NCBI RefSeq assembly: GCF_964194025.1
Contig: NC_134482.1
Coordinates: 46,996,001-47,060,000 of the forward strand
Source: Convolutriloba macropyga
Lineage: Eukaryota
Direction of reading: 5' to 3'
Length of the DNA: 64,000 nucleotides
Shown here: positions 1 through 64,000 of the stretch, piece by piece
How positions within the stretch are numbered: position 1 is the first letter of the stretch
Layout of the letters: the number at the start of each line of letters is the position of its first letter
The notes under the pieces: generated by a model
Told to the model about the DNA's origin: nothing
What the model saw: only the letters and a program-made list of their open reading frames with translations
Database searches by the model: none
Made by a program: the position numbers and the translations under genes

Positions 1-750
1 CAGTTTCTTAATTTTTGTCTTTTTAGTTTTTCGTCTACTTGTTACCTGGTTTCAATAATGAAACGTGACAAAATACATTATCGGTGTTCTGAAAAAGTGC
101 AATTGAACAATATTTGAGGGCCAAAGTCTGGCTTTACGGCTTTGAAAAAGCTTTCTGGCATAATTTAACTGACTTTTTTTTGTTGTCTGTTTGTTGTTCT
201 TTTTGTAACTGCAAAAAAATTGAATACCAACATTTCTCATTTCCCGTCTCTAAAAAAAACTGGTAGTCATAAACCTATGGGATATTTTAGTTGATTTCTG
301 ATGCTTTTTAGTACTTTGAAATTAATTGTTTAAAAAAAATTGGCGAATTTTTCAGGTTTACCGTTTTGCTCTCTATTGTTTAATACCAAGCCTTATTATG
401 GACTGGTACCATATCTTTTCTGGTGATTTACAAGCTATTTTTTAAATTTTGAGTGTAATTTGACTTTGTTATTAAGTTTGTTTTTTGTGAAACGCACAAA
501 TTTTTTGATGTGATTAAATTTTGTTGTATGATTTTGCTGTTCGAGACTCACTTTCTTAATATGGGCATATCTCATCAATCTAATGCATCATTTTTTACTC
601 CACTGATTTTTTTGCACAGGAGGCTATCTTCGTGTGATACACCAATTTTTTTTTTAAAAAAAACTTGAATTTGTGGGGTTTTCTATCTGTTCCTCATGGA
701 TGAGCGGGGTCGGAACCTTATGTGCCATTGCACATTACCGAGCCACTTTA
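1..750 (+). mobile_element. 3' part of a non-autonomous Helentron/HINE-like element (terminal type H4)
   Basis: Ends in GGGGTCGGAAC plus hairpin ATGTGC-CATT-GCACAT at about 705-745, the same terminus as 6393-6440. The left end is outside the window. Confidence 0.55.
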
Positions 751-2175
751 ATGAAATAAACATTTAAAATAACAAGAAAGCTGGGTAAAGTGCGTTTGCA
801 CATAATTATCTGGCCCCATTTTGCCCATAATTTAACAGAATTAACTACTGTTAAGAAACTGTTGTAAAAAAAATTGTTAGTTCTCGATTTGAAATATAAT
901 ACTGGATATGTCCCCCAAACCAGTCAATAGTACCTAATTTAAAGGAAACGTACAAAAACAAAATGAAATACAATTAATTAAATTGCAATTTCTTGGTCGA
1001 AGCTGAGGCCAGAAATTTGAAATTTTTTGATGCCATTTTCACCAAAATTGTTGGGTAGAAACACATCTAGGACTAATTAGGAAACAGACCAGGAAATATA
1101 TGTAACAATTCAGTGAAAAGTTGCTCAACCAAAAACATTCTGGTTTCTTCTGAACGTGTTATCAACCATTTTGTTGGTTTCAAGGTTTCGAGACAGAGAT
1201 CTAGCACAGAGAATTTGAGACTGCTAAGCTCTATAGACAAAAAATATAATGTAAGTTTTTAATTGCTCTAGGATAAATTTTGGTTCTAACTGTTATTAAA
1301 GAAAAATATTTATTTCATAGATTCGATTTTTTTGAATGAACCTTCATTTTCAAGATTTCTAAAGTTTTGTTGTTATCAAAATACATCTTTCGTTGAAGGA
1401 ATGAGATAGTTGAACCCATTTGTTCAGTTTCCAGCATGGCTCGTAAAATAATGGTTTTTCGGCACGATATTTTTCCAATTTTTTCTTTCTAAATCTACCT
1501 AGTATCTGTATCAAGTCTTAATAACATTTCGATTACGTTCTCGGAAATAACTGACCTCTCCAAAAACCGAAAAACCCTTGTCGGAACAGTGGACAGAAAT
1601 GTTTGATTCCTTCGCCATTACTTGAGAGCATTTTGGGCCAATTTTAACCGACTTTGTTTTTACGTTTTAAACAGGTACTAAACACTTTCGTTTCTCCAAA
1701 AAAACCATTGATTTTAATTGCTTGAATTAAGCTATTTTAGAAAAGACAAAAAAATTGAACTAAGGTCCAAAATTTGTGAACAACAAAATTGTTCGACAAT
1801 TTGAACAGAAAATTTGAGAGTGATCAAAATAGAAAAAAAACAGAATTTTTTTTAATAATTTCCTGAATTCCATACATTAATGCTGGACGTTATCAATAAT
1901 ATTGACATGGATAATCGCGTAAACAGAGTCAGTAAATATCAACTAAAATTTTTAGTACCTTCATTTGATTGCGTCTAACACCAAATGATGTTTTTGACAA
2001 TCCTTAATAATAGTAACTCGAAATAACACTTGCTATAATTTGTCTCAATAGCTTTCCGTTGATTTCATCAACAGCATTCAATTGACTGCATATCAAAAAA
2101 TTTTTAAAAAATCGCAGAATTAACAATATTGGCCAATTGTTCGCAAAAAATGAAGCTATTCTGTATGTTATGATG

Positions 2176-2528
2176 GGTGCTAGGACAATAGATCGAAAGA
2201 CAACAGATCGAAAGCGAAATTGGGACAACAGATCGAAAATTAAATTATTCAAGTTGAGTACTGGCCAATCAGATTTGAGCGCTCATTTATTATACAGCAT
2301 ATAACGTTCTGTTCTAATATTTTGTTCGGTTGTGATAGATTCATATCAAGTCCCACGGGCCGCTAAGGCATGGCCATGGCTCGCGAGGCATAGCCAAAAT
2401 GTGGTAATTATATTGCAGCTCGCAAATAATGCTTAATTTCAACCAATAAGAACAGATTAATTTTCGATCTATTGTCCCAAATTTTCTGTTTTCGATCTGT
2501 TGTCCTTTCGATCTATTGTCCGGTCACC
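2176..2528. mobile_element. MITE with long TIRs and 9-bp TSD (Mutator-like)
   Basis: TIRs GGTGCTAGGACAATAGATCGAAA / TTTCGATCTATTGTCCGGTCACC with internal GACAA(C/T)AGATCGAAA repeats. Flanks are GTTATGATG (2167-2175) and GATATGATG (2529-2537). Confidence 0.75.
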
Positions 2529-3111
2529 GATATGATGAAGCCATGGAAATAGATGACAGAGAAAGCAGTTAACTACTAGAGTAATATCAAAAATATTGAC
2601 ACTAAACTCGTATTTGGAAAATATTTTTTAAAGAGGCAGAATATTTAAATGATGCAAGCAATCTAGAAAATTGCAGCAAATCAATAAATGACTTTTAGCA
2701 AAAAAAAGAAAGAACAAAAAGAATCTCTGGACTCTTATAATTCTTGACGGTTATCTTATCTGAAGCTTTTTGAAGGTCTGATAACAAAATAAAATTTTTT
2801 TATTTTGTTCATTGTTGATTGTTACAAATCGTGTACCACACTCTGAATCAGAAGATTTTAGTGAAATATGTGATCAGAAACAGATATCTGAATCAGTATT
2901 GATCAGAACTGAATCAGTATTGATAAGGCTCTGAATTTCCCTCTGACTAAAAACTGAGCTTGCTTTTCAGTAAAGTACTGGTATTGTCTATCTGTTTATA
3001 AATATACATATTTTAACAATTGTTTTGTTTCAGATGACTATTACGCTCTGTGATCGGCAACGATGGATTTTAACCCGAGATGCAAAAACTGTTGAATACG
3101 CCATTTGCTAA

Positions 3112-6100
3112 TTGTGCCGACCCCACTTGTGGGGGAGGAACTATATACTCAAATGGGTTTTTTTTGTTCAGTCAATTTTGGCCGATCGATATATTCATCG
3201 TAGAGAAATGTAAGTGGTATCATTAAAAAGCTCGTCCAGCGTAGAATTCGAAATTAAAAAGAATTTTTTGAATTTCCGTAATTTTTGAGGAGTTATTGAG
3301 GTTTAAAGTTTTGTGTGAACACGCGATATTTCCATGATTTTGTTCACTTTTAGTGTAATTTTAGTGTAAATTTAGAACTTTTCTTTAAAAAAATTTAATT
3401 CAAAATTATATTTCAGGCTACAATATGCAAGAATATGGTATTACTAATAAACGAAAGACGATAAAAAGGCTAGTTCTGGTCTGATAACGAAGTTTAATAT
3501 CAAAAAAAATCGAATTCAATTCAAGTGCTGTTTTTTTAGAAAACTTTTCCTATCTTTTTTGTTTTTTTAGTCACTCTGAGACTAGTCACTTCTCATATCG
3601 AGGTTCAGTTAATGACAAATGTCATTTACAGTCAAATGATCCCCAATGAACAAAAGTTTCGTTTTCAAGGAATCGCTTATGTTTTTTTGGATTCGACTCT
3701 AAATTTTTGTAATTTTTAATGAAATTTTGATTTTCTTTTTGAGGTTAACTAAATTTTTGAAGTCCTATGGCATAGTCTTGTTGATTAAAAGTGCAAATGG
3801 CTGTTAAGACTTTAAAAAGGATTTTTCGAGAAACTTTTTTAACATTAATCAATCATAAACTTATTTTCGAGAATTCTAAGTCAGTCTCAGTAATGAAAGG
3901 ATCTCTTTTCTTTCTATTGCAATCAACATTAACTTTGTTAGGGGTTTTATTTTCTAATTTTTTGTTATATGACTTCAATGCCACAAGATTTCAAGGAAAA
4001 TTCGTAAAAAATTCGTTTTCAAGAAAATGTTTTCATGTTTTGCTTCGACTCTGAGTTTTCGTAATTTTAATTGAAATTTTGACTTTCATTTTTAGGTTTT
4101 GCAAAGTTTTTGGAGTCCTATGGCATAGACTCATGACTAAAAGTGCAATAGGTTTTGTAAGGAGCATTAAGTGAACCTATCTAGTGCATTAAATGGACAA
4201 CTAATGGCTGTTAAGACTTTCTCAGTATTTACCGTACCCCCTTCCTTCCTAATGCAACCTAAATTAATCTGGTTAGCAGTATTATCTTGTAACTATTGGT
4301 CATTTTCGTATCATTGGTTCTTTTTGAATTTTTATCACATCATCTTAATATTGATAGCTCCAAATGGCTTAGGAAGACGTTCATTGGATCATAGATAAAG
4401 ATTTCAGGGAAAGCGTATTGTGTAATTGGCTTCGGCACTTTCCTCTCGCACTTTTCTACTGATTTTTCGGTTTTTGCATATATATATATTGTTGTTTTCA
4501 TAGTCGTAAGACTTATTGGGATGTCTTATTGATTAGGTATGCTTGACAAACATCTTTCTCCTCCCATCAAGGCGTAACTGAGCGTATTTATTGACATCCA
4601 TTAAAAGCTATTGAGTTTAATGGCTGTCAAGACTTTAAAATTACTTTTTCAAAAATTTTTTACATTTAACAATCGTAAACTTATTTTCTTGAATTGTAAG
4701 TCAGTCTCAGTATTATCAGGTCTCTTTTCTTTTCTACTCCAGCCAAAATTTGTTTAGTTAGCGTTTGTATCTTCAATCTATTGGTTTTATGATTTCCATG
4801 CACGAGTTTTCATAATTTTTTAAAAATTTGTATATATTTTTTTCGTAATCCTGGTTCCTTTTGAAATCTTAATACATTATCTTAATATTGTTAGCTCCCG
4901 TTAGTTTAGAGAATAGTGATAGTGGATCATAGATAATGTTTTCAGAGAAAGACTTATGGTTTAATTGGCTCCGACACTTTCTTCTCGCACTTCTCTCTTG
5001 AAATTGTGGATTTTGACTGTATTTGTTGTCCTTTTCATAGTCTGTGATTTGTTGTAATGTCTTTTTGGATGACAAACATCGTTGTCGTTGCATCGAGGCA
5101 TAGTCTAGCATGTTTATTTGCTTCCGTTGAAATCTATTGAATTCTATGGCGTTGATACTACGGGTTTTCTCAAAAGTTTCCTGGTTTTAATGTATTTGTT
5201 CGTATTTGTTGATTTTTTGATGTCATATTGTTAGAAAAGAAGAATTTCCTTGCTGCTGAAGAATAAATTGATATTGGAAAGTTTTTTACTTAAACGTCCA
5301 GTTTTTTAATGGCTTTTCACTCGACACTTTCACTCGACACTCAATTTTTTTTAATTTGCTGTTTTTGCCTGTTCTTTATTGTTTATGTAGCCGTAAAATG
5401 CTGGCTTATCTCATAAGCTTGTAATTAAACACTAACTGAATTGTGTTACTCAAAGCAGTCAGTTTATAGCGAATAGTCATAAAGTTCTTGATATTATTCT
5501 TTTTCAGAAGTTTATCTATTTTTTTATCTTTTGTTGTTCTTTTCGTCAACTTGTAATTTATTATCACCAAGAGGTCCCATACAATTCCTGGTATTTTAGA
5601 AGTTAACGTGCTTATTGGTATTGTGACGTAACTGTTTTTTTTGTAGGACAATATGTATGGGATCACCAAGAGGTCCCATACAATTCCTGGTATTTTTGAA
5701 GTTAACGTGCTTATTGGTATTGTGACGTAACTGTTTTTTTTTTGTAGGACAATATGCGTTTTAATAAAAAGTTATGTGAGTGACGTATTTGTTTCTTTTT
5801 CTCTTCCTTTAGCACAATCGCGTAATAACAGATCCAAATAATTTTCAAATGTGGTCCAAATGAACTTTTAGTTTAATCAGTTTAATTTTAGCTGAATTAG
5901 TATAAATAAAAACTGAAATAAAAATACATAATATTCAGATAATAGCTAATGATTTTATTATAAGCTAAGGATTTTTTGAGACTTTTGAAATTACCTGGTT
6001 TAAAAAATGTTGATCGATTTTTGAACTTTGCCTTGTTATTTCTTCTCTTTGTCGACTTGTTACCTAGTCTCATTATGGAAAGTTTTCATCTGCTGTATAG

Positions 6101-6442
6101 TTAGGAAATAATAACGTTGTGAAGTTAAGGTTTTATCTGATTGCATTTTGACCGTGTTACTGGGTGCTTTTAAGTTTAGATATTGAGTTTTTGCCTTGAA
6201 ATTCTTGTTTTTGCTTCTTTTTATGTTTGTTTTTTTTCTCATAGTCTTTTTAATGCAGAACTCGTGAGTGTTGTAATGGGGCACGGCATTATGTAATTCA
6301 ATAAGTAGTTAGGTTTTGTAACGATTTTTTTATTTCAATTATCTGTTTTTATCTGTTCATTTGGTTGACAATTAAGTCAAAAATGTAGATGAGCTCGGGT
6401 CGGAACATCATGTGCGAACGCACATTAACGAGCCTCCTTGTT
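3112..6442 (+). mobile_element. Non-autonomous Helentron/HINE-like element (type H4) with internal degenerate tandem repeats
   Basis: Left end GTGCCGACCCC-ACTTGT-GGGGGAGGAAC. Right end GGGTCGGAAC (inverted partner), hairpin ATGTGC-GAAC-GCACAT and ...CCTTGTT tail, as in DINE-1. Internal repeats at 3.66-5.15 kb. Confidence 0.6.
5564..5756. repeat. Near-perfect 99-bp tandem duplication
   Basis: TCACCAAGAGGTCCCATACAATTCC...GTAGGACAATATG at 5564 and 5663. Confidence 0.9.
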
Positions 6443-6635
6443 GATGATTTATAGACAACAAGTATATTCAATCATTTCTAATAACCAGAACTATTATTTA
6501 CAATGCATACTAAGTAGTACAATGCTTTTGAAGTAAATTTACCTGAAAAAAACTGGTTTAAATATTTAAATGGTTAATCAACATCGTTTCTGAATTCGAA
6601 GAACCATTAGAGAAACTGAAAATTCGTACTGAAAT

Positions 6636-7060
6636 TTTTCTGAATCAGTACAGAAATTGAGAATAATGTTCTGAATCAGTACTAAAATTTGATTAAAAAA
6701 TGTTCTGAATCAGTACTAAAATTTGATTAAAAAATGTTCTGAATCAGTACTAAAATTTGATTAAAAAATGTTCTGAATCAGTACTAAAATTTGATTAAAA
6801 AATGTTCTGAATCAGTACTGAAAGTTGATAAAAATGTTCTGAATCAGTACTAAAATTTGATTAAAAAATGTTCTGAATCAGTACTAAAATTTGATTAAAA
6901 AATGTTCTGAATCAGTACTAAAATTTGATTAAAAAATGTTCTGAATCAGTACTGAAAGTTGATAAAAATGTTCTGAATCAGTACTGAAATTTGATTAAAA
7001 AAATGTTCGGAATCAGTACAGAAAGTTGATAAAAATGTTCTGAATCAGTGATCAAAGCTG
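6636..7060. repeat. Minisatellite, about 33-36-bp unit AATGTTCTGAATCAGTACTAAAATTTGATTAAA
   Basis: About 12 consecutive copies with two variant types. Related CTGAATCAG units occur at 2840-2930. Confidence 0.9.
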
Positions 7061-7589
7061 ATGAAAATGTTCAGTACTGATGCTGGCTGAATGTTAGCAG
7101 ATACAGTAATGTTCTTAGGCTGAGATGTGCTTTTATCCTTAGACAAATGAATAAAGCTCTGTGATAAGTCTGGTCATTAACGAACTAAAACTGGTCATGG
7201 CTGACTACTGTCTGGACAAATTCTTATCATCAACGAGTTAAAATCTGACCATCACCGCACTTTTTAAGCCTAGTCAATATAATTACCGATATGCCAGAAA
7301 TTGTTTTCAAGAAGAGGTTTCTGTTGTGATTTTTTTTAAAAATGACACCGGCTGGCTTCAAAAAAGGGCTCCCAACAAGGAGTTAATTGCAAAGAGATAG
7401 CACCTTTGCGCTCAAAAAAGTTCTCCACTACGTCTTTCCACTTTCGACGAGGTCTGAGGAGTTCACTAGAATACGCAAATAGCTTAAGAAAATAAATGCA
7501 AATTAATTCCTTAACTAAAACAAAATCTCAATATCTCAAAATGAGTAAAAACATTAAAAAAGAAGTACTAAACAATCTGAAAACTTATA

Positions 7590-8275
7590 ATGAGAACGCA
7601 ATGAGCTGAAAGCTCAAAATGAGTATGCAACGAGCTGAAACCATTAAAAAGGTACGCAATGAGCAGAAAATTAATAAAAAAAAAACGCAACGAGATGAAA
7701 ACTTAAAACGAGTACGCAATGGGATGGAAGCTTAAAAAACAATATTCTGAAAATTTAGAATAATTACGCAACGACGCGAAACCATGAAAAGGAGTACCCA
7801 ATGCGCTGAAAAAATAAAACACGTACGCAATGAGCGGAAAGCATAAAACCAGTACGCAACAAGCTGAAACAATGAAAAGAGTCCGCAATGATGTGAAAAT
7901 TTAAAAGTGATACGGAATGAACTGAAGATTCAAAACGAGTACGCTATGAGTTGAAAACATAAAACAACAACACAATGAGCTGAAAACTTAAAACAAGTAC
8001 GCCATGAGCTGAAAACTTAAAACAAGTACGCCATGAGCTGAAACCAAAAACGAGTACGCAGTAAGTTGAAAAATTAAAGCGAGTGCACAACAAGCTGAAA
8101 GCTTATAAAGAGTATAAATTGAGCTGAAAACTTGAAAACGAATATGCAACGGGATGAAAGCTTGAAACCAGTACCAAGCTTAAAAATAGAACGCAATGCG
8201 CTGAAAATTTGAAGGGATTACGGAATGAGCTGAAGACATAATACGAGTACGCAATGAGCTGAGAACATAAAACCA
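7590..8275. repeat. Degenerate minisatellite, about 30-31-bp unit GAGTACGCAATGAGCTGAAA(A/G)CTTAAAA
   Basis: About 20 divergent tandem units. Confidence 0.85.
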
Positions 8276-10657
8276 ATTTTAGGAAACTTTTCCTCATTCA
8301 ATATTTTTAATTTTTTTTTCACGCTAAAGTAGACGGCCCAAAACCAATTAGAATTGCACTATTACCAAATATATTAACAGAAGCTGTATATTATGCAGCT
8401 ACCTTTTGAATGAAGACTGGGGAACTACTGCATTTTGGATTGAATGGTCAATTGAAAAATGTTGCTGAAACATTATAAAAAATTTATTTTTAAGAAACAA
8501 AAAGAGATCCTATGCAAATTCATTTTTTAGTTTTTGGGGAGCTAGATTAAATTTTACGATTTCCACTTTATTGGTTACCTTTCTTTTGAACGTGATCAAA
8601 CTGCTTATAATTGATAACATTGATTCGGCCTGTTTTTCTAAAGGTTCTAAATTATTTCATAACTTCGATATGCTCTAGATTAATTAACAATTCAAAATTT
8701 TCGTCGTAACGTTGTTACTTCCATACGGAAACAAATATTTTATTTTAAGAACTAACGTCAATTTTGAGAAACATGTAAAAATAAATTCCACTTATTTGCC
8801 TTTGTCACGACAATCAAGCATTTATAAAATCAGACATCGTGATTGAAAAATATCCGTATATGACATCCAAAATCAAAAACCTTATAATTTTTCCAGTAAC
8901 AATTTTAACAGAAAATTCTGAAAATCTATTCTTCTAAATCATCAGAACTTTTTGTAAACACTCCGGATGATTTATCAATCAATAATTTCAAAAGTTGTAT
9001 AGCAAAAAAAACGGTTGACGGTTTTAAGGGGCACTCAGAACATTCAATGACCTCTAAATTGGATCCTTACCCTCTGCTCTGGTTAGTTTTGTAGTCTAAT
9101 GACTATTTTTTGCCCTTTATGATATAAGAAAATGTGCTGATCAGACTTACTAATGTTTTTGTACGCCATGAGTGAAAAGCTTAAAAAGCAGTACGCAACG
9201 AGCTTAAAATTTAAAGAGAGTACGCAATGAATTCAAACCATAAATAGAGTACACAATGAGCTCAAAATTTAAAACGAGTACGCCATGAGCGGAAAGCATA
9301 AAACCAGTACGCAACAAGTTGAAACAACGAAAAGATTACGCATTGATGTGAAAATTTAAAAGGGATACGGAATGAGCTGAAGATTTAAAAAGAGTACGCT
9401 ATGAGTTGAAAACATAAAACAACAACACAATGAGCTGAAAAATTAAAACAAGTACGCCATCAGTGGAAAGCTTAAAACAATCACGCAGTGAGCTGAAAGC
9501 TTAAAAAGAGTACGCAACGAGCTGAAACCAAAAACGAGTACGCAGTAAGTTGAAAAATTAAAGCGAGTGCACAAACAAGCTGAAAGCTTATAAAGAGTAT
9601 AAATTGAGCTGAAAACTTAAAAACGAATAGGCAACGGGCTGAAAGCTTGAAACCAGTACCAAGCTTAAAAATAGAACGCAATGCGCTGAAAATTTGAAGG
9701 GATTACGGAATGAGCTGAAGACGTAATACAAATACGCAATGAGCAGAAAACATAAAACCAGTTTTAAGAAAATTTTTGCTCATTCAATGTTTTTAATTTT
9801 GTTTTTTTTTCAAGCTTAAGTAGACAGCCAAAAACATTTAGAATTGTACTATTACCGAATATAGTAACAAAAGCTGTATGTCATGCAGATATCTATTGAA
9901 TGAAGACTGGGGAACTACTGCATTTTGGACTGAATGGTCAAATGAAAAATATTGCTGAAACATTATAAAAATTGTATTTCTAAGAAACGAAAATAGATCC
10001 TATGCAAATTCAGTTTTTTAGTTTTTTGGGGAGCTAAATTAAGTTTTACGATTTCCACTTTATTGTTTGCCCTCTTTTTGAACGTGATCAAACTGCTTAT
10101 AATCGATAACATTCATTCGGCCTGTTTTTTCTAAAAGGTTCTGCATTAGTTCATAACTTCGATTTGCTCTAGATTATTTAACAATTCAAAATTTTCATCA
10201 TAAACGTTGTTAGTTCCATACGAAAACGAATATTTTGTTTTAAGAACTAACGTCAATTTTGAGAAACATGTGAAAATAAATTCCACTAATTTGCCTTTGT
10301 CACGACAATCAAGCATTTATAAAATCAGACATTGTGATTGAAAAATATCCGTATATGACAACCAAAATTAAAAACCTTATAATTTTTTCCATAACAATTT
10401 TAAGAGAAAATTCTAAAAATCTTTTCTTCCAAATCATCAGAACTTTTTGTAAACACTCTGGATGATTTATCAATCAATAATTTCAAAAGTTCTATAGCAA
10501 AAAAAACCGTTGACGGTTTTAAGGGGCACTGAGAACATTCAATGACACCTAAATTGGATCCTTACCCTCTGCTCTGGTTATTTTTGTGGTCTAATGACTA
10601 TTATTTGCCCTTTATGATATAACAAAATGTGCTGATCAAACTTACTAATGTTTTTGT
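7815..10657. repeat. About 1.5-kb tandem segmental duplication (satellite block plus unique flank)
   Basis: 8270-9162 matches 9757-10657 (both end ...CTTACTAATGTTTTTGT). The monomer order at 7820-8270 is repeated at 9277-9757. Confidence 0.85.
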
Positions 10658-12507
10658 TGAGGACAGAGTAACATTTGTTTTTTATATCGCTTAGTTGGCT
10701 CAAAATGCAAATTGAATAAACTTTGAATTTCTTTCAGAATGTCTTATTTTCTCGTACGTCATAATTGACAGTTATCAGTTTTGGTTCGGCTGGCTCTTTC
10801 CATTTCTTTTTGTTGGACTGTACGGCATGTAGTAGGCAAATTGTTAGAACTAATTCTAGATGTTCAATTCTGAAATAGGTCTAAAAATTTTTTCAATTTA
10901 TTTGTACTATGCCTACTTGAACTAAACTCAACCACTGAAAACAACTTATCGTATATTATGTACGAAATTATCAACTATCAGCAAGTAAAAATTGATCAAT
11001 ATAGTTGATGGTTCCGTTCTACAGTTGGCTATTATATCGTAACTCAACTTAAACAAAACTTGTATTATCCTTAATATGATGAAGAGACATCAAAAACATT
11101 TATCATTTTCTCGTGATTTTTTTTGTTTGAAACGGACCAAACTGTCGTGGATTTTACGCTCACAAAAAAAATTCTTAAACAGCAAGCAACATAGAGCATC
11201 CTATATAAAACAAAAAAATGTGATATTGAATTTTCAAACTAAAAATGAGCTCTAATAAGACAATGGTATCAAGTTTATGAACCATAGAATATGCATGATT
11301 TAGAAAAAACAACAAAAAGTGAAAGTTTATCTAGAAAGAACTTCTATAGAACATTTTAAAATCGACCATAAAAAACAAATGCAAAATTGAAGAACTAAAT
11401 TTGATTAATTTTACTATCAATTATGAGCATCTGATTAGAATTTTGTTGCCGAGGAATTAACATATAATTTGCGATTGAGTTTCAATTTTTACTTCACTTT
11501 TGATCAATTGTCAAAATGAGTAATCATGCGCCCTGCGCGGCTGCTTCAGTTTCGAAGTCTTTTCTGAGTTTGACTGCCGTCCGATGTACTGAATCGGTGC
11601 TTCTTGGATTTCCAAAGCTACCTGACGCCCCGTTGTCGCTCTTGTCAGTCTTGACAATTCAACCAATAGACCAAATTTCTGGCGTGTAGTCTTTACGTAG
11701 ACCAAACAAAGCTATTTTTCTTCAGATCAACTTTAAATTGCTCTCAATTGATTCGATTGTTGAGCTCAGATACAAATCGTTTGGAGCCCCTAAGATATAA
11801 TAATAAAACGTTTGGTTGATATCACTCCGTAATGCTAGCTGGAAACATCTTTTCTTTTAGTTTTTCGTGTTAAAAACAATTATCGCCTATAGCAAATATT
11901 TTAAAAAATATGGGTAAACGTTTACTCCTGATCAAATCTTTTATACAGGAAAAAAATTTGACAATAGTCTGATTTTGTATCAGCACATAAGATTTTACTA
12001 GCCGGACCGATTCAACAGGTCACTTTTTCGAAAGAAGGGTTTATTCGCATGTCATGTTCTCAATTTTCTTTGATCGATGTTAAGTTCATTTTTTGCCGTT
12101 AAAGCACTCTGAAATTTGGCAGTACAGTAGAGATAAAACAGTCTATGCTAAGAAAAAAATTTCATCATATGCTGCGACAAAAATTTATCTTTAATCTTTG
12201 GCATTGTTTCAAACTATAATGAATTTCGATCTATTTCAACAAAATATGGCAAAGTTACGCAAAGTGATGAGCTAATTCACTAACTGTTTTCAATACCGGG
12301 ATGAAGTTTCTATGATCTATTTGAATTTTTCACCTCGTTGTTTGACAAAAATTATAGAAGCCAATTTTGTAACGTCAACACCAAACTGAAGTCAAAAATT
12401 GGAAGTGAGTCCTAGTGAATATATGATTTCACTTCATGAAAAATTTATTTTTTTCACAGTGCTCAAGTGATTATAGCTTTGAGATATGTTCCTGCGCAAA
12501 TGACAGT

Positions 12508-12892
12508 GGCCCGCAATTATGAGGATCAATTTTGAAAACTTTCAGAAGCCTAGCGCTTACAATTTTCTACTCTAGCAGCAGTGAAAAATGGTTTTGCTAA
12601 GGCCAGCCAATCTAGGCAGTTAATCCAGCTATCAATTGGTTGAAATCATTACATTACGGATTGCATCACATCGATAGATATTTTAAATTCACATCCTATC
12701 TAGGCAACTGAAATATGTCACCATTACAATCAATATATTCCGTAATGATTTCAATCAAATTTTAGCTGGATTAACTGGCTGTAAAGCTTGGGTCTGCTTT
12801 CTAGCAAACCTATTTTCAATGCTGTTAGAGGAGACAATTAAAACCACTTGAATCACGAAAAGTTTCTAAGCTGATCTTTAAATTTCGGGTCT
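12508..12892. mobile_element. Diverged foldback MITE (long inverted arms)
   Basis: TAATCCAGCTATCAATTGGTTGAAATCATTAC (12621) is inverted relative to GTAATGATTTCAATCAAATTTTAGCTGGATTA (12742). Symmetry extends outward about 110 bp with mismatches. Confidence 0.65.
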
Positions 12893-14099
12893 TCAAATTT
12901 CAATGCCTTTTTATTAACTTTTTTCTTTTCTTTTGAATTTTAGTGGCTGTTTATAATTCTCCTCCACTTAGCGCGCAAGGTAACATGTTTTTCAATCAGT
13001 TGTTTTTTGGCGTTCCGAACCTTAACGTTTTGAAGATAAAAAAATTTTCACAACTCACGCCAAATTTGCCTTAAAATGGCTTATAAGACTTTAAAACTGG
13101 CGATATCCTAAATCAAAACTGCACAACAATGGAGCACAAAAAGCATCATAGAGGGTCTGTATGGGCTAGAGGTACTAGTGACTGACAAAAGACGAGGCCT
13201 TAACGAAAAGGGAAGAAGTCTGGTCTGAAATCAGTATCAGGAGGATTATAGGTCAAATTGTGTAGTGAAAATTTGGGAAAAAAGTGGGACAAGCGCATTG
13301 AAGGAACAAAGAGACAAAAGGATTTCTTATAATATTAAACGGATCTTAGAAAATATAAGTCCCGGAAAACAAAAAATACATATTTCTACAATACGGAGGA
13401 AAAATCAGCCTTCAATTTAAGGGCAAACTAGAAAGATCATAAGTTTCGGTTAATCTGATTTTCAATTTGCGAGAACTGCTCAATTATTTATCTGCCGTCA
13501 CTTAAATCGCCCCTTGAAAACAACCCAACATTTCTCATGATTTATGATATAAATAATTGTAGTGGACTTAATTTCACGCATGGTTGGCAAACTTGCCAGT
13601 AATCAATTTTCGAGCATCAACGGAACCATCCCACTTTGGGACAACATTCGGCTTTGTGAATTGACACCTTACAAGCCTTCGATTACAAAACTATCGCTAT
13701 CCTGAGAGTAGAAGGGCATGAATTGGGGGGACTTGCAAGTATGTCTGTGCAAACCAGCCAGCACCCAGGCCTAGGCCTGGACTTATCAAAAGACTTTAAA
13801 AGTCTAGTGGGGGTTGCAATATTGACTATAATCACACGGCCGAGCTTCCTAGTTAAAGTCGAGCTAATATCTTTTCAGGCTACAAGCTCACCAATTGAAA
13901 AAGCTGGCTATTGGCAGTAAAAAGAATCATGCAACTAACATGTTGTATCGAAAACAAAGTTTCGAGTATTTTTCATTTTGATCTTATCGCTGTATCAAAG
14001 AGCTGAAAAAAACTTTCTGAAAAGAAAAAAGAACTAATAAGATCCATTCAATTCAATTTTCTCTTACTTTTTCTTTGAAAAACGCAACAAGAGAAATTA

Positions 14100-17000
14100 G
14101 GAGTTCAATAGAACGGCACGTTTCATTATTTCTAACAACGTAATTTGTTATTAATTAATCTGAGTGCCGAGCAATCTTAATCATGGCGATTGACAGTTTT
14201 GACAGTTTGTTTTATTCTTTTGACGAGTTCAGTTAATCGATGATCGTGCGCGGTGGGCCAAAATTTTTTGAACGTTATTTCTGTTGCAAAATTTTTTGAC
14301 TTTATCTCTAGCTTTGCATCGAGCATGATCCATGCGTATTGTCCTCGTTACATCTTGGATTGAGATGTACTTATATAAAAAGCGTTCGATGTAAATTGCA
14401 TTTGAGTTATTATATAGCTTAAGGGAGGGAAACTTCAAAAAATGGTCAATGCATGCAAGGAAGTACACTTCTCTGTCCTAGCGTCTTATAGTGAGCCACC
14501 AAAAACAATTTTTTTTCTTCATTTTGTCCGACGCACGATTTGATTGGGAACCTTTTTGTTTTTGGTATCCTGATCGTTGTTACCGAACTCGGTACAGGGC
14601 GGCCTTTTTTGGAATTTTTGATGAGGTCTCTATATATGAGGGGGACCACAACCAGTGGACTAGTTTGGTCATGCCCACATGAAACTGGGTGTGTCGCGTG
14701 TAGTACTTCGATGAATACCTCCTTCATAGTGTGAGTGTGTGGAATTGTAAATTTGTTGTCTAGCCGAAGTTACTCATTGTATACATTGAGTTTGTTGTAG
14801 GTGCATTCATTTGATTGCTGACCGCCTACCATCTTTGTCCTTTTGAAGAACAAAGTTCCAAATCTCTTGTAAAACAGAATCTCCATTTGTCATTACTGCA
14901 AATAGTTTCAAGCTAAAGATGGCTCTAATTGTCCTGTCTAGCTCTTGATCTCATTTTGGTGTGTCTTTTTGATTCGGGCTCAGGAAAGCAGTAAAAGAAA
15001 TTGCTTTTTGTTTGCGTAACTGGAGCATTTTTTTGTGTGTTGTTAAGCTGTGAGCTCATTTTGTTTAAACAAAGGTTGTAACGTTTTAATAGTGAGTGTG
15101 TATTGGATGTTCAGCTTGGCAAATAATTGTGCTGTTGTTAGCTCTGTGGTTATTGGTGCTCTTACGTCATCATTCATCACACGGTTGCTTAGTCTTGTGT
15201 TGTTGCATTCGCTGCGTAGGCTGTAATTGTGTTCAGTTTGGAGTGTAGTCAGTATCATTCTTTGATATGGCGCGATTGCTTTCTGTCTTTTGGAACCGTT
15301 CCACCATTGCAGAGGTCTTTTCCGCCGGCTGCCACAAGAGCTGCCACAAGTTTGATTTCAGGAACAAGATTTTGTAGTTTTTTAATCATTTGAGGGCTCC
15401 AGTGGGTCTCTTTTGCGTGATCTTCCACCTTGATCACCTTGATGGATTCCATTTATCTTTTTTATTATAGCGTCCACTTCTGCTACAACAAATTCTTGGT
15501 CGTATATGCGGGGGTAACGTGAGATTTAGTCTGCAGGTCTCGATTTTGATCCATCCATGTATTCATTTTAGAAATGGAAGGGGATTATTCTGTCGCACAA
15601 GTGTTTTAACTGGCTGCGGTGGGCTTTTCTGCTCTTTCTTTTAGGATGGATCTCAGCGCCAAATTGTCTGCTTATATTGCAAAGAATTGACCGTAAAATC
15701 AATGTTTGAAGTGTTTTTGGTCGAGATTACACCAATTAGTTCGATATTTTTCTTCATCGTTGTCTAAAAAAAACGTAATGCGTATGGTATGGTTTCCCAA
15801 CCTTTACTTGTTTCCTGGTCAAGTACTGCTCCTAGTAATGATCGTGATGCATCCATACGAACTGTTGTTTTTTATTGTACAATTGTAGTGTAGCTTCTTG
15901 TGTTGTTTTAGTTTTCAAATGCTGCCTGATGGTTGGGTTCCAGGTGCAATTGTTGTCCCTTTTCAGAAGGCCGCTGAATTCTTTACATTGTGTTGCGTGG
16001 TTGGGTAAGCACTTGGTTAGGTAGTAGACGCTACCTAAGAACGAGTTTAGTTGCTCCCGTCTTACTGATTAGTGCTTTGATACCTTGTTGGTTGATTTCG
16101 TAACCCAGCCATTCGACTTGTATTTACTCAAAATGACATTTTTCAAGGTTTATTGCGAGGTCTTTGTCGCGTTTTTTTGACCATTTTATTACTTTTTCTG
16201 TGAGATTTTGAAATACCCCTCTTAACACTATGATTATGTCACCTAGGAAGCTGAATGTGTCTCTGAGACCCATTAGTGTTTTGTCGGTTGTCTTTTAAAA
16301 TTCGACAGGCATACATGTTAGTCCGTCAAAGCCTGTTACAAATTGGTTATTTTTGCTGGCTTGATCATCTATTAAGTTGAAATTGCATTTCTTGTTGATT
16401 CATGTAGGGTCAATTGGTTGTACGTGGATCATAGGTCGATGGTTGAGAAAAGTACTTCTTCACCATGAGACGATTTTGACTTTGATTTTGCCTTGCTATC
16501 AAGAAACATCGATGTTGTTCATTTGATATTTGTTCTTGTGTCCGGTTTTGTTGATTACCCTGGACTGCAGAGCTTGCTTGATAGTTGTTCTTCTCTTCGG
16601 ACCCGTTCTTACAGTTGATGATATGCAGTTTTTGTTATTTTGCTTTTCCTTGTTAGTTTTTCAATTACTCTTTAAACGGTTATTGTAATTGGATGGGTAT
16701 TCTTCATCCTCGTTGATGAAAGGGTCTGACATTGTTTTTGAGCTTGGATTTGACCGTTTGGTTTTCTGGCTGCCCTATGCGTGATATGAGACAGTGAAAC
16801 GTTTTTCTATTTCTTGATTTTGATTTTTACCTTCCAAATTTTATATCATGTTTATGTTCTTACCTTCCGTGCAGAATCCGCCATTACCCAAAATTTGGTG
16901 TTACCAATTTTAATATGTAGTTGAGTAGGCGTCCTCTGTGGGGGAGATGGGCTTGACTCTATAGTCATTGTTCGAGTCCTCGTGTGATTCGTTCACGTTG

Positions 17001-18063
17001 GTGTTTAGAATTACTATGTTTATTCTTTCTTCTATTTGTGTCTGCTCATCTTCTGTGAATTCGTTGATGTTGCTTGAGATGTACCTGTTCAGGTTAGACT
17101 AGAAAATTTTTCAAAATGAATTGGTTTTTTGCAGCGACTGCTTATCTGTCCAAGCGCATTGCTTTTCGCACTGTGGTCTTGTTTCGACGATTGTCCACAA
17201 TTTTGGCAATTGTGCTGCAGTTGCTGTTGTGGTTGTCGTCCGGATTGAATATATCCTCCTCTGGATTGTCTTGGGTTACCGCGCTATCCAGAACTTGAGA
17301 TAGCTAGTATTGGTTCTTATCTTCCTACTATAGAGACCACTGAAGGGTGTGAATTTTTCTGAATATGGATTGCTAATTGGCTTCTCGCACCTAGTTTTAA
17401 CATAATGGCTAGTTTTTTTGCCTTATCCGGGCAAGTGCTATCTTCAATTGTTCATTTTGTATTTCTGGTTTGTTTATATTTGCCATGAAGATGCCTGTTA
17501 AAGTTCCCCTAGAACTTCGACTTGAGAGACTGCTGGTTGCTGAGGGTTCTATTTGTTTTGATCATCAAAGAAGATATGAAATTTGAGAAAAACATCGACG
17601 CTTGCTATTTGACATGCTCTGGTCCAGTAGCCGGATTCTCGCTTTTTCTCTCTGACAATTTGACAACTGAACTTTGAGATGGCTGTTCACACGTCAAACC
17701 CATGCCTCGAAATATGCTATATTCTGTTCTGTAAAAGGTCAAAGCTGGCAAACAGTTTTTTCAGCAGAGTAGTGCTTGATAAGTTTTGCTTCACGTGGAA
17801 GTGAACTTTGAGTTCCTGTTTTGATCGATTTCTGGTCTTTTTCTTCCAGCTGAAAATATCCGAAAGAAATCAACCTATTTCATTCAATTTATATGTCTAT
17901 CTATCAAAGTAGTCTCTGAAACTGATAACCTGCGAGACTCCAAGGAAAAACAACTCCCATTTTCTATAATTTAGGGAAATGTAGTTATTTTTGCATCACT
18001 GTCAATGTCTTCCGAAGTGAATTGTGAGCTTTTCGGAGATTGTTTTAACAAGATCGAAATTGT
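14100..18063 (-). mobile_element. Decayed Ty3/Gypsy LTR retrotransposon internal region (gag-RT-RNase H-integrase)
   Basis: Minus-strand motifs in RT-RH-IN order: TGFDGLTCMPVEF and FLGDII (RT, about 16.2-16.35 kb), EWLGYEI, MDASRSLLGAVLDQE..GWETIPYALRF (RNase H, about 15.8 kb), LHATHP and IRMDHARC (integrase, 14.3-14.7 kb). Many stops and frameshifts; cut off by the gap. Confidence 0.85.
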
Positions 18064-18248
18064 NNNNNNNNNNNNNNNNNNNNNNNNNNNNNNNNNNNNN
18101 NNNNNNNNNNNNNNNNNNNNNNNNNNNNNNNNNNNNNNNNNNNNNNNNNNNNNNNNNNNNNNNNNNNNNNNNNNNNNNNNNNNNNNNNNNNNNNNNNNNN
18201 NNNNNNNNNNNNNNNNNNNNNNNNNNNNNNNNNNNNNNNNNNNNNNNN
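18064..18248. other. Assembly gap (185 N)
   Basis: Run of N. Confidence 1.
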
Positions 18249-19210
18249 CAGAATTGTCAGCGGCAATTCAGTACAGTTACCGGACGCAAAGTGCACCAAA
18301 CAAGATTCTGCAAAGCCGGTTTGTCAAAGAATGTCGTCGACAAGTCAAAGTTCGAGCAACTAGAGGCGAGCCTTACCTGTGACAAGTGTGAAAAAAAGTT
18401 CAAAACAGTCAATGGCCGAAAAGTTCACCAATCGAGATACTGTGGCAAACCTAAAGCAGTTGCCACACGCGTGTTTTCCTGCAAAGTACAAGATGTTCTC
18501 GGAAACGAGTTTGAAAACATAGAAGCGTTCAAGTATCTCGGATCATATGTCAGCCTCAAGCATGGAGACCTGCAGGAAGTCAATTGCAAACTTGCAGAAG
18601 GTAGACAACGGTTTGCTAACTTCCAAAATCTCTGGAAGAGCAAGCAGCTCAGCGTGCACCTCAAGTGCAATTTGTACAACGCACTCGTTTTATCAGCCGT
18701 GCTGTACAGCTCAGAGACTTGGACTCTTTCGAAATTAATGGAGAGAAAACTTGAGAGTTTCCACTGTGGTTGTCTTCGGAGAATTCTACGTGTGTCATAT
18801 CTGGAGAAAGCAACGAACGAAGAAATTATGTCAAGATCACGAATGCTTCAACTATCCACGATGATCATGCTCAAACGGATAAAATGGTACGGACACATCC
18901 AGAGAATGGAACCAGGAAGATTAGCCCGCAGTGCCTTCGATTGGGACCCGCCCGATCAATACGTCCATGCTAGACGCGCTCCTGGGGGGCAACGGAAAAC
19001 GTGGATGAGTCAAATCGAAGGAGACTGTGTACGAAACAAAGTATCGTTCTCCAGATTGCAGGAGAAAGCAGCAACCGGGTAAAAGAATGCCTTCAACAAT
19101 TTTGTCGTACAGCACTTCACAGAAAAACCAAACAAATAACTCTTCTTATTTTGTTTGTATTTGTTGTCAACCGTGCCTTTATTTCATATTTGGAATTAAA
19201 GTGTTGAAAC
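18249..19210 (+). mobile_element. 3' portion of an RTE-like non-LTR retrotransposon (RT C-terminus/thumb) with two zinc-finger motifs
   Basis: Open frame to 19082 with FKYLGS, LYNALVLSAVLYSSETWTL, FHCGCLRRIL, WYGHIQRM and GGQRKTW, all RTE-type motifs. The 3' end abuts (AGT)n. Confidence 0.9.
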
Positions 19211-22200
19211 AGTAGTAGTAGTAGTAGTAGTAAAAGACTCAATTCCAAAACAGGAGTGACGAGATCATTTAGTCCAGGCATCAGGAGAAATTAGGAGCGA
19301 CAATTTTTACAAAAACATTTCACAAAATAAGAACAAGTGATATCAATGTTAAAATGAGAAGTTTCTTCAATTAGGAAAATATGTAACTTAGTAAGAATTA
19401 TGCCCAGCGGCATTTCGAATTTAATAACTTTTAGTTTTATCAGTTATTTTACTCATCTGGTGGCCCTGTCAGAAAATTTATCTTCAGAGCAAAACTTCTG
19501 CGTTTTAGGCACACTAAACAGTCCAAGACTCGATGACCTTGTGTTGAAAAAACTATTTTGTATTTCACTCTCAACCTCAGCTTGTTTATTGATCATTTTT
19601 CCAAGCAGCACCATATCTGACTGAATCATTTGATAGCAAACTGGTAAGAAAAAAGTCTCTGAAGTCCAAAAACATAAACGCGATCAGAAATAATCCATCT
19701 GAAAACTATTGATTGAAATTTTTCCAGCTTGCGCATATAGGTTACGGCAGGCTGCCATACAGAACATCCGCAAAGAAGGATGGAGAAGACGAGGTTTTGA
19801 TACAACAAAATTTACCTCCTTTTTGAGATCGTGAAAGGCACGTTTCGCCTTATAAAATAGAAATTTTTTTGCATTTAGCTAATTTTGTATCAATGTGACG
19901 CTGCCAGCTAAAATTACTCGATATGGTGAAGCCAAGGTCTTCAATATAGGTAATATAATCGAGTGCTGTCTCACCTAGTTTTAATACTTGCGAAGGGTAA
20001 AAATTAAAAGGTAAATGTTTACATTTAGACGGATGAAAGCTCAATCAATTTAAAACTGGCCACTGCTGCAAGGCGTTAAGGTCTTGTTGTATAAATTGTG
20101 ACTCGCAGCATGTGGAAACTTTCAAATCATCAGCGTACAAAAATACGATCCATATGAGATTACCTTTGGCATATCATTGATAAATAACAGAAAAATAATT
20201 GGTCCAAGGACACTGCCTTGTGGTACACCAGATGTCACATTGCAGAAAGGAGAGAAAGTGTCATTCACGTTGACTCACTGTAAGCGATCAAAAAGAGAAG
20301 ACTCCAAAAACACCATAAAACATGGACAGACGCCGCGAACATGATGTTCAGACAGCAAAAAGTGATGAGGAACAGTGTCAAAGGCCTTCCTGATGTGAAA
20401 ATAAACTGAAAGGGCAGGAGAACTATTGTCCTGAGATTTATAAACAATATCTAATAAATCAGTCATTTGAGTTACACTGCTCCTTGATTTCATTAATCCT
20501 TGTTGTTGTTTGCCAATAAAAAACTTCACCTTTGGATAAAAAAATCAAACAAAATGCGATCGAATACCAACGACAGTTTACACGAAACACTTATTGGACG
20601 ATAGTTTTCTACCAAGTTCAGTGGTCCCGTTTTATGAAAGGGCGTAATATACGTTATCTTCCATTAAGAAGGTCAGGTGCAATATTTGGTAACCCAGTAA
20701 AAGAGTAGTTGAACTGCTGGAGATAAAATAGTCGCACACTGACGAAGAACGATTGAAGGAATGTTATCAGCACCAATAGAGCTCAAACCATCACAGTGCA
20801 ATAATAAGGTTCTTATCTCTGTTTCTGAAAACGTCACGTTGTCTATACACAACTCTGGTTAAAACTCATAATAAGCTGGCACATCATCTTTAATTTTGGG
20901 AGAAAAAACGGAACCAAAGAGAGTATTAAAACCGTTTGCGATCTCAGAGCTAGAGGACAGAGACACTCCGCTATAAGACATTACAGAAGGAAAAGACTTA
21001 CTGAAGCCAAGTTGTCTCTGCAGCCTAAAACAGTGAAAAAAACATGGAAGGTTGAATTTTCCAATGAAAATTTGCTTGTCCAGTTCAATCGACTCGTTAA
21101 GAGATTTATTAAGTTCTCTTTGTTTTAGTGAGAGCAAAAGTGTCCAGTTTTTTTAAAGCTTACGGAGGTTAGTCTCTTTCTGATTCAAGAGATGCTTTGT
21201 AATTGAGGAGAAAAAGATTGGCACATTACGTTGCTTAGCTCTTTTCATGAAATAGAAAATTTTTTGCATTTAGCTAATTTTGTATCAATGTGACGCTGCC
21301 AGCTGAAATTACTCGATATGGTGTAGCCAAGATCTTCAATATTGGTAATATAATCGAGTGCTGTCTCACCTAGTTTTAATACTTGCGAAGGGTAAAAATT
21401 GAAAGGTAAATGTTTACATTTAGACGGATGAAAGCTCAATCAATTTAAAACTGGCCACTGCTGCAAGGCGTTAATGTCTTGTTGTATAAATTGTGACTTG
21501 CAGCATGTGAAAACTTTCAAATCATCAGCGTACAAAAATACGATCCATATGAGATTACCTTTGGCATATCATTGATAAATAACAGAAAAATAATTGGTCC
21601 AAGGACACTGCCTTGTGGTACACCAGATGTCACATTCCAGAAAGGGGAGAAAGTGTCATTCACGTTGACTCACTGTAAGCGATCAAAAAGAGAAGACTCC
21701 AAAAACTCCATAAAACATGGACAGACGCCGCGAACATGATGTTCAGACAGCAAAAAGTGATGAGGAACAGTGTCAAAGGCCTTCCTGAAGTGAAAATAAA
21801 CTGAAAGGGCAGGAGAACTATTGTCTTGAGATTTATAAACAATTTCTAATAAATCAGTCATTTGAGTTACACTGCTCCTTGATTTCATGAATCCATGTTG
21901 TTGTTTGCCAATAAAAAACTTCACCTTTGGATAAAAAAATCAAACAAAATGCGATCGAATACCAACGAAAGTTTACACGAAATACTTATTGGACGATAGT
22001 TTTCTACCAAGTTCAGTGGTCCCGTTTTATGAAAGGGCGTAATATACGTTATCTTCCATTAAGAAGGTCAGGTGCAATATTTGGTAACCCAGTAAAAGAG
22101 TAGTTGAACTGCTGGAGATAAAATAGTCGCACACTGACGAAGAACGATTGAAGGAATGTTATCAGCACCAATAGAGCTCAAACCATCACAGCGCAATAAT

Positions 22201-24396
22201 AAGGTTCTTATCTCTGTTTCTGAAAACGTCACGTTGTCTATACACAACTCTGGTTAAAACTCATAATAAGCTGGCACATCATCTTTAATTTTGGGAGAAA
22301 AAACGGAACCAAAGAGAGTATTAAAACCGTTTGCGATCTCAGAGCTAGAGGACAGAGACACTCCGCTATAAGACATTACAGAAGGAAAAGACTTACTGAA
22401 GCCAAGTTGTCTCAGCAGCCTAAAACAGTGAAGAAAACATGGAAGGTTGAATTTTCCAATGAAAATTTGCTTGTCCAGTTCAATCGACTCGTTAAGTGAT
22501 TTATTAAGTTCTCTTTGTTTTAGTGAGAGCAAAATTGTCCAGTTTTTTTAAAGCTTACGGAGGTTAGTCTCTTTCTGATTCAGGAGAGGCTTTGTATGGG
22601 ACGAGAAAAATATTGGCGCATTACGTCCTTGGCTCTTTTCATTTTAACACATTGACTAAAATTTTCTTGCAGATAAAAATACCAGCGCTCAGGATAGTCC
22701 AAAGTCTTGATATCGTTGAACGTTAGAAATTTGAACAAGTCAGAAAGATAAAAGCTGAAAGCTCGCGCATTGATGACGAGCGTGAAAAACCTGACATAAA
22801 TTTAGCATCAATTAGATCGAAGTTAAAAGAAAACAAACTTGGATAATGGTCGGAAAAAAGTTGGGTTCCAATAGATTGAGGTAAATGATCCACATTAGTC
22901 AAGATAAGATCCAACGTGTTCTGACCGTTGTGAGTGGGACCGCTAACAAACTGACTCAAATTAAGTTCGTCAAGTAAATCTACAGACTTAAGTTCCTGAG
23001 AATTAATCAATGTCTGTGTTTCCCAACTGATACCGGGAAGATTAGAATCACCGAGCACATAAATATAAACTGTTGTCGTAGGCAAATAGTTGCTGACTAA
23101 ACACTTGATTTTCGCTAGATATTGATTAAGGCAATCAGTGAGCAAATCGATGTCGAAGTGAAATGGATATCCGACTTGGGGTTTGTTTATCAAAATGAAA
23201 AACGACGGTATGCTATCTAGAAGGCCACGGGCAACAGAGAAAATATATTGTGGTAATTTAACATCAATTTCTTGTGTTTGGATGCAATTAGAAGCAGCAG
23301 TGAGAACACCTCCGTGTTCCTTTTTGCTGCGATCGGAACGTGGCAAAACGTTGAAATGAGGTCCTAGTAATACTTCTGAATCAAAAATGCTTTCAGAGAG
23401 CTATGTTTCAGTTGAAAATATTCAGGAAATTGATGATGGCGTCATTATTCTAATCAATTCTTGAGGTTTGGACAAGCTGCAAATTGTCTGACAATTGAGA
23501 AGCAAGCAGTTGGCTAGTGTTAGTCACTTACTGCTCATTTCAACTTCACGCCCTTTATAATAAACTTTCAAATTCTTTATCCGAAAGTCTTCTTTATTTT
23601 TTCTTTTCTGATGAATCATATGGAAGTTCTTCCCGAGTACATATTTCTCCTTCTGTCTTTCATGGGATAACAAAAACCTTTTTTGTACACAAGTTTTAGT
23701 AACTTTTGCAGGTACTGACTTCTGGCGAAGCAATTCTGAAGGAAAAGGGGATTGGAAGTTCTGATAAGTATATGATGGCAGTTCAGGGGATTGAATTTTT
23801 GCCTAGTCGTCTAACAGCTGTCACATTTTTGTCACAAGCTAACCCCATATGCGATATTATTTTTCTGACCTCCATCGATTCCTTCTCGATTTGCTTCATA
23901 TACGAGTCTTCAGATTCAGTAACACCTTTTATAATAAACTGCAGATCAGGTTTTTTTCTGAGCGTTTGAGCGACCTGAACTAATGTCAGCGTAGGATGCT
24001 AAGGTGTCATTAACAGCTTTGCTGACGTCATCGTGTAAACGACTAGTAATAGACTTTTTAACAGCTTTAGGAATTAATTCTGCAATTGATGATGTAAATT
24101 TGTTACTTAAGGAATCAAATAAGTCATGCAACTTAGCTTCTGTTTTTGAAGAAGTGAAGATATAGTAATTCTGCTCGACACACGAGTCACAAAGCCACAC
24201 ACAATTGCGTTTAGCTCCAAGCTATTTAACTTCTTCCTCGGAGAGGTGAGCACAGGTACCATGAAACCAAAGTTGACATTTTTCGGACCCAATCGCAGAA
24301 CCGTCATCCTCTTTGACTCCTTTCTTGCATTGGCCGCATTTGACTGATGTCTTAGTAGAGTTAACTCTTTGATTCCTTGATCCCATTGTTCAAGCA
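19211..24396 (-). mobile_element. Near full-length decayed CR1/L2-group LINE (element A): PHD-finger ORF1 plus APE-RT ORF2, (TAC)n tail
   Basis: ORF1 from ATG at 24386: CGQC..EKCQLWFHGTC..WLCDSC (PHD). ORF2: LLNCQTI, GGVL, GDSNLP, TLDLILTN, SDHY (APE); [25 protein letters not shown] (RT). Tail at 19211-19231. Confidence 0.9.
19854..22643. repeat. 1395-bp internal tandem duplication in ORF2 of LINE A
   Basis: ORF pairs offset by exactly 1395 bp (19850/21245, 20275/21670, 20859/22254). Confidence 0.95.
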
Positions 24397-25403
24397 TAGT
24401 AGTAGTAGTAGTAGTAAAAGACTTAAATTCCAACAAAAGGAATACATAGTAAAAGAAAGACATGACAGTACAAATTAACAAAGCACAGTAGCAAATTAAT
24501 ATCTGCAGTCCACACAGCGACATTTAAGAAAATATGTACATGGCCGAAAGTAATTAACAGAAAGTGTTTTGGCTATGAGAAAATTTTCTAAATTCTTACA
24601 AAAAATATTGAAAGATGACCTAAAGTCAATGACGTTGATAGAAATTAAGTAATTTGCGGAGTGGATAGTTCGACTAAGAAAACAGTTGTCAGTTTTGAAT
24701 TTTTTGTTCAACGGTTGTTCAAAAAAAAGTTTTGACTGATCCTCGGGAGCTGAGTGTCGTATTATTGACATGCAGCTTTAAGTCACTCTCCATTGTTCCA
24801 TGCCAAGTTTTCCATAGTAGAATAAGGTCAGCTCGTGCAATTTGATAGCAAATTGGATACAAATTTAGTTTTGAAAGTGTCTCGTTGTAATCCTCAGGCC
24901 TAATAACCCAGCGCAACACTTTGCGCTGAAACTTTTCTAACAATTTCAAAATACCAGTTGTAATACACCAAGCTTGGGAGCAGTAAAGTAGCACAGATAG
25001 AATCATCGTTTGGTACAACGTTTTCTTGCGGAGAATAGAAACTGAAACGGTATGCTTCTTTTCAAAAAAATTACAAATTTTATTACATTTCGCAAGTTTC
25101 GTCTTAACATGTGTTGTCCAACAGAGATCTTCAGTAATTAGCATTCCCAAATCCATAATCTCTCTAGTGAAAAGAATTTCCGCTTCTAGAAATATGGGAG
25201 ACTGGCTGCATTTAAAGTTCATCGCTTTACACTTTTCTGGATGAAATTCAAGTTGATTTTTGCGTGACCATTCATAAAGACCATTGATGTCACATTGCAG
25301 ACCTTCGAAACAATCAACGCTTAGCAGCTTTAGGTCGTCCGCATATAAGTAAACATGGGAGTTTTGCACATGGTCAACAAGATCGTTCATGTACAAGATA
25401 AAC

Positions 25404-26626
25404 GCTAAAATATTAGTTCAAATCATAATTTTGACTAAATGAGAATGCATAGGGCAAAAAACATTTTGTGCATGACAAAACGAAATTTGCAAAACCTCCA
25501 CAAGAGGGATACTTATGGTTAGGGCAAATTCGGAATAACCCTAAAAATACAAGAACATGGACCAAAAATCAATATCCAGAGGAATGGTCTTCAAAAATTG
25601 TGAATCAGACTCTAGAAAAAATAATAAGTGGCGGTAAAGACCAATTAAGACAGAAATTCCAGAAATTGGTTCAAGAACGCGAGAAATCTCCTTCAGAAGG
25701 GTCATCTGAGCAAGAGGAAGGACTTGGTAGTGTGGCACGAAATCTAATGATAAGCAAACTATTTTTCTACAATACAGAGGCAACCTCACTCAAAACTTCG
25801 CAAGCAAATTGAAGAAACTATGCGAATTGCAAGTAGTTTTTACAACGCGAAAATTAAGATCGTGCCTCCCCACCCTGAAATCATCCTTTGATAGAGATCT
25901 GAAATTCCACGTGGTATATGAAATTAAATGTAATGGATGCGGATCCATCTTTGTTGGGCAAACAAGCCGGCATGTTACCACAAGGATAACAGAACATCAA
26001 AAGAAGGATTCACAGGTGGGTCAACATCTAGTTGAATGTCGTGGCGCCACGAATGACATTGAATGGAGAATTCTGGACGCCTGTCGGTCAGTAGAAAAAC
26101 TAATGATCATCGAAGCTATATATATCAGCAAGCCGAAGCCGGCACTAAACACACGCGACGAATATAGGGGGAGGGAACTCACGCTAAAATATTAGTTCAA
26201 ATCATAATTTTGACTAAATGAGAATGCATAGGGCAAAAAACATTTTGTGCATGACAAAACGAAATTTGCAAAACCTCCACAAGAGGGATACTTATGGTTA
26301 GGGCAAATTCGGAATAACCCTAAAAATACAAGAACATGGACAAAATCGAAAAATCCGGAATAGGAATGTTTTTAAGTAAATTGATAACAGATGTAAATAT
26401 GTGTTGTAAATAGGCTAAATATTGTATATAAGGAAAAATTTTCGATTGAATTTTTTAGAATGTTTCCTAGAATTGTTTTAATTGTCATCTCAGACAAATG
26501 TAAATACATATTCATTTTATCTTTTAACAATTTGTAAAACAGTTTTAACCTGACGATGAACGTAAAGTTCGAAAACGTTTGTTTTTAGTATTGGAAGTAA
26601 TTTTAATTTGACAAATTGGTTTCTTT
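25404..26626 (+). mobile_element. 5'-truncated Penelope-like element (GIY-YIG endonuclease plus pLTR)
   Basis: NQYP thumb motif; VVYEIKCNGCGSIFVGQTSRHVTTRITEH..IEAIYI..KPALN (GIY-YIG, 25809-26195). 12-bp TSD TACAAGATAAAC at 25392-25403 and 26627-26638. Confidence 0.92.
26545..26585 (+). ncRNA. Hammerhead ribozyme-like motif (minimal type I, Penelope pLTR)
   Basis: CTGACGA core, stem II GAAC-GTAAA-GTTC, GAAA, then palindromic AAACGTTT. Its position in a PLE terminal repeat is as expected. Confidence 0.65.
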
Positions 26627-26737
26627 TACAAGATAAACAGGAGTGGTCCAAGGACACTTCCTTGTGGGACACCAGATGTTAAAACGGAGGGCATACATTC
26701 ATATGGAACTATTTAATAAGTTTATCACAACAATTAG

Positions 26738-26786
26738 ATGCAGTCGGAGACTTAATTGATAAAAAACGACGAAAAGAATTGACCCA
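26738..26786 (+). CDS. Candidate upstream exon of the host gene (DAVGDLIDKKRRKELT)
   Basis: AG acceptor and GTAAAT donor. The phase-2 end fits the candidate exon at 28523. Confidence 0.3.
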
Positions 26787-28522
26787 GTAAATAATTCTTG
26801 GGCACTCTACTGTGAATACAAAAATCAGTAGAGGTAATTTTTCTTATCCTATTGTTTGTTGCTTGCCAAGAGAAGACCTGCAATGAAGATTGATGCCCGC
26901 TGTCTGTGTTTCATACGTATGTAACATTCAAGTAGTAACCCATGGTTTATCTTTTGAAAATCATTATACAGGCTATGTTAGTTGGTTTTAATCCGAGAAT
27001 GATACTTGAAATTAGGGCAAATTTTAATTAGGTTTTAAATGAGTTCTCTAACTCTTGATCATTTTCTGTGAATGCCGTGTTCCATTGAGGAGAGATAAGG
27101 GAACCCTTCTGGCCGTATATTTTCAAATATCAGTTTTTCTAGTTTTTTGAGCATCCAGAGGAAAATCTGATGAAAAGTAAATTGACGCTGTCTGACAATC
27201 TCCATAGTCGCTTTATTTAGGATTCGTCTAAACCTTTTTTATTACTCCAAGAGTGTAATTGTAGAGGAGTTTCGTTTCTCGAAAGGAATTTTATAGTTGA
27301 TTTTATGTAAGCGAGGTTTAACTATTGTTCTTCTCAGTTTTTTTATACCCTCCTCTCAAAACTGAAGCGAGTTTTCATGTGCGGGCACACTGTTCGTCAA
27401 TGCGTTGCATCATGCCAAACCAGCCGGACTTAGAAAGCGTTTTACAAACATTTTCTGTACGTTTCGAAACACGAATTTCATCCAATGAAACATCTGCAGT
27501 ACATCTTCAACCAATCAAACATCTGATCTTTTCCGTTTGTGCCCCCCCCCCCCCCCCAGCTTAGTAGGTGCATATTATTTGCAACCCCCAGACGCACGTG
27601 CAATATTTTTACATAATGATTTACTATGTAATGACACGTGCTCTGTCACTGGGGGGAGCATAACGTACTGGGGGGCAGAAACGGAAAAGATCCCAAACAT
27701 CTTAACCAATCAAACATATTTGATTGGTTCTTTAATTAATTGCAATTATGCCGACCAATTAATTGATTGTGGGGATTTTTACGAAACGAGTAATTGATCG
27801 GTAAAAGTCAATGCATTTTTTTGCAGTATAACATTCCAAAATTACACCGTGAAGTTTTGAGAAATTACCACTTGGCCGCCAACATTTGTTGGGGGCCAAG
27901 TGCTTGATCAGTCATTGTGAAATGATTGAAGCTCATCGTCGAATACATATAGCCTTTCAGCTTATTTGTCCATAGGATCACAACAGTACACCAGACTTTA
28001 TTATACTATACCGTTATGTACTCGCAAATAACGTTTATAAGAAGAAGATTGAATTAAAGGCAATAAGGTTTATCGTTGCCTTATATAACGCAATTATTTT
28101 GAATCCTGCCAATTAATTGATTGCTTTTGTTTTTGTTAGCCTATTTAATTGCAATCAGTTATTCCAATTCCCTGCTACAGCTATCAAGTCACAGCAACAA
28201 TTTACAATATCAAGGGTTTTCAATAGATGGCCTAGCTATTCCGATTGCTTAGAATGTTATGAACCACCAGTTACTGAACGGGTGCCATGATGTAGAGAGA
28301 CATAGTGATAATATAGCTGGTTGTTGGAAATAATATGCACCCACTGAGCTGATTACTAGTGATGGCAACAAGTTTGGACCATATACATATTGGTTCTGAA
28401 ACCGCACCCATTGAATAAGGTGTTCTTTTTCTAGTTTTTTGGAGCGATTATTTAGTTCGCTCACATAAATTTGTAGAGGTTGTTATCGATAACTATTCCT
28501 GCCACGACTACGTGTCTTTCAG

Positions 28523-28625
28523 ATTACAGAAAATGCTAAGCGCGTATACACCACCTACAAGTCTAACAATTCAACCTGGACATACAGTGAAGAAAGCAGA
28601 AACAACTCCTGAAACTCTCAAACGA
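28523..28625 (+). CDS. Candidate exon of the host gene (LQKMLSAYTPPTSLTIQPGHTVKKAETTPETLKR)
   Basis: Good acceptor TCTTTCAG and coding-like composition. Donor and frame uncertain. Confidence 0.35.
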
Positions 28626-29047
28626 GTTTCAGCTTTTATTCATTTCAATAGACAGAAAAAATATAGAGGTAAATATTTCGAAAGTTTTTATATTAGAGAA
28701 AAAACAATTACAATAAGCTCTCATCTTTTTGTGATAAACTTTTGTAAGGATAATTGCCGCGCATTACTCGCACCGCATTTTTAAATTTTATGAAAGGAAC
28801 CGATCATCTAGACAGGAATCACTGTCTTAAAGTAACATTCGGTTCTGTTGAGCCACTAAATATCTATGTTCTTTTTTTGTGTTTTGTATTTCTAGATTTT
28901 CGATATTGAGTAATTTAGTTTATTAGATACCATTAATTAATTCATTTTCAAGTTTTACATTTAAAATGACATTTTAATCTTTTTTTTGTATGTGATGCTC
29001 TGGATCTTTTTCGTTGATCCCCCCAGTACTTTATGAAAAGATCCGTT

Positions 29048-29510
29048 CTTGCATTTGGAAAAATTAATTGCGCTTAATTGGCTAGAGAAAAAGGTAACAA
29101 TCAATTAATTTAATTGTCAGAACGTAACAATCAATAATTGCAATTATTGATCAATTAATGTTCACCTTCTATCAATAATTGTGCTCTAAATTTTTTTGTT
29201 AAATTTTAGTCTGGACTGTACCCGAAATTGTACGCATATTGTTATACTCTTGCAGACATTCATTTTTTTCAATACGAAAAATATTTCACCCCAAAATCTC
29301 AAATTACTTTGCCGCTGGAATTTTTGGAATTTTTTTCTCTAGTTCCAGGTTTCAGACGTGGGAGTATGCTGTTTCAAATTTCTCCAATAATTGGGCAATT
29401 AATTGGGTCGTTCCAATCAATTATTGCAATCAAGTTTGAGTTGGCAATCAATAATTGCCATCAATTAACTGCCAATTATTGAAATTCCAATTTATTTTTC
29501 CAAATCCCTG
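29048..29510. mobile_element. hAT-type MITE with 8-bp TSD
   Basis: Right end TTTTTCCAAATCCCTG, left end CTTGCATTTGGAAAAAT. Flanks GATCCGTT (29040-29047) and GATCCGAT (29511-29518). Subterminal AATTA(A/T)TG repeats. Confidence 0.6.
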
Positions 29511-29559
29511 GATCCGATGCTCTTTGTTACTTGACTCTTGTCAGAATTTTTATCTTTAA

Positions 29560-31914
29560 TAATAGCCGCACAGCGATATCTGGGGCTATTATTGGCCGTC
29601 TCTTGGTTTTCTTAATAGCCGCACAGCGATAGCTGGGGCTATTATGGGCCTTCTATTGGTTTTCTTAATAGCAGTACAGCGATAGCTGGCGCTATTATTG
29701 GCCCTCTCGTGGTTTTTACGACTCGAAGAGGAGTATTGGTAGCGAAAGTGAGAAAAGCTGTCTTGGTGAACAGATCTTCGCTAAGCGAGAGGATTTTTTT
29801 GATCATGCGCTGAGTTTAGTGAATGACTTTTTGACTTTGAAAAGTAGTTTTTGACTGAATTGCACATATAGATAACCGTTTTTAGCCGTTTTTTTCGTCT
29901 AAGTGGCCCAATATTTTTGGTTTTAATTTGGTTCCTTGTAGAAATAAATTTTATTTGATACTATATTGAAATTTCAACCTCGGAAATTGATGCCACAGTG
30001 TTTTGAAGAGCCTGAAAATGCGTTTCAATTTGAAAATTGGCACATAATTCTTGATTTTTTTAGTTATTTTTTGGCTTTTTTCTTTTAATTTCTTCTTTTT
30101 TGGATCCTTTAACCGTCTTTTTGTCAAAAATCAGTTAATATGGCAATTTCTTTTTGGTAATCCCTATACTTAACGCTTCTTTCTACCTCGATGTAATTTT
30201 GTTCGAAAAAACTGTACGTATGCTAATCCGATTTTGGTAGTTTTTTCCGATTTTCGTCAGTTTTTCGTTTGTATTTTGTGTGTAATTGCTAGAAAAAGTT
30301 TTTCTTGAGCAACATGAGGGACTTTAGTTTCGTATCAATAAAAATTCAATCATTTTTTGGCGTTAAGAAAACAACTAAAACTTTTTCATAAATGCAGTCT
30401 TAACTTAAAAGTTCTTTGGCCATTTTTTTGCAAAATGTTTCAATGTTTCTTAATTATGAATTCTGCTTTTTCCTATTTTTAGGTCTCTTCAGAAGGACAG
30501 ATCTTTGTATCGGATGACTAGTTATCTTTTCTCTGTCTTGAATCCTGAACAATGAAATGTATTCGTTTTTTTGAATTTTTTAAATTGATTTTTAATTTTC
30601 AAAAATTACAAGGTCTTTTTGTTACGGTGTTCGTTACATTGTGCCGATATTCTTCATATTCTAGTTAGTATTATTCTAGTTTTGTCCTGGCAACATTTGT
30701 TTTCGTTATATTGATTTTTTCAGTTGTAAAAAATGAACGATTTCAGCTTTTTCTTAGGTTTTCGTCATTTCTTTGGTGTGCAATTGATTTCATTCAACAA
30801 AAGGCAGTACTGAGAGTTTGATAGCAAGCTTCTTCTAAAATTTCCACTTATTACTATTTACTGCAGCTTTCTTCCGGCCTTGGTTTTAATTTAAACGATT
30901 TTTTGCCCTTGAATATTCTTCTGCTTATGTCTATTCTATGATCAATTTTATTTTTGATTTAGTGTGAAATCATGTTGTCTGACTTATGTACAAAAAGGAA
31001 GGAACAGTTAGTGTGTGTGTTGTTTTTTGTCTTAATCGCAGTGATTAGAAGTGTAATTATAGGTATTTTCTGATTCCTAAATTTGAGCTTTCTTTTTTGA
31101 AAAGATTTAACTTAGTTTCTAAGATTATTATCTGCCGTTTGCTTTCGCAATCTTTTTCAGATTAGAATCATGAATTTTTTGAGGGCAATTGATAACTTTG
31201 CCAGCTTTTTCAGACTATCAGGTTATTGACCACTCTAATTATCTTGGATTTTTTAACGTTACCAAACGTTTTCAATGATATAAAATTTTGCTGCATTTTG
31301 TTTCTCTTGTTAACAGTGGTTTAGGTTTCACCAATTTTTCGAGCAGATCTAGAGAGGTAGTGAGTTAATGGTTTAATACAAAAGGTAGTGGCTTCCGCTG
31401 CAATTACGGTTTTGTTAGCGAAGTTTTGACGCTTCGGGTCGCTTCCGGAGTTCTTCCGGCTATGTTTTTTATTTCGTCAAGATTTTCGTTACGACCATTT
31501 GATGTCATAACCACTTTAAATCTGCTTTTGGTGCATTCGTTTATGCCATTTCAATTGAATTGCGTGTGTGGCGGCATTTCTTACGCTTAATAGAGCGAAT
31601 TTTTTGTTCATTTGCGTGAATAGGTTGTTGGTCAAACTTGACTTACCTCACTCTCGAAAATGACTCCCACTCTTGAAATTGACTTTTCTTTACTTTGATA
31701 AATCAAACAGATGAGGTCAATGAATGTTTGTAACCTAATTGAAGGTTATTTGAGAGCACCTAATTGACGCAGCAATAAGTTATACAGATTCATAATCTAA
31801 ATACGACATCTCAGCTTTTAATAAATGAATTTTTTTCGGCTGTTAATTTTGATATCTTCTTGTCTGCTGATCTACAAAGCTATTCCGGCTTTTTTCTGAC
31901 AATCTGCCAGTTAT
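29560..31914 (+). mobile_element. Helentron/HINE-like element (type H3, TAATAGCCGC end) with triplicated left terminus
   Basis: Three 53-bp copies of TAATAGCCGCACAGCGATAGCTGGGGCTATTA. Shares the GACTCGAAGAGGAGTATTGG block with 38950, 44504 and 56050. Degenerate right end GCTATTCCGGC..AATCTGCCAG. Confidence 0.55.
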
Positions 31915-32000
31915 ATTACAGGATTTGGCTCGCCGGACCCGAGTTAACCGACTACCAATTTAGAGGAGGGACTTTAACTACCACCGATTGGAATTTGTTT

Positions 32001-33350
32001 AGTTGCTCTCAAACGAAGATTGTAGCAATTATTAATTGCTCTTGAACGAAGTTCATAGCAATTATTGTAAACGTGTGTGTCTTTTTTATGCAAAATTTTT
32101 GACTTTACGAGTGACTTTTACTTGGCCGTTTTTGACTTCTCGGGTGACTTTTTGCCCTTAACTTTTTGCGTTTCGCGTGATCTTAAATTCTCTCTCAGTC
32201 ACAATTTCAAGCAGCTGAACTCAATTGGCGGCAATTTAATACTAATAGTCAAATCGAAAGTGCGCCGAAACTGGTGCCATTTTTTACTTTAAATCTTATT
32301 AGTGGTATATGTTAACCTCTGATGTGGTTATTTGAAGCCCACTATTTGATGGTCATCATTTGATGGTGATTTGATATTGCCGGGTTGTTCTTTCGAACTT
32401 TCCGAGCTGCGATACTGGTGTATACACCTGGAGGTGAACGGACAATATATCAAAAACAGAAAAATTGGGACAATAGACCGAAAATTAATCGGGATTCTCA
32501 TTGGCCGAAATTAAGCGATTTTGCAAGCTAGCATAAAATAACCGCATCTAGCCATGCCTTAGCGGCCCATGTGATCACAGCCGAAAAATACCAGGACCGA
32601 ACATGTTATGCGCTGTATTATGAGTGTCTCCTGTTATAACGCGTCCCCAATAATCTCTCAACGCAAAATATTGCAGTCACGCTTTGATACACCGTCTGAC
32701 CTTTTCTCGTTTTTTAGGAGAAACTTACACCAATTCAACACTTAATATCTGTTCGTCTTGAACGGAAAGACTGTATTACTACAAAGCTATCATAAGACAG
32801 CGAAAATTCGCATAGCTCTTACAGGTTCTGATGTAGTTAACGGATTGTTAATAAGATTCAGATGGATGCAAGTTTCGTTGAATCATTTGTTATCGACTCA
32901 AATTGTTTAAGTTGTTTAAGTAGATTCACATTTGTTTGTTAGTGGTTATTTTCTCTCAAAGAGAAGCAATTATTGTAAACATGTGTGTCTTTTTTATGCA
33001 AAATGTTTACTTGGCCGTTTTTGACTTCTCGAGTGACTTTTTGCCCTTAACTTTTTGCGTTTTGCGTATCTAAAATTCTCTCTCAATCACTATTTCAAGC
33101 GGCTGAACTCAATTGGCGGCAATTTAATACTAAAAGTCAAATGAAAAGTGCGCCAAAAGTGGTGCCGTTTTTTTCACTTTAAATGGGAATAGTGGTATGT
33201 ATTAACCTCTAATGAGGTTATTTGAAGCCCCTTAGTGAATTTCTTAGTCCCAATCAGGCTACACTAACCCACCCCGACTAAATCAGGCTGCAGTTCATTA
33301 GAACTCCCACTAGTTGTTCGAGAGCAATTCTTCCGACGCTAGTCGACTAT
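32001..33350 (+). mobile_element. Helentron/HINE-like copies (type H1, AATTGCTCTCGAAC end), partly duplicated
   Basis: Left end AATTGCTCTTGAACGAAGTTC. 32040-32345 is repeated at 32960-33230. Right end GTTCGAGAGCAATT plus hairpin CCGACGCTAGTCG. Confidence 0.7.
32432..32620 (-). mobile_element. Truncated inverted relative of the 2176-2528 MITE
   Basis: GGTGAACGGACAAT...TTGGGACAATAGACCGAAAATTAATC...GCCATGCCTTAGCGGCCC matches the reverse complement of 2290-2528. Confidence 0.7.
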
Positions 33351-33429
33351 GTTTTATACTGAAAACTTTTTAGGATTTTTGCATCTAAAAATCAAATCTG
33401 TCCAACATGTTTGAAAACAATTTATATTG

Positions 33430-36400
33430 AAGACTGATAGTAGTTGTTTTTAGCATTTGAGTTGTTCGAATAGCAAAAGATAAGGTAATCGTTTTCCCAG
33501 GAGAATAAGACTTTTACTCCTGAAAGAAGTTTGCTTATTTTGTGCGAATCTCAATCAACTCCTTAGTTAAACATCTCTTTGTGGAATCATGTTTATCGTT
33601 AAGTCGTCATCAGTTCAAATCTTCAAAAGATGACTTTGTCTTTTGGAAACAACTTGAAGTTGTAACCCACGCAATCCGGTTTTCAATGTTAAGCTATGTG
33701 CCTCATGACCATTCTGATCTTGAAGTTTGATAGTTGATTTCGGTCTTCCCGCTCCTTGAGTGAAACCACAAGATAAGGGAACTGCTCAAAGCCACATTTG
33801 TAATTGAGGTGGTTTGCAGTGATGAGGTCACAGTAAGGTCGAAGGAAGTCGGCCTACCTGCTTGCCACGATGAAACGTAGATCTCGCCTGGTCGTTAGCT
33901 GGCTGGTATAAGGTTCTTCTTTTCTACTATTGGGGCCAAGTTTGCCACCGATCAAGCTGTTACAACTCTATCGCAAATTCTTTCATGCCTGGCTAGTGCA
34001 GCGCCCCGCCCGTGACATGAAACAGTATGGTTGCCATAAATGTCCAACCATAAATGCCATAAGGTCTGCTTTTCAATTAGTGCTTCAAGTTTTTCTATTG
34101 TCGAGCACTTCATAATTTTTTTTCTGTGAGAAGGCAGGCAAGTCCAAGGAGTTGAGGCTAGGTTAGTTTTCCCGTAAATCGTCGTCGTTGGGACTCTGAG
34201 TAGTTACACATGACAGGAGCTCGTAAAGTGACACTAAGGAGCTACCAAAAGCAGATTTAAACTTGTACAGACTTTGCTGAACGCCATACCCTGATAAATT
34301 TGTAGGCACTGTCTGTCGGAGGTAGCCATGTGTCATCACTTAGAATGGTACCCATAATGTTTTCGGGAACTTCTTGTCATCAAACTTCTAGGAGGTTTTT
34401 TGGACACTTTCTGTCGGTGTGCTACAAGGAAGCGAATGCACCATTTTTGGTGCCCCCAGACAATGTCACAAGAGAACCTAAAGAACTTTGGTTGAGGTAG
34501 TCAAGTTTATCCAAATTAACGAAAATCATGTCTATCCGTTTCATGAGAGTACTTGCAATATATTGTGGGCTCATCGATGGCAGCTCCTAGCACCTCTAAT
34601 CCTGCGACGGTTTTTTTTTACTCTTTCATCAATGTTATTTAATTCTACTGGTGCACCAAAGTTTGCATTTGCCGGATCGGACGAAAAGTTCACGTTCTGG
34701 TGTATAATTGCTTAAAATTTTTCATTAAGTTTTTCTTCAGAACCTGCGATGAGCCCATCATCAAGATACCTTGTATGCTGATGCAAATTAGGTGCCCATC
34801 AATGAATCTTTTCCACTACTGGCCAAAGCATAAACGAAAACAGCAAAGGGCCTAGTGGGTCTACTTGCTAGTTACCTGATTCGCGAGGCGCAATATATTT
34901 GTCTTAGAAGTGTGGACTGTGATGTGAGTAGCAAAAATTGGTAGACGAAGCTATTCCTGGTAAGTATTCCTTAACCGGTTTCAGAAGACTGCGTTGTACG
35001 TAGTGAAAAGCATTTGGGAAGTCTTCCTGCAGAATGCCTGAGGTATTGACGTTTTCAATATTTTTCATACAAATCTTTTGTGAGTGAATATTTGCTTCTG
35101 CACCGCCACCAACGCTGACTCCGAGTTTTAATTTTTGGAAGATATCTACTGCTTCCTTGCTGGCTTCCGGGACCAAGCATATACCCGTAAGTCTTCTTAG
35201 CACTTCCTCTACTGCAATTGGATGGATGCCCACTTCTTTCTTTAGCAAAGCTAGTGAGGCACAGCAGAGCGCTTGAGAAATGAACTCACGAAACCTCCTC
35301 TGCAGACTATGTTCACCAACTTAATAGGTACTTTCACCACAGTTTCAGATTGATGTGTTGCCGTGCATTGCACTGCCTGTAACATTTTTTCGGCGAATTT
35401 TTTGATGGACCTGCCGCTGTGTACTTGGGAAAAGACTTCTACTGTAGAACTTTTCCTCAGAAAACTGATGAGCCTCGGAAAAGTTTTCCGTGTGTTTCAG
35501 TTGTGCTTTGTTTTGGATGTAACTTTCTAAAGCATGGAAAGCTGCCTTCCCAGCTGATGCTAGACCCTCTGATGCAAAAAGTTTTGCTGCACGGCCACAA
35601 CATAAAACTCCCCTCAAAGTCTCCGTTGGAAAGTCCCCTCAATGAACTCACGAAACCTCCTCTGCAGACTATGTTCACCAACTTTGTAGGTACTTTCACC
35701 ACAGTTTCAGATTGATGTGTTGCCGTGCATTGCACTGCCTGTAACATTTTTTCGGCGAATTTTTTGATGGACCTGCCGCTGTGTACTTGGGAAAAGACTT
35801 CTACTGTAGAATTTTTCCTCAGAAAACTGATGAGCCTCGGAAAAGTTTTCCGTGTGTTTCAGTTGTGCTTTGTTTTGGATGTAACTTTCTAAAGCATGGA
35901 AAGCTGCCTTCCCAGCTGGTGCTAGACCCTCTGATGGAAAAAGTTTTGCTGCACGGCCACAACATAAAAGTCCCCTCAAAGTCTCCGTTGGACCGGCGCT
36001 TTTTTCTATCTAAAAATTTGTGGTCCTTATAGCTTCTGTGTTTTTTCGCGCCTCTGTTGTTAATTCTTAGAATACGTTTGGAGATAGCAAAGAGTTTGCT
36101 CCAGTTCATTTCGGCTTCCGGATCATCGAGGCAATCATTGATTGTATCTGTGAGTACCTTAGACCATTCTTGTCTTACTTCAAGTTGAACGTGGTGAACA
36201 TTGAAACTCTTGTGATCAATGTTTTAAATTCTGGTAGCTGAGCAATTAAACAGGCGCTTGTTGAGTTCAGAATCAAGAGAGTTCTGTTGACACAATTTGA
36301 TTTGTCTGCGTTGATTAAGAGGTAGTCAATTTAGTCCGATAACTCTTTAGAAATCCTTTTAAGTCTGCTCATATGTTCAGGAAGTAATAGTGAGCCGAAA

Positions 36401-36735
36401 TGTACGTGGAATTGATCCAAGAGTCTTGTTCAGGGGCCCAACCTATGTATCTGATCTTTGTTTCATCGCCACTAGTCTCCAACACTTGAATTTTGCAAAA
36501 TTTATTAGCAATATCCGTAAGAACAGCAAAGACTCTAGTGAAATATCAAAAGTTATCTTCCGTATTTAAGAGTGCCAATTGCTCTGTGAGACCAGTAGTT
36601 CGGTTGCAAATATCTGTGCTCTCAATGGAGTCTGAAATTGATGATCTTGACGAGTGGCAAGGTGCAGTCATAGCTTGGCTCAAATCACAAGGGGAATTTT
36701 TCTTTCCGTAGTATCTGATCCTTGTCATAGTTAAA
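33430..36735 (-). mobile_element. Decayed CRE-like non-LTR retrotransposon (RT plus restriction-like endonuclease)
   Basis: HPIAVEEVLRRLTGICL, LGVSVGGGAEA, DFPNAF, DPLGPLLFS and YLDDG (RT). RPGEIYVSSWQAGRPTSFDLTVTS at about 33.82-33.9 kb is a PD..D RLE motif. Confidence 0.85.
35279..35992. repeat. 362-bp tandem duplication inside the CRE-like element
   Basis: ORF pairs offset by 362 bp (35345/35707, 35419/35781). Confidence 0.95.
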
Positions 36736-36765
36736 TAAAAGAAAAGTTTCTGTTATTTTTTTTAG

Positions 36766-36870
36766 TTATCCTTCCACAGCGCCAGATAAAGAAGGACAAC
36801 AGGCATCTACTTGAAACACCCAAAAAAGGCGATCGGGGAGGGGGCAGTGGGAAGGTTGGATCTCACCGGT
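36766..36870 (+). CDS. Probable host-gene exon (ILPQRQIKKDNRHLLETPKKGDRGGGSGKVGSHR)
   Basis: Strong polypyrimidine acceptor TTTTTTTTAG and one open frame. Donor position uncertain. Confidence 0.45.
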
Positions 36871-36984
36871 GTGTTGTATGGGTCTGATATGACGTTTCTT
36901 GCTAATCAGATCCAACTCCACGTCCTCCCGTTTAAAGTAGCATAAAAGGTGGATAAATAAATTTGGAGCTGAATGCTTTGACAG

Positions 36985-37017
36985 ATAACGAGAACTGCAG
37001 CGCGAACGTCCTAATAG
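36985..37017 (+). CDS. Host-gene small exon (NENCSANVLI)
   Basis: TTTGACAG acceptor and GT donor. The phase-1 end joins exon 37314 in frame. Confidence 0.5.
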
Positions 37018-37313
37018 GTCGTTTTCCACTAAAACTCAATTCTCTTTTTATAAAACTAAAACTCAATTATTTTGCTCCAAAAATTGTGGTGAATTTTTAT
37101 TTGGAAAAGAACCAAATTTGACCTAATGCTGTCAGGTTCTCAAGAGTTTAATCTTTAAAGTGTTCTGATTTGAGATTTTTTTGGAGCACTTATTTGGTTT
37201 CTGAAATGAGTATCTGGTTTCTCACAAAACATTTTAGAAGAGAAAAACCGAAATATGTATCACGTTGATCGGACAGTAGTTAACTGGTTAAATCCGAAAG
37301 ATTTGTATTTCAG

Positions 37314-37423
37314 AAGCAGAGAAAATACTAACTGAACAAGCCCAAGAAAAAGCGAGACGTGAAGAGGCGATCAAAAGACAACAACAGGAGGACAAACAGT
37401 ATATACAGAACGTGACAGATGAG
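37314..37423 (+). CDS. Host-gene exon, coiled coil (EAEKILTEQAQEKARREEAIKRQQQEDKQYIQNVTDE)
   Basis: TATTTCAG acceptor, GAG|GTTTGT donor, phase 0 into exon 38231. Confidence 0.8.
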
Positions 37424-38230
37424 GTTTGTTTCATTGATCTGAATTGAAAAGCAACTTAGTCTCCAATAAAAATATAAGAACTGTCCCTTTTTCGCATCTT
37501 CATGATGGTATTTAATTTATGCTGTGATGGCTATTGTCGCCTGATATTAGGCAACGCGTTAGTTTTTTGTTCCATTTTGCTAATGAGAACAAAATTTTGT
37601 TCACGGGGTGAAGAAAACACTTCTAATTAAGGCTGATAGCTAGCCTATACGAAGACAGTTTACTTGGGGGCTCTGCATTGTCCTTATTTTTCTGTAAAGT
37701 AGAAATTCGAGATTCGTGAACTTTTTTGAGTGCATTTAAAGCACTTCTACAACTGTTTTGCAGTCCCAAAGTTTGTGGTGTAAGAACAAAATTGGTCATT
37801 GTAAGTGTTTTAATTTTCAAAACATTCATTTTCACACTATATAATGCACATGTTCATTTTTGATCGTTTCAAACGTCCGAAATAATTTTAATTGTAGATT
37901 ACTTGAACTTTGGTGTTGCTAAAGTTCGCTTTTTGATTTGAATTTTTTGAGCGTTCTTAGTTTTACCGACGTCTCTAACATTTTTGTTTACAAACGATAA
38001 GTATTTTGTGGACCTGCCGCTCCTCAAGCTGAAACAATTCATGACCTTTGGAGAAATTTCAAAGTTTTTCTGCCATGATATCAACCGCTGTTTCCATTTT
38101 TAAGTGACCCAAATTGAAATTTGATTTGTTCATGATTTGAACTGATGAGAATTTCCTGGTTAAATATGATGCTTTAAAAGAGATGCTTTAATCTGGAATT
38201 TATTATTATTATTTGAAAAATGTGTTTAAG

Positions 38231-38463
38231 ATTGCCCAGTTACAACAACAGAAAGCTGAGCTAGAAAGACGCAAAGTGAAAGAGTTCACTGAACTCCAGC
38301 GACGATTGACTTCCTCTGGTTCGAATTCTGGTCTTGTGAGGCAGGACCATCACCACTATAACCATCAACAAACACACCGTAATCAACACCATCACAACAC
38401 CACCCAAATTCATGGTGGGGCCTCGCATAGGAACAGTGGGGGTATTGATCACCATAACCAAAT
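38231..38463 (+). CDS. Host-gene exon, end of coiled coil plus His/Asn-rich segment
   Basis: IAQLQQQKAELERRKVKEFTELQRRL...HHHYNHQQTHRNQHHH. Donor GTAAGT at 38464, alternative GTATTG at 38442. Confidence 0.8.
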
Positions 38464-38540
38464 GTAAGTTGAACCAGATTTTTGGATGCTTTCGTTTTCC
38501 TCTCGTGATCAAATGTTTAGTATCTATGGTAGTGGCTTTT

Positions 38541-38850
38541 TAATTGCTCTTGAACGAAGTTCATGGCATTTATTGTAAACGTTTAGGTCTTTTTCTGTGT
38601 AAATTTTTCGCTTGACCATTTTGTGCTTCTTGCTAATATAAGCTTGTTGATAATATAAATTTGTTGCAGCATATCAAAAATTAGTGACTCATAGCGCAGT
38701 GGTAAGTGCGGGTGGCTATGGATCCGGATCAAATTCCGTTGGATGCAAGGTTTTTTGCACCCATAAAGAAAATTTGATTTAGGCTACAGACCCGGAATTA
38801 AATTGCCTCGCCTGTTGTTCAAGAGCAATTCTTCCAACATTTGTCGGTTT
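38541..38850 (+). mobile_element. HINE-like element (type H1) carrying a tRNA-derived segment
   Basis: AATTGCTCTTGAAC / GTTCAAGAGCAATT inverted ends plus hairpin. A/B-box-like motifs at 38692-38737. Confidence 0.7.
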
Positions 38851-38853
38851 GTT

Positions 38854-40800
38854 TAATAGCCGCCCTCATATTCTCAGCCGGCTATTATAGCGCTCCTATT
38901 TTTTTACAATTCAAAGAATTTGAATTGTATTGGGGCGCTGTCTTTTTTACGACTCGAAGAGGACTATCGGAGAAGTCCTTTTTTTAATCAATTTTTTGGA
39001 GTGATTTTTGAAGCGGGAAATGAAACGCGTGAAAAAATTTGGAGTGATTTTGGGTCTGAACAAAAGTTAAGAGCGGAGCAAAAAGAGAGTGGTTTTTGTT
39101 CATACCGCTGTTTTTGAGAGAGCGAGAAATTGATTTGTGAAAAAAATTTCTCTAAGCGAGCGAAATTTTTTGTTCACTTGCGGCTTTTAAAAGCAAGTTT
39201 TTTGCAACTTTTGATGGTTATGAGGTTTGATTATGATATTGTATTATTTTTAGGCTTGTTTTGATAGGAATTCAAGGTTTCAGGTAGTTAATTCTGAGTT
39301 TAATGCTAATTTGGAGGGTTTTGATCAGTTTGCTGATTTTTAGACAAAATTTAATGATTTTTTGCCAGTTTTTTTTGTATTAATGCTTTAAGTGGGATTT
39401 GAATGGAAGCTTATTACTTAAGGAATTTTCAGCTACCAGTTGACAAAACTTTATTGGTGTAAATCATTCTTTTCTTCGGAAAATTGACAGAAAAATAGAG
39501 ATTTTTTAAACCATTTTTTTCTTTTTTTTTGCTGTTTTTCTTTTTTCTCAGTCTTAGACAAGTTTCTTAGCCTATAATGACTCGCCCATTGTTTTTCGAG
39601 CTTTCCTTTGCCTTAACTGGAAAGGAATTTTACTCGGCTTTATGTTTCCTTGTACTATTAAAAAAACTCAGTTTTTCTAGTTTTTTATTCAACTTGTTTT
39701 TGAATGCCGTTTCTATTCTTCCTTAATTTTTTTTGTGGCGTTTGTAGAGGTTCAGGGTTCACAACAGTGGTTCTAGTTGTGTAGTCAAAAGTATGGGCAA
39801 TTTTATCCTTCGAGTCGTTTCCGGAATTCTTCCGGCTATGTTTTTCACACATTTTCATAATTTTTGAAGTCAAATTGGAGTAGTGATTTTGTTCACGCCG
39901 AAACAGGAAATGGAGCGAAAAAGCGAGTGGTTTTGCGGCGTGATATTTTTCGCTCTAATTTTAAAGTAGAGTGAGAAGAAAATTTCGCTTTCTCGCAAGT
40001 GGTTTTTTGTTCACATGCGGCGATTTCACGTTGATTTTTACTGTTTTTTCGATTTTTTGGATCGGATTTTTTTCTAAATGGTTTTGCCAATTCATTAATA
40101 GCTCATTCTAGGCCTAATTTTTTGTTTGAACCAAAATTCCATTTCTCGCTATTTGTTTTTTGTTTACATGCGGCATTTTGACACCGTTTTTTTTTCTAAA
40201 TTTTTATCTGATTTTTTTTTAAATGGTTTTCCCATTTCACTCATAGTCTGTTATAAGTCGTTTATTGTTTAGTCAGTGAAAATTCATTGAATTGTACGTC
40301 AGGACTTGTCCTGCTATGTTTTTGTACTTCGTCCAACTTTTTCGCTTTACCCATTTTGCTGCTTTTTCGACATTTTGCCTGAAATCTTTTTGACTGACGT
40401 CTCTAGGCGAGTTTCATTCTTCTGTCATTCTGCTCAAAGTCCTTTTAAACAGCAGCTGCTCAGCAAAGCAATTCAAAATAAATAGAGTCAGTATAAAAAA
40501 TCAAAGTCAGAAATAGAAACGGGATAAACCCATAAAGCCCATTTTTAGATGCCCGGTACTTGAACTTTGTTCTCATAAGTTTTAGTTACTATTTATAATG
40601 CTTATTGGTATTGATACTAGACCCTGTAGCGTCTCACTGAGAGACAGGAGTATGTTCAATTACGAAATGACGTCAAAATAAATCGCACTTAAAAATGTTT
40701 TTATACAAAATTCAATTTTTGTTGATATTTTCTTTTCTTTCAATCCCAATAGAGTTATGGGAATCAACGGCGGCTATTTTCCGGCAATCTTGCCATTATG
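38854..40800 (+). mobile_element. Composite HINE-like element (type H3)
   Basis: Left end TAATAGCCGC, right end GCGGCTATTTTCCGGCAATCTTGCC. 39840-40330 is homologous to 51030-51530 and 53430-53920. Confidence 0.65.
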
Positions 40801-41862
40801 GCAATCTCAAAAATTTGCCATTATGGAGATCTCAAAATGAAGTATAGTTGAGGTAATGAATTAATGAAATGATTACAAAATGAAGTAGAGAAGTCGTATT
40901 CCATCATTCAATATCTTGAAATTTTACTTAATCATCTTCATTTATGCTGTGATTGAAGTATGTCGGAAGGATCGCCAAAGCCTTGGAGTTTGTTCACTGC
41001 TCATATTGGAAGCGTAGAGGGCTAATAAGTTCTACTGTTTTAGACACGCGCTGAATCACCGAACACGATCGCCTGCCAATTCTGGTTAGTCATTCTTATA
41101 TACTTCTATCATTAATTTTGCTTTCTGTTTTAATTATTCAGATAGTTTTGCAACTCGCATTCTTCAATTTACAAGTCGCATAAGGAGTATAGAGGAAGAT
41201 AGTAACTTTATCTGGCAAAATTGTTCAACTTTATCTGGAAAAAATGTGCATCTATTTTTTTTTTGCTTCCTTTATGGACATTGACTCCATTCATTTTGGT
41301 ACTTATGCTCTTTACATACTGAGTAGGTTGAGCTACGAGTGAAAAAATTGAGGTAGAGGCAGAGATGTCAAAGATTTCACGCAAAATGTTGAGGAAAGTG
41401 GGCAAAAGTAGATAGAATCAAAATTTTCTTGGACGAAGAAAAAACAAACAGGACAAGTCGTAAATTACAGTCCAAAGAATTGAAACCAGCCAAGACCACG
41501 CTACCAAGCTCATTATTGAAACGATACTTGGTAGTTAAAACGTGAATTTCAATACATTTCAAAATGAACCAGACAGAAGAAGAAATCTAAAAAGAAATAA
41601 CTTTTTACTCTTCTTTCAGGAAAATGGGTATTATCAAATTCATTAAATCCGATAACAGTAAATAGAAAAATGTCGAAAATGGAATTCTAATTGTCTTTGA
41701 AAATCAGGACGGAAAAATAGCACACACCAACATAATTTTGCCTGGAACCACGTCAAGCTATTGATCAAAAGAGAGCATATAGGTACAATGAGACCTGTCA
41801 TTTCTGAGAAATAATGAAAAGACAAAAAGGAACAGTAAACACAGGCAAAATTCAAAAATTAA

Positions 41863-42255
41863 TAATTGCTCTCGAACGAAGTTCGAAGCATTTATTGTAA
41901 ACGTTGGTCTTTTTTATACAAAATTTTTGCTTGACAATTTTTACTTTTCGAGTGGCTTTTAAGCCCTTGATTTTTTCGTTTTGCGTAATTTAATGTCAAT
42001 AGCTGAATTCAAGTGGCTGCAGTTTACTACTAAGTCAAATGAAAAGTGCGCTGAAATTGGAGTATTTGTTTTTTAAATTTAAATTTTGTATTGATTATAG
42101 TGGTATATCATAACCTCTAATGATGTCATTGTTATTTGAAGCCCCCTTAGTGATTTAAGTTACTCCCTCGCCCCCACCCCCGACTGAAGCAGGCTTCAAT
42201 AGATTCGAGCTCCCACTAGTCGTTCGAGAGAAATTCTTCCGACGTTAGTCGGTTG
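41863..42255 (+). mobile_element. HINE-like element (type H1)
   Basis: AATTGCTCTCGAACGAAGTTCG ... GTTCGAGAGAAATT plus hairpin CCGACGTTAGTCGG. Body homologous to 32960-33350. Confidence 0.8.
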
Positions 42256-43402
42256 TTTTTTTTTTCTGAGAGAAGTTATGTCAGTGATTTAAACCGTTAG
42301 ATCTGAACTGAATCGTTTTTTTTTCAATTATGCGTAAACAAATAGCTCCATTGACTAAGATTTGGGTAAAACTGAAAAATTCTATTGAAGCAGAGGTTGT
42401 CGAAGCTCCAAAAGTATTAAATATGAACTAAAATCCTGAAATAAATTTACTATTGTTTTGGTTGGAGGTCGATCAGATGTTTCGTTAATAATATCATGTA
42501 ACAATGAAAAAACAAAAACTCTAATTACCGCCCAAAATCATCTTTAACTAAGAACAATTAGTATCGGAGTTATAATAAATCTCTTATTATGAACTGAAAT
42601 ACCTAAATAAATTCAATTCCGGCTCATTGGAAACACGTTTAGACCTTTCAAAATAGTTCTAAGAATCAGGAAATCAAAAATGGTAACAATAAAGGGAAAA
42701 ACTCAAATATTGATTTTTGAAAAAAGTTGCGTCAGGGTCATAACATGCATAACCTAGTAGCTGAACACTTAAAAACGTTTGCTAATGCTTCTTTGGAAAT
42801 GGATAAGAGCTACAATTAGTCAGACTAGTGCAGAGAACATTGAAAACAATAAACAACAATTCCGATTTGAACAGAAGTCTACTAATATTTTTTGATAAAT
42901 GGTATCAAAATCAAAGGCAATTGTTCATGCATTTCTTCTGTTTCAGACTATTTAGTTTTACTCTAAGAGTTTGATTTTCAGATAAAGGATTTCACGGGAT
43001 ACTTGTTTCTTTATATTCTTTTTTAAAGGTTATTTAAGCACATAAGCGAAGATGAAGTTTTGAAAATTTGTCACGTTTTAGACCGTTTCGCGCTTTATCT
43101 TTGCTTAAAGTGTGAAACGGTCGGAATTGTGAAAACTTTTGAAAGCTTTATGCCTCAACTTTTCTTCAAAAATGAAAAATTTTAATTCTATTCAGCCATC
43201 GATTCATTTTCAAAGAGTTGTTCCACGGTACGACATTTTTATCTCCGCAAAATATAGAGGGCCAAAATTGACTTAACAAAAACAGGCAGTCTAGCATAAG
43301 GTTCCTTACCCGCAAATAAATCTGAGGGATGGAACACTTAATCATCTGAAGGTCAAAACAAGTCACTGAAAGCAACACGAGAGAGGAAGACTCTTATTTC
43401 AG

Positions 43403-43723
43403 GATCGTCTCACGGCAATGTACCCACCAGACTTACAAACGGAACCCACCGGGGGGCAACTACAGCTGGCAGTGGAGGAGGTGTGAGCTACCCGGGAGGT
43501 GCAACCCTTCATCATCACCACCATCAATCCCTCCCCCAACTCAACAACAATGCCCACTCAATACACCATTCTGCCAACATGCAACAGGGTCCCAACCATG
43601 TTTCGGGTGGACATCATTTGGATGTGGGTTCAGCGGCTATTAGAAAACGAGCCAGAAGTCGAAGTCCGTCTCCGCAACTGGTTAAAATGTACAGTCCAGC
43701 TACACGACCTACAACTCCGCGAG
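43403..43723 (+). CDS. Host-gene exon, Gly/His-rich with RKRARSRSPSP
   Basis: TATTTCAG acceptor, G|GTAATA donor, open frame GSSHGNVPTRLTNG...TRPTTPR. Confidence 0.8.
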
Positions 43724-44142
43724 GTAATATATAAATATGGATCTTATATGTTTTGACTCTACGATTTGCGGACGTGAAATAGATTCGCCGACATTAATTA
43801 AGAGCAGTGCCATTTTGTGTTTAACCTTGTCGTAGAAATAGGTTTTCAAACTGTATGTCAAGAAAAAGGAGCTTAAGTAGGGAGTTTCGGTACAAGTTTT
43901 TTTCGGGCTGGTAATAAGCCTACAAAACCGGTTTTTTACGCTTTACCACGGTAGCACTGGCAAATATTAATAAGTAAAAGTACTGTTTTTTGCTCTATGT
44001 GAACAAATGGGTTTATTGGTGTTTTATAATCATAGCTCCCTGGTTTTTGCACCTGTCAACTCTTAACCCGAACCTCCTGTTTTCTATTTTGAGGCTTTTC
44101 TAAACTAATAGCTTCATTTTTTGGATCAGTTTATTTTCAAAG

Positions 44143-44340
44143 GAGCTAGTATGTCACCGGTAGCACATGCAGTAGCATCACTCAACCTTCCGGGAGTCAA
44201 TCACAGTGCAAGTGGGAGGAACCACCTCTACTCCGACCACAACCCCACTGCACCTTATGGGACCCCTAACAACCCAGCACTGCCACACGGCTTCCACAAC
44301 ACCACACCTCAGGGGTCAGGAGCGCCTAGATTCACTGCAG
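44143..44340 (+). CDS. Host-gene exon, low complexity (GASMSPVAHAV...APRFTA)
   Basis: TTTTCAAAG acceptor, CAG|GTATTT donor. Phase 1/1 is consistent with both neighbours. Confidence 0.8.
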
Positions 44341-44443
44341 GTATTTTGATGACTACTTTTGATTGCAACACCCCCGTGCGCCTTACAGATTGTGACCCTC
44401 TATAATTGATAACATTAACACCTTATTGAGTGTATGTATTAAT

Positions 44444-44700
44444 TATAGCTGCGAACCTGTTAGCTGATTGTAGCTAAATTGCGGTGATCACGGTGTGTTT
44501 TACGACTCGAAGAGGAGTATTGGTTTTCTTGAGGTTTTTTGTATGCCAGAAAAACGATTTGTTCCGTCGGCGAAGTACTATTAGTTTGACGTAAAAGTGA
44601 AAGTAGGTAAAATTACCATGTGAACTTATTTCTGCTGAGCGAGAGAAGTTTTCGTTCATGCGATGCGTTGAATGAATGACTTCTCGACTTCGAAAAGGGG
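44444..44700 (+). mobile_element. Left part of a HINE-like element (type H2, TATAGCTGCGAA end)
   Basis: Homologous to 55992-56240 and partly to 29716-29850. Confidence 0.6.
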
Positions 44701-45637
44701 GAATTGGATATAAGGTGAAAACTCAATTCGGGGATCAAAATTTTTTGTAGCGAAAATCCTGAATTAGTTTTGTGGAAATTAGGCCAGTAGCAATTAAAAC
44801 ACTTAAAAGAGGTACTTCATAATCCTTTCGACATTGTTAAATTGTCAGGTGTCCCTGACAGTCGTCTTTACATGCAAGAGAGTCTTTAAAAGTGCATGCC
44901 AACTGTATCATTTTTTGAACGTTTTTGCATAGCTTTACTCGGTTTCGTAACAGCCATAATTTTTTGGTTCAAAGAAACTAACAAGGAAGAGATAGAGAAT
45001 TGTTAAAGTTACGTATCAATAGCTTTAATGTTTAGAAATGATTGTTTAAAGAACGTACAGAACATTGGGGGAGTTGGGAGGTTAAATCACATTGTAAAAA
45101 TTCTTAAAATTCGAAAACTTGTCATGTTTTGATTGTTTTTAAGCTATTTTTACCTTATATTACCAATCGAATATTGCAGTACCTTTTTTAAGTGTTTTAA
45201 TTGGTGTTCGCCTAACTTCCACTAATCCTTTGTTCAGAATTTTCGCCTAATGGCTACAAAAATTTACACCTATTATCCTACGCCCCTTCGAAAAGTGTTC
45301 TTGATAAATCCAAGCATGTACTTCAGCGATTTTAGTGGTTTTTCATCCATGTGGCTCATTTGTTTCGCAAAAATTGTACACATTCTAATCAAATTTTGTT
45401 CTTTCCATTTTTCTCAATTGTTGTATTTTGATTCGATTTACTAGATTAAGGTTTGTGCACTGTCAACGATCTTTTTTTGTACTATTAATAATTTACTTAT
45501 TTTTTAGTGTTAAGTGTTCGAAATTCATTGAAAATTTTTTCACTTTGCAATTGTAATGTTTAGATTTTAACAATCTTTCAATATTTCGAGTTGTCTTCAC
45601 TGATTATTTTTCACAGTAGGAAGACTATGTATTTTGT

Positions 45638-46156
45638 TAATAGCCGCCGTCAGCCTCTCAACGGCTATTATTTAGGCGCTCTCCTTTTAAATTCGCTTTA
45701 CCTTTTGATCACGTTTTTCGTTTTACATTAGTCACGATTTTCACGCTTGACTTCTGACTTACTGCACTCACTGTTTCATTTGAATGGATTTTAAATTGTT
45801 TCACGTATTGGACTACGTAATGTAGTGAATACGGTCAAGGTCAAAAGAGCAAAATCAAAAGTAGCGGGATAAACAAAGCCTGGTCTTTAAGTCATTATGC
45901 GTTAGGTTACCAAAGTTCATTAAAGCGATTGGTAGCTGGCATTAGTATTATCCTTAATAGCCTTCAGTTTAGAAGCTGGCTTAAGTGTAATATTAGATTC
46001 TAACAGAATATGCAGAATTTACACACCAATTAAGATCACTTTGACGCATAGAAAAATTCTGTTAGTTTCTATCTCTTATTTTTCTCTTAGTGTTTAAATC
46101 CCAATGTGCGTCAAGCGGGGCAACGGTGGCTATTTTCCGGCAACTTGCCCGCTGTA
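45638..46156 (+). mobile_element. HINE-like element (type H3)
   Basis: TAATAGCCGCCGT ... ACGGTGGCTATT inverted ends followed by the CCGGCAACTTGCCCG hairpin. Confidence 0.7.
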
Positions 46157-46360
46157 TTTGAACTTCCAATGCTAGATAGTGGAGTTGACTTACTTTTCTA
46201 ATTTCTTTTCAACTTTCCATTTCGTTTTCAACTTTCAAAATTATGAAGATGCCCTTTTGTTATTGCTTTGCAAATTTTCGGTTAGCTCCACATTCGAATG
46301 TTTGACACTTTTCCGTTTCTCGCAAATTTCTGAAATGAGTTGTTGTCAGAATCTGCTTTT

Positions 46361-46757
46361 TAATTGCTCTCAAACGACGTATATGGCAATTGTATTTGTT
46401 CTGTGGTCATTTTTATGCCTATTTATCGTCTGACCCATTTGACTTTTTGTCCTCAAAAACGGGATAACAGGTAGCGCTCGGAGGGTATTAAGTGGCCGAT
46501 CAGGTCTGTTACAGTCTTACGCTTTACTAGTCTCTAAGTATGCGATTCACCAAAACTTGCAGACAATTTCAGGGTGTGAAGGGCCGAGTCTTAGTCTTAA
46601 AAGTTTGACCTCTCTCGGTCACATCCCAACCCCACCTCAACCCCCGTCCCTTCCCCCATCGCTTCACAAGTCCATCCGCGCCAAATTAGAACACTAGAAT
46701 CCCGATGTACATCAAGCTCGTCAACGGCGGCTATTTTGCGGCAATCTGCCGGCTATG
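46361..46757 (+). mobile_element. HINE-like element with H1 left end and H3 right end
   Basis: TAATTGCTCTCAAACGA ... ACGGCGGCTATTTTGCGGCAATCTGCCGGCTATG. Confidence 0.5.
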
Positions 46758-48308
46758 TTTTACTCCACTTTTATGAGTTGTTATTAAGTTTATAAGAGTT
46801 GTTGTTATATTTCGTTGACTGTTGTTGTCTTTAGTGGCTCTCAAACAAAGTTTGTACCAGTTATAGTAGTAATGAGGTCCTCTGCGCAAATGACCTTTTG
46901 CTTGACCGATTTTTTTCATCTGACCATTTTGACCTCTTCCTTAAAAACGAGATAAACCGGCAAAACCCAGAGGGTATTATTCCTAGGGCCTTACTACTCA
47001 TCGGTTTTAAAGTATGAGATTCATCAAAACAGTTTAAGAGACATGAATTCTTAAGAAGGGCGTTGACTGATATTAATAACTGAAATGACTGAACTGAAGT
47101 TTAGTTCAATTTTTTTTAATATAATTTGGTTCATATTTTACGAACATCATTAAATTATGCTTTTTCAACGTGTTTTTTTTTTGGGTGGCAGAGCTAATTG
47201 AATAGTTTTGAACTGTTGAGACTGATTTTAGGTGACAATTACTAGATCGGTCAGTTTTTTAAGGTGATGAGTTCCTGTCAGTCTTTAAAATTTTGACCTT
47301 TTTTTTGTCTTGACGGTTATTTCGAATCATTCAAAGTTTAGCGGTGTCAAGATGTCATTGTGAGTATTCTTTCTCAAACTTTTGTGATACGATTTAAACC
47401 CGTACTGAATTTTTGTTTGTTTTCTGAATAAGTTTGTAATTGATTCCTTGTTTTCAATGATGTCAATGCTGAAATGTTTCTCGTTAAGAAAAGGTGTTTT
47501 CAACTTCAGTAAAATTTATCAATTACCTTTCAATGTCTAGTTGACCGATTTCAGTTTTTTTGCGCATTCGGCCTCTTTTCTTTTGTTTGAGTGTTTAAAG
47601 AGAAACTATTATCTGATTAAGTGGTTAGACCAACAGTAATTAGTCCAACTGTAAACAGTTGATCATTGAGTGACCATGAATGATTTTTAGTGCCCATTAA
47701 TGTCTTTTAACAATAAACTTGCGAATTAACGGAAGTATTGTCTATAAATCTTGAATTTTTTGCTCAATTTTTATGTTTTCTACAATGTTTTTCGCATTTT
47801 TGAATATTTCGATTTAGTGTTTAGTTTTCTTGAGTAGTGAATAGTTTTCTTGAAATGTCAATTTTTTCACAAGTTCTACAATACAAAGTTGATGTGATAA
47901 ATTGGAAAGATGAAATATTTATTAGAAAGGTCATTGAATGGTTTTTTCTAATGACATTTTTTTTGCATGTGTGTGATTACGGCTACAGTTTTTAGTTTTT
48001 TCATTGGCGTTTAACTTCTTTGAATAAAAGAAGTCATTTACCTATACTCGTAAAATTATGTTTGTCTTCTTAACTGTTTTGAGGTTATTGTTGTTTTCAA
48101 AAAAGTATGTTGTTTTAGTTTTTAGCTCTGTTGAATTTTTCCATTGTTTTTGTGCAATATGTCTGCCGTAACAGTCTGATAAGTTTTAACGACATAACAA
48201 TATAGGTAACTTTTTGTTTGCGTCTGAATAGTTTTGAAGTTTTTTAAAGAGCCAAAAGATTTTTGCCGTTTTTCAACGCCTGTTGTTTGTTGACAGCATG
48301 GTGTTTTA

Positions 48309-48850
48309 TATAGCTGCGAAGCTGTAAGCTGAGTGGAGCTATATTGCGGTGCTCTTGGTTTTTTTTTGTTTCGTCGTCTGACGCTCTTTTTTCGTTTTAC
48401 ATTTGTTCGCACAGCAAAGCTAAAAAAAATCTTCTGAGCAAATCTTCAGCAAATTTTCTGAATGACTTCTTCCTCTCACTAACGGCATTTGCACGCGTGA
48501 CGTCATTTCTCACTCGCTTTTGCAAAAGTTTTTAGGTTATTTGCATGATTAGATTTTGATCATACGTGACTTACCTCACTCAATAAAATGACTTTTCCTT
48601 TTTAAAACTTAGTTTAATTTGAATTTGTTTAAGGTCAAAGGAACTCATATGTGCAGTGAAGGTCACTAATAAGAGGCTTCTGTGGAATGATTTTAACAAG
48701 CTTCATTAATTTATTGCTGAATGTTTTTTACCTAGTTTTTTGAGCGGCGTCGATTTTTTTTTCAATTTAGATCTGTATCTGTTTCTATCTCTATTATATG
48801 GCACGCAGGTCTATTCTTTCGCAGCTATTCCGGCAATCTGCCGGGGCTAT
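48309..48850 (+). mobile_element. HINE-like element (type H2, short)
   Basis: TATAGCTGCGAAG ... TTCGCAGCTATT plus hairpin CCGGCAATCTGCCGG. Confidence 0.8.
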
Positions 48851-49707
48851 ATTAATTTTTATTTGCCCACTTTTTGTAATTTAGATAGTTTGATTCAGTT
48901 ATCATAGGTAGTCGTCTGGAATATGTGAAATTTGAAAATCATTTAGGAGCTACGTTTTTTGTTGCCTAAGTTCTTGATTCAGTTCTTCAAAATATGGGTG
49001 TTGACAAAATCAATGATTGTTGGAAGAATTTTTGTTTGTTTCAGCTACTAGTCCATCAAAGAACAGTGCTCTAAAGAATGAGCTGTCTGTCAGATCTTCT
49101 AGATCAGTTTCGTCAGTTTCATGTTTTGAGTTAACATATGCTTTTTCTCCGTTTGAACGTGAGTTGCTTGATTGGTTTTAGTATGACTGCTTTTGAAGGG
49201 TGTTTGAAGAAGTAATACGAATTTTTGTGTCTGTAATGATTGCATTACAGTATGCCATGTTTTTGCTAAACCCTGCTCTTCTAAATTTTTTGCTCGCTGG
49301 AGTGATTTGAGTTTTCGTCGAAGGAAATATTTTGGCGAAATTCGCTGGGGGCGTCGAATGTCTTGGCTTCCTTAATATAGGTTTGATAATCTTAATATGT
49401 TCGGTTTGCCACAGCTGCCGTGGACCGCTGCAGAAGTCAAAAGTTCTTGGTTTGTAGAACGAATTTGATAGCCCCCATTTTAGCGGCGTCCATCCGCGAT
49501 TTTATCCTCCCGATCTGAGGCTAGCTTCTTTACGTCAGCTAGCTGCAAACAAGTCAAGCCCTCGCTTGTCCTTCAAGGTCAATTTTTTGTTCGTTATTCA
49601 ATCATGTATATTCGTTAATGTCAGTTGTCCGGTATGCTCTTCGCTAAGGTCAGTCCCAGTTGCGTTTTCCTTCGACTATGAAAATTGGCCGATTGCGATA
49701 AAGTTTT

Positions 49708-52018
49708 TATAGCTGGGAAGCTGTAAGCCCAGCCGGCATTAAGTTCCGTTAGAGGCCCAATGTGAGTTTTAGTAGTCCATCAAGTGCTTAGGGTGGTGCA
49801 GCTGCTGGCATGGCCTTAATTTAAGGTTAAAAAGTCATTTTTAGGAGTTTTGGGCTCAAAATGGTGCAATTTTTCATGTTTTTTTCTGTTTTTTTAGTTG
49901 TTTGTTTGATTAGCCTTAGGTAGAAGTTTTTGAAAGTGGATGAAGGACTTTTGTGAGACAAAATTACTTGATATGACCTTTTTATGAGCTATATGTTTTG
50001 GTACTACAAACACAAACACGCAAAATTTTAATAATTTTTGCAGTTTTTTCAAAGTTTTCCAGCTTCAGGGGCCAGGAAATCTAATTTAAGGGTTGATAAT
50101 AGGTAACTTCATAGTTTCTTGTAACAGTGGATTGGTTTTCAACATTTTAGTGTCCCGAATGTTAGCATTTTTTAAATGAAATCTGCAATTTTTTTAAGGT
50201 TTCCTAAAGTTTTTGTCAATTTTTGATATTTGTGCATTCTCACGTGCCAGAAAACTTAATTCACGGTCTTATAAAACGTTATTACATGGTTGTTAGTTTC
50301 AATGAATTTGTTCTTTTACAATTTAATCTTTCGAATTTCAGAAATTTTCTGATAAATTTTGTAATTTTTGAAGTTTTCAAATTATTTGTCTCTCATTCAA
50401 TTTTTCTAGGCTCAGTAGCCAGGTAACCCCATTCAGGGTTTGATAGTATGTTATTAAATAGTTGCTAGTGGCAGTTGAATGGTTTTACATTTTAAAAGAA
50501 CGAACTTCTTTTTTTTAAAATTTTTACTTTTTTCTAAAAATTTTTGCTGGCCGATTTTTGAGCCAATGATTTTTGTAACGCTTGCAATTGGATAACTGGA
50601 TGGCCTCTAGAGATACAGAAATGATTCTGAAGGTATTAATATTACTATTTTCAGCAACTTTTCCTTAAAATTTGAGTGATTTCATTTTAAATTTTTGGGT
50701 CATATTCGAGTTAATCGATCTTCAAGGGCCAATGATTTTTTTCAGATCTTGCAGATATAAAACTGGACCGATTTCAGAATCAAAAATTGGCGTTGAATAC
50801 ATTTTTTCAAATTGGTATATTTAAAGTGGTCAAAATTTGCCTTTGGGGTAAAAGTTTTAGCAAGGAGTATATGTGTGTTTAGTTTGATTGTTTTAGTTTC
50901 TTAATCTTTTGAGATGATTTTGTTTGTGTTTTTGCTGGCATTGTTTAATTGATCTGCTGGTCAGGTACTTCTAAGTTTTTCATTCAATTCTTTGAATTGT
51001 ATTTCAGGAATTGTCCTGCTATGTTTTTAAGATCTGTTCACACATTTTCATGATTTTTGAAGTCAAATTGGAGTAGTGATTTTGGTCACGCCGAAAGAGG
51101 AAGTGGAGTGAAAAATCGAGTGGGTTTGCGGCGTGAAATTTTTTGCTCTATCTTTAAAGTAGAATGAGAGAACGGTGTTTGAACAAAAATTCGCTTTTCT
51201 CGCTATTGGTTTTTGTTCACATGCGGCAATTTCACTTTGATTTTTACTGTTTTTTGATTTTTTGGATTGAATTTTTTTTCTGAATTGTTTTCCAAATCCA
51301 TTCAAAGTTCATTCTGGTCCTAGTTTTTTGTTTGAACTAAATATCTATTTCTCGCTAGTGGTTTTTGTTCACATGCGGCCTTTTGACATTGATTGTCTGT
51401 TTTTTTTAATTTGATTTTTTTAGAAATGGTTTTCCAAGTTCACTCATAGTCCGTTCTAGGTAGTTTTTGTTTAGTCAAGGAAAATTCTTTGAATTTTACG
51501 TCAGGATGTGTTGTGCTATGTTTTTGTTTTGTCGTCTGGCGCTCTTTTTCATTTTACATTTGTTCACACAGCAAAGCTGAAGTCAAATTTTCTGATTGAC
51601 TTCTTCCTCTTACTAACCGTGTTTGCGCGCGTGACGTCGTTTCTCATTCTCTAGCATAGGTTTGAAAGTCATTTGCGTGATTAGATTTTGATCATACGTG
51701 ACTTACCTCACTCTAAATAAAAATGACTTTTGCACTTTAAAACTTAAGTTCAATTTGAATTAGTTTAAGGTCAAAGGAACTCAAATGTGCAGTAAAGGTC
51801 CTTAATAAAAAGCTTCTGCGTAATAAATTAGCAGATTAGTTCTGCGTAATAAATTAGCAGTAATAGTTAGCTTTTTAAATTTATCGTTGATTGTTTTTTA
51901 CCTAGCTTTTTTGAGCGGTGTCATTTTTTTTTAAAATTAGATCTGTATCTGTTTCTATCTCTATTATACGACAGGCAAGTCTATTCTTTCGCAGCTGTGC
52001 CGGCAATCTGCTGGCTAC
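49708..52018 (+). mobile_element. HINE-like element (type H2, long composite)
   Basis: Left end TATAGCTGGGAAGCTGTAAGC. 51030-52018 is homologous to 53425-54374, including the right terminus. Confidence 0.65.
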
Positions 52019-52074
52019 GTTTGTTCTCTGTGGGATACACCAATGGTCCTATATTCCTCTAATATGGTGATTAT

Positions 52075-52430
52075 TAATTGCTCTTGAACGAAGTTCATAT
52101 CAATTATTGTTAACGTATTGGTCTTTTTTTATGCAAACTTTTCGCTTGACCGTTTTTGCGCTTCTCTTCTAGAACGTTCTTTGACTTCTCAGGTGACTTT
52201 TTCACGCTTTCGTTTTTTATTTTTGAGTGATCTCTATTGCTCTCACTCCGAATTAAAGCTTGTTGCTAATATAAAAGCGGTTGCAGCATAAAAAAGTAGG
52301 GACTTATAGCCGAGTTGGAAGTGCATCTAGTTATGGATCGGAGGGTCAGTGGTTAGAACACCGGCGGGGTAAAATGTTTTTCAACCGGCTTGTCGTTTAA
52401 TAGCAATTCTCCCGACATTAGTCGGTTTAT
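52075..52430 (+). mobile_element. HINE-like element (type H1) carrying a tRNA-derived segment
   Basis: Same layout as 38541-38850. A box TAGCCGAGTTGG (52307), B-box-like GGTTAGAACACC (52351), hairpin CCGACATTAGTCGG. Confidence 0.7.
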
Positions 52431-52914
52431 GTTTTTTTTGAGAAAAGATAACGTTTCGTCTGACGCTCTTTTATTGTTTTAGATTTGTTCACACAGCAAA
52501 CCTGAATGTCAAATTTTATGGATTATTTCCCCCATAACGGCATTTGAGAGCTGGACAATTTTTCTTACTTTAATTGGGTAGAGCTTTTAGATCATTTGCT
52601 TGATCAGATTTTGATCATACATAAATCATCAAAATGACTTCTACACATTAAAACTGACATTTAATTTGAATTCGTTTAAAGTCAAGGAAACACAACACGC
52701 ACGCATTATGTTATCACAAAATGATGTTATTATGTAATGGCACGTGTTCTGTAACTGAGGGCTACCAAAGTACTGGAAAACGGAGGCACTTGTTCTATGA
52801 GTGCGGACGCATAAAGTACAGCGAGTGCCACAACCAGAAAAGATCCTAAAGGATTTAGTCAACAGTTTTATTCTCCGAAATTTTTGATCCAATGAGAGGG
52901 AGCAAGTTTTATAG

Positions 52915-53101
52915 GTAACCCAACAGCCCTTCATGGACCTTCACAGGGAACTGTTGAACAGCAACTGGCCGCGGCTGTTGCAAACTCGCCCTTCGCAACC
53001 AGACATCATTCGGGCGGAGTTGTTGGGAATCCGACCGCAGCTGCAGCAGCAGCAGTTTTTCACCAGCATTCGTCCGCAAGACAGTCATTGTCAGCTCAAT
53101 A
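52915..53101 (+). CDS. Last coding exon of the host gene (GNPTALHGPSQG...AAAAAAVFHQHSSARQSLSAQ*)
   Basis: TTTTATAG acceptor in phase 1, open frame, ends CAA TA|GTAAGT. Confidence 0.8.
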
Positions 53102-53324
53102 GTAAGTGAAATGTTCTGAAAAGTTGTAGAGAAAAGATTCTTGCATTTTATTTAACTACTTGAATTTATTTAAGGATGGTAGAGTGAACGCCGTTGATGG
53201 AGCATTTTATTCACCGACCCCACCTCCTTTACCGGTTGAAGCCGACCTGCTTTATTAATAAAAAATTGCTTGGGAGTCACTCTTCTGAAACTAAGGGCGA
53301 AAACGCTGAAGAGCCGACATTTTT

Positions 53325-54374
53325 TATAGCTGCGAAGCTGTAAGCTGAGCGGAGCTATATTGCGGTGCTCTTGGTTTTTTTACAATTCACAGAATTAGAA
53401 TTGTATTGGGGCTCTGTCTTTTTTTAAGATCTGTTCACACATTTTCATGATTTTTGAAGTCAAATTGGAGTAGTGATTTTGGTCACACCGAAAAATGAAG
53501 TGGAGCGAAAAAGCGAGTGGTTTTGCGGCGTCAAATTTTTTTGCTCCAACTTTAAAATAGAGTGAGAGAACGGTGTTTGAACAAAAATTTGCTTTCTCGC
53601 TAGTGGTTTTTTGTTCACATGCGGCAATTTCACTTTGATTTTTACTGTTTTTTGATTTTTTGGATCGGATTTTTTTTTCTAAATGGTTTTCCATATCCAT
53701 TGATAGTTCATTCTAGTCCTAGTTTTTTTGTTTTAAACAAATATCTATTTCTCGCTAGTTTTTTTTGTTCACATGCGCATTTTGACATTGATTGTCTGTT
53801 TTTTTCATCTGATTTTTTAGAGATGGTTTTCCAAGTTCACTTTTAGTCCGTTCTAGGTCTAGTTTTTGTTTAGTCAATGAAAATTCTTTGAATTTTACGT
53901 CAGGATGTGTTCTATGTTTTTGTTTCGTCTTCTGGCGCTCTTTTTCATTTTACATTTGTTCACACAGCAAAGCTGAAGTCAAATGTTCTGAATGACTTCT
54001 TCCTCTTACTAACCGTGTTTGCGCGCGTGACGTCAATTCTCACTCTCTTTTAGCAAAAGTATTTTTCGTGATTAGATTTTGATCACAAGTGACTTACCTC
54101 ACTCAATAAAATGACGTTTGCACTTTAAAACTTAAGTTTAGTTTGAATTTCTTTAAGGTCAAAGGAACTCATATGTTCCGTAAATGTCCTTAATAAGAGG
54201 CTTCTGTGAGATGAATTTTAACAAGTTTTATTAATTTATCGCTGAATGTTTTTTACTTAGCTTTTTGAGCGGCGTCGATTTTTTTTTCAATTTAGACCTG
54301 TCTCTGTTTCTATCTCTAATATATGACACGCAGGTCTATTCTTTCGCAGCTATTCCGGTAATCTGCCGGCTATG
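53325..54374 (+). mobile_element. HINE-like element (type H2)
   Basis: TATAGCTGCGAAG...GGAGCTATA left hairpin; right end TTCGCAGCTATT plus CCGGTAATCTGCCGG. Confidence 0.8.
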
Positions 54375-54988
54375 TTAATATTTATAGCTATTGTAGTGTT
54401 CTCGCGCTGTATGTGGACTTTTCCGCCTTTACACCCCTCACTCCGGAAATTATATCGCCATTGTGATATATTAAGCGAAATGGGGAGTTATACGCTCTAT
54501 GCCCACTTTTCTGTTTTATATATAATGGTATACTCGTTTATCTTTTGCTTAACGCTTAATTCTACTAGTCAGAGATTGAGAGTTCAATAAACTTTCAGAG
54601 AGTTTTAATTTGAATAAAAATAACAGACAGCTGAAATGGAAGAAAGAACTTTTATGCATTCTGTTAAATTTTATGCAGTATTGAATGAAGTTTCATTTTG
54701 CAGATGGAAAGGACTATTAATGAGATCACTGAGATGTTTTCACACATTTTGACCGTAGAAAGGAGGTTTTGATTGTGTAACTTGTGTTTAGTTCCCTTCC
54801 TAACCGAGAACACGCTAATGTTCATACAATCGGATCTGCTCCACCAGGAAGCGTATCGACACATCCTCAGATCAAAGGTTAATAAACTTATTAAACTTGC
54901 TTAACTCTTCTCTGTGCTGAAGTAGTTATGTGCTGCTGAACTTGGAATATTTCTAGTGAGTTTTTTATTAGTCTTTTAGCGCTATTCT

Positions 54989-55425
54989 TAATTGCTTATT
55001 TGTTGGCAAACGAAGTTCGTAGTATTTATGTTAGTCCTCGTGGGGGGTCTAAAGTCCTCGAGGTGGTTGAGTATTGGTTACGTGACTCTGCTTGAAGTCA
55101 CTGAGAACTTCTGGCGTTTATCGAGAACCGCGAAGTGGTTCGAGATATTAAGTCAGAATTTCGATGTGACTTCTGTAGAGTCATGTAACCATGCTTAAAA
55201 CACGATATGCGAACGTTTTAAAATGGCGGAAGTCAACTCCTGGCTATGTATATAGCAACTTCTGGCACTGCAGACTTTCGGCATTTTAAAATGTGAACGT
55301 GAGTGTTCTAAGTCCCCGTTAGTGGTAACTATTCTTGCCGATCACTAACTTTTAACTAGCAACAACCAAAAAACAATCTTCTCGCCGGTCGTTATAGAGC
55401 AATTCCTCCGACGCTAGTCGGTTGT
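54989..55425 (+). mobile_element. HINE-like element (type H1, diverged body)
   Basis: TAATTGCT...AACGAAGTTCG left end; right end GAGCAATT plus CCGACGCTAGTCGG. Confidence 0.6.
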
Positions 55426-55635
55426 GTTTGAATTTGGCACCAGGAATCGAAGTATCCAAAATATATTTTGGAATAAATAGAAACATGAGTGTTGTAAGTT
55501 ACCAGGCGCTTGAAAAGAGAGAAACCGTTACAATTGTGCTTTCTTTTCATGTCTGACTGGATTTTACATCCTAGTGCCGCATCATTGTGGATTACTTGTG
55601 GGTACAATTTATGTATTGTGTTGTTATTATTTCAG

Positions 55636-55935
55636 GACGGTGGCCTCCGGGACATGGAGGAATGTGAACCTTGAGACCGGGAATCACTTCTGACCTTGAC
55701 TGGATTTCTCCTTTATAAAGAGAACAACTGTGTTATCCTTATTCAACCGTGACGATGATTCGTTTTCCCCTGAAGTTTGTCCGAAATAATGGTTTTGTCG
55801 AGGATACAATAGAAACAACTAAATATTTGAAGACAATTTGATGAAATTTTAAAGCGACGTGTACATATGTTTGTTTTTCATTCCTTTAGTGATTAATCAA
55901 GTAACTGACAGAAGGTTCTGTACTATTAAAATCTA
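55636..55935 (+). other. Probable terminal (3' UTR) exon of the host gene
   Basis: TTATTTCAG acceptor whose first G completes a split TA|G stop. ATTAAA at about 55925. Confidence 0.45.
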
Positions 55936-55991
55936 TGAAGTTTTGCCAACTGGCTGGAAAAATGGAACGAACTTTGGCCGAACAGATTTTG

Positions 55992-56240
55992 TGTAGCTGC
56001 GAAGCTGTGAGCTGAGCGGAGACATATTGCGGTGCTCTTGGTTTTTTATGACTCCAAGAGGAGTATTGGTTTTCTTGAGGTTTTTTTTAATCCGAAGTAC
56101 TATTTGTTCAGGCGGCGTTTGACCCAATAGTGAAAGTGAGTAAAATTGCTATGTGAACTAACTTTTCTGAGCGATAGTAGTATTTTAATCATGCTTTGCG
56201 TTCAGTGGATGACTTTTCGACTTTGAATGAAAAGTGTTTT
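55992..56240 (+). mobile_element. Left terminus of a type H2 Helentron-like element with no right end in the window
   Basis: TAGCTGCGAAGCTGTGAGCTGAGCGGAGACATATTGCGGTGCTCTTGG matches 48309 and 53325. The next 200 bp match 44500-44700. Confidence 0.75.
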
Positions 56241-56269
56241 TGAGAGAACTATTTCAATTTGTGCGATCT

Positions 56270-57100
56270 TTACTATTACAAAGTGGTGCTTTCTATATTA
56301 TTATTTTGTTTTACCCCTAGTACCTTTGGAGTAAAATGCGGGTTCAAAGCCTTGTATTCATCCAACTGTTTTTTACTCTCTCCAATTCTCTCAATAGAAT
56401 TCAATCAGGAGAAATACAAAATTGAGGGGGTTTATACAATAGAATTATGGCATTAGTATTTAAAATTCAAATATGCCTTCCTTCTCCGGGTTCTCTTCAA
56501 AGCTTTGAGTCAGCTATTTTTTTAAATAAAGACTAGGAATAAGTTTTTAAGCCGCAACAGCAATGCAAGTCATGAAGGAACAAGAGATTCGATTTTTTCA
56601 GAGTTTTACCTCAGCGGTTGGAAATTATCTGAGCCATACTGAGTTTTTCAGTCTTTAAGTGTGCATGCTTCTGTCATTTTCAGTTTTATCGTGTGTGGAG
56701 TGTGTTTTCCTGCTTTATAATACCAAAAACAATTAATGCAACTATTGAGTGTTGCCATGTCGGTATTAATTTCTGCTTGAATGGAAAAATTGTTTCGAGC
56801 CTGCCATATTTGATTGAAGAATGTCATCAATCAATCAATTCAATTGCAATTTCCTCCAATTGCGCGCACCACCCATTCGCCTTGTCAGTTGGAATCTTGA
56901 TGTCTATTCTATTTTAGTTGCTTTTAAATTAGGCTGAAGTGACTCAGGACTGAAAACATTGAGACTGAAAACATCTTGTTTTTTTGTTTATTTACTTGGA
57001 CTGCTTAACTTCTCCATCATTGTGTCTCTTTTTCCTCTTGACCGTTAATTGGATGCTCTGAAAGGCTCCAAGTTTCTGCTTTTTCCGTTCTAGAGGCCAT
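56270..57100 (-). pseudogene. Decayed spliced gene of unknown product, head-to-head with JmjC unit 1
   Basis: Protein-like fragments (MASRTEKAETW; VKRKKRHNDGEVKQS; IDIKIPTDKANGWCAQLEEIAIELID; IERIGESKKQLDEYKALNPHFTPKVLG) and a GTAAAT...TTTTCAG intron-like segment at about 56950-56995. Stops and frameshifts. Confidence 0.35.
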
Positions 57101-57366
57101 TAATTTCATTCAATTTACATTTTTAACATTTTTTTTGCAAAGATAATTTGTATTTTTCCTCGATATTACTGTGCATCACATCAGCTGACATTTATTATGG
57201 GTTGTTTTCTGTGAATTCGAGAAATTGAAGTGTTGTAAGATCATAATTGATGTTTCAGATGGCGTCAATTGCTGCCGTTTTTCCCATTTAACTTTAATCT
57301 CAATGCTCTTTGAACAATTATTGACGTCAGCAGTGTTGCTCACGTAATTACTGAATGAATTCGGCA

Positions 57367-58640
57367 ATCGATAATACAAGGTGAGCGCTAATACTAATGA
57401 AACCGTTACTGCTAGTATTCAGAGATAGAAACACGATTTTTTGTAGGTTTTCGATTAAGTCATGCGAGGTTGTGCGAAGTTTTCAACAGCAAATTTGGTC
57501 AATCGAGAAACTCGAAAATTTAATCTTGCCACAAGTGCGATGTGCTGATGGGGCAGATATCCAAACATTGTTGGATTTGGGAGTACATGCAAATTATAAG
57601 TATCCCAATATTTGTAATGAAAATGGTTGGCCACGCTTTCCTCTCGAGATTAAAAACAATCGGTACTTCAATATTTGCTCAAATTTCTGCATTCATTTGA
57701 GAAGTTCTTCGGAGTGGTCGGATGTTATTGATGACTATCAATCGCAAAATAGAATAACCAATTATCGCAATATTTTACCTTCTTATTTTGCATCTTCCTA
57801 TTGCACTTTTAATATTGGGGGTATAACTAATTTTTCTCTCCTTGCGGAGGTACTGTTAACAAAGACTGATGGTATGATTCAAAAAGGTGAATGGTTCATT
57901 CAACCACACATTGAGATAGGATGGGACGTTAGTATATCCAAGGTTCCTTGTGGCAACAAAGTTTTCGTTATATGTGAGCGAGGAGACGACTGGGCCAATT
58001 TTGATAGTCTCAATACTACACCCCACGATTTCTATTGAATCTTCTCGATTTTTATTGAATGGTCCTTAAAATACGACTGAAAGGAATACTATAAGTTCCT
58101 ACTTCCCCAATAGCTCCTCCTTTTAGTGTCAGCCTACTCTCTACTGTCGGTGCTGACTCGATCTGGTCGTTTTTTGTGTGCGGTTCGGAGGCCACTATTT
58201 TGACGATTGCAGTCGATGCTGGGATGTTCTGCGATTTGTTGCTACGGCTCACGTCGTGATTTTGTTTGCAATATGATTTCCAGAGGGTATTGAAAAGACC
58301 ATTGAATATCATCGTTTGAAAATTAAAGGTTACACAGATATCTTAAATGACGCGCTGGAGCGTTTGTTCGCTTTCAAGAATTCGGGTGTTGTCCATCTAT
58401 CGCTGGTCGGCCTCGTATATCCGAAGAGAAGATGCTTGCTTTGCGTCTTCCTTGTGTTAAAGCCAAGGAGGAATCCAAAGAGAAGGTAATCTAAAGTTTC
58501 TAATTTTATTTGTTGATGAATTTTTCATTTCTCTCAGACGCGCGTTTAATGACAGAGTTAAATTCCGAATTCTTTGGCACAATTGTTTGATGAATTGTTT
58601 CTTTTGCTTGGAATTTCAAGTTCAAATCTATAAAAGATTT
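57367..58640 (+). pseudogene. JmjC-domain (2OG/Fe(II) dioxygenase) gene copy 1, disrupted
   Basis: Intron-like segments 57381-57446 and 58486-58537. ORF 57397-58038 contains FIQPHIEIGWDVSISKVPCGNKVFVIC. Stop at 58038; the distal His codon is deleted. Confidence 0.75.
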
Positions 58641-58829
58641 ACAAGGGTGTTGAGAATAATTAATAACTGATGAAATTGAAATTTTGTAAGATCATAATTA
58701 ATGTTTCAGATGGCGTCAATCGCTGCCGTTTTCTCCCAATTAGCTTAAATAATCTTAATGCTTTTTGAACAATTATTGACGTCAGCAGTGTCACGTAATT
58801 ACTGACGTAATTACTGAATCATTTCGGCA

Positions 58830-59860
58830 ATGGATAATACAAGGTGAGCGTTAATACTAATGAAACACTAAATACTAGTATACAGAGATAGAAACTCGTT
58901 TTTTGTAGGTTTTCGATTGTCATGCGAGGTTGTGCAAAATTTTCCAGAGCAATTTTGGTCAATCGAGAAAATCGAAAATTTAGGCTTGCAGCAAGTGCCA
59001 AATGTTGATGGGACAGATATCCAAACATGGGTGGATTTGGTAATACATGCAAATTCTAAGTATCCTAATTTTTGTAATGCAAATGGTTGGCCACGCTTTC
59101 CTCTCGAGATATAAGAACGAACGGTACTTCAATTTTTGCCCCAATTTCTGCAGACATTTAATAAGTTCTTCGGAGTGGTCGGATGTTATTGATGACTATC
59201 AATCCCAAAATAAAATAACCAAGTATCTCAATATTTCACCTTTTTTTGCATCTCATAGCACTTTTAGTATCAGGGGTATAGTATAACTAATTTTTCTTTC
59301 GCTGCGGAGCTACTGTTAAGAAAGACTGATGGTATGATTCAAACAAAAATTACGACTGAAAGGAATACTATCTGGTCGTTTTTGTGTGCGGTTGGGAGGC
59401 CACTCGTTTGACGATCGCAGTCGATGCTCGGATGTTCTGCGATTTTTTTGCTACGGCTCACGACGTGATTTTGTTCGCAATATGGTTTCAAGAGAGGAAA
59501 TTGAAAAGACTATTGAATATCTCCGTTTGAAAATTAAAGGTTACAATGATATCTCAAATGACGCGCTGGAGCAATTGTTCGCTTTCAAGAATTTGAGCGT
59601 TGTCCATCTATCGCTGGTCGGCTTCGTATATCCGAAGAGAAGATGCTTGCTTTGCGTCTTCCTTGTGTTAAAGCCAAGGAGGAATCCAAAGAGTAGGTAA
59701 GTTAATGTTTCCAATTTTGTTTGTTGATAAATAATGTTTCATTTCTCTCAGACGCGCGTTTAATGACAACGTAAAATTCCGAAATCTTCGGCACAATTAT
59801 TTGATGAATTGTGTCTTTGTCTGGAATTTCAAGTTCAAAGCTTTTAGCAGGGTTTGATAA
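58830..59860 (+). pseudogene. JmjC gene copy 2, catalytic motifs deleted
   Basis: ATGGATAATACAAG|GTGAGC start. Deletion at about 59343 removes the HIE/K region; the HAVLT segment is also missing. Confidence 0.7.
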
Positions 59861-60030
59861 TAAATAGTAGCTGATGAAATTGAAATTTTGTAAGATCATA
59901 ATTAATGTTTCAGATGGCGTCAGTTGCTGCCCTTCTTTCCCAAATAACTTAATTAATCTTAATGCTTTTTGAACAACTATTGACGTCAGCAGTGTTACGT
60001 AATTACTGACGTAATTTAATCATTTCGGCA

Positions 60031-61195
60031 ATGAATAATACAAGGTGAGAGCTAATACTAATGATACAGTAACTACTAGTATACAGAGTTTTGCGACATT
60101 TTCAAGAGCAATTTTGGTCAATCGATAAATTCGAAAATTTAGGCTTGCAACAAGTGCCAATTGTTGATGGGGCAGATATCCAAACAGGTTGGATTTGGGA
60201 ATTTATGCAAAACTAAGTATCCTAATTTTTGGTAATGCAAATGTTTGGCCAAGCTGTCCTCTCTATATTAAGAACGAACGGTTCTTCAATATTTGCCCCT
60301 ATTTCCGCAGACATTTAAGAAGTTCTTCGGAGTGGCCGGGTGTTATTGATGGTTTTCAATCCCAAAAAATAACCAAGTATTGCAATATTTCACCTTCTTA
60401 TTTTGCATCTTCTGATAGCACTTTTATAATCGGGGGTATAACTAAATTTTCGCTGCGGTGCTACTGCTAACAAAGACTGATGGTATGATTCAAAAAGGTG
60501 AATGGTTCATTCAACCACACATTGAGATAGGAGGGGACGTCAGTATATCCAAGGTTCCCCTTGGCGACAAACTTTTGTTTATATGTGAGCGAGGAGGTGA
60601 CTGGGCCAATTTTGATAGTCTCATTACTACACCCCAGGATTTCGTTCGATTCTTATTGAATTGTCCACAAATTACGACTGAAAGGAATACTATCTGGTCG
60701 TTCTTGTGTGCGGTTGGGAGGTCACTATTTTGACGATCGCAGTCGATGCTCGGATGTTCTGCGATTTTATTGCTACGGCTCAGGACGTGATTTTGTTCGC
60801 AATATGGTTTCAAGAGAGGGAATTGAAAAGTCTATTGAATATCTCCGTTTTAAAATTACAGGGTACAATGATATCTCAAATGACGCGCTGGAGCAATTGT
60901 TCGCTTTCAAGAATTCGGGCGTTGTCCATCTATCGCTGGTCGGGCTCGTATATCCGAAGAGAAGATGCTTGCTTTGCGTCTTCCTTGTGTTAAAGCCAAG
61001 GAGGAATCCAAAGAGTAGGTAAGTTAATGTTTCCAATTTTGTTTGTTGATGAATAATGTTTCATTTCTCTCAGACGCGCGTTTAATGACAACGTAAAATT
61101 CCGAAATCTTCGGCACAATTATTTGATGAATTGTGTCTTTGTCTGGAATTTCAAGTTCAAAGCTATAAAAGATTTAGCAGCGGTTGATAATTAAT
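60031..61195 (+). pseudogene. JmjC gene copy 3, frameshifted, lacks the distal-His segment
   Basis: HIEIGGDVSISKVPLGDKLLFIC is present (60458-60733); the frame jumps from TTERNT directly to the C-terminal part. Confidence 0.7.
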
Positions 61196-61360
61196 AGTAG
61201 CTGATGAAATTGAAATTTTGTAAGATCATAATTAATGTTTCAGATGGCGTCAGTTGCTGCCCTTCTTTCCCAAATAACTTAAATAATCTTAATGCTTTTT
61301 GAACAACTATTGACGTCATCAGTGTTACGTAATTACTGACGTAATTAAATCATTTCGGCA

Positions 61361-62525
61361 ATGAATAATACAAGGTGAGAGCTAATACTAATGTTACAGT
61401 AACTACTAGTATACAGAGTTTTGCGAAATTTTCAAGAGCAATTTTGGTCAGTCGATAAAATCGAAAATTTAGGCTTCCAACAAGTGCCAAATGTTGATGG
61501 GGCAGATATCCAAACATGGTTGGATTTGGGAATTTATGCAAAACTAAGTATCCTAATTTTTGTAATGCAAATGTTTGGCCAAGCTTTCCTCTCTATATCA
61601 AGAACGAACGGTTCTTCAATATTTGCCCCTATTTCCGCAGACATTTAAGAAGTTCTTCGGAGTGGCCGGGTGTTATTGATGGTTTTCAATCCCAAAAAAA
61701 TAACCAAGTATTGCAATATTTCACCTTCTTATTTTGCATCTTCTGATAGCACTTTTAGTATCGGGGGTGTAACTAAATTTTCGCCGCGGTGCTACTGCTA
61801 ACAAAGACTGATGGTATGATTCAAAAAGGTGAATGGTTCATTCAACCTCACATTGAGATAGGAGGGGACGTTAGTATATCCAAGGTTCCCCTTGGCGACA
61901 AACTTTTGTTTATATGTGAGCGAGGAGGCGACTGGGCCAATTTTGATAGTCTCATTACCACACCCCAGGATTTCTTTCGATTCTTATTGAATTGTCCACA
62001 AATTACGACTGAAAGGAATACTATCTGGTCGTTTTTGTTTGCGGTTGGGAGGCCACTATTTTGACGATCGCAGTCGATGCTCGGATGTTCTGCAATTTTA
62101 TTGCTACGGCTCACGACGTGATTTTGTTCGCAATATGGTTTCAAGAGAGGGAATTGAAAAGACTATTGAATGTCTCCGTTTGAAAATTACAGGTTACAAT
62201 GATATCTCAATTGACGCGCTGGAGCAATTGTTCGCTTTCAAGAGTTTGGGCGTTGTCCATCTATAGCTGGTCGGGCTCGTATATCCGAAGAGAAGATGCT
62301 TGCTTTGCGTCATCCTTGTGTTAAAGCCAAGGAGGAATCCAAAGAGTAGGTAAGTTAATGTTTCCAATTTTGTTTGTTGATGATTAATGTTTCATTTCTC
62401 TCAGACGCGCGTTTAATGCCAACGTAGAATTCCGAAATCTTCGGCACAATTATTTGATGAATTGTGTCTTTGTCTGGAATTTCAAGTTCAAAACTATAAA
62501 AGATTTAGCAGGGGTTGATAATAAA
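61361..62525 (+). pseudogene. JmjC gene copy 4, near twin of copy 3
   Basis: Same lesions as copy 3 plus a private frameshift and stop. Confidence 0.7.
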
Positions 62526-62691
62526 TAGTAGCTGATGAAATTGAAATTTTGTAAGATCATAATTAATGTTGCAGATGGCGTCAGTTGCTGCCCTTCTTTC
62601 CCAAATAACTTAAATAATCTTAATGCTTTTTGAACAACTATTGACGTCAGCAGTGTTACGTAAGTACTGACGTAATTAAATCATTTCATCA

Positions 62692-63670
62692 ATGAATAAT
62701 ACAAGGTGAGAGCTAATACTAATGATACAGTAACTACTAGTATAGAGAGTTTTGCGAAATTTTCAAGAGCAATTTTGGTCAATCGATAAAAGCGAAAAGT
62801 TAGGCTTCCAACAAGTGCCAAATGTTGATTGGGCAGATATCCAAACATGGTTGGATTTGGGAATTTATGCAAAACTAAGTATCCTAATTTTTGTAATACA
62901 AATGTTTGGCCAAGCTTTCCTCTCTATATCAAGAACGAACGGTTCTTCAATATTTGCCCCTATTTCCGCAGACATTTAAGAAGTTCTTCGGAGTGGCCGG
63001 GTGTTATTGATGGTTTTCAATCCCAAAAAATAACCAAGTATTGCAATATTTCACCTTCTTATTTTGCATCTTCTGATAGCACTTTTATAATCGGGGGTAT
63101 AACTAAATTTTCTCTCCTTGCGGAGCTACTGTTAACAAAGACTGATGGTATGATTCAAAAAGGTGAATGGTTCATTCAACCACACATTGAGATAGGATGG
63201 GACGTTAGTATATCCAAGGTTCCTTGTGGCAACAAAGTTTTCGTTATATGTGAGCGAGGAGACGACTGGGCCAATTTTGATGGTCTCATTACCACACCCC
63301 AGGATTTCTTTCGATTCTTATTGAATGGTCCACAAAATACGACTGAAAGGAATACTGTAAGGTCCTACTTCCCTAATAGCTCCTCCTTTTTGTGTCAGCC
63401 CGCGCTCTGCTGTCATGCGGTGCTGACCCGATCTGGTCGTTCTTTTGTGTGCGGTTGGGAGGCCACTGTTTTCGACGATTGCAGTCGATGATAGGTTGTT
63501 CTCCAATGTTTTTGCTACGGCTAACGATGTGATTTTGTTCCCATTTTGTTTTCAGGAGAGGGAATTTAAAAGAACATAAAATATCTACGTTTGAAAAATA
63601 CAAGTGACACTGATATCTTAAACGACGCGCTGGAGCATTTATTAGCTTTCAAGAATTCGGGCGTTGTTGT
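62692..63670 (+). pseudogene. JmjC gene copy 5 with the complete catalytic triad in one frame
   Basis: ORF 62829-63491: H (63183)-I-E, Lys at +17, and CQPALCCHAVLT with His at 63414 (+77 aa). Frameshift upstream (about 62875) and stop at 63491. Confidence 0.8.
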
Positions 63671-64000
63671 TGTGCTGACTTGATCTGGTCGTTTTTTTGT
63701 GTGTGTGCTGTCGGGAGGCCACTGTTTTAGGCTATTGCAGTCGATGATCGGATGTTCTGCGATTTTATTGCTACGGCTCACGTCGTGATTTTATTTGCAA
63801 TATGGTTTCCAGAGGGTATTGAAAAGGGCATTGAATATCTTCGTTTGAAAATTAAAGGTTGCACAGATATCTTAAGTGACGCGCTGGAGCGTTTGTTCGC
63901 TTTCAAGAATTCGGGTGTTGTTGTCCATCTATCGCTGGTCGGCCTCGTATATCCAAAGAGAAGATGCTTGCTTTGCGTCTTCCTTGTGTTAAAGCCAAGG

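Follow-up and report, generated by a model that had tools for sequence, protein, structure and literature searches.

The locus described here raises the question of what a run of short JmjC-like reading frames is doing at the end of a 64,000-nucleotide stretch of DNA (the window). A sequence-only reading had taken it for a stand-alone JmjC gene that was amplified like a satellite. We consider it far more probable, at about 85%, that a JmjC cassette inside an old Ty3/Gypsy-like element was duplicated once and expanded to about 12 units, all of which have decayed.

The part of the array within the window consists of five head-to-tail units with zero spacer (57221-64000; Table 1), which agrees with the earlier description of five spacerless units of about 1.3 kb. 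On this contig the array extends past the window end as far as about 71625 (window-equivalent coordinates), giving about 12 units in total, and past the last unit the contig sequence is element interior again. All units map to one segment of the reference element L001 (9744-11225). All 11 junctions of the array are identical, with AGCTGAT followed directly by GAAATTGAA. Units 3 to 5 are mutually 93-97% identical and unit 1 shares 87-89% with the others, while the young pairs u3/u4 and u6/u7 reach 97% and 94%, respectively. Differences between units range from 3 to 21% overall and from 14 to 21% between unit groups (79-86% identity). The array units form one clade, separate from the single-copy elements L001 and L008. 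Head-to-tail monomers, a shared junction, a single parent segment and a change of copy number between arrays were all found, as in a tandem repeat derived from a transposable element.

Table 1. Coordinates of the array units and of the host element, in window numbering
Feature	Position	Strand	Remarks
3' LTR of host retroelement	56274..56509	-	236-nt LTR of L004 aligns at 87.5%
Element interior, single-copy, between 3' LTR and array	56510..57220	-	collinear with L001 8748-9744, 82%
Unit 1	57221..58671	+	1451 nt, pseudogene
Putative promoter element of unit 1: TGACGTCA (CRE-like), then TTACGTAA-like motif	57322..57336	+	
Unit 2	58672..59875	+	1204 nt, pseudogene
Unit 3	59876..61205	+	1330 nt, pseudogene
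Unit 4	61206..62536	+	1331 nt, pseudogene; 97% identical to unit 3
Unit 5	62537..64000	+	at least 1464 nt; cut by window end, finishes at 64200 on contig
Partner 5' LTR	~79734-79962 (window-equivalent)		outside window

A second contig, L007, carries an array that is 96% identical to this one and has a different unit number and one extra three-unit block. Because the flanking DNA of L007 also matches the window locus at 96%, L007 is not an independent insertion but either the other allele of this locus or a segmental duplicate. Farther out, the flank of L007 is rearranged and repetitive. Other array-type copies were sought by a word-index search with the 104-aa C-terminal ORF, which returned zero matches. 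Three further samples of this organism yielded short contigs that cover array units; none of these contigs bridges any unit junction by 31 nt, and no single read across several units was seen. An assembly artefact is unlikely, because the units differ by 3-21%, the array on the second contig differs in unit number and the units are covered in three samples.

The origin of the array is indicated by its flanks. Homology to the reference element begins at 56270, and the single-copy stretch that separates the array from the 3' LTR corresponds to the region upstream of the antisense gene. The two LTRs of the window element are 84.9% alike, and the element is collinear at the nucleotide level with the reference element L004, with gag and the 5' part of pol deleted. 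The LTRs of L004, each 236 nt long, are 100% identical to one another. The element also has a primer-binding site (PBS) starting with TGG, a polypurine tract (PPT) and a gag with a zinc knuckle, followed by pol (RT-RNaseH-integrase), a 789-aa ORF and then the antisense JmjC-like gene. The LTR pair, PBS, PPT, gag zinc knuckle and RT-RNaseH-integrase order by which a Ty3/Gypsy element is recognized are thus all present in L004. The JmjC-like gene was found antisense inside Gypsy-like elements at all five loci examined, and the array junction is absent from the single-copy elements L001, L004 and L008. The notion of a stand-alone gene therefore had to be given up: the array sits in one degenerate Ty3/Gypsy-like element whose intact relatives carry one antisense copy. 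The surrounding region is rich in transposable elements, with LINE-like and Penelope-like remnants. No Rfam family was found within 55000-64000.

In the family elements, the intact gene is predicted to be present in one copy, antisense to gag-pol, with two exons and a 67-nt intron. Its protein has about 355 aa, counting a five-codon first exon, rather than the 380-400 aa first estimated. Each unit corresponds to a complete cassette, in which CRE-like promoter motifs accompany the two exons and AATAAA signals. The CRE-like motif occurs once per unit (in units 2 to 5 at 58777, 59981, 61311 and 62642) and precedes the start codon by about 60-90 nt; these five occurrences compare with 0.07 expected by chance. 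The CRE-like and adjoining motifs are also found in the intact reference gene and may serve as a promoter for the antisense gene. No poly(A) tail is present on the Logan contig L005, which encodes a 37%-identical relative, and this contig therefore gives no evidence of transcription.

The assignment to the JmjC fold was approached through the nearest intact relative, P0002, which is 76% identical to the window ORF and is not itself a window copy. An AF2 model of P0002 had a pLDDT of 91.4 and a pTM of 0.87 (a single-sequence AF2 run, with a pLDDT of 32, was unusable). A Foldseek search of the PDB with this model returned JmjC enzymes for all of the top 50 matches, with a best E of 1.9e-8 and TM-scores of only 0.35-0.45, and the Swiss-Prot models gave the same outcome. 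VIA-align superposed model residues 1-316 on PHF2, PHF8, KDM7A and KDM2A with Z of 14-15.6 over about 245-256 residues. In the model, which comprises a catalytic core, a helical domain and a basic tail, His146 ends a strand, Lys163 starts a strand and His223 lies within strand 222-227.

Sequence searches gave a more graded picture. The relatives of the JmjC-like protein fall into 134 representative clusters, none of them named. In an alignment of 50 sequences, His146 is conserved in 43 of 47, Glu148 and Lys163 each in 46 of 48 and His223 in 48 of 50, and the 2-oxoglutarate (2OG)-contacting position 143 is Thr in 40 of 48 and Ser in five. A profile built from these 50 relatives matched only PHF8/PHF2/KDM7 among PDB sequences, at marginal E of 0.06-1.2; the HxE, Lys+17 and HAVLT motifs are in register, and the family His/Glu/His aligns to HxD plus the distal His of PHF8. 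A Pfam scan of six window ORFs and P0002 found no JmjC match at E up to 10, and among the 50 relatives four matched PF02373 weakly (best E 0.0098), none reaching the gathering score. A phmmer search of PDB sequences with a window ORF found nothing relevant, and an ESM Atlas feature search returned only weak unnamed matches with scores up to 0.54. The expectation of a JmjC profile match was thus borne out in part, by the 50-member profile with its PHF8/PHF2/KDM7 matches and not at the Pfam JmjC threshold. The fold expectation itself was borne out for P0002 by model confidence, Foldseek and VIA-align, as was the placement of this compact gene nearest to KDM2/KDM7 by the structural matches, the profile matches and the conserved HxE/Lys/His. 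Likewise, no PHD, CXXC, F-box or LRR module, and indeed no domain at all, was detected by Pfam in P0002 and its relatives; the core, helical domain and basic tail fill the model, in agreement with the absence of PHD, CXXC and F-box that had been noted. These results support an origin of the units from a gene encoding a minimal JmjC-fold protein closest to the KDM2/KDM7 catalytic core.

The best structural matches, which are also the only profile matches among solved structures, are thus the KDM7/PHF8/PHF2 and KDM2A (JHDM1-type) demethylases. The likeness lies in the register T-x-x-H-x-[DE], in the Lys at His+17 and in the HAVLT bearing the distal His. However, the sequences share only 10-14% identity, the acidic ligand, Asp in those enzymes, is Glu here, and the 2OG-contacting Tyr at His+10 is absent here. 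The PHD, CXXC, F-box and LRR modules of KDM2/KDM7 are also lacking, and the gene is encoded by a retroelement whereas KDM7/KDM2A are host chromatin genes.

None of the array copies is intact. Relative to the intact gene, every one of the 12 units carries at least three frameshifting indels (range 3-9), stops or large deletions also occur, and the start codon or splice acceptor is missing from several units. The earlier statement that the window holds no intact copy is therefore correct. In unit 1, the start ATG has become ATC, the distal His is gone and there are seven frameshifting indels and two in-frame stops; its longest ORF (57397-58038, 213 aa) retains HIEIG at 57907-57921. Unit 2 has lost the HxE/Lys region to a 171-bp deletion and the distal His motif to a 74-bp deletion. 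Unit 3 retains HIEIG (60518-60532) and has nine frameshifting indels, and its distal His was lost through the shared 74-bp deletion, which unit 4 also carries. Only unit 5 has a complete iron-binding triad in the window. Its best ORF (62829-63491, 220 aa), which contains the copy-5 peptide given in the sequence-only reading, keeps the His-x-Glu, the Lys at +17 and the distal His at +77 as they were described there (HIEIG at 63183-63197, GNKVF at 63228-63242 and CCHAVLT at 63408-63428). Unit 5 is damaged by five frameshifting indels and one in-frame stop, and carries a nested 254-bp tandem duplication (63420-63924). The 2OG-contacting Thr is Ile in u1-u5 and is replaced throughout u1-u7. The dN/dS ratio is 0.74 for u1 versus u5 and 0.33 for u5 versus the intact gene. 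The array is a set of pseudogenes, a tandem repeat derived from a transposable element without coding function of its own, and not a free host gene family.

Based on these results, we propose the following history. The host of the array is an old Ty3/Gypsy-like LTR element that spans 56274 to about 79962 (window-equivalent) on the minus strand and belongs to a family that probably encodes a minimal JmjC-fold 2-oxoglutarate/Fe(II) oxygenase antisense to gag-pol. In one copy of the element, a single duplication of a 1.48-kb segment by illegitimate recombination probably created the AGCTGAT-GAAATTGAA junction, and unequal crossing-over would then have multiplied and rearranged this segment into about 12 units alongside decay of the element and of the gene copies. 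One founding duplication followed by unequal crossing-over is suggested because all junctions are identical. The divergence between unit groups (14-21%) is close to that between the LTRs (15%), and therefore the first duplications may predate the insertion, with the element transposing together with its array.

A stronger form of this last point is that the array formed entirely before integration, as a multi-cassette variant element (for example through template switching by reverse transcriptase, perhaps favoured by dosage) that transposed and later decayed here. We consider this unlikely. The unit groups, at 79-86% identity, are as divergent as the LTRs or more so (84.9% identity), and the unit is a complete transcription cassette, as would suit such a variant; however, these LTR and unit values are uncalibrated and rest on short sequences, the one further array found, on L007, is an allele or segmental duplicate of this locus, and L001, L004 and L008 are single-copy elements without the junction. 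The young pairs u3/u4 (97%) and u6/u7 (94%) point to expansion that went on in place. That several tandem JmjC genes form a functional cluster used by the host or the element is highly improbable, although two ORFs (213 and 220 aa) remain open, unit 5 retains its His-x-Glu, Lys and distal His, and promoter-like motifs are kept in each unit: frameshifting indels (3-9 per unit), stops or large deletions affect 12 of 12 units, several lack the start codon or splice acceptor, u1-u7 have another residue in place of the conserved Thr and the within-array dN/dS is 0.74.

A dead array might still have been co-opted, either as a source of antisense or small RNA against the JmjC gene of live elements, like a piRNA-cluster trap, or as a bZIP sink with its 12 CRE-like sites. 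The setting among LINE-like and Penelope-like remnants, the many copies of one transposon gene in the same orientation and their persistence with copy-number variation would fit, but decay and neutral-looking divergence require no function, and we regard co-option as distinctly improbable. Amplification of Helitron or Helentron cargo by rolling-circle transposition has only the head-to-tail tandem layout in its favour and is hardly credible: an LTR retroelement is collinear with the flank at 56270-57221 and with the sequence beyond the last unit, an LTR, PBS and PPT were identified, and no Rep/helicase domain occurs in window ORFs of at least 110 aa. Collinearity with L004 refutes it.

With amplification and decay inside the retroelement as the preferred reading, the array itself is ordinary genome debris, and tandem repeats from the interior of LTR elements have already been described in maize. 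It matters as a lead to an intact, unannotated JmjC-like family of 134 representative clusters, none of which passes Pfam, to which this stretch adds fold evidence and an example of cassette amplification and decay. By analogy, we infer that the intact oxygenase would counter host silencing by erasing repressive methylation from the chromatin of the element or its surroundings. The fuller proposal, in which the element family encodes its own JmjC demethylase against repressive marks and the array is a dosage amplification or a host-captured small-RNA trap, seems doubtful. In a full-text literature search, no description of a transposon-encoded chromatin demethylase was found. Should such a demethylase be confirmed, it would represent a novel form of defence of transposons against silencing by the host, akin to the AlkB RNA demethylase that orchid Gypsy elements encode.

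Two known systems bear on this possible role. Epe1, a JmjC anti-silencing factor of fission yeast, is described as limiting the spread of H3K9me heterochromatin (PMC6576747). This is the kind of activity proposed for the transposon-borne gene, and the likeness is a functional analogy only; Epe1 is a host gene whose product is recruited through HP1/Swi6 (PMC6576747). Ty3/Gypsy elements of Phalaenopsis carry an extra ORF for an AlkB-type 2OG dioxygenase, an m6A RNA demethylase with in vitro activity, which its authors interpret as a counter to host surveillance (PMC9289625). Both cases present an LTR retroelement lineage with a fixed extra 2OG/Fe(II) oxygenase ORF, and AlkB erases a methyl mark. 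However, the oxygenase families differ, the host is a plant there and probably an invertebrate here, activity was found in vitro for AlkB whereas the JmjC gene is known from sequence and a model, and tandem amplification is unreported for the AlkB ORF (PMC9289625).

The closest parallel to the array is provided by CRM1TR and CRM4TR, tandem repeats derived from centromeric Ty3/Gypsy elements of maize (PMC3648361; reviewed in PMC6947457). In these repeats, too, part of a Gypsy element became a head-to-tail array, with a start by illegitimate recombination, growth by recombination or gene conversion and locus-specific variants (PMC3648361, PMC6947457). In contrast, the CRM1TR/CRM4TR monomers consist of LTR and UTR, whereas here an internal cassette with a whole accessory gene was amplified, and the array remains within its parent element (PMC3648361).

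Self-comparison of the window revealed five head-to-tail units with zero spacer, in agreement with the sequence-only reading, which had described five such copies of a compact JmjC-like gene. The unit-5 ORF (62829-63491, 220 aa) contains the peptide quoted in that reading, with the spacing claimed there (Lys at His+17, distal His at +77). Its product is recorded on a 359-kb contig in ENA assembly ERZ25071359, which is the window's own contig (L002). Overlapping natural contig pieces, including L002 and L003, were joined to give window-equivalent coordinates up to 82070, and the whole array was found to comprise about 12 units and to end near 71625. Tandem Repeats Finder (periods up to 500) detected only a nested 254-bp duplication in unit 5 (63420-63924). 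Its copies share 81% identity and repeat the region directly after the distal His; the duplication is apparently also present in the unit-5 orthologue (v8, 1648 nt) of the second array-bearing contig, L007.

The intact relative nearest to the window ORF is P0002, which is called at 342 aa, shares 76% identity with that ORF and lies on a different contig of the same assembly. Its gene is antisense and has two neighbours, a 789-aa ORF and a 1670-aa pol in which RVT_1, RNase H and integrase domains were recognised. The intact reference element, L004, has two LTRs of 236 nt each (8541-8776 and 21688-21923) that are 100% identical, a PBS starting with TGG, and a purine-rich tract preceding the 3' LTR. 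Its order is gag (with a weak zinc-knuckle match), pol, the 789-aa ORF (no Pfam match) and several small ORFs; the antisense gene comes last, directly inside the 3' LTR. All four main ORFs (gag, pol, 789-aa and JmjC-like) are open, and the element family appears to have been active in this genome until recently. The window sequence aligns collinearly with L004, but gag and the 5' pol region are deleted. Because its own two LTRs are only 84.9% identical, the window insertion is old.

Features of the window, the rest of the array and related elements (positions past 64000 are window-equivalent, on the same contig)
Feature	Position	Length or strand	Basis or remark
Unit 1	start 57221	1451 nt	self-comparison
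Unit 2	start 58672	1204 nt	self-comparison
Unit 3	start 59876	1330 nt	self-comparison
Unit 4	start 61206	1331 nt	self-comparison
Unit 5	start 62537	at least 1464 nt within window	self-comparison
HIEIG	63183-63197		unit-5 ORF
GNKVF	63228-63242		unit-5 ORF
CCHAVLT	63408-63428		unit-5 ORF
Further units	starts ~64201, 65654, 67093		same contig
Further unit	start ~68548	328 nt	remnant
Further units	starts ~68876 and 69510		each with 667-bp deletion
Further unit	start ~70144		same contig
TGACGTCA + ACGTAATTACTG sites	57322-57350, 58777-58817, 59981-60010, 61311-61340, 62642-62670		units 1-5
3' LTR	56274-56509		collinearity with L004
Single-copy element interior	56510-57220		collinearity with L004; array comes next
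Element interior, remnants of 789-aa ORF and pol	after last unit		collinearity with L004
5' LTR	~79734-79962		collinearity with L004
Non-LTR retrotransposon remnants (LINE-like)	22723-25396	-	endonuclease-RT and RVT_1 matches
Penelope-like element remnant	25809-26195	+	GIY-YIG domain
More distant elements, gene between pol and 580-700-aa ORF	L006 6986-14952; L009 7325-16205; L010 7772-14556		
C-terminal A/G-G-R-P motif	P0002 residues 310-342; L005 1090-1150 (P0005); P0052		P0052 in alignment of relatives

Every array unit maps to 9744-11225 of L001, a single-copy element. The intact reference gene there has a five-codon exon 1 (ATG at 9895), a 67-nt GT-AG intron and an exon 2 ending at 11029, giving 355 aa in total, and the extra N-terminal residues agree with the lengths of aligned relatives. 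Upstream lie TGACGTCA and TTACGTAA-like motifs (9850-9880), and AATAAA signals lie downstream. Both kinds of motif recur in each unit of the window, about 60-90 nt ahead of the start codon: a CRE-like TGACGTCA site comes first, and behind it stand one or two ACGTAATTACTG repeats whose core is TTACGTAA-like (PAR-bZIP-like). Within the window, a 15-mer containing TGACGTCA is found a single time in each unit (5 matches versus 0.07 expected). Judging from their sequence, these sites probably act as the antisense gene's promoter. As each unit contains the putative promoter motifs, both exons and the AATAAA signals, with inferred promoter and poly(A) functions, the unit would represent a whole transcription cassette.

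A direct Pfam search with the window ORFs and P0002 gave no match at E up to 10, and single-sequence folding of P0002 was uninformative. Natural intact relatives, rather than a consensus of array copies, were used for the profile and the model. An exhaustive phmmer search with P0002 (1.84 billion representatives) found 134 relatives, 67 of them below 1e-10, none named and all from ENA assemblies and Logan contigs. The consensus of a 50-sequence alignment reads WFTxGHIExGGDDSI...GxKL...QPALCAHxVLT...GWEA, with His146 conserved in 43/47, Glu148 and Lys163 each in 46/48, His223 in 48/50 and Thr143 in 40/48 sequences; four family members in this set matched Pfam JmjC weakly. Against all PDB sequences, the nine best profile matches were PHF8, PHF2 and KDM7 (E 0.06-1.2), in whose alignments HxE pairs with HxD, Lys with Lys and HAVLT with HAVLT. 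AlphaFold2 with this alignment modelled P0002 with pLDDT 91.4 and pTM 0.87. The top 50 Foldseek matches in the PDB were all JmjC enzymes, led by KDM7A (1.9e-8) and followed by PHF8, PHF2, ceKDM7A, TYW5, KDM5B and UTX, at modest TM-scores of 0.35-0.45; Swiss-Prot models gave the same result. VIA-align yielded Z 14-15.6 over about 250 residues to PHF2, PHF8, KDM7A and KDM2A, and 13.3-13.8 to JMJD5, FIH, TYW5, JMJD6 and UTX. From the alignment, the profile matches and the model, we conclude that the protein has a JmjC fold with a conserved predicted iron/2OG site. The proposed JmjC assignment stands at the level of modelled structure and profile, although not by direct Pfam match. The proposed stand-alone KDM2/KDM7-like core is also borne out: this catalytic core is the nearest neighbour, yet a distant one (10-14% identity), and the family protein lacks its reader modules. 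Distant members carry a C-terminal A/G-G-R-P motif, then a Lys/Arg-rich stretch and an (N/R)LP motif, a tail that could be AT-hook-like and DNA-binding or a nuclear localisation signal. It is out of frame in all array units.

Threading each unit onto the reference reading frame showed 3-9 frameshifting indels in every unit and, in most, in-frame stops as well. The array contains no ORF longer than 220 aa, in line with the earlier view that no copy in the window is fully intact. The start codon of unit 1 has become ATC and its distal His is gone; a common 74-bp deletion removes the distal His motif from units 2-4, and the HxE/Lys region is missing from unit 2 as well. Among the window units, only unit 5 retains His-x-Glu, Lys and the distal His, and in units 1-5 Ile replaces the conserved Thr that precedes the first His by three residues. 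Units 9-11 derive from large deletions. The dN/dS was 0.74 between the unit-1 and unit-5 ORFs, and 0.33 and 0.49 for these ORFs against the intact gene, values from small samples that fit neutral decay after amplification.

All 11 junctions are identical (...AGCTGAT/GAAATTGAA...), and the single-copy reference shows at most one base of microhomology between the duplication edges. Together these sequence features suggest that a single illegitimate duplication founded the array and that unequal crossing-over followed. The units are 79-97% identical and form three groups (units 1-5; 6-8 and 12; 10-11), the youngest pairs being 3/4 (97%) and 6/7 (94%). The tree groups all units in one clade, to which the single-copy elements L001 and L008 do not belong. 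Unit groups have diverged from one another about as far as the two LTRs have, which places the first duplications near, possibly before, the time of insertion. That they predate the insertion is nevertheless unlikely, because no independent insertion carrying the junction was found. A duplication that created a single junction founded the array, and its expansion, contraction and decay took place inside a dead element. L007 (ctg36301, same assembly) carries a second copy of the whole array (4620-20489) that is 96% identical, a similarity that extends over 1.3 kb of flanking DNA beyond the element; the outer flank of L007 is rearranged. This copy is a segmental duplication or else the other allele. 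Apart from one extra three-unit block, each of its units has a counterpart among those of the window, as is characteristic of higher-order unequal exchange.

The gene was antisense inside Gypsy-like elements at all five loci examined (P0002, P0003, P0008, P0011 and P0014; 31-96% identical to each other, from two assemblies). The results contradict a reading of the stretch as Helentron cargo. At three of the five loci the gene is flanked by pol and a 580-700-aa ORF instead of following that ORF, whereas in L004 it lies between the 789-aa ORF and the 3' LTR, so the cassette either moved or was acquired more than once. We infer that the intact gene encodes an Fe/2OG oxygenase. The closest structural relatives, together with the analogies of Epe1 (PMC6576747) and of the AlkB gene that orchid Gypsy elements carry (PMC9289625), suggest that the product may act on chromatin marks and so counter silencing of its own element. 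Gypsy-derived tandem repeats are already known (PMC3648361, PMC6947457). Full-text literature searches found no description of a retroelement-carried JmjC gene, which does not in itself establish novelty.

With 31-43% GC the window is rich in AT, and it is also rich in TEs; as a whole it looks like a TE graveyard. A 277-aa open frame (18249-19079, +) with a weak DUF6451 match (E 7.7e-5, below the cut-off) adjoins a masked N run at 18064-18248.
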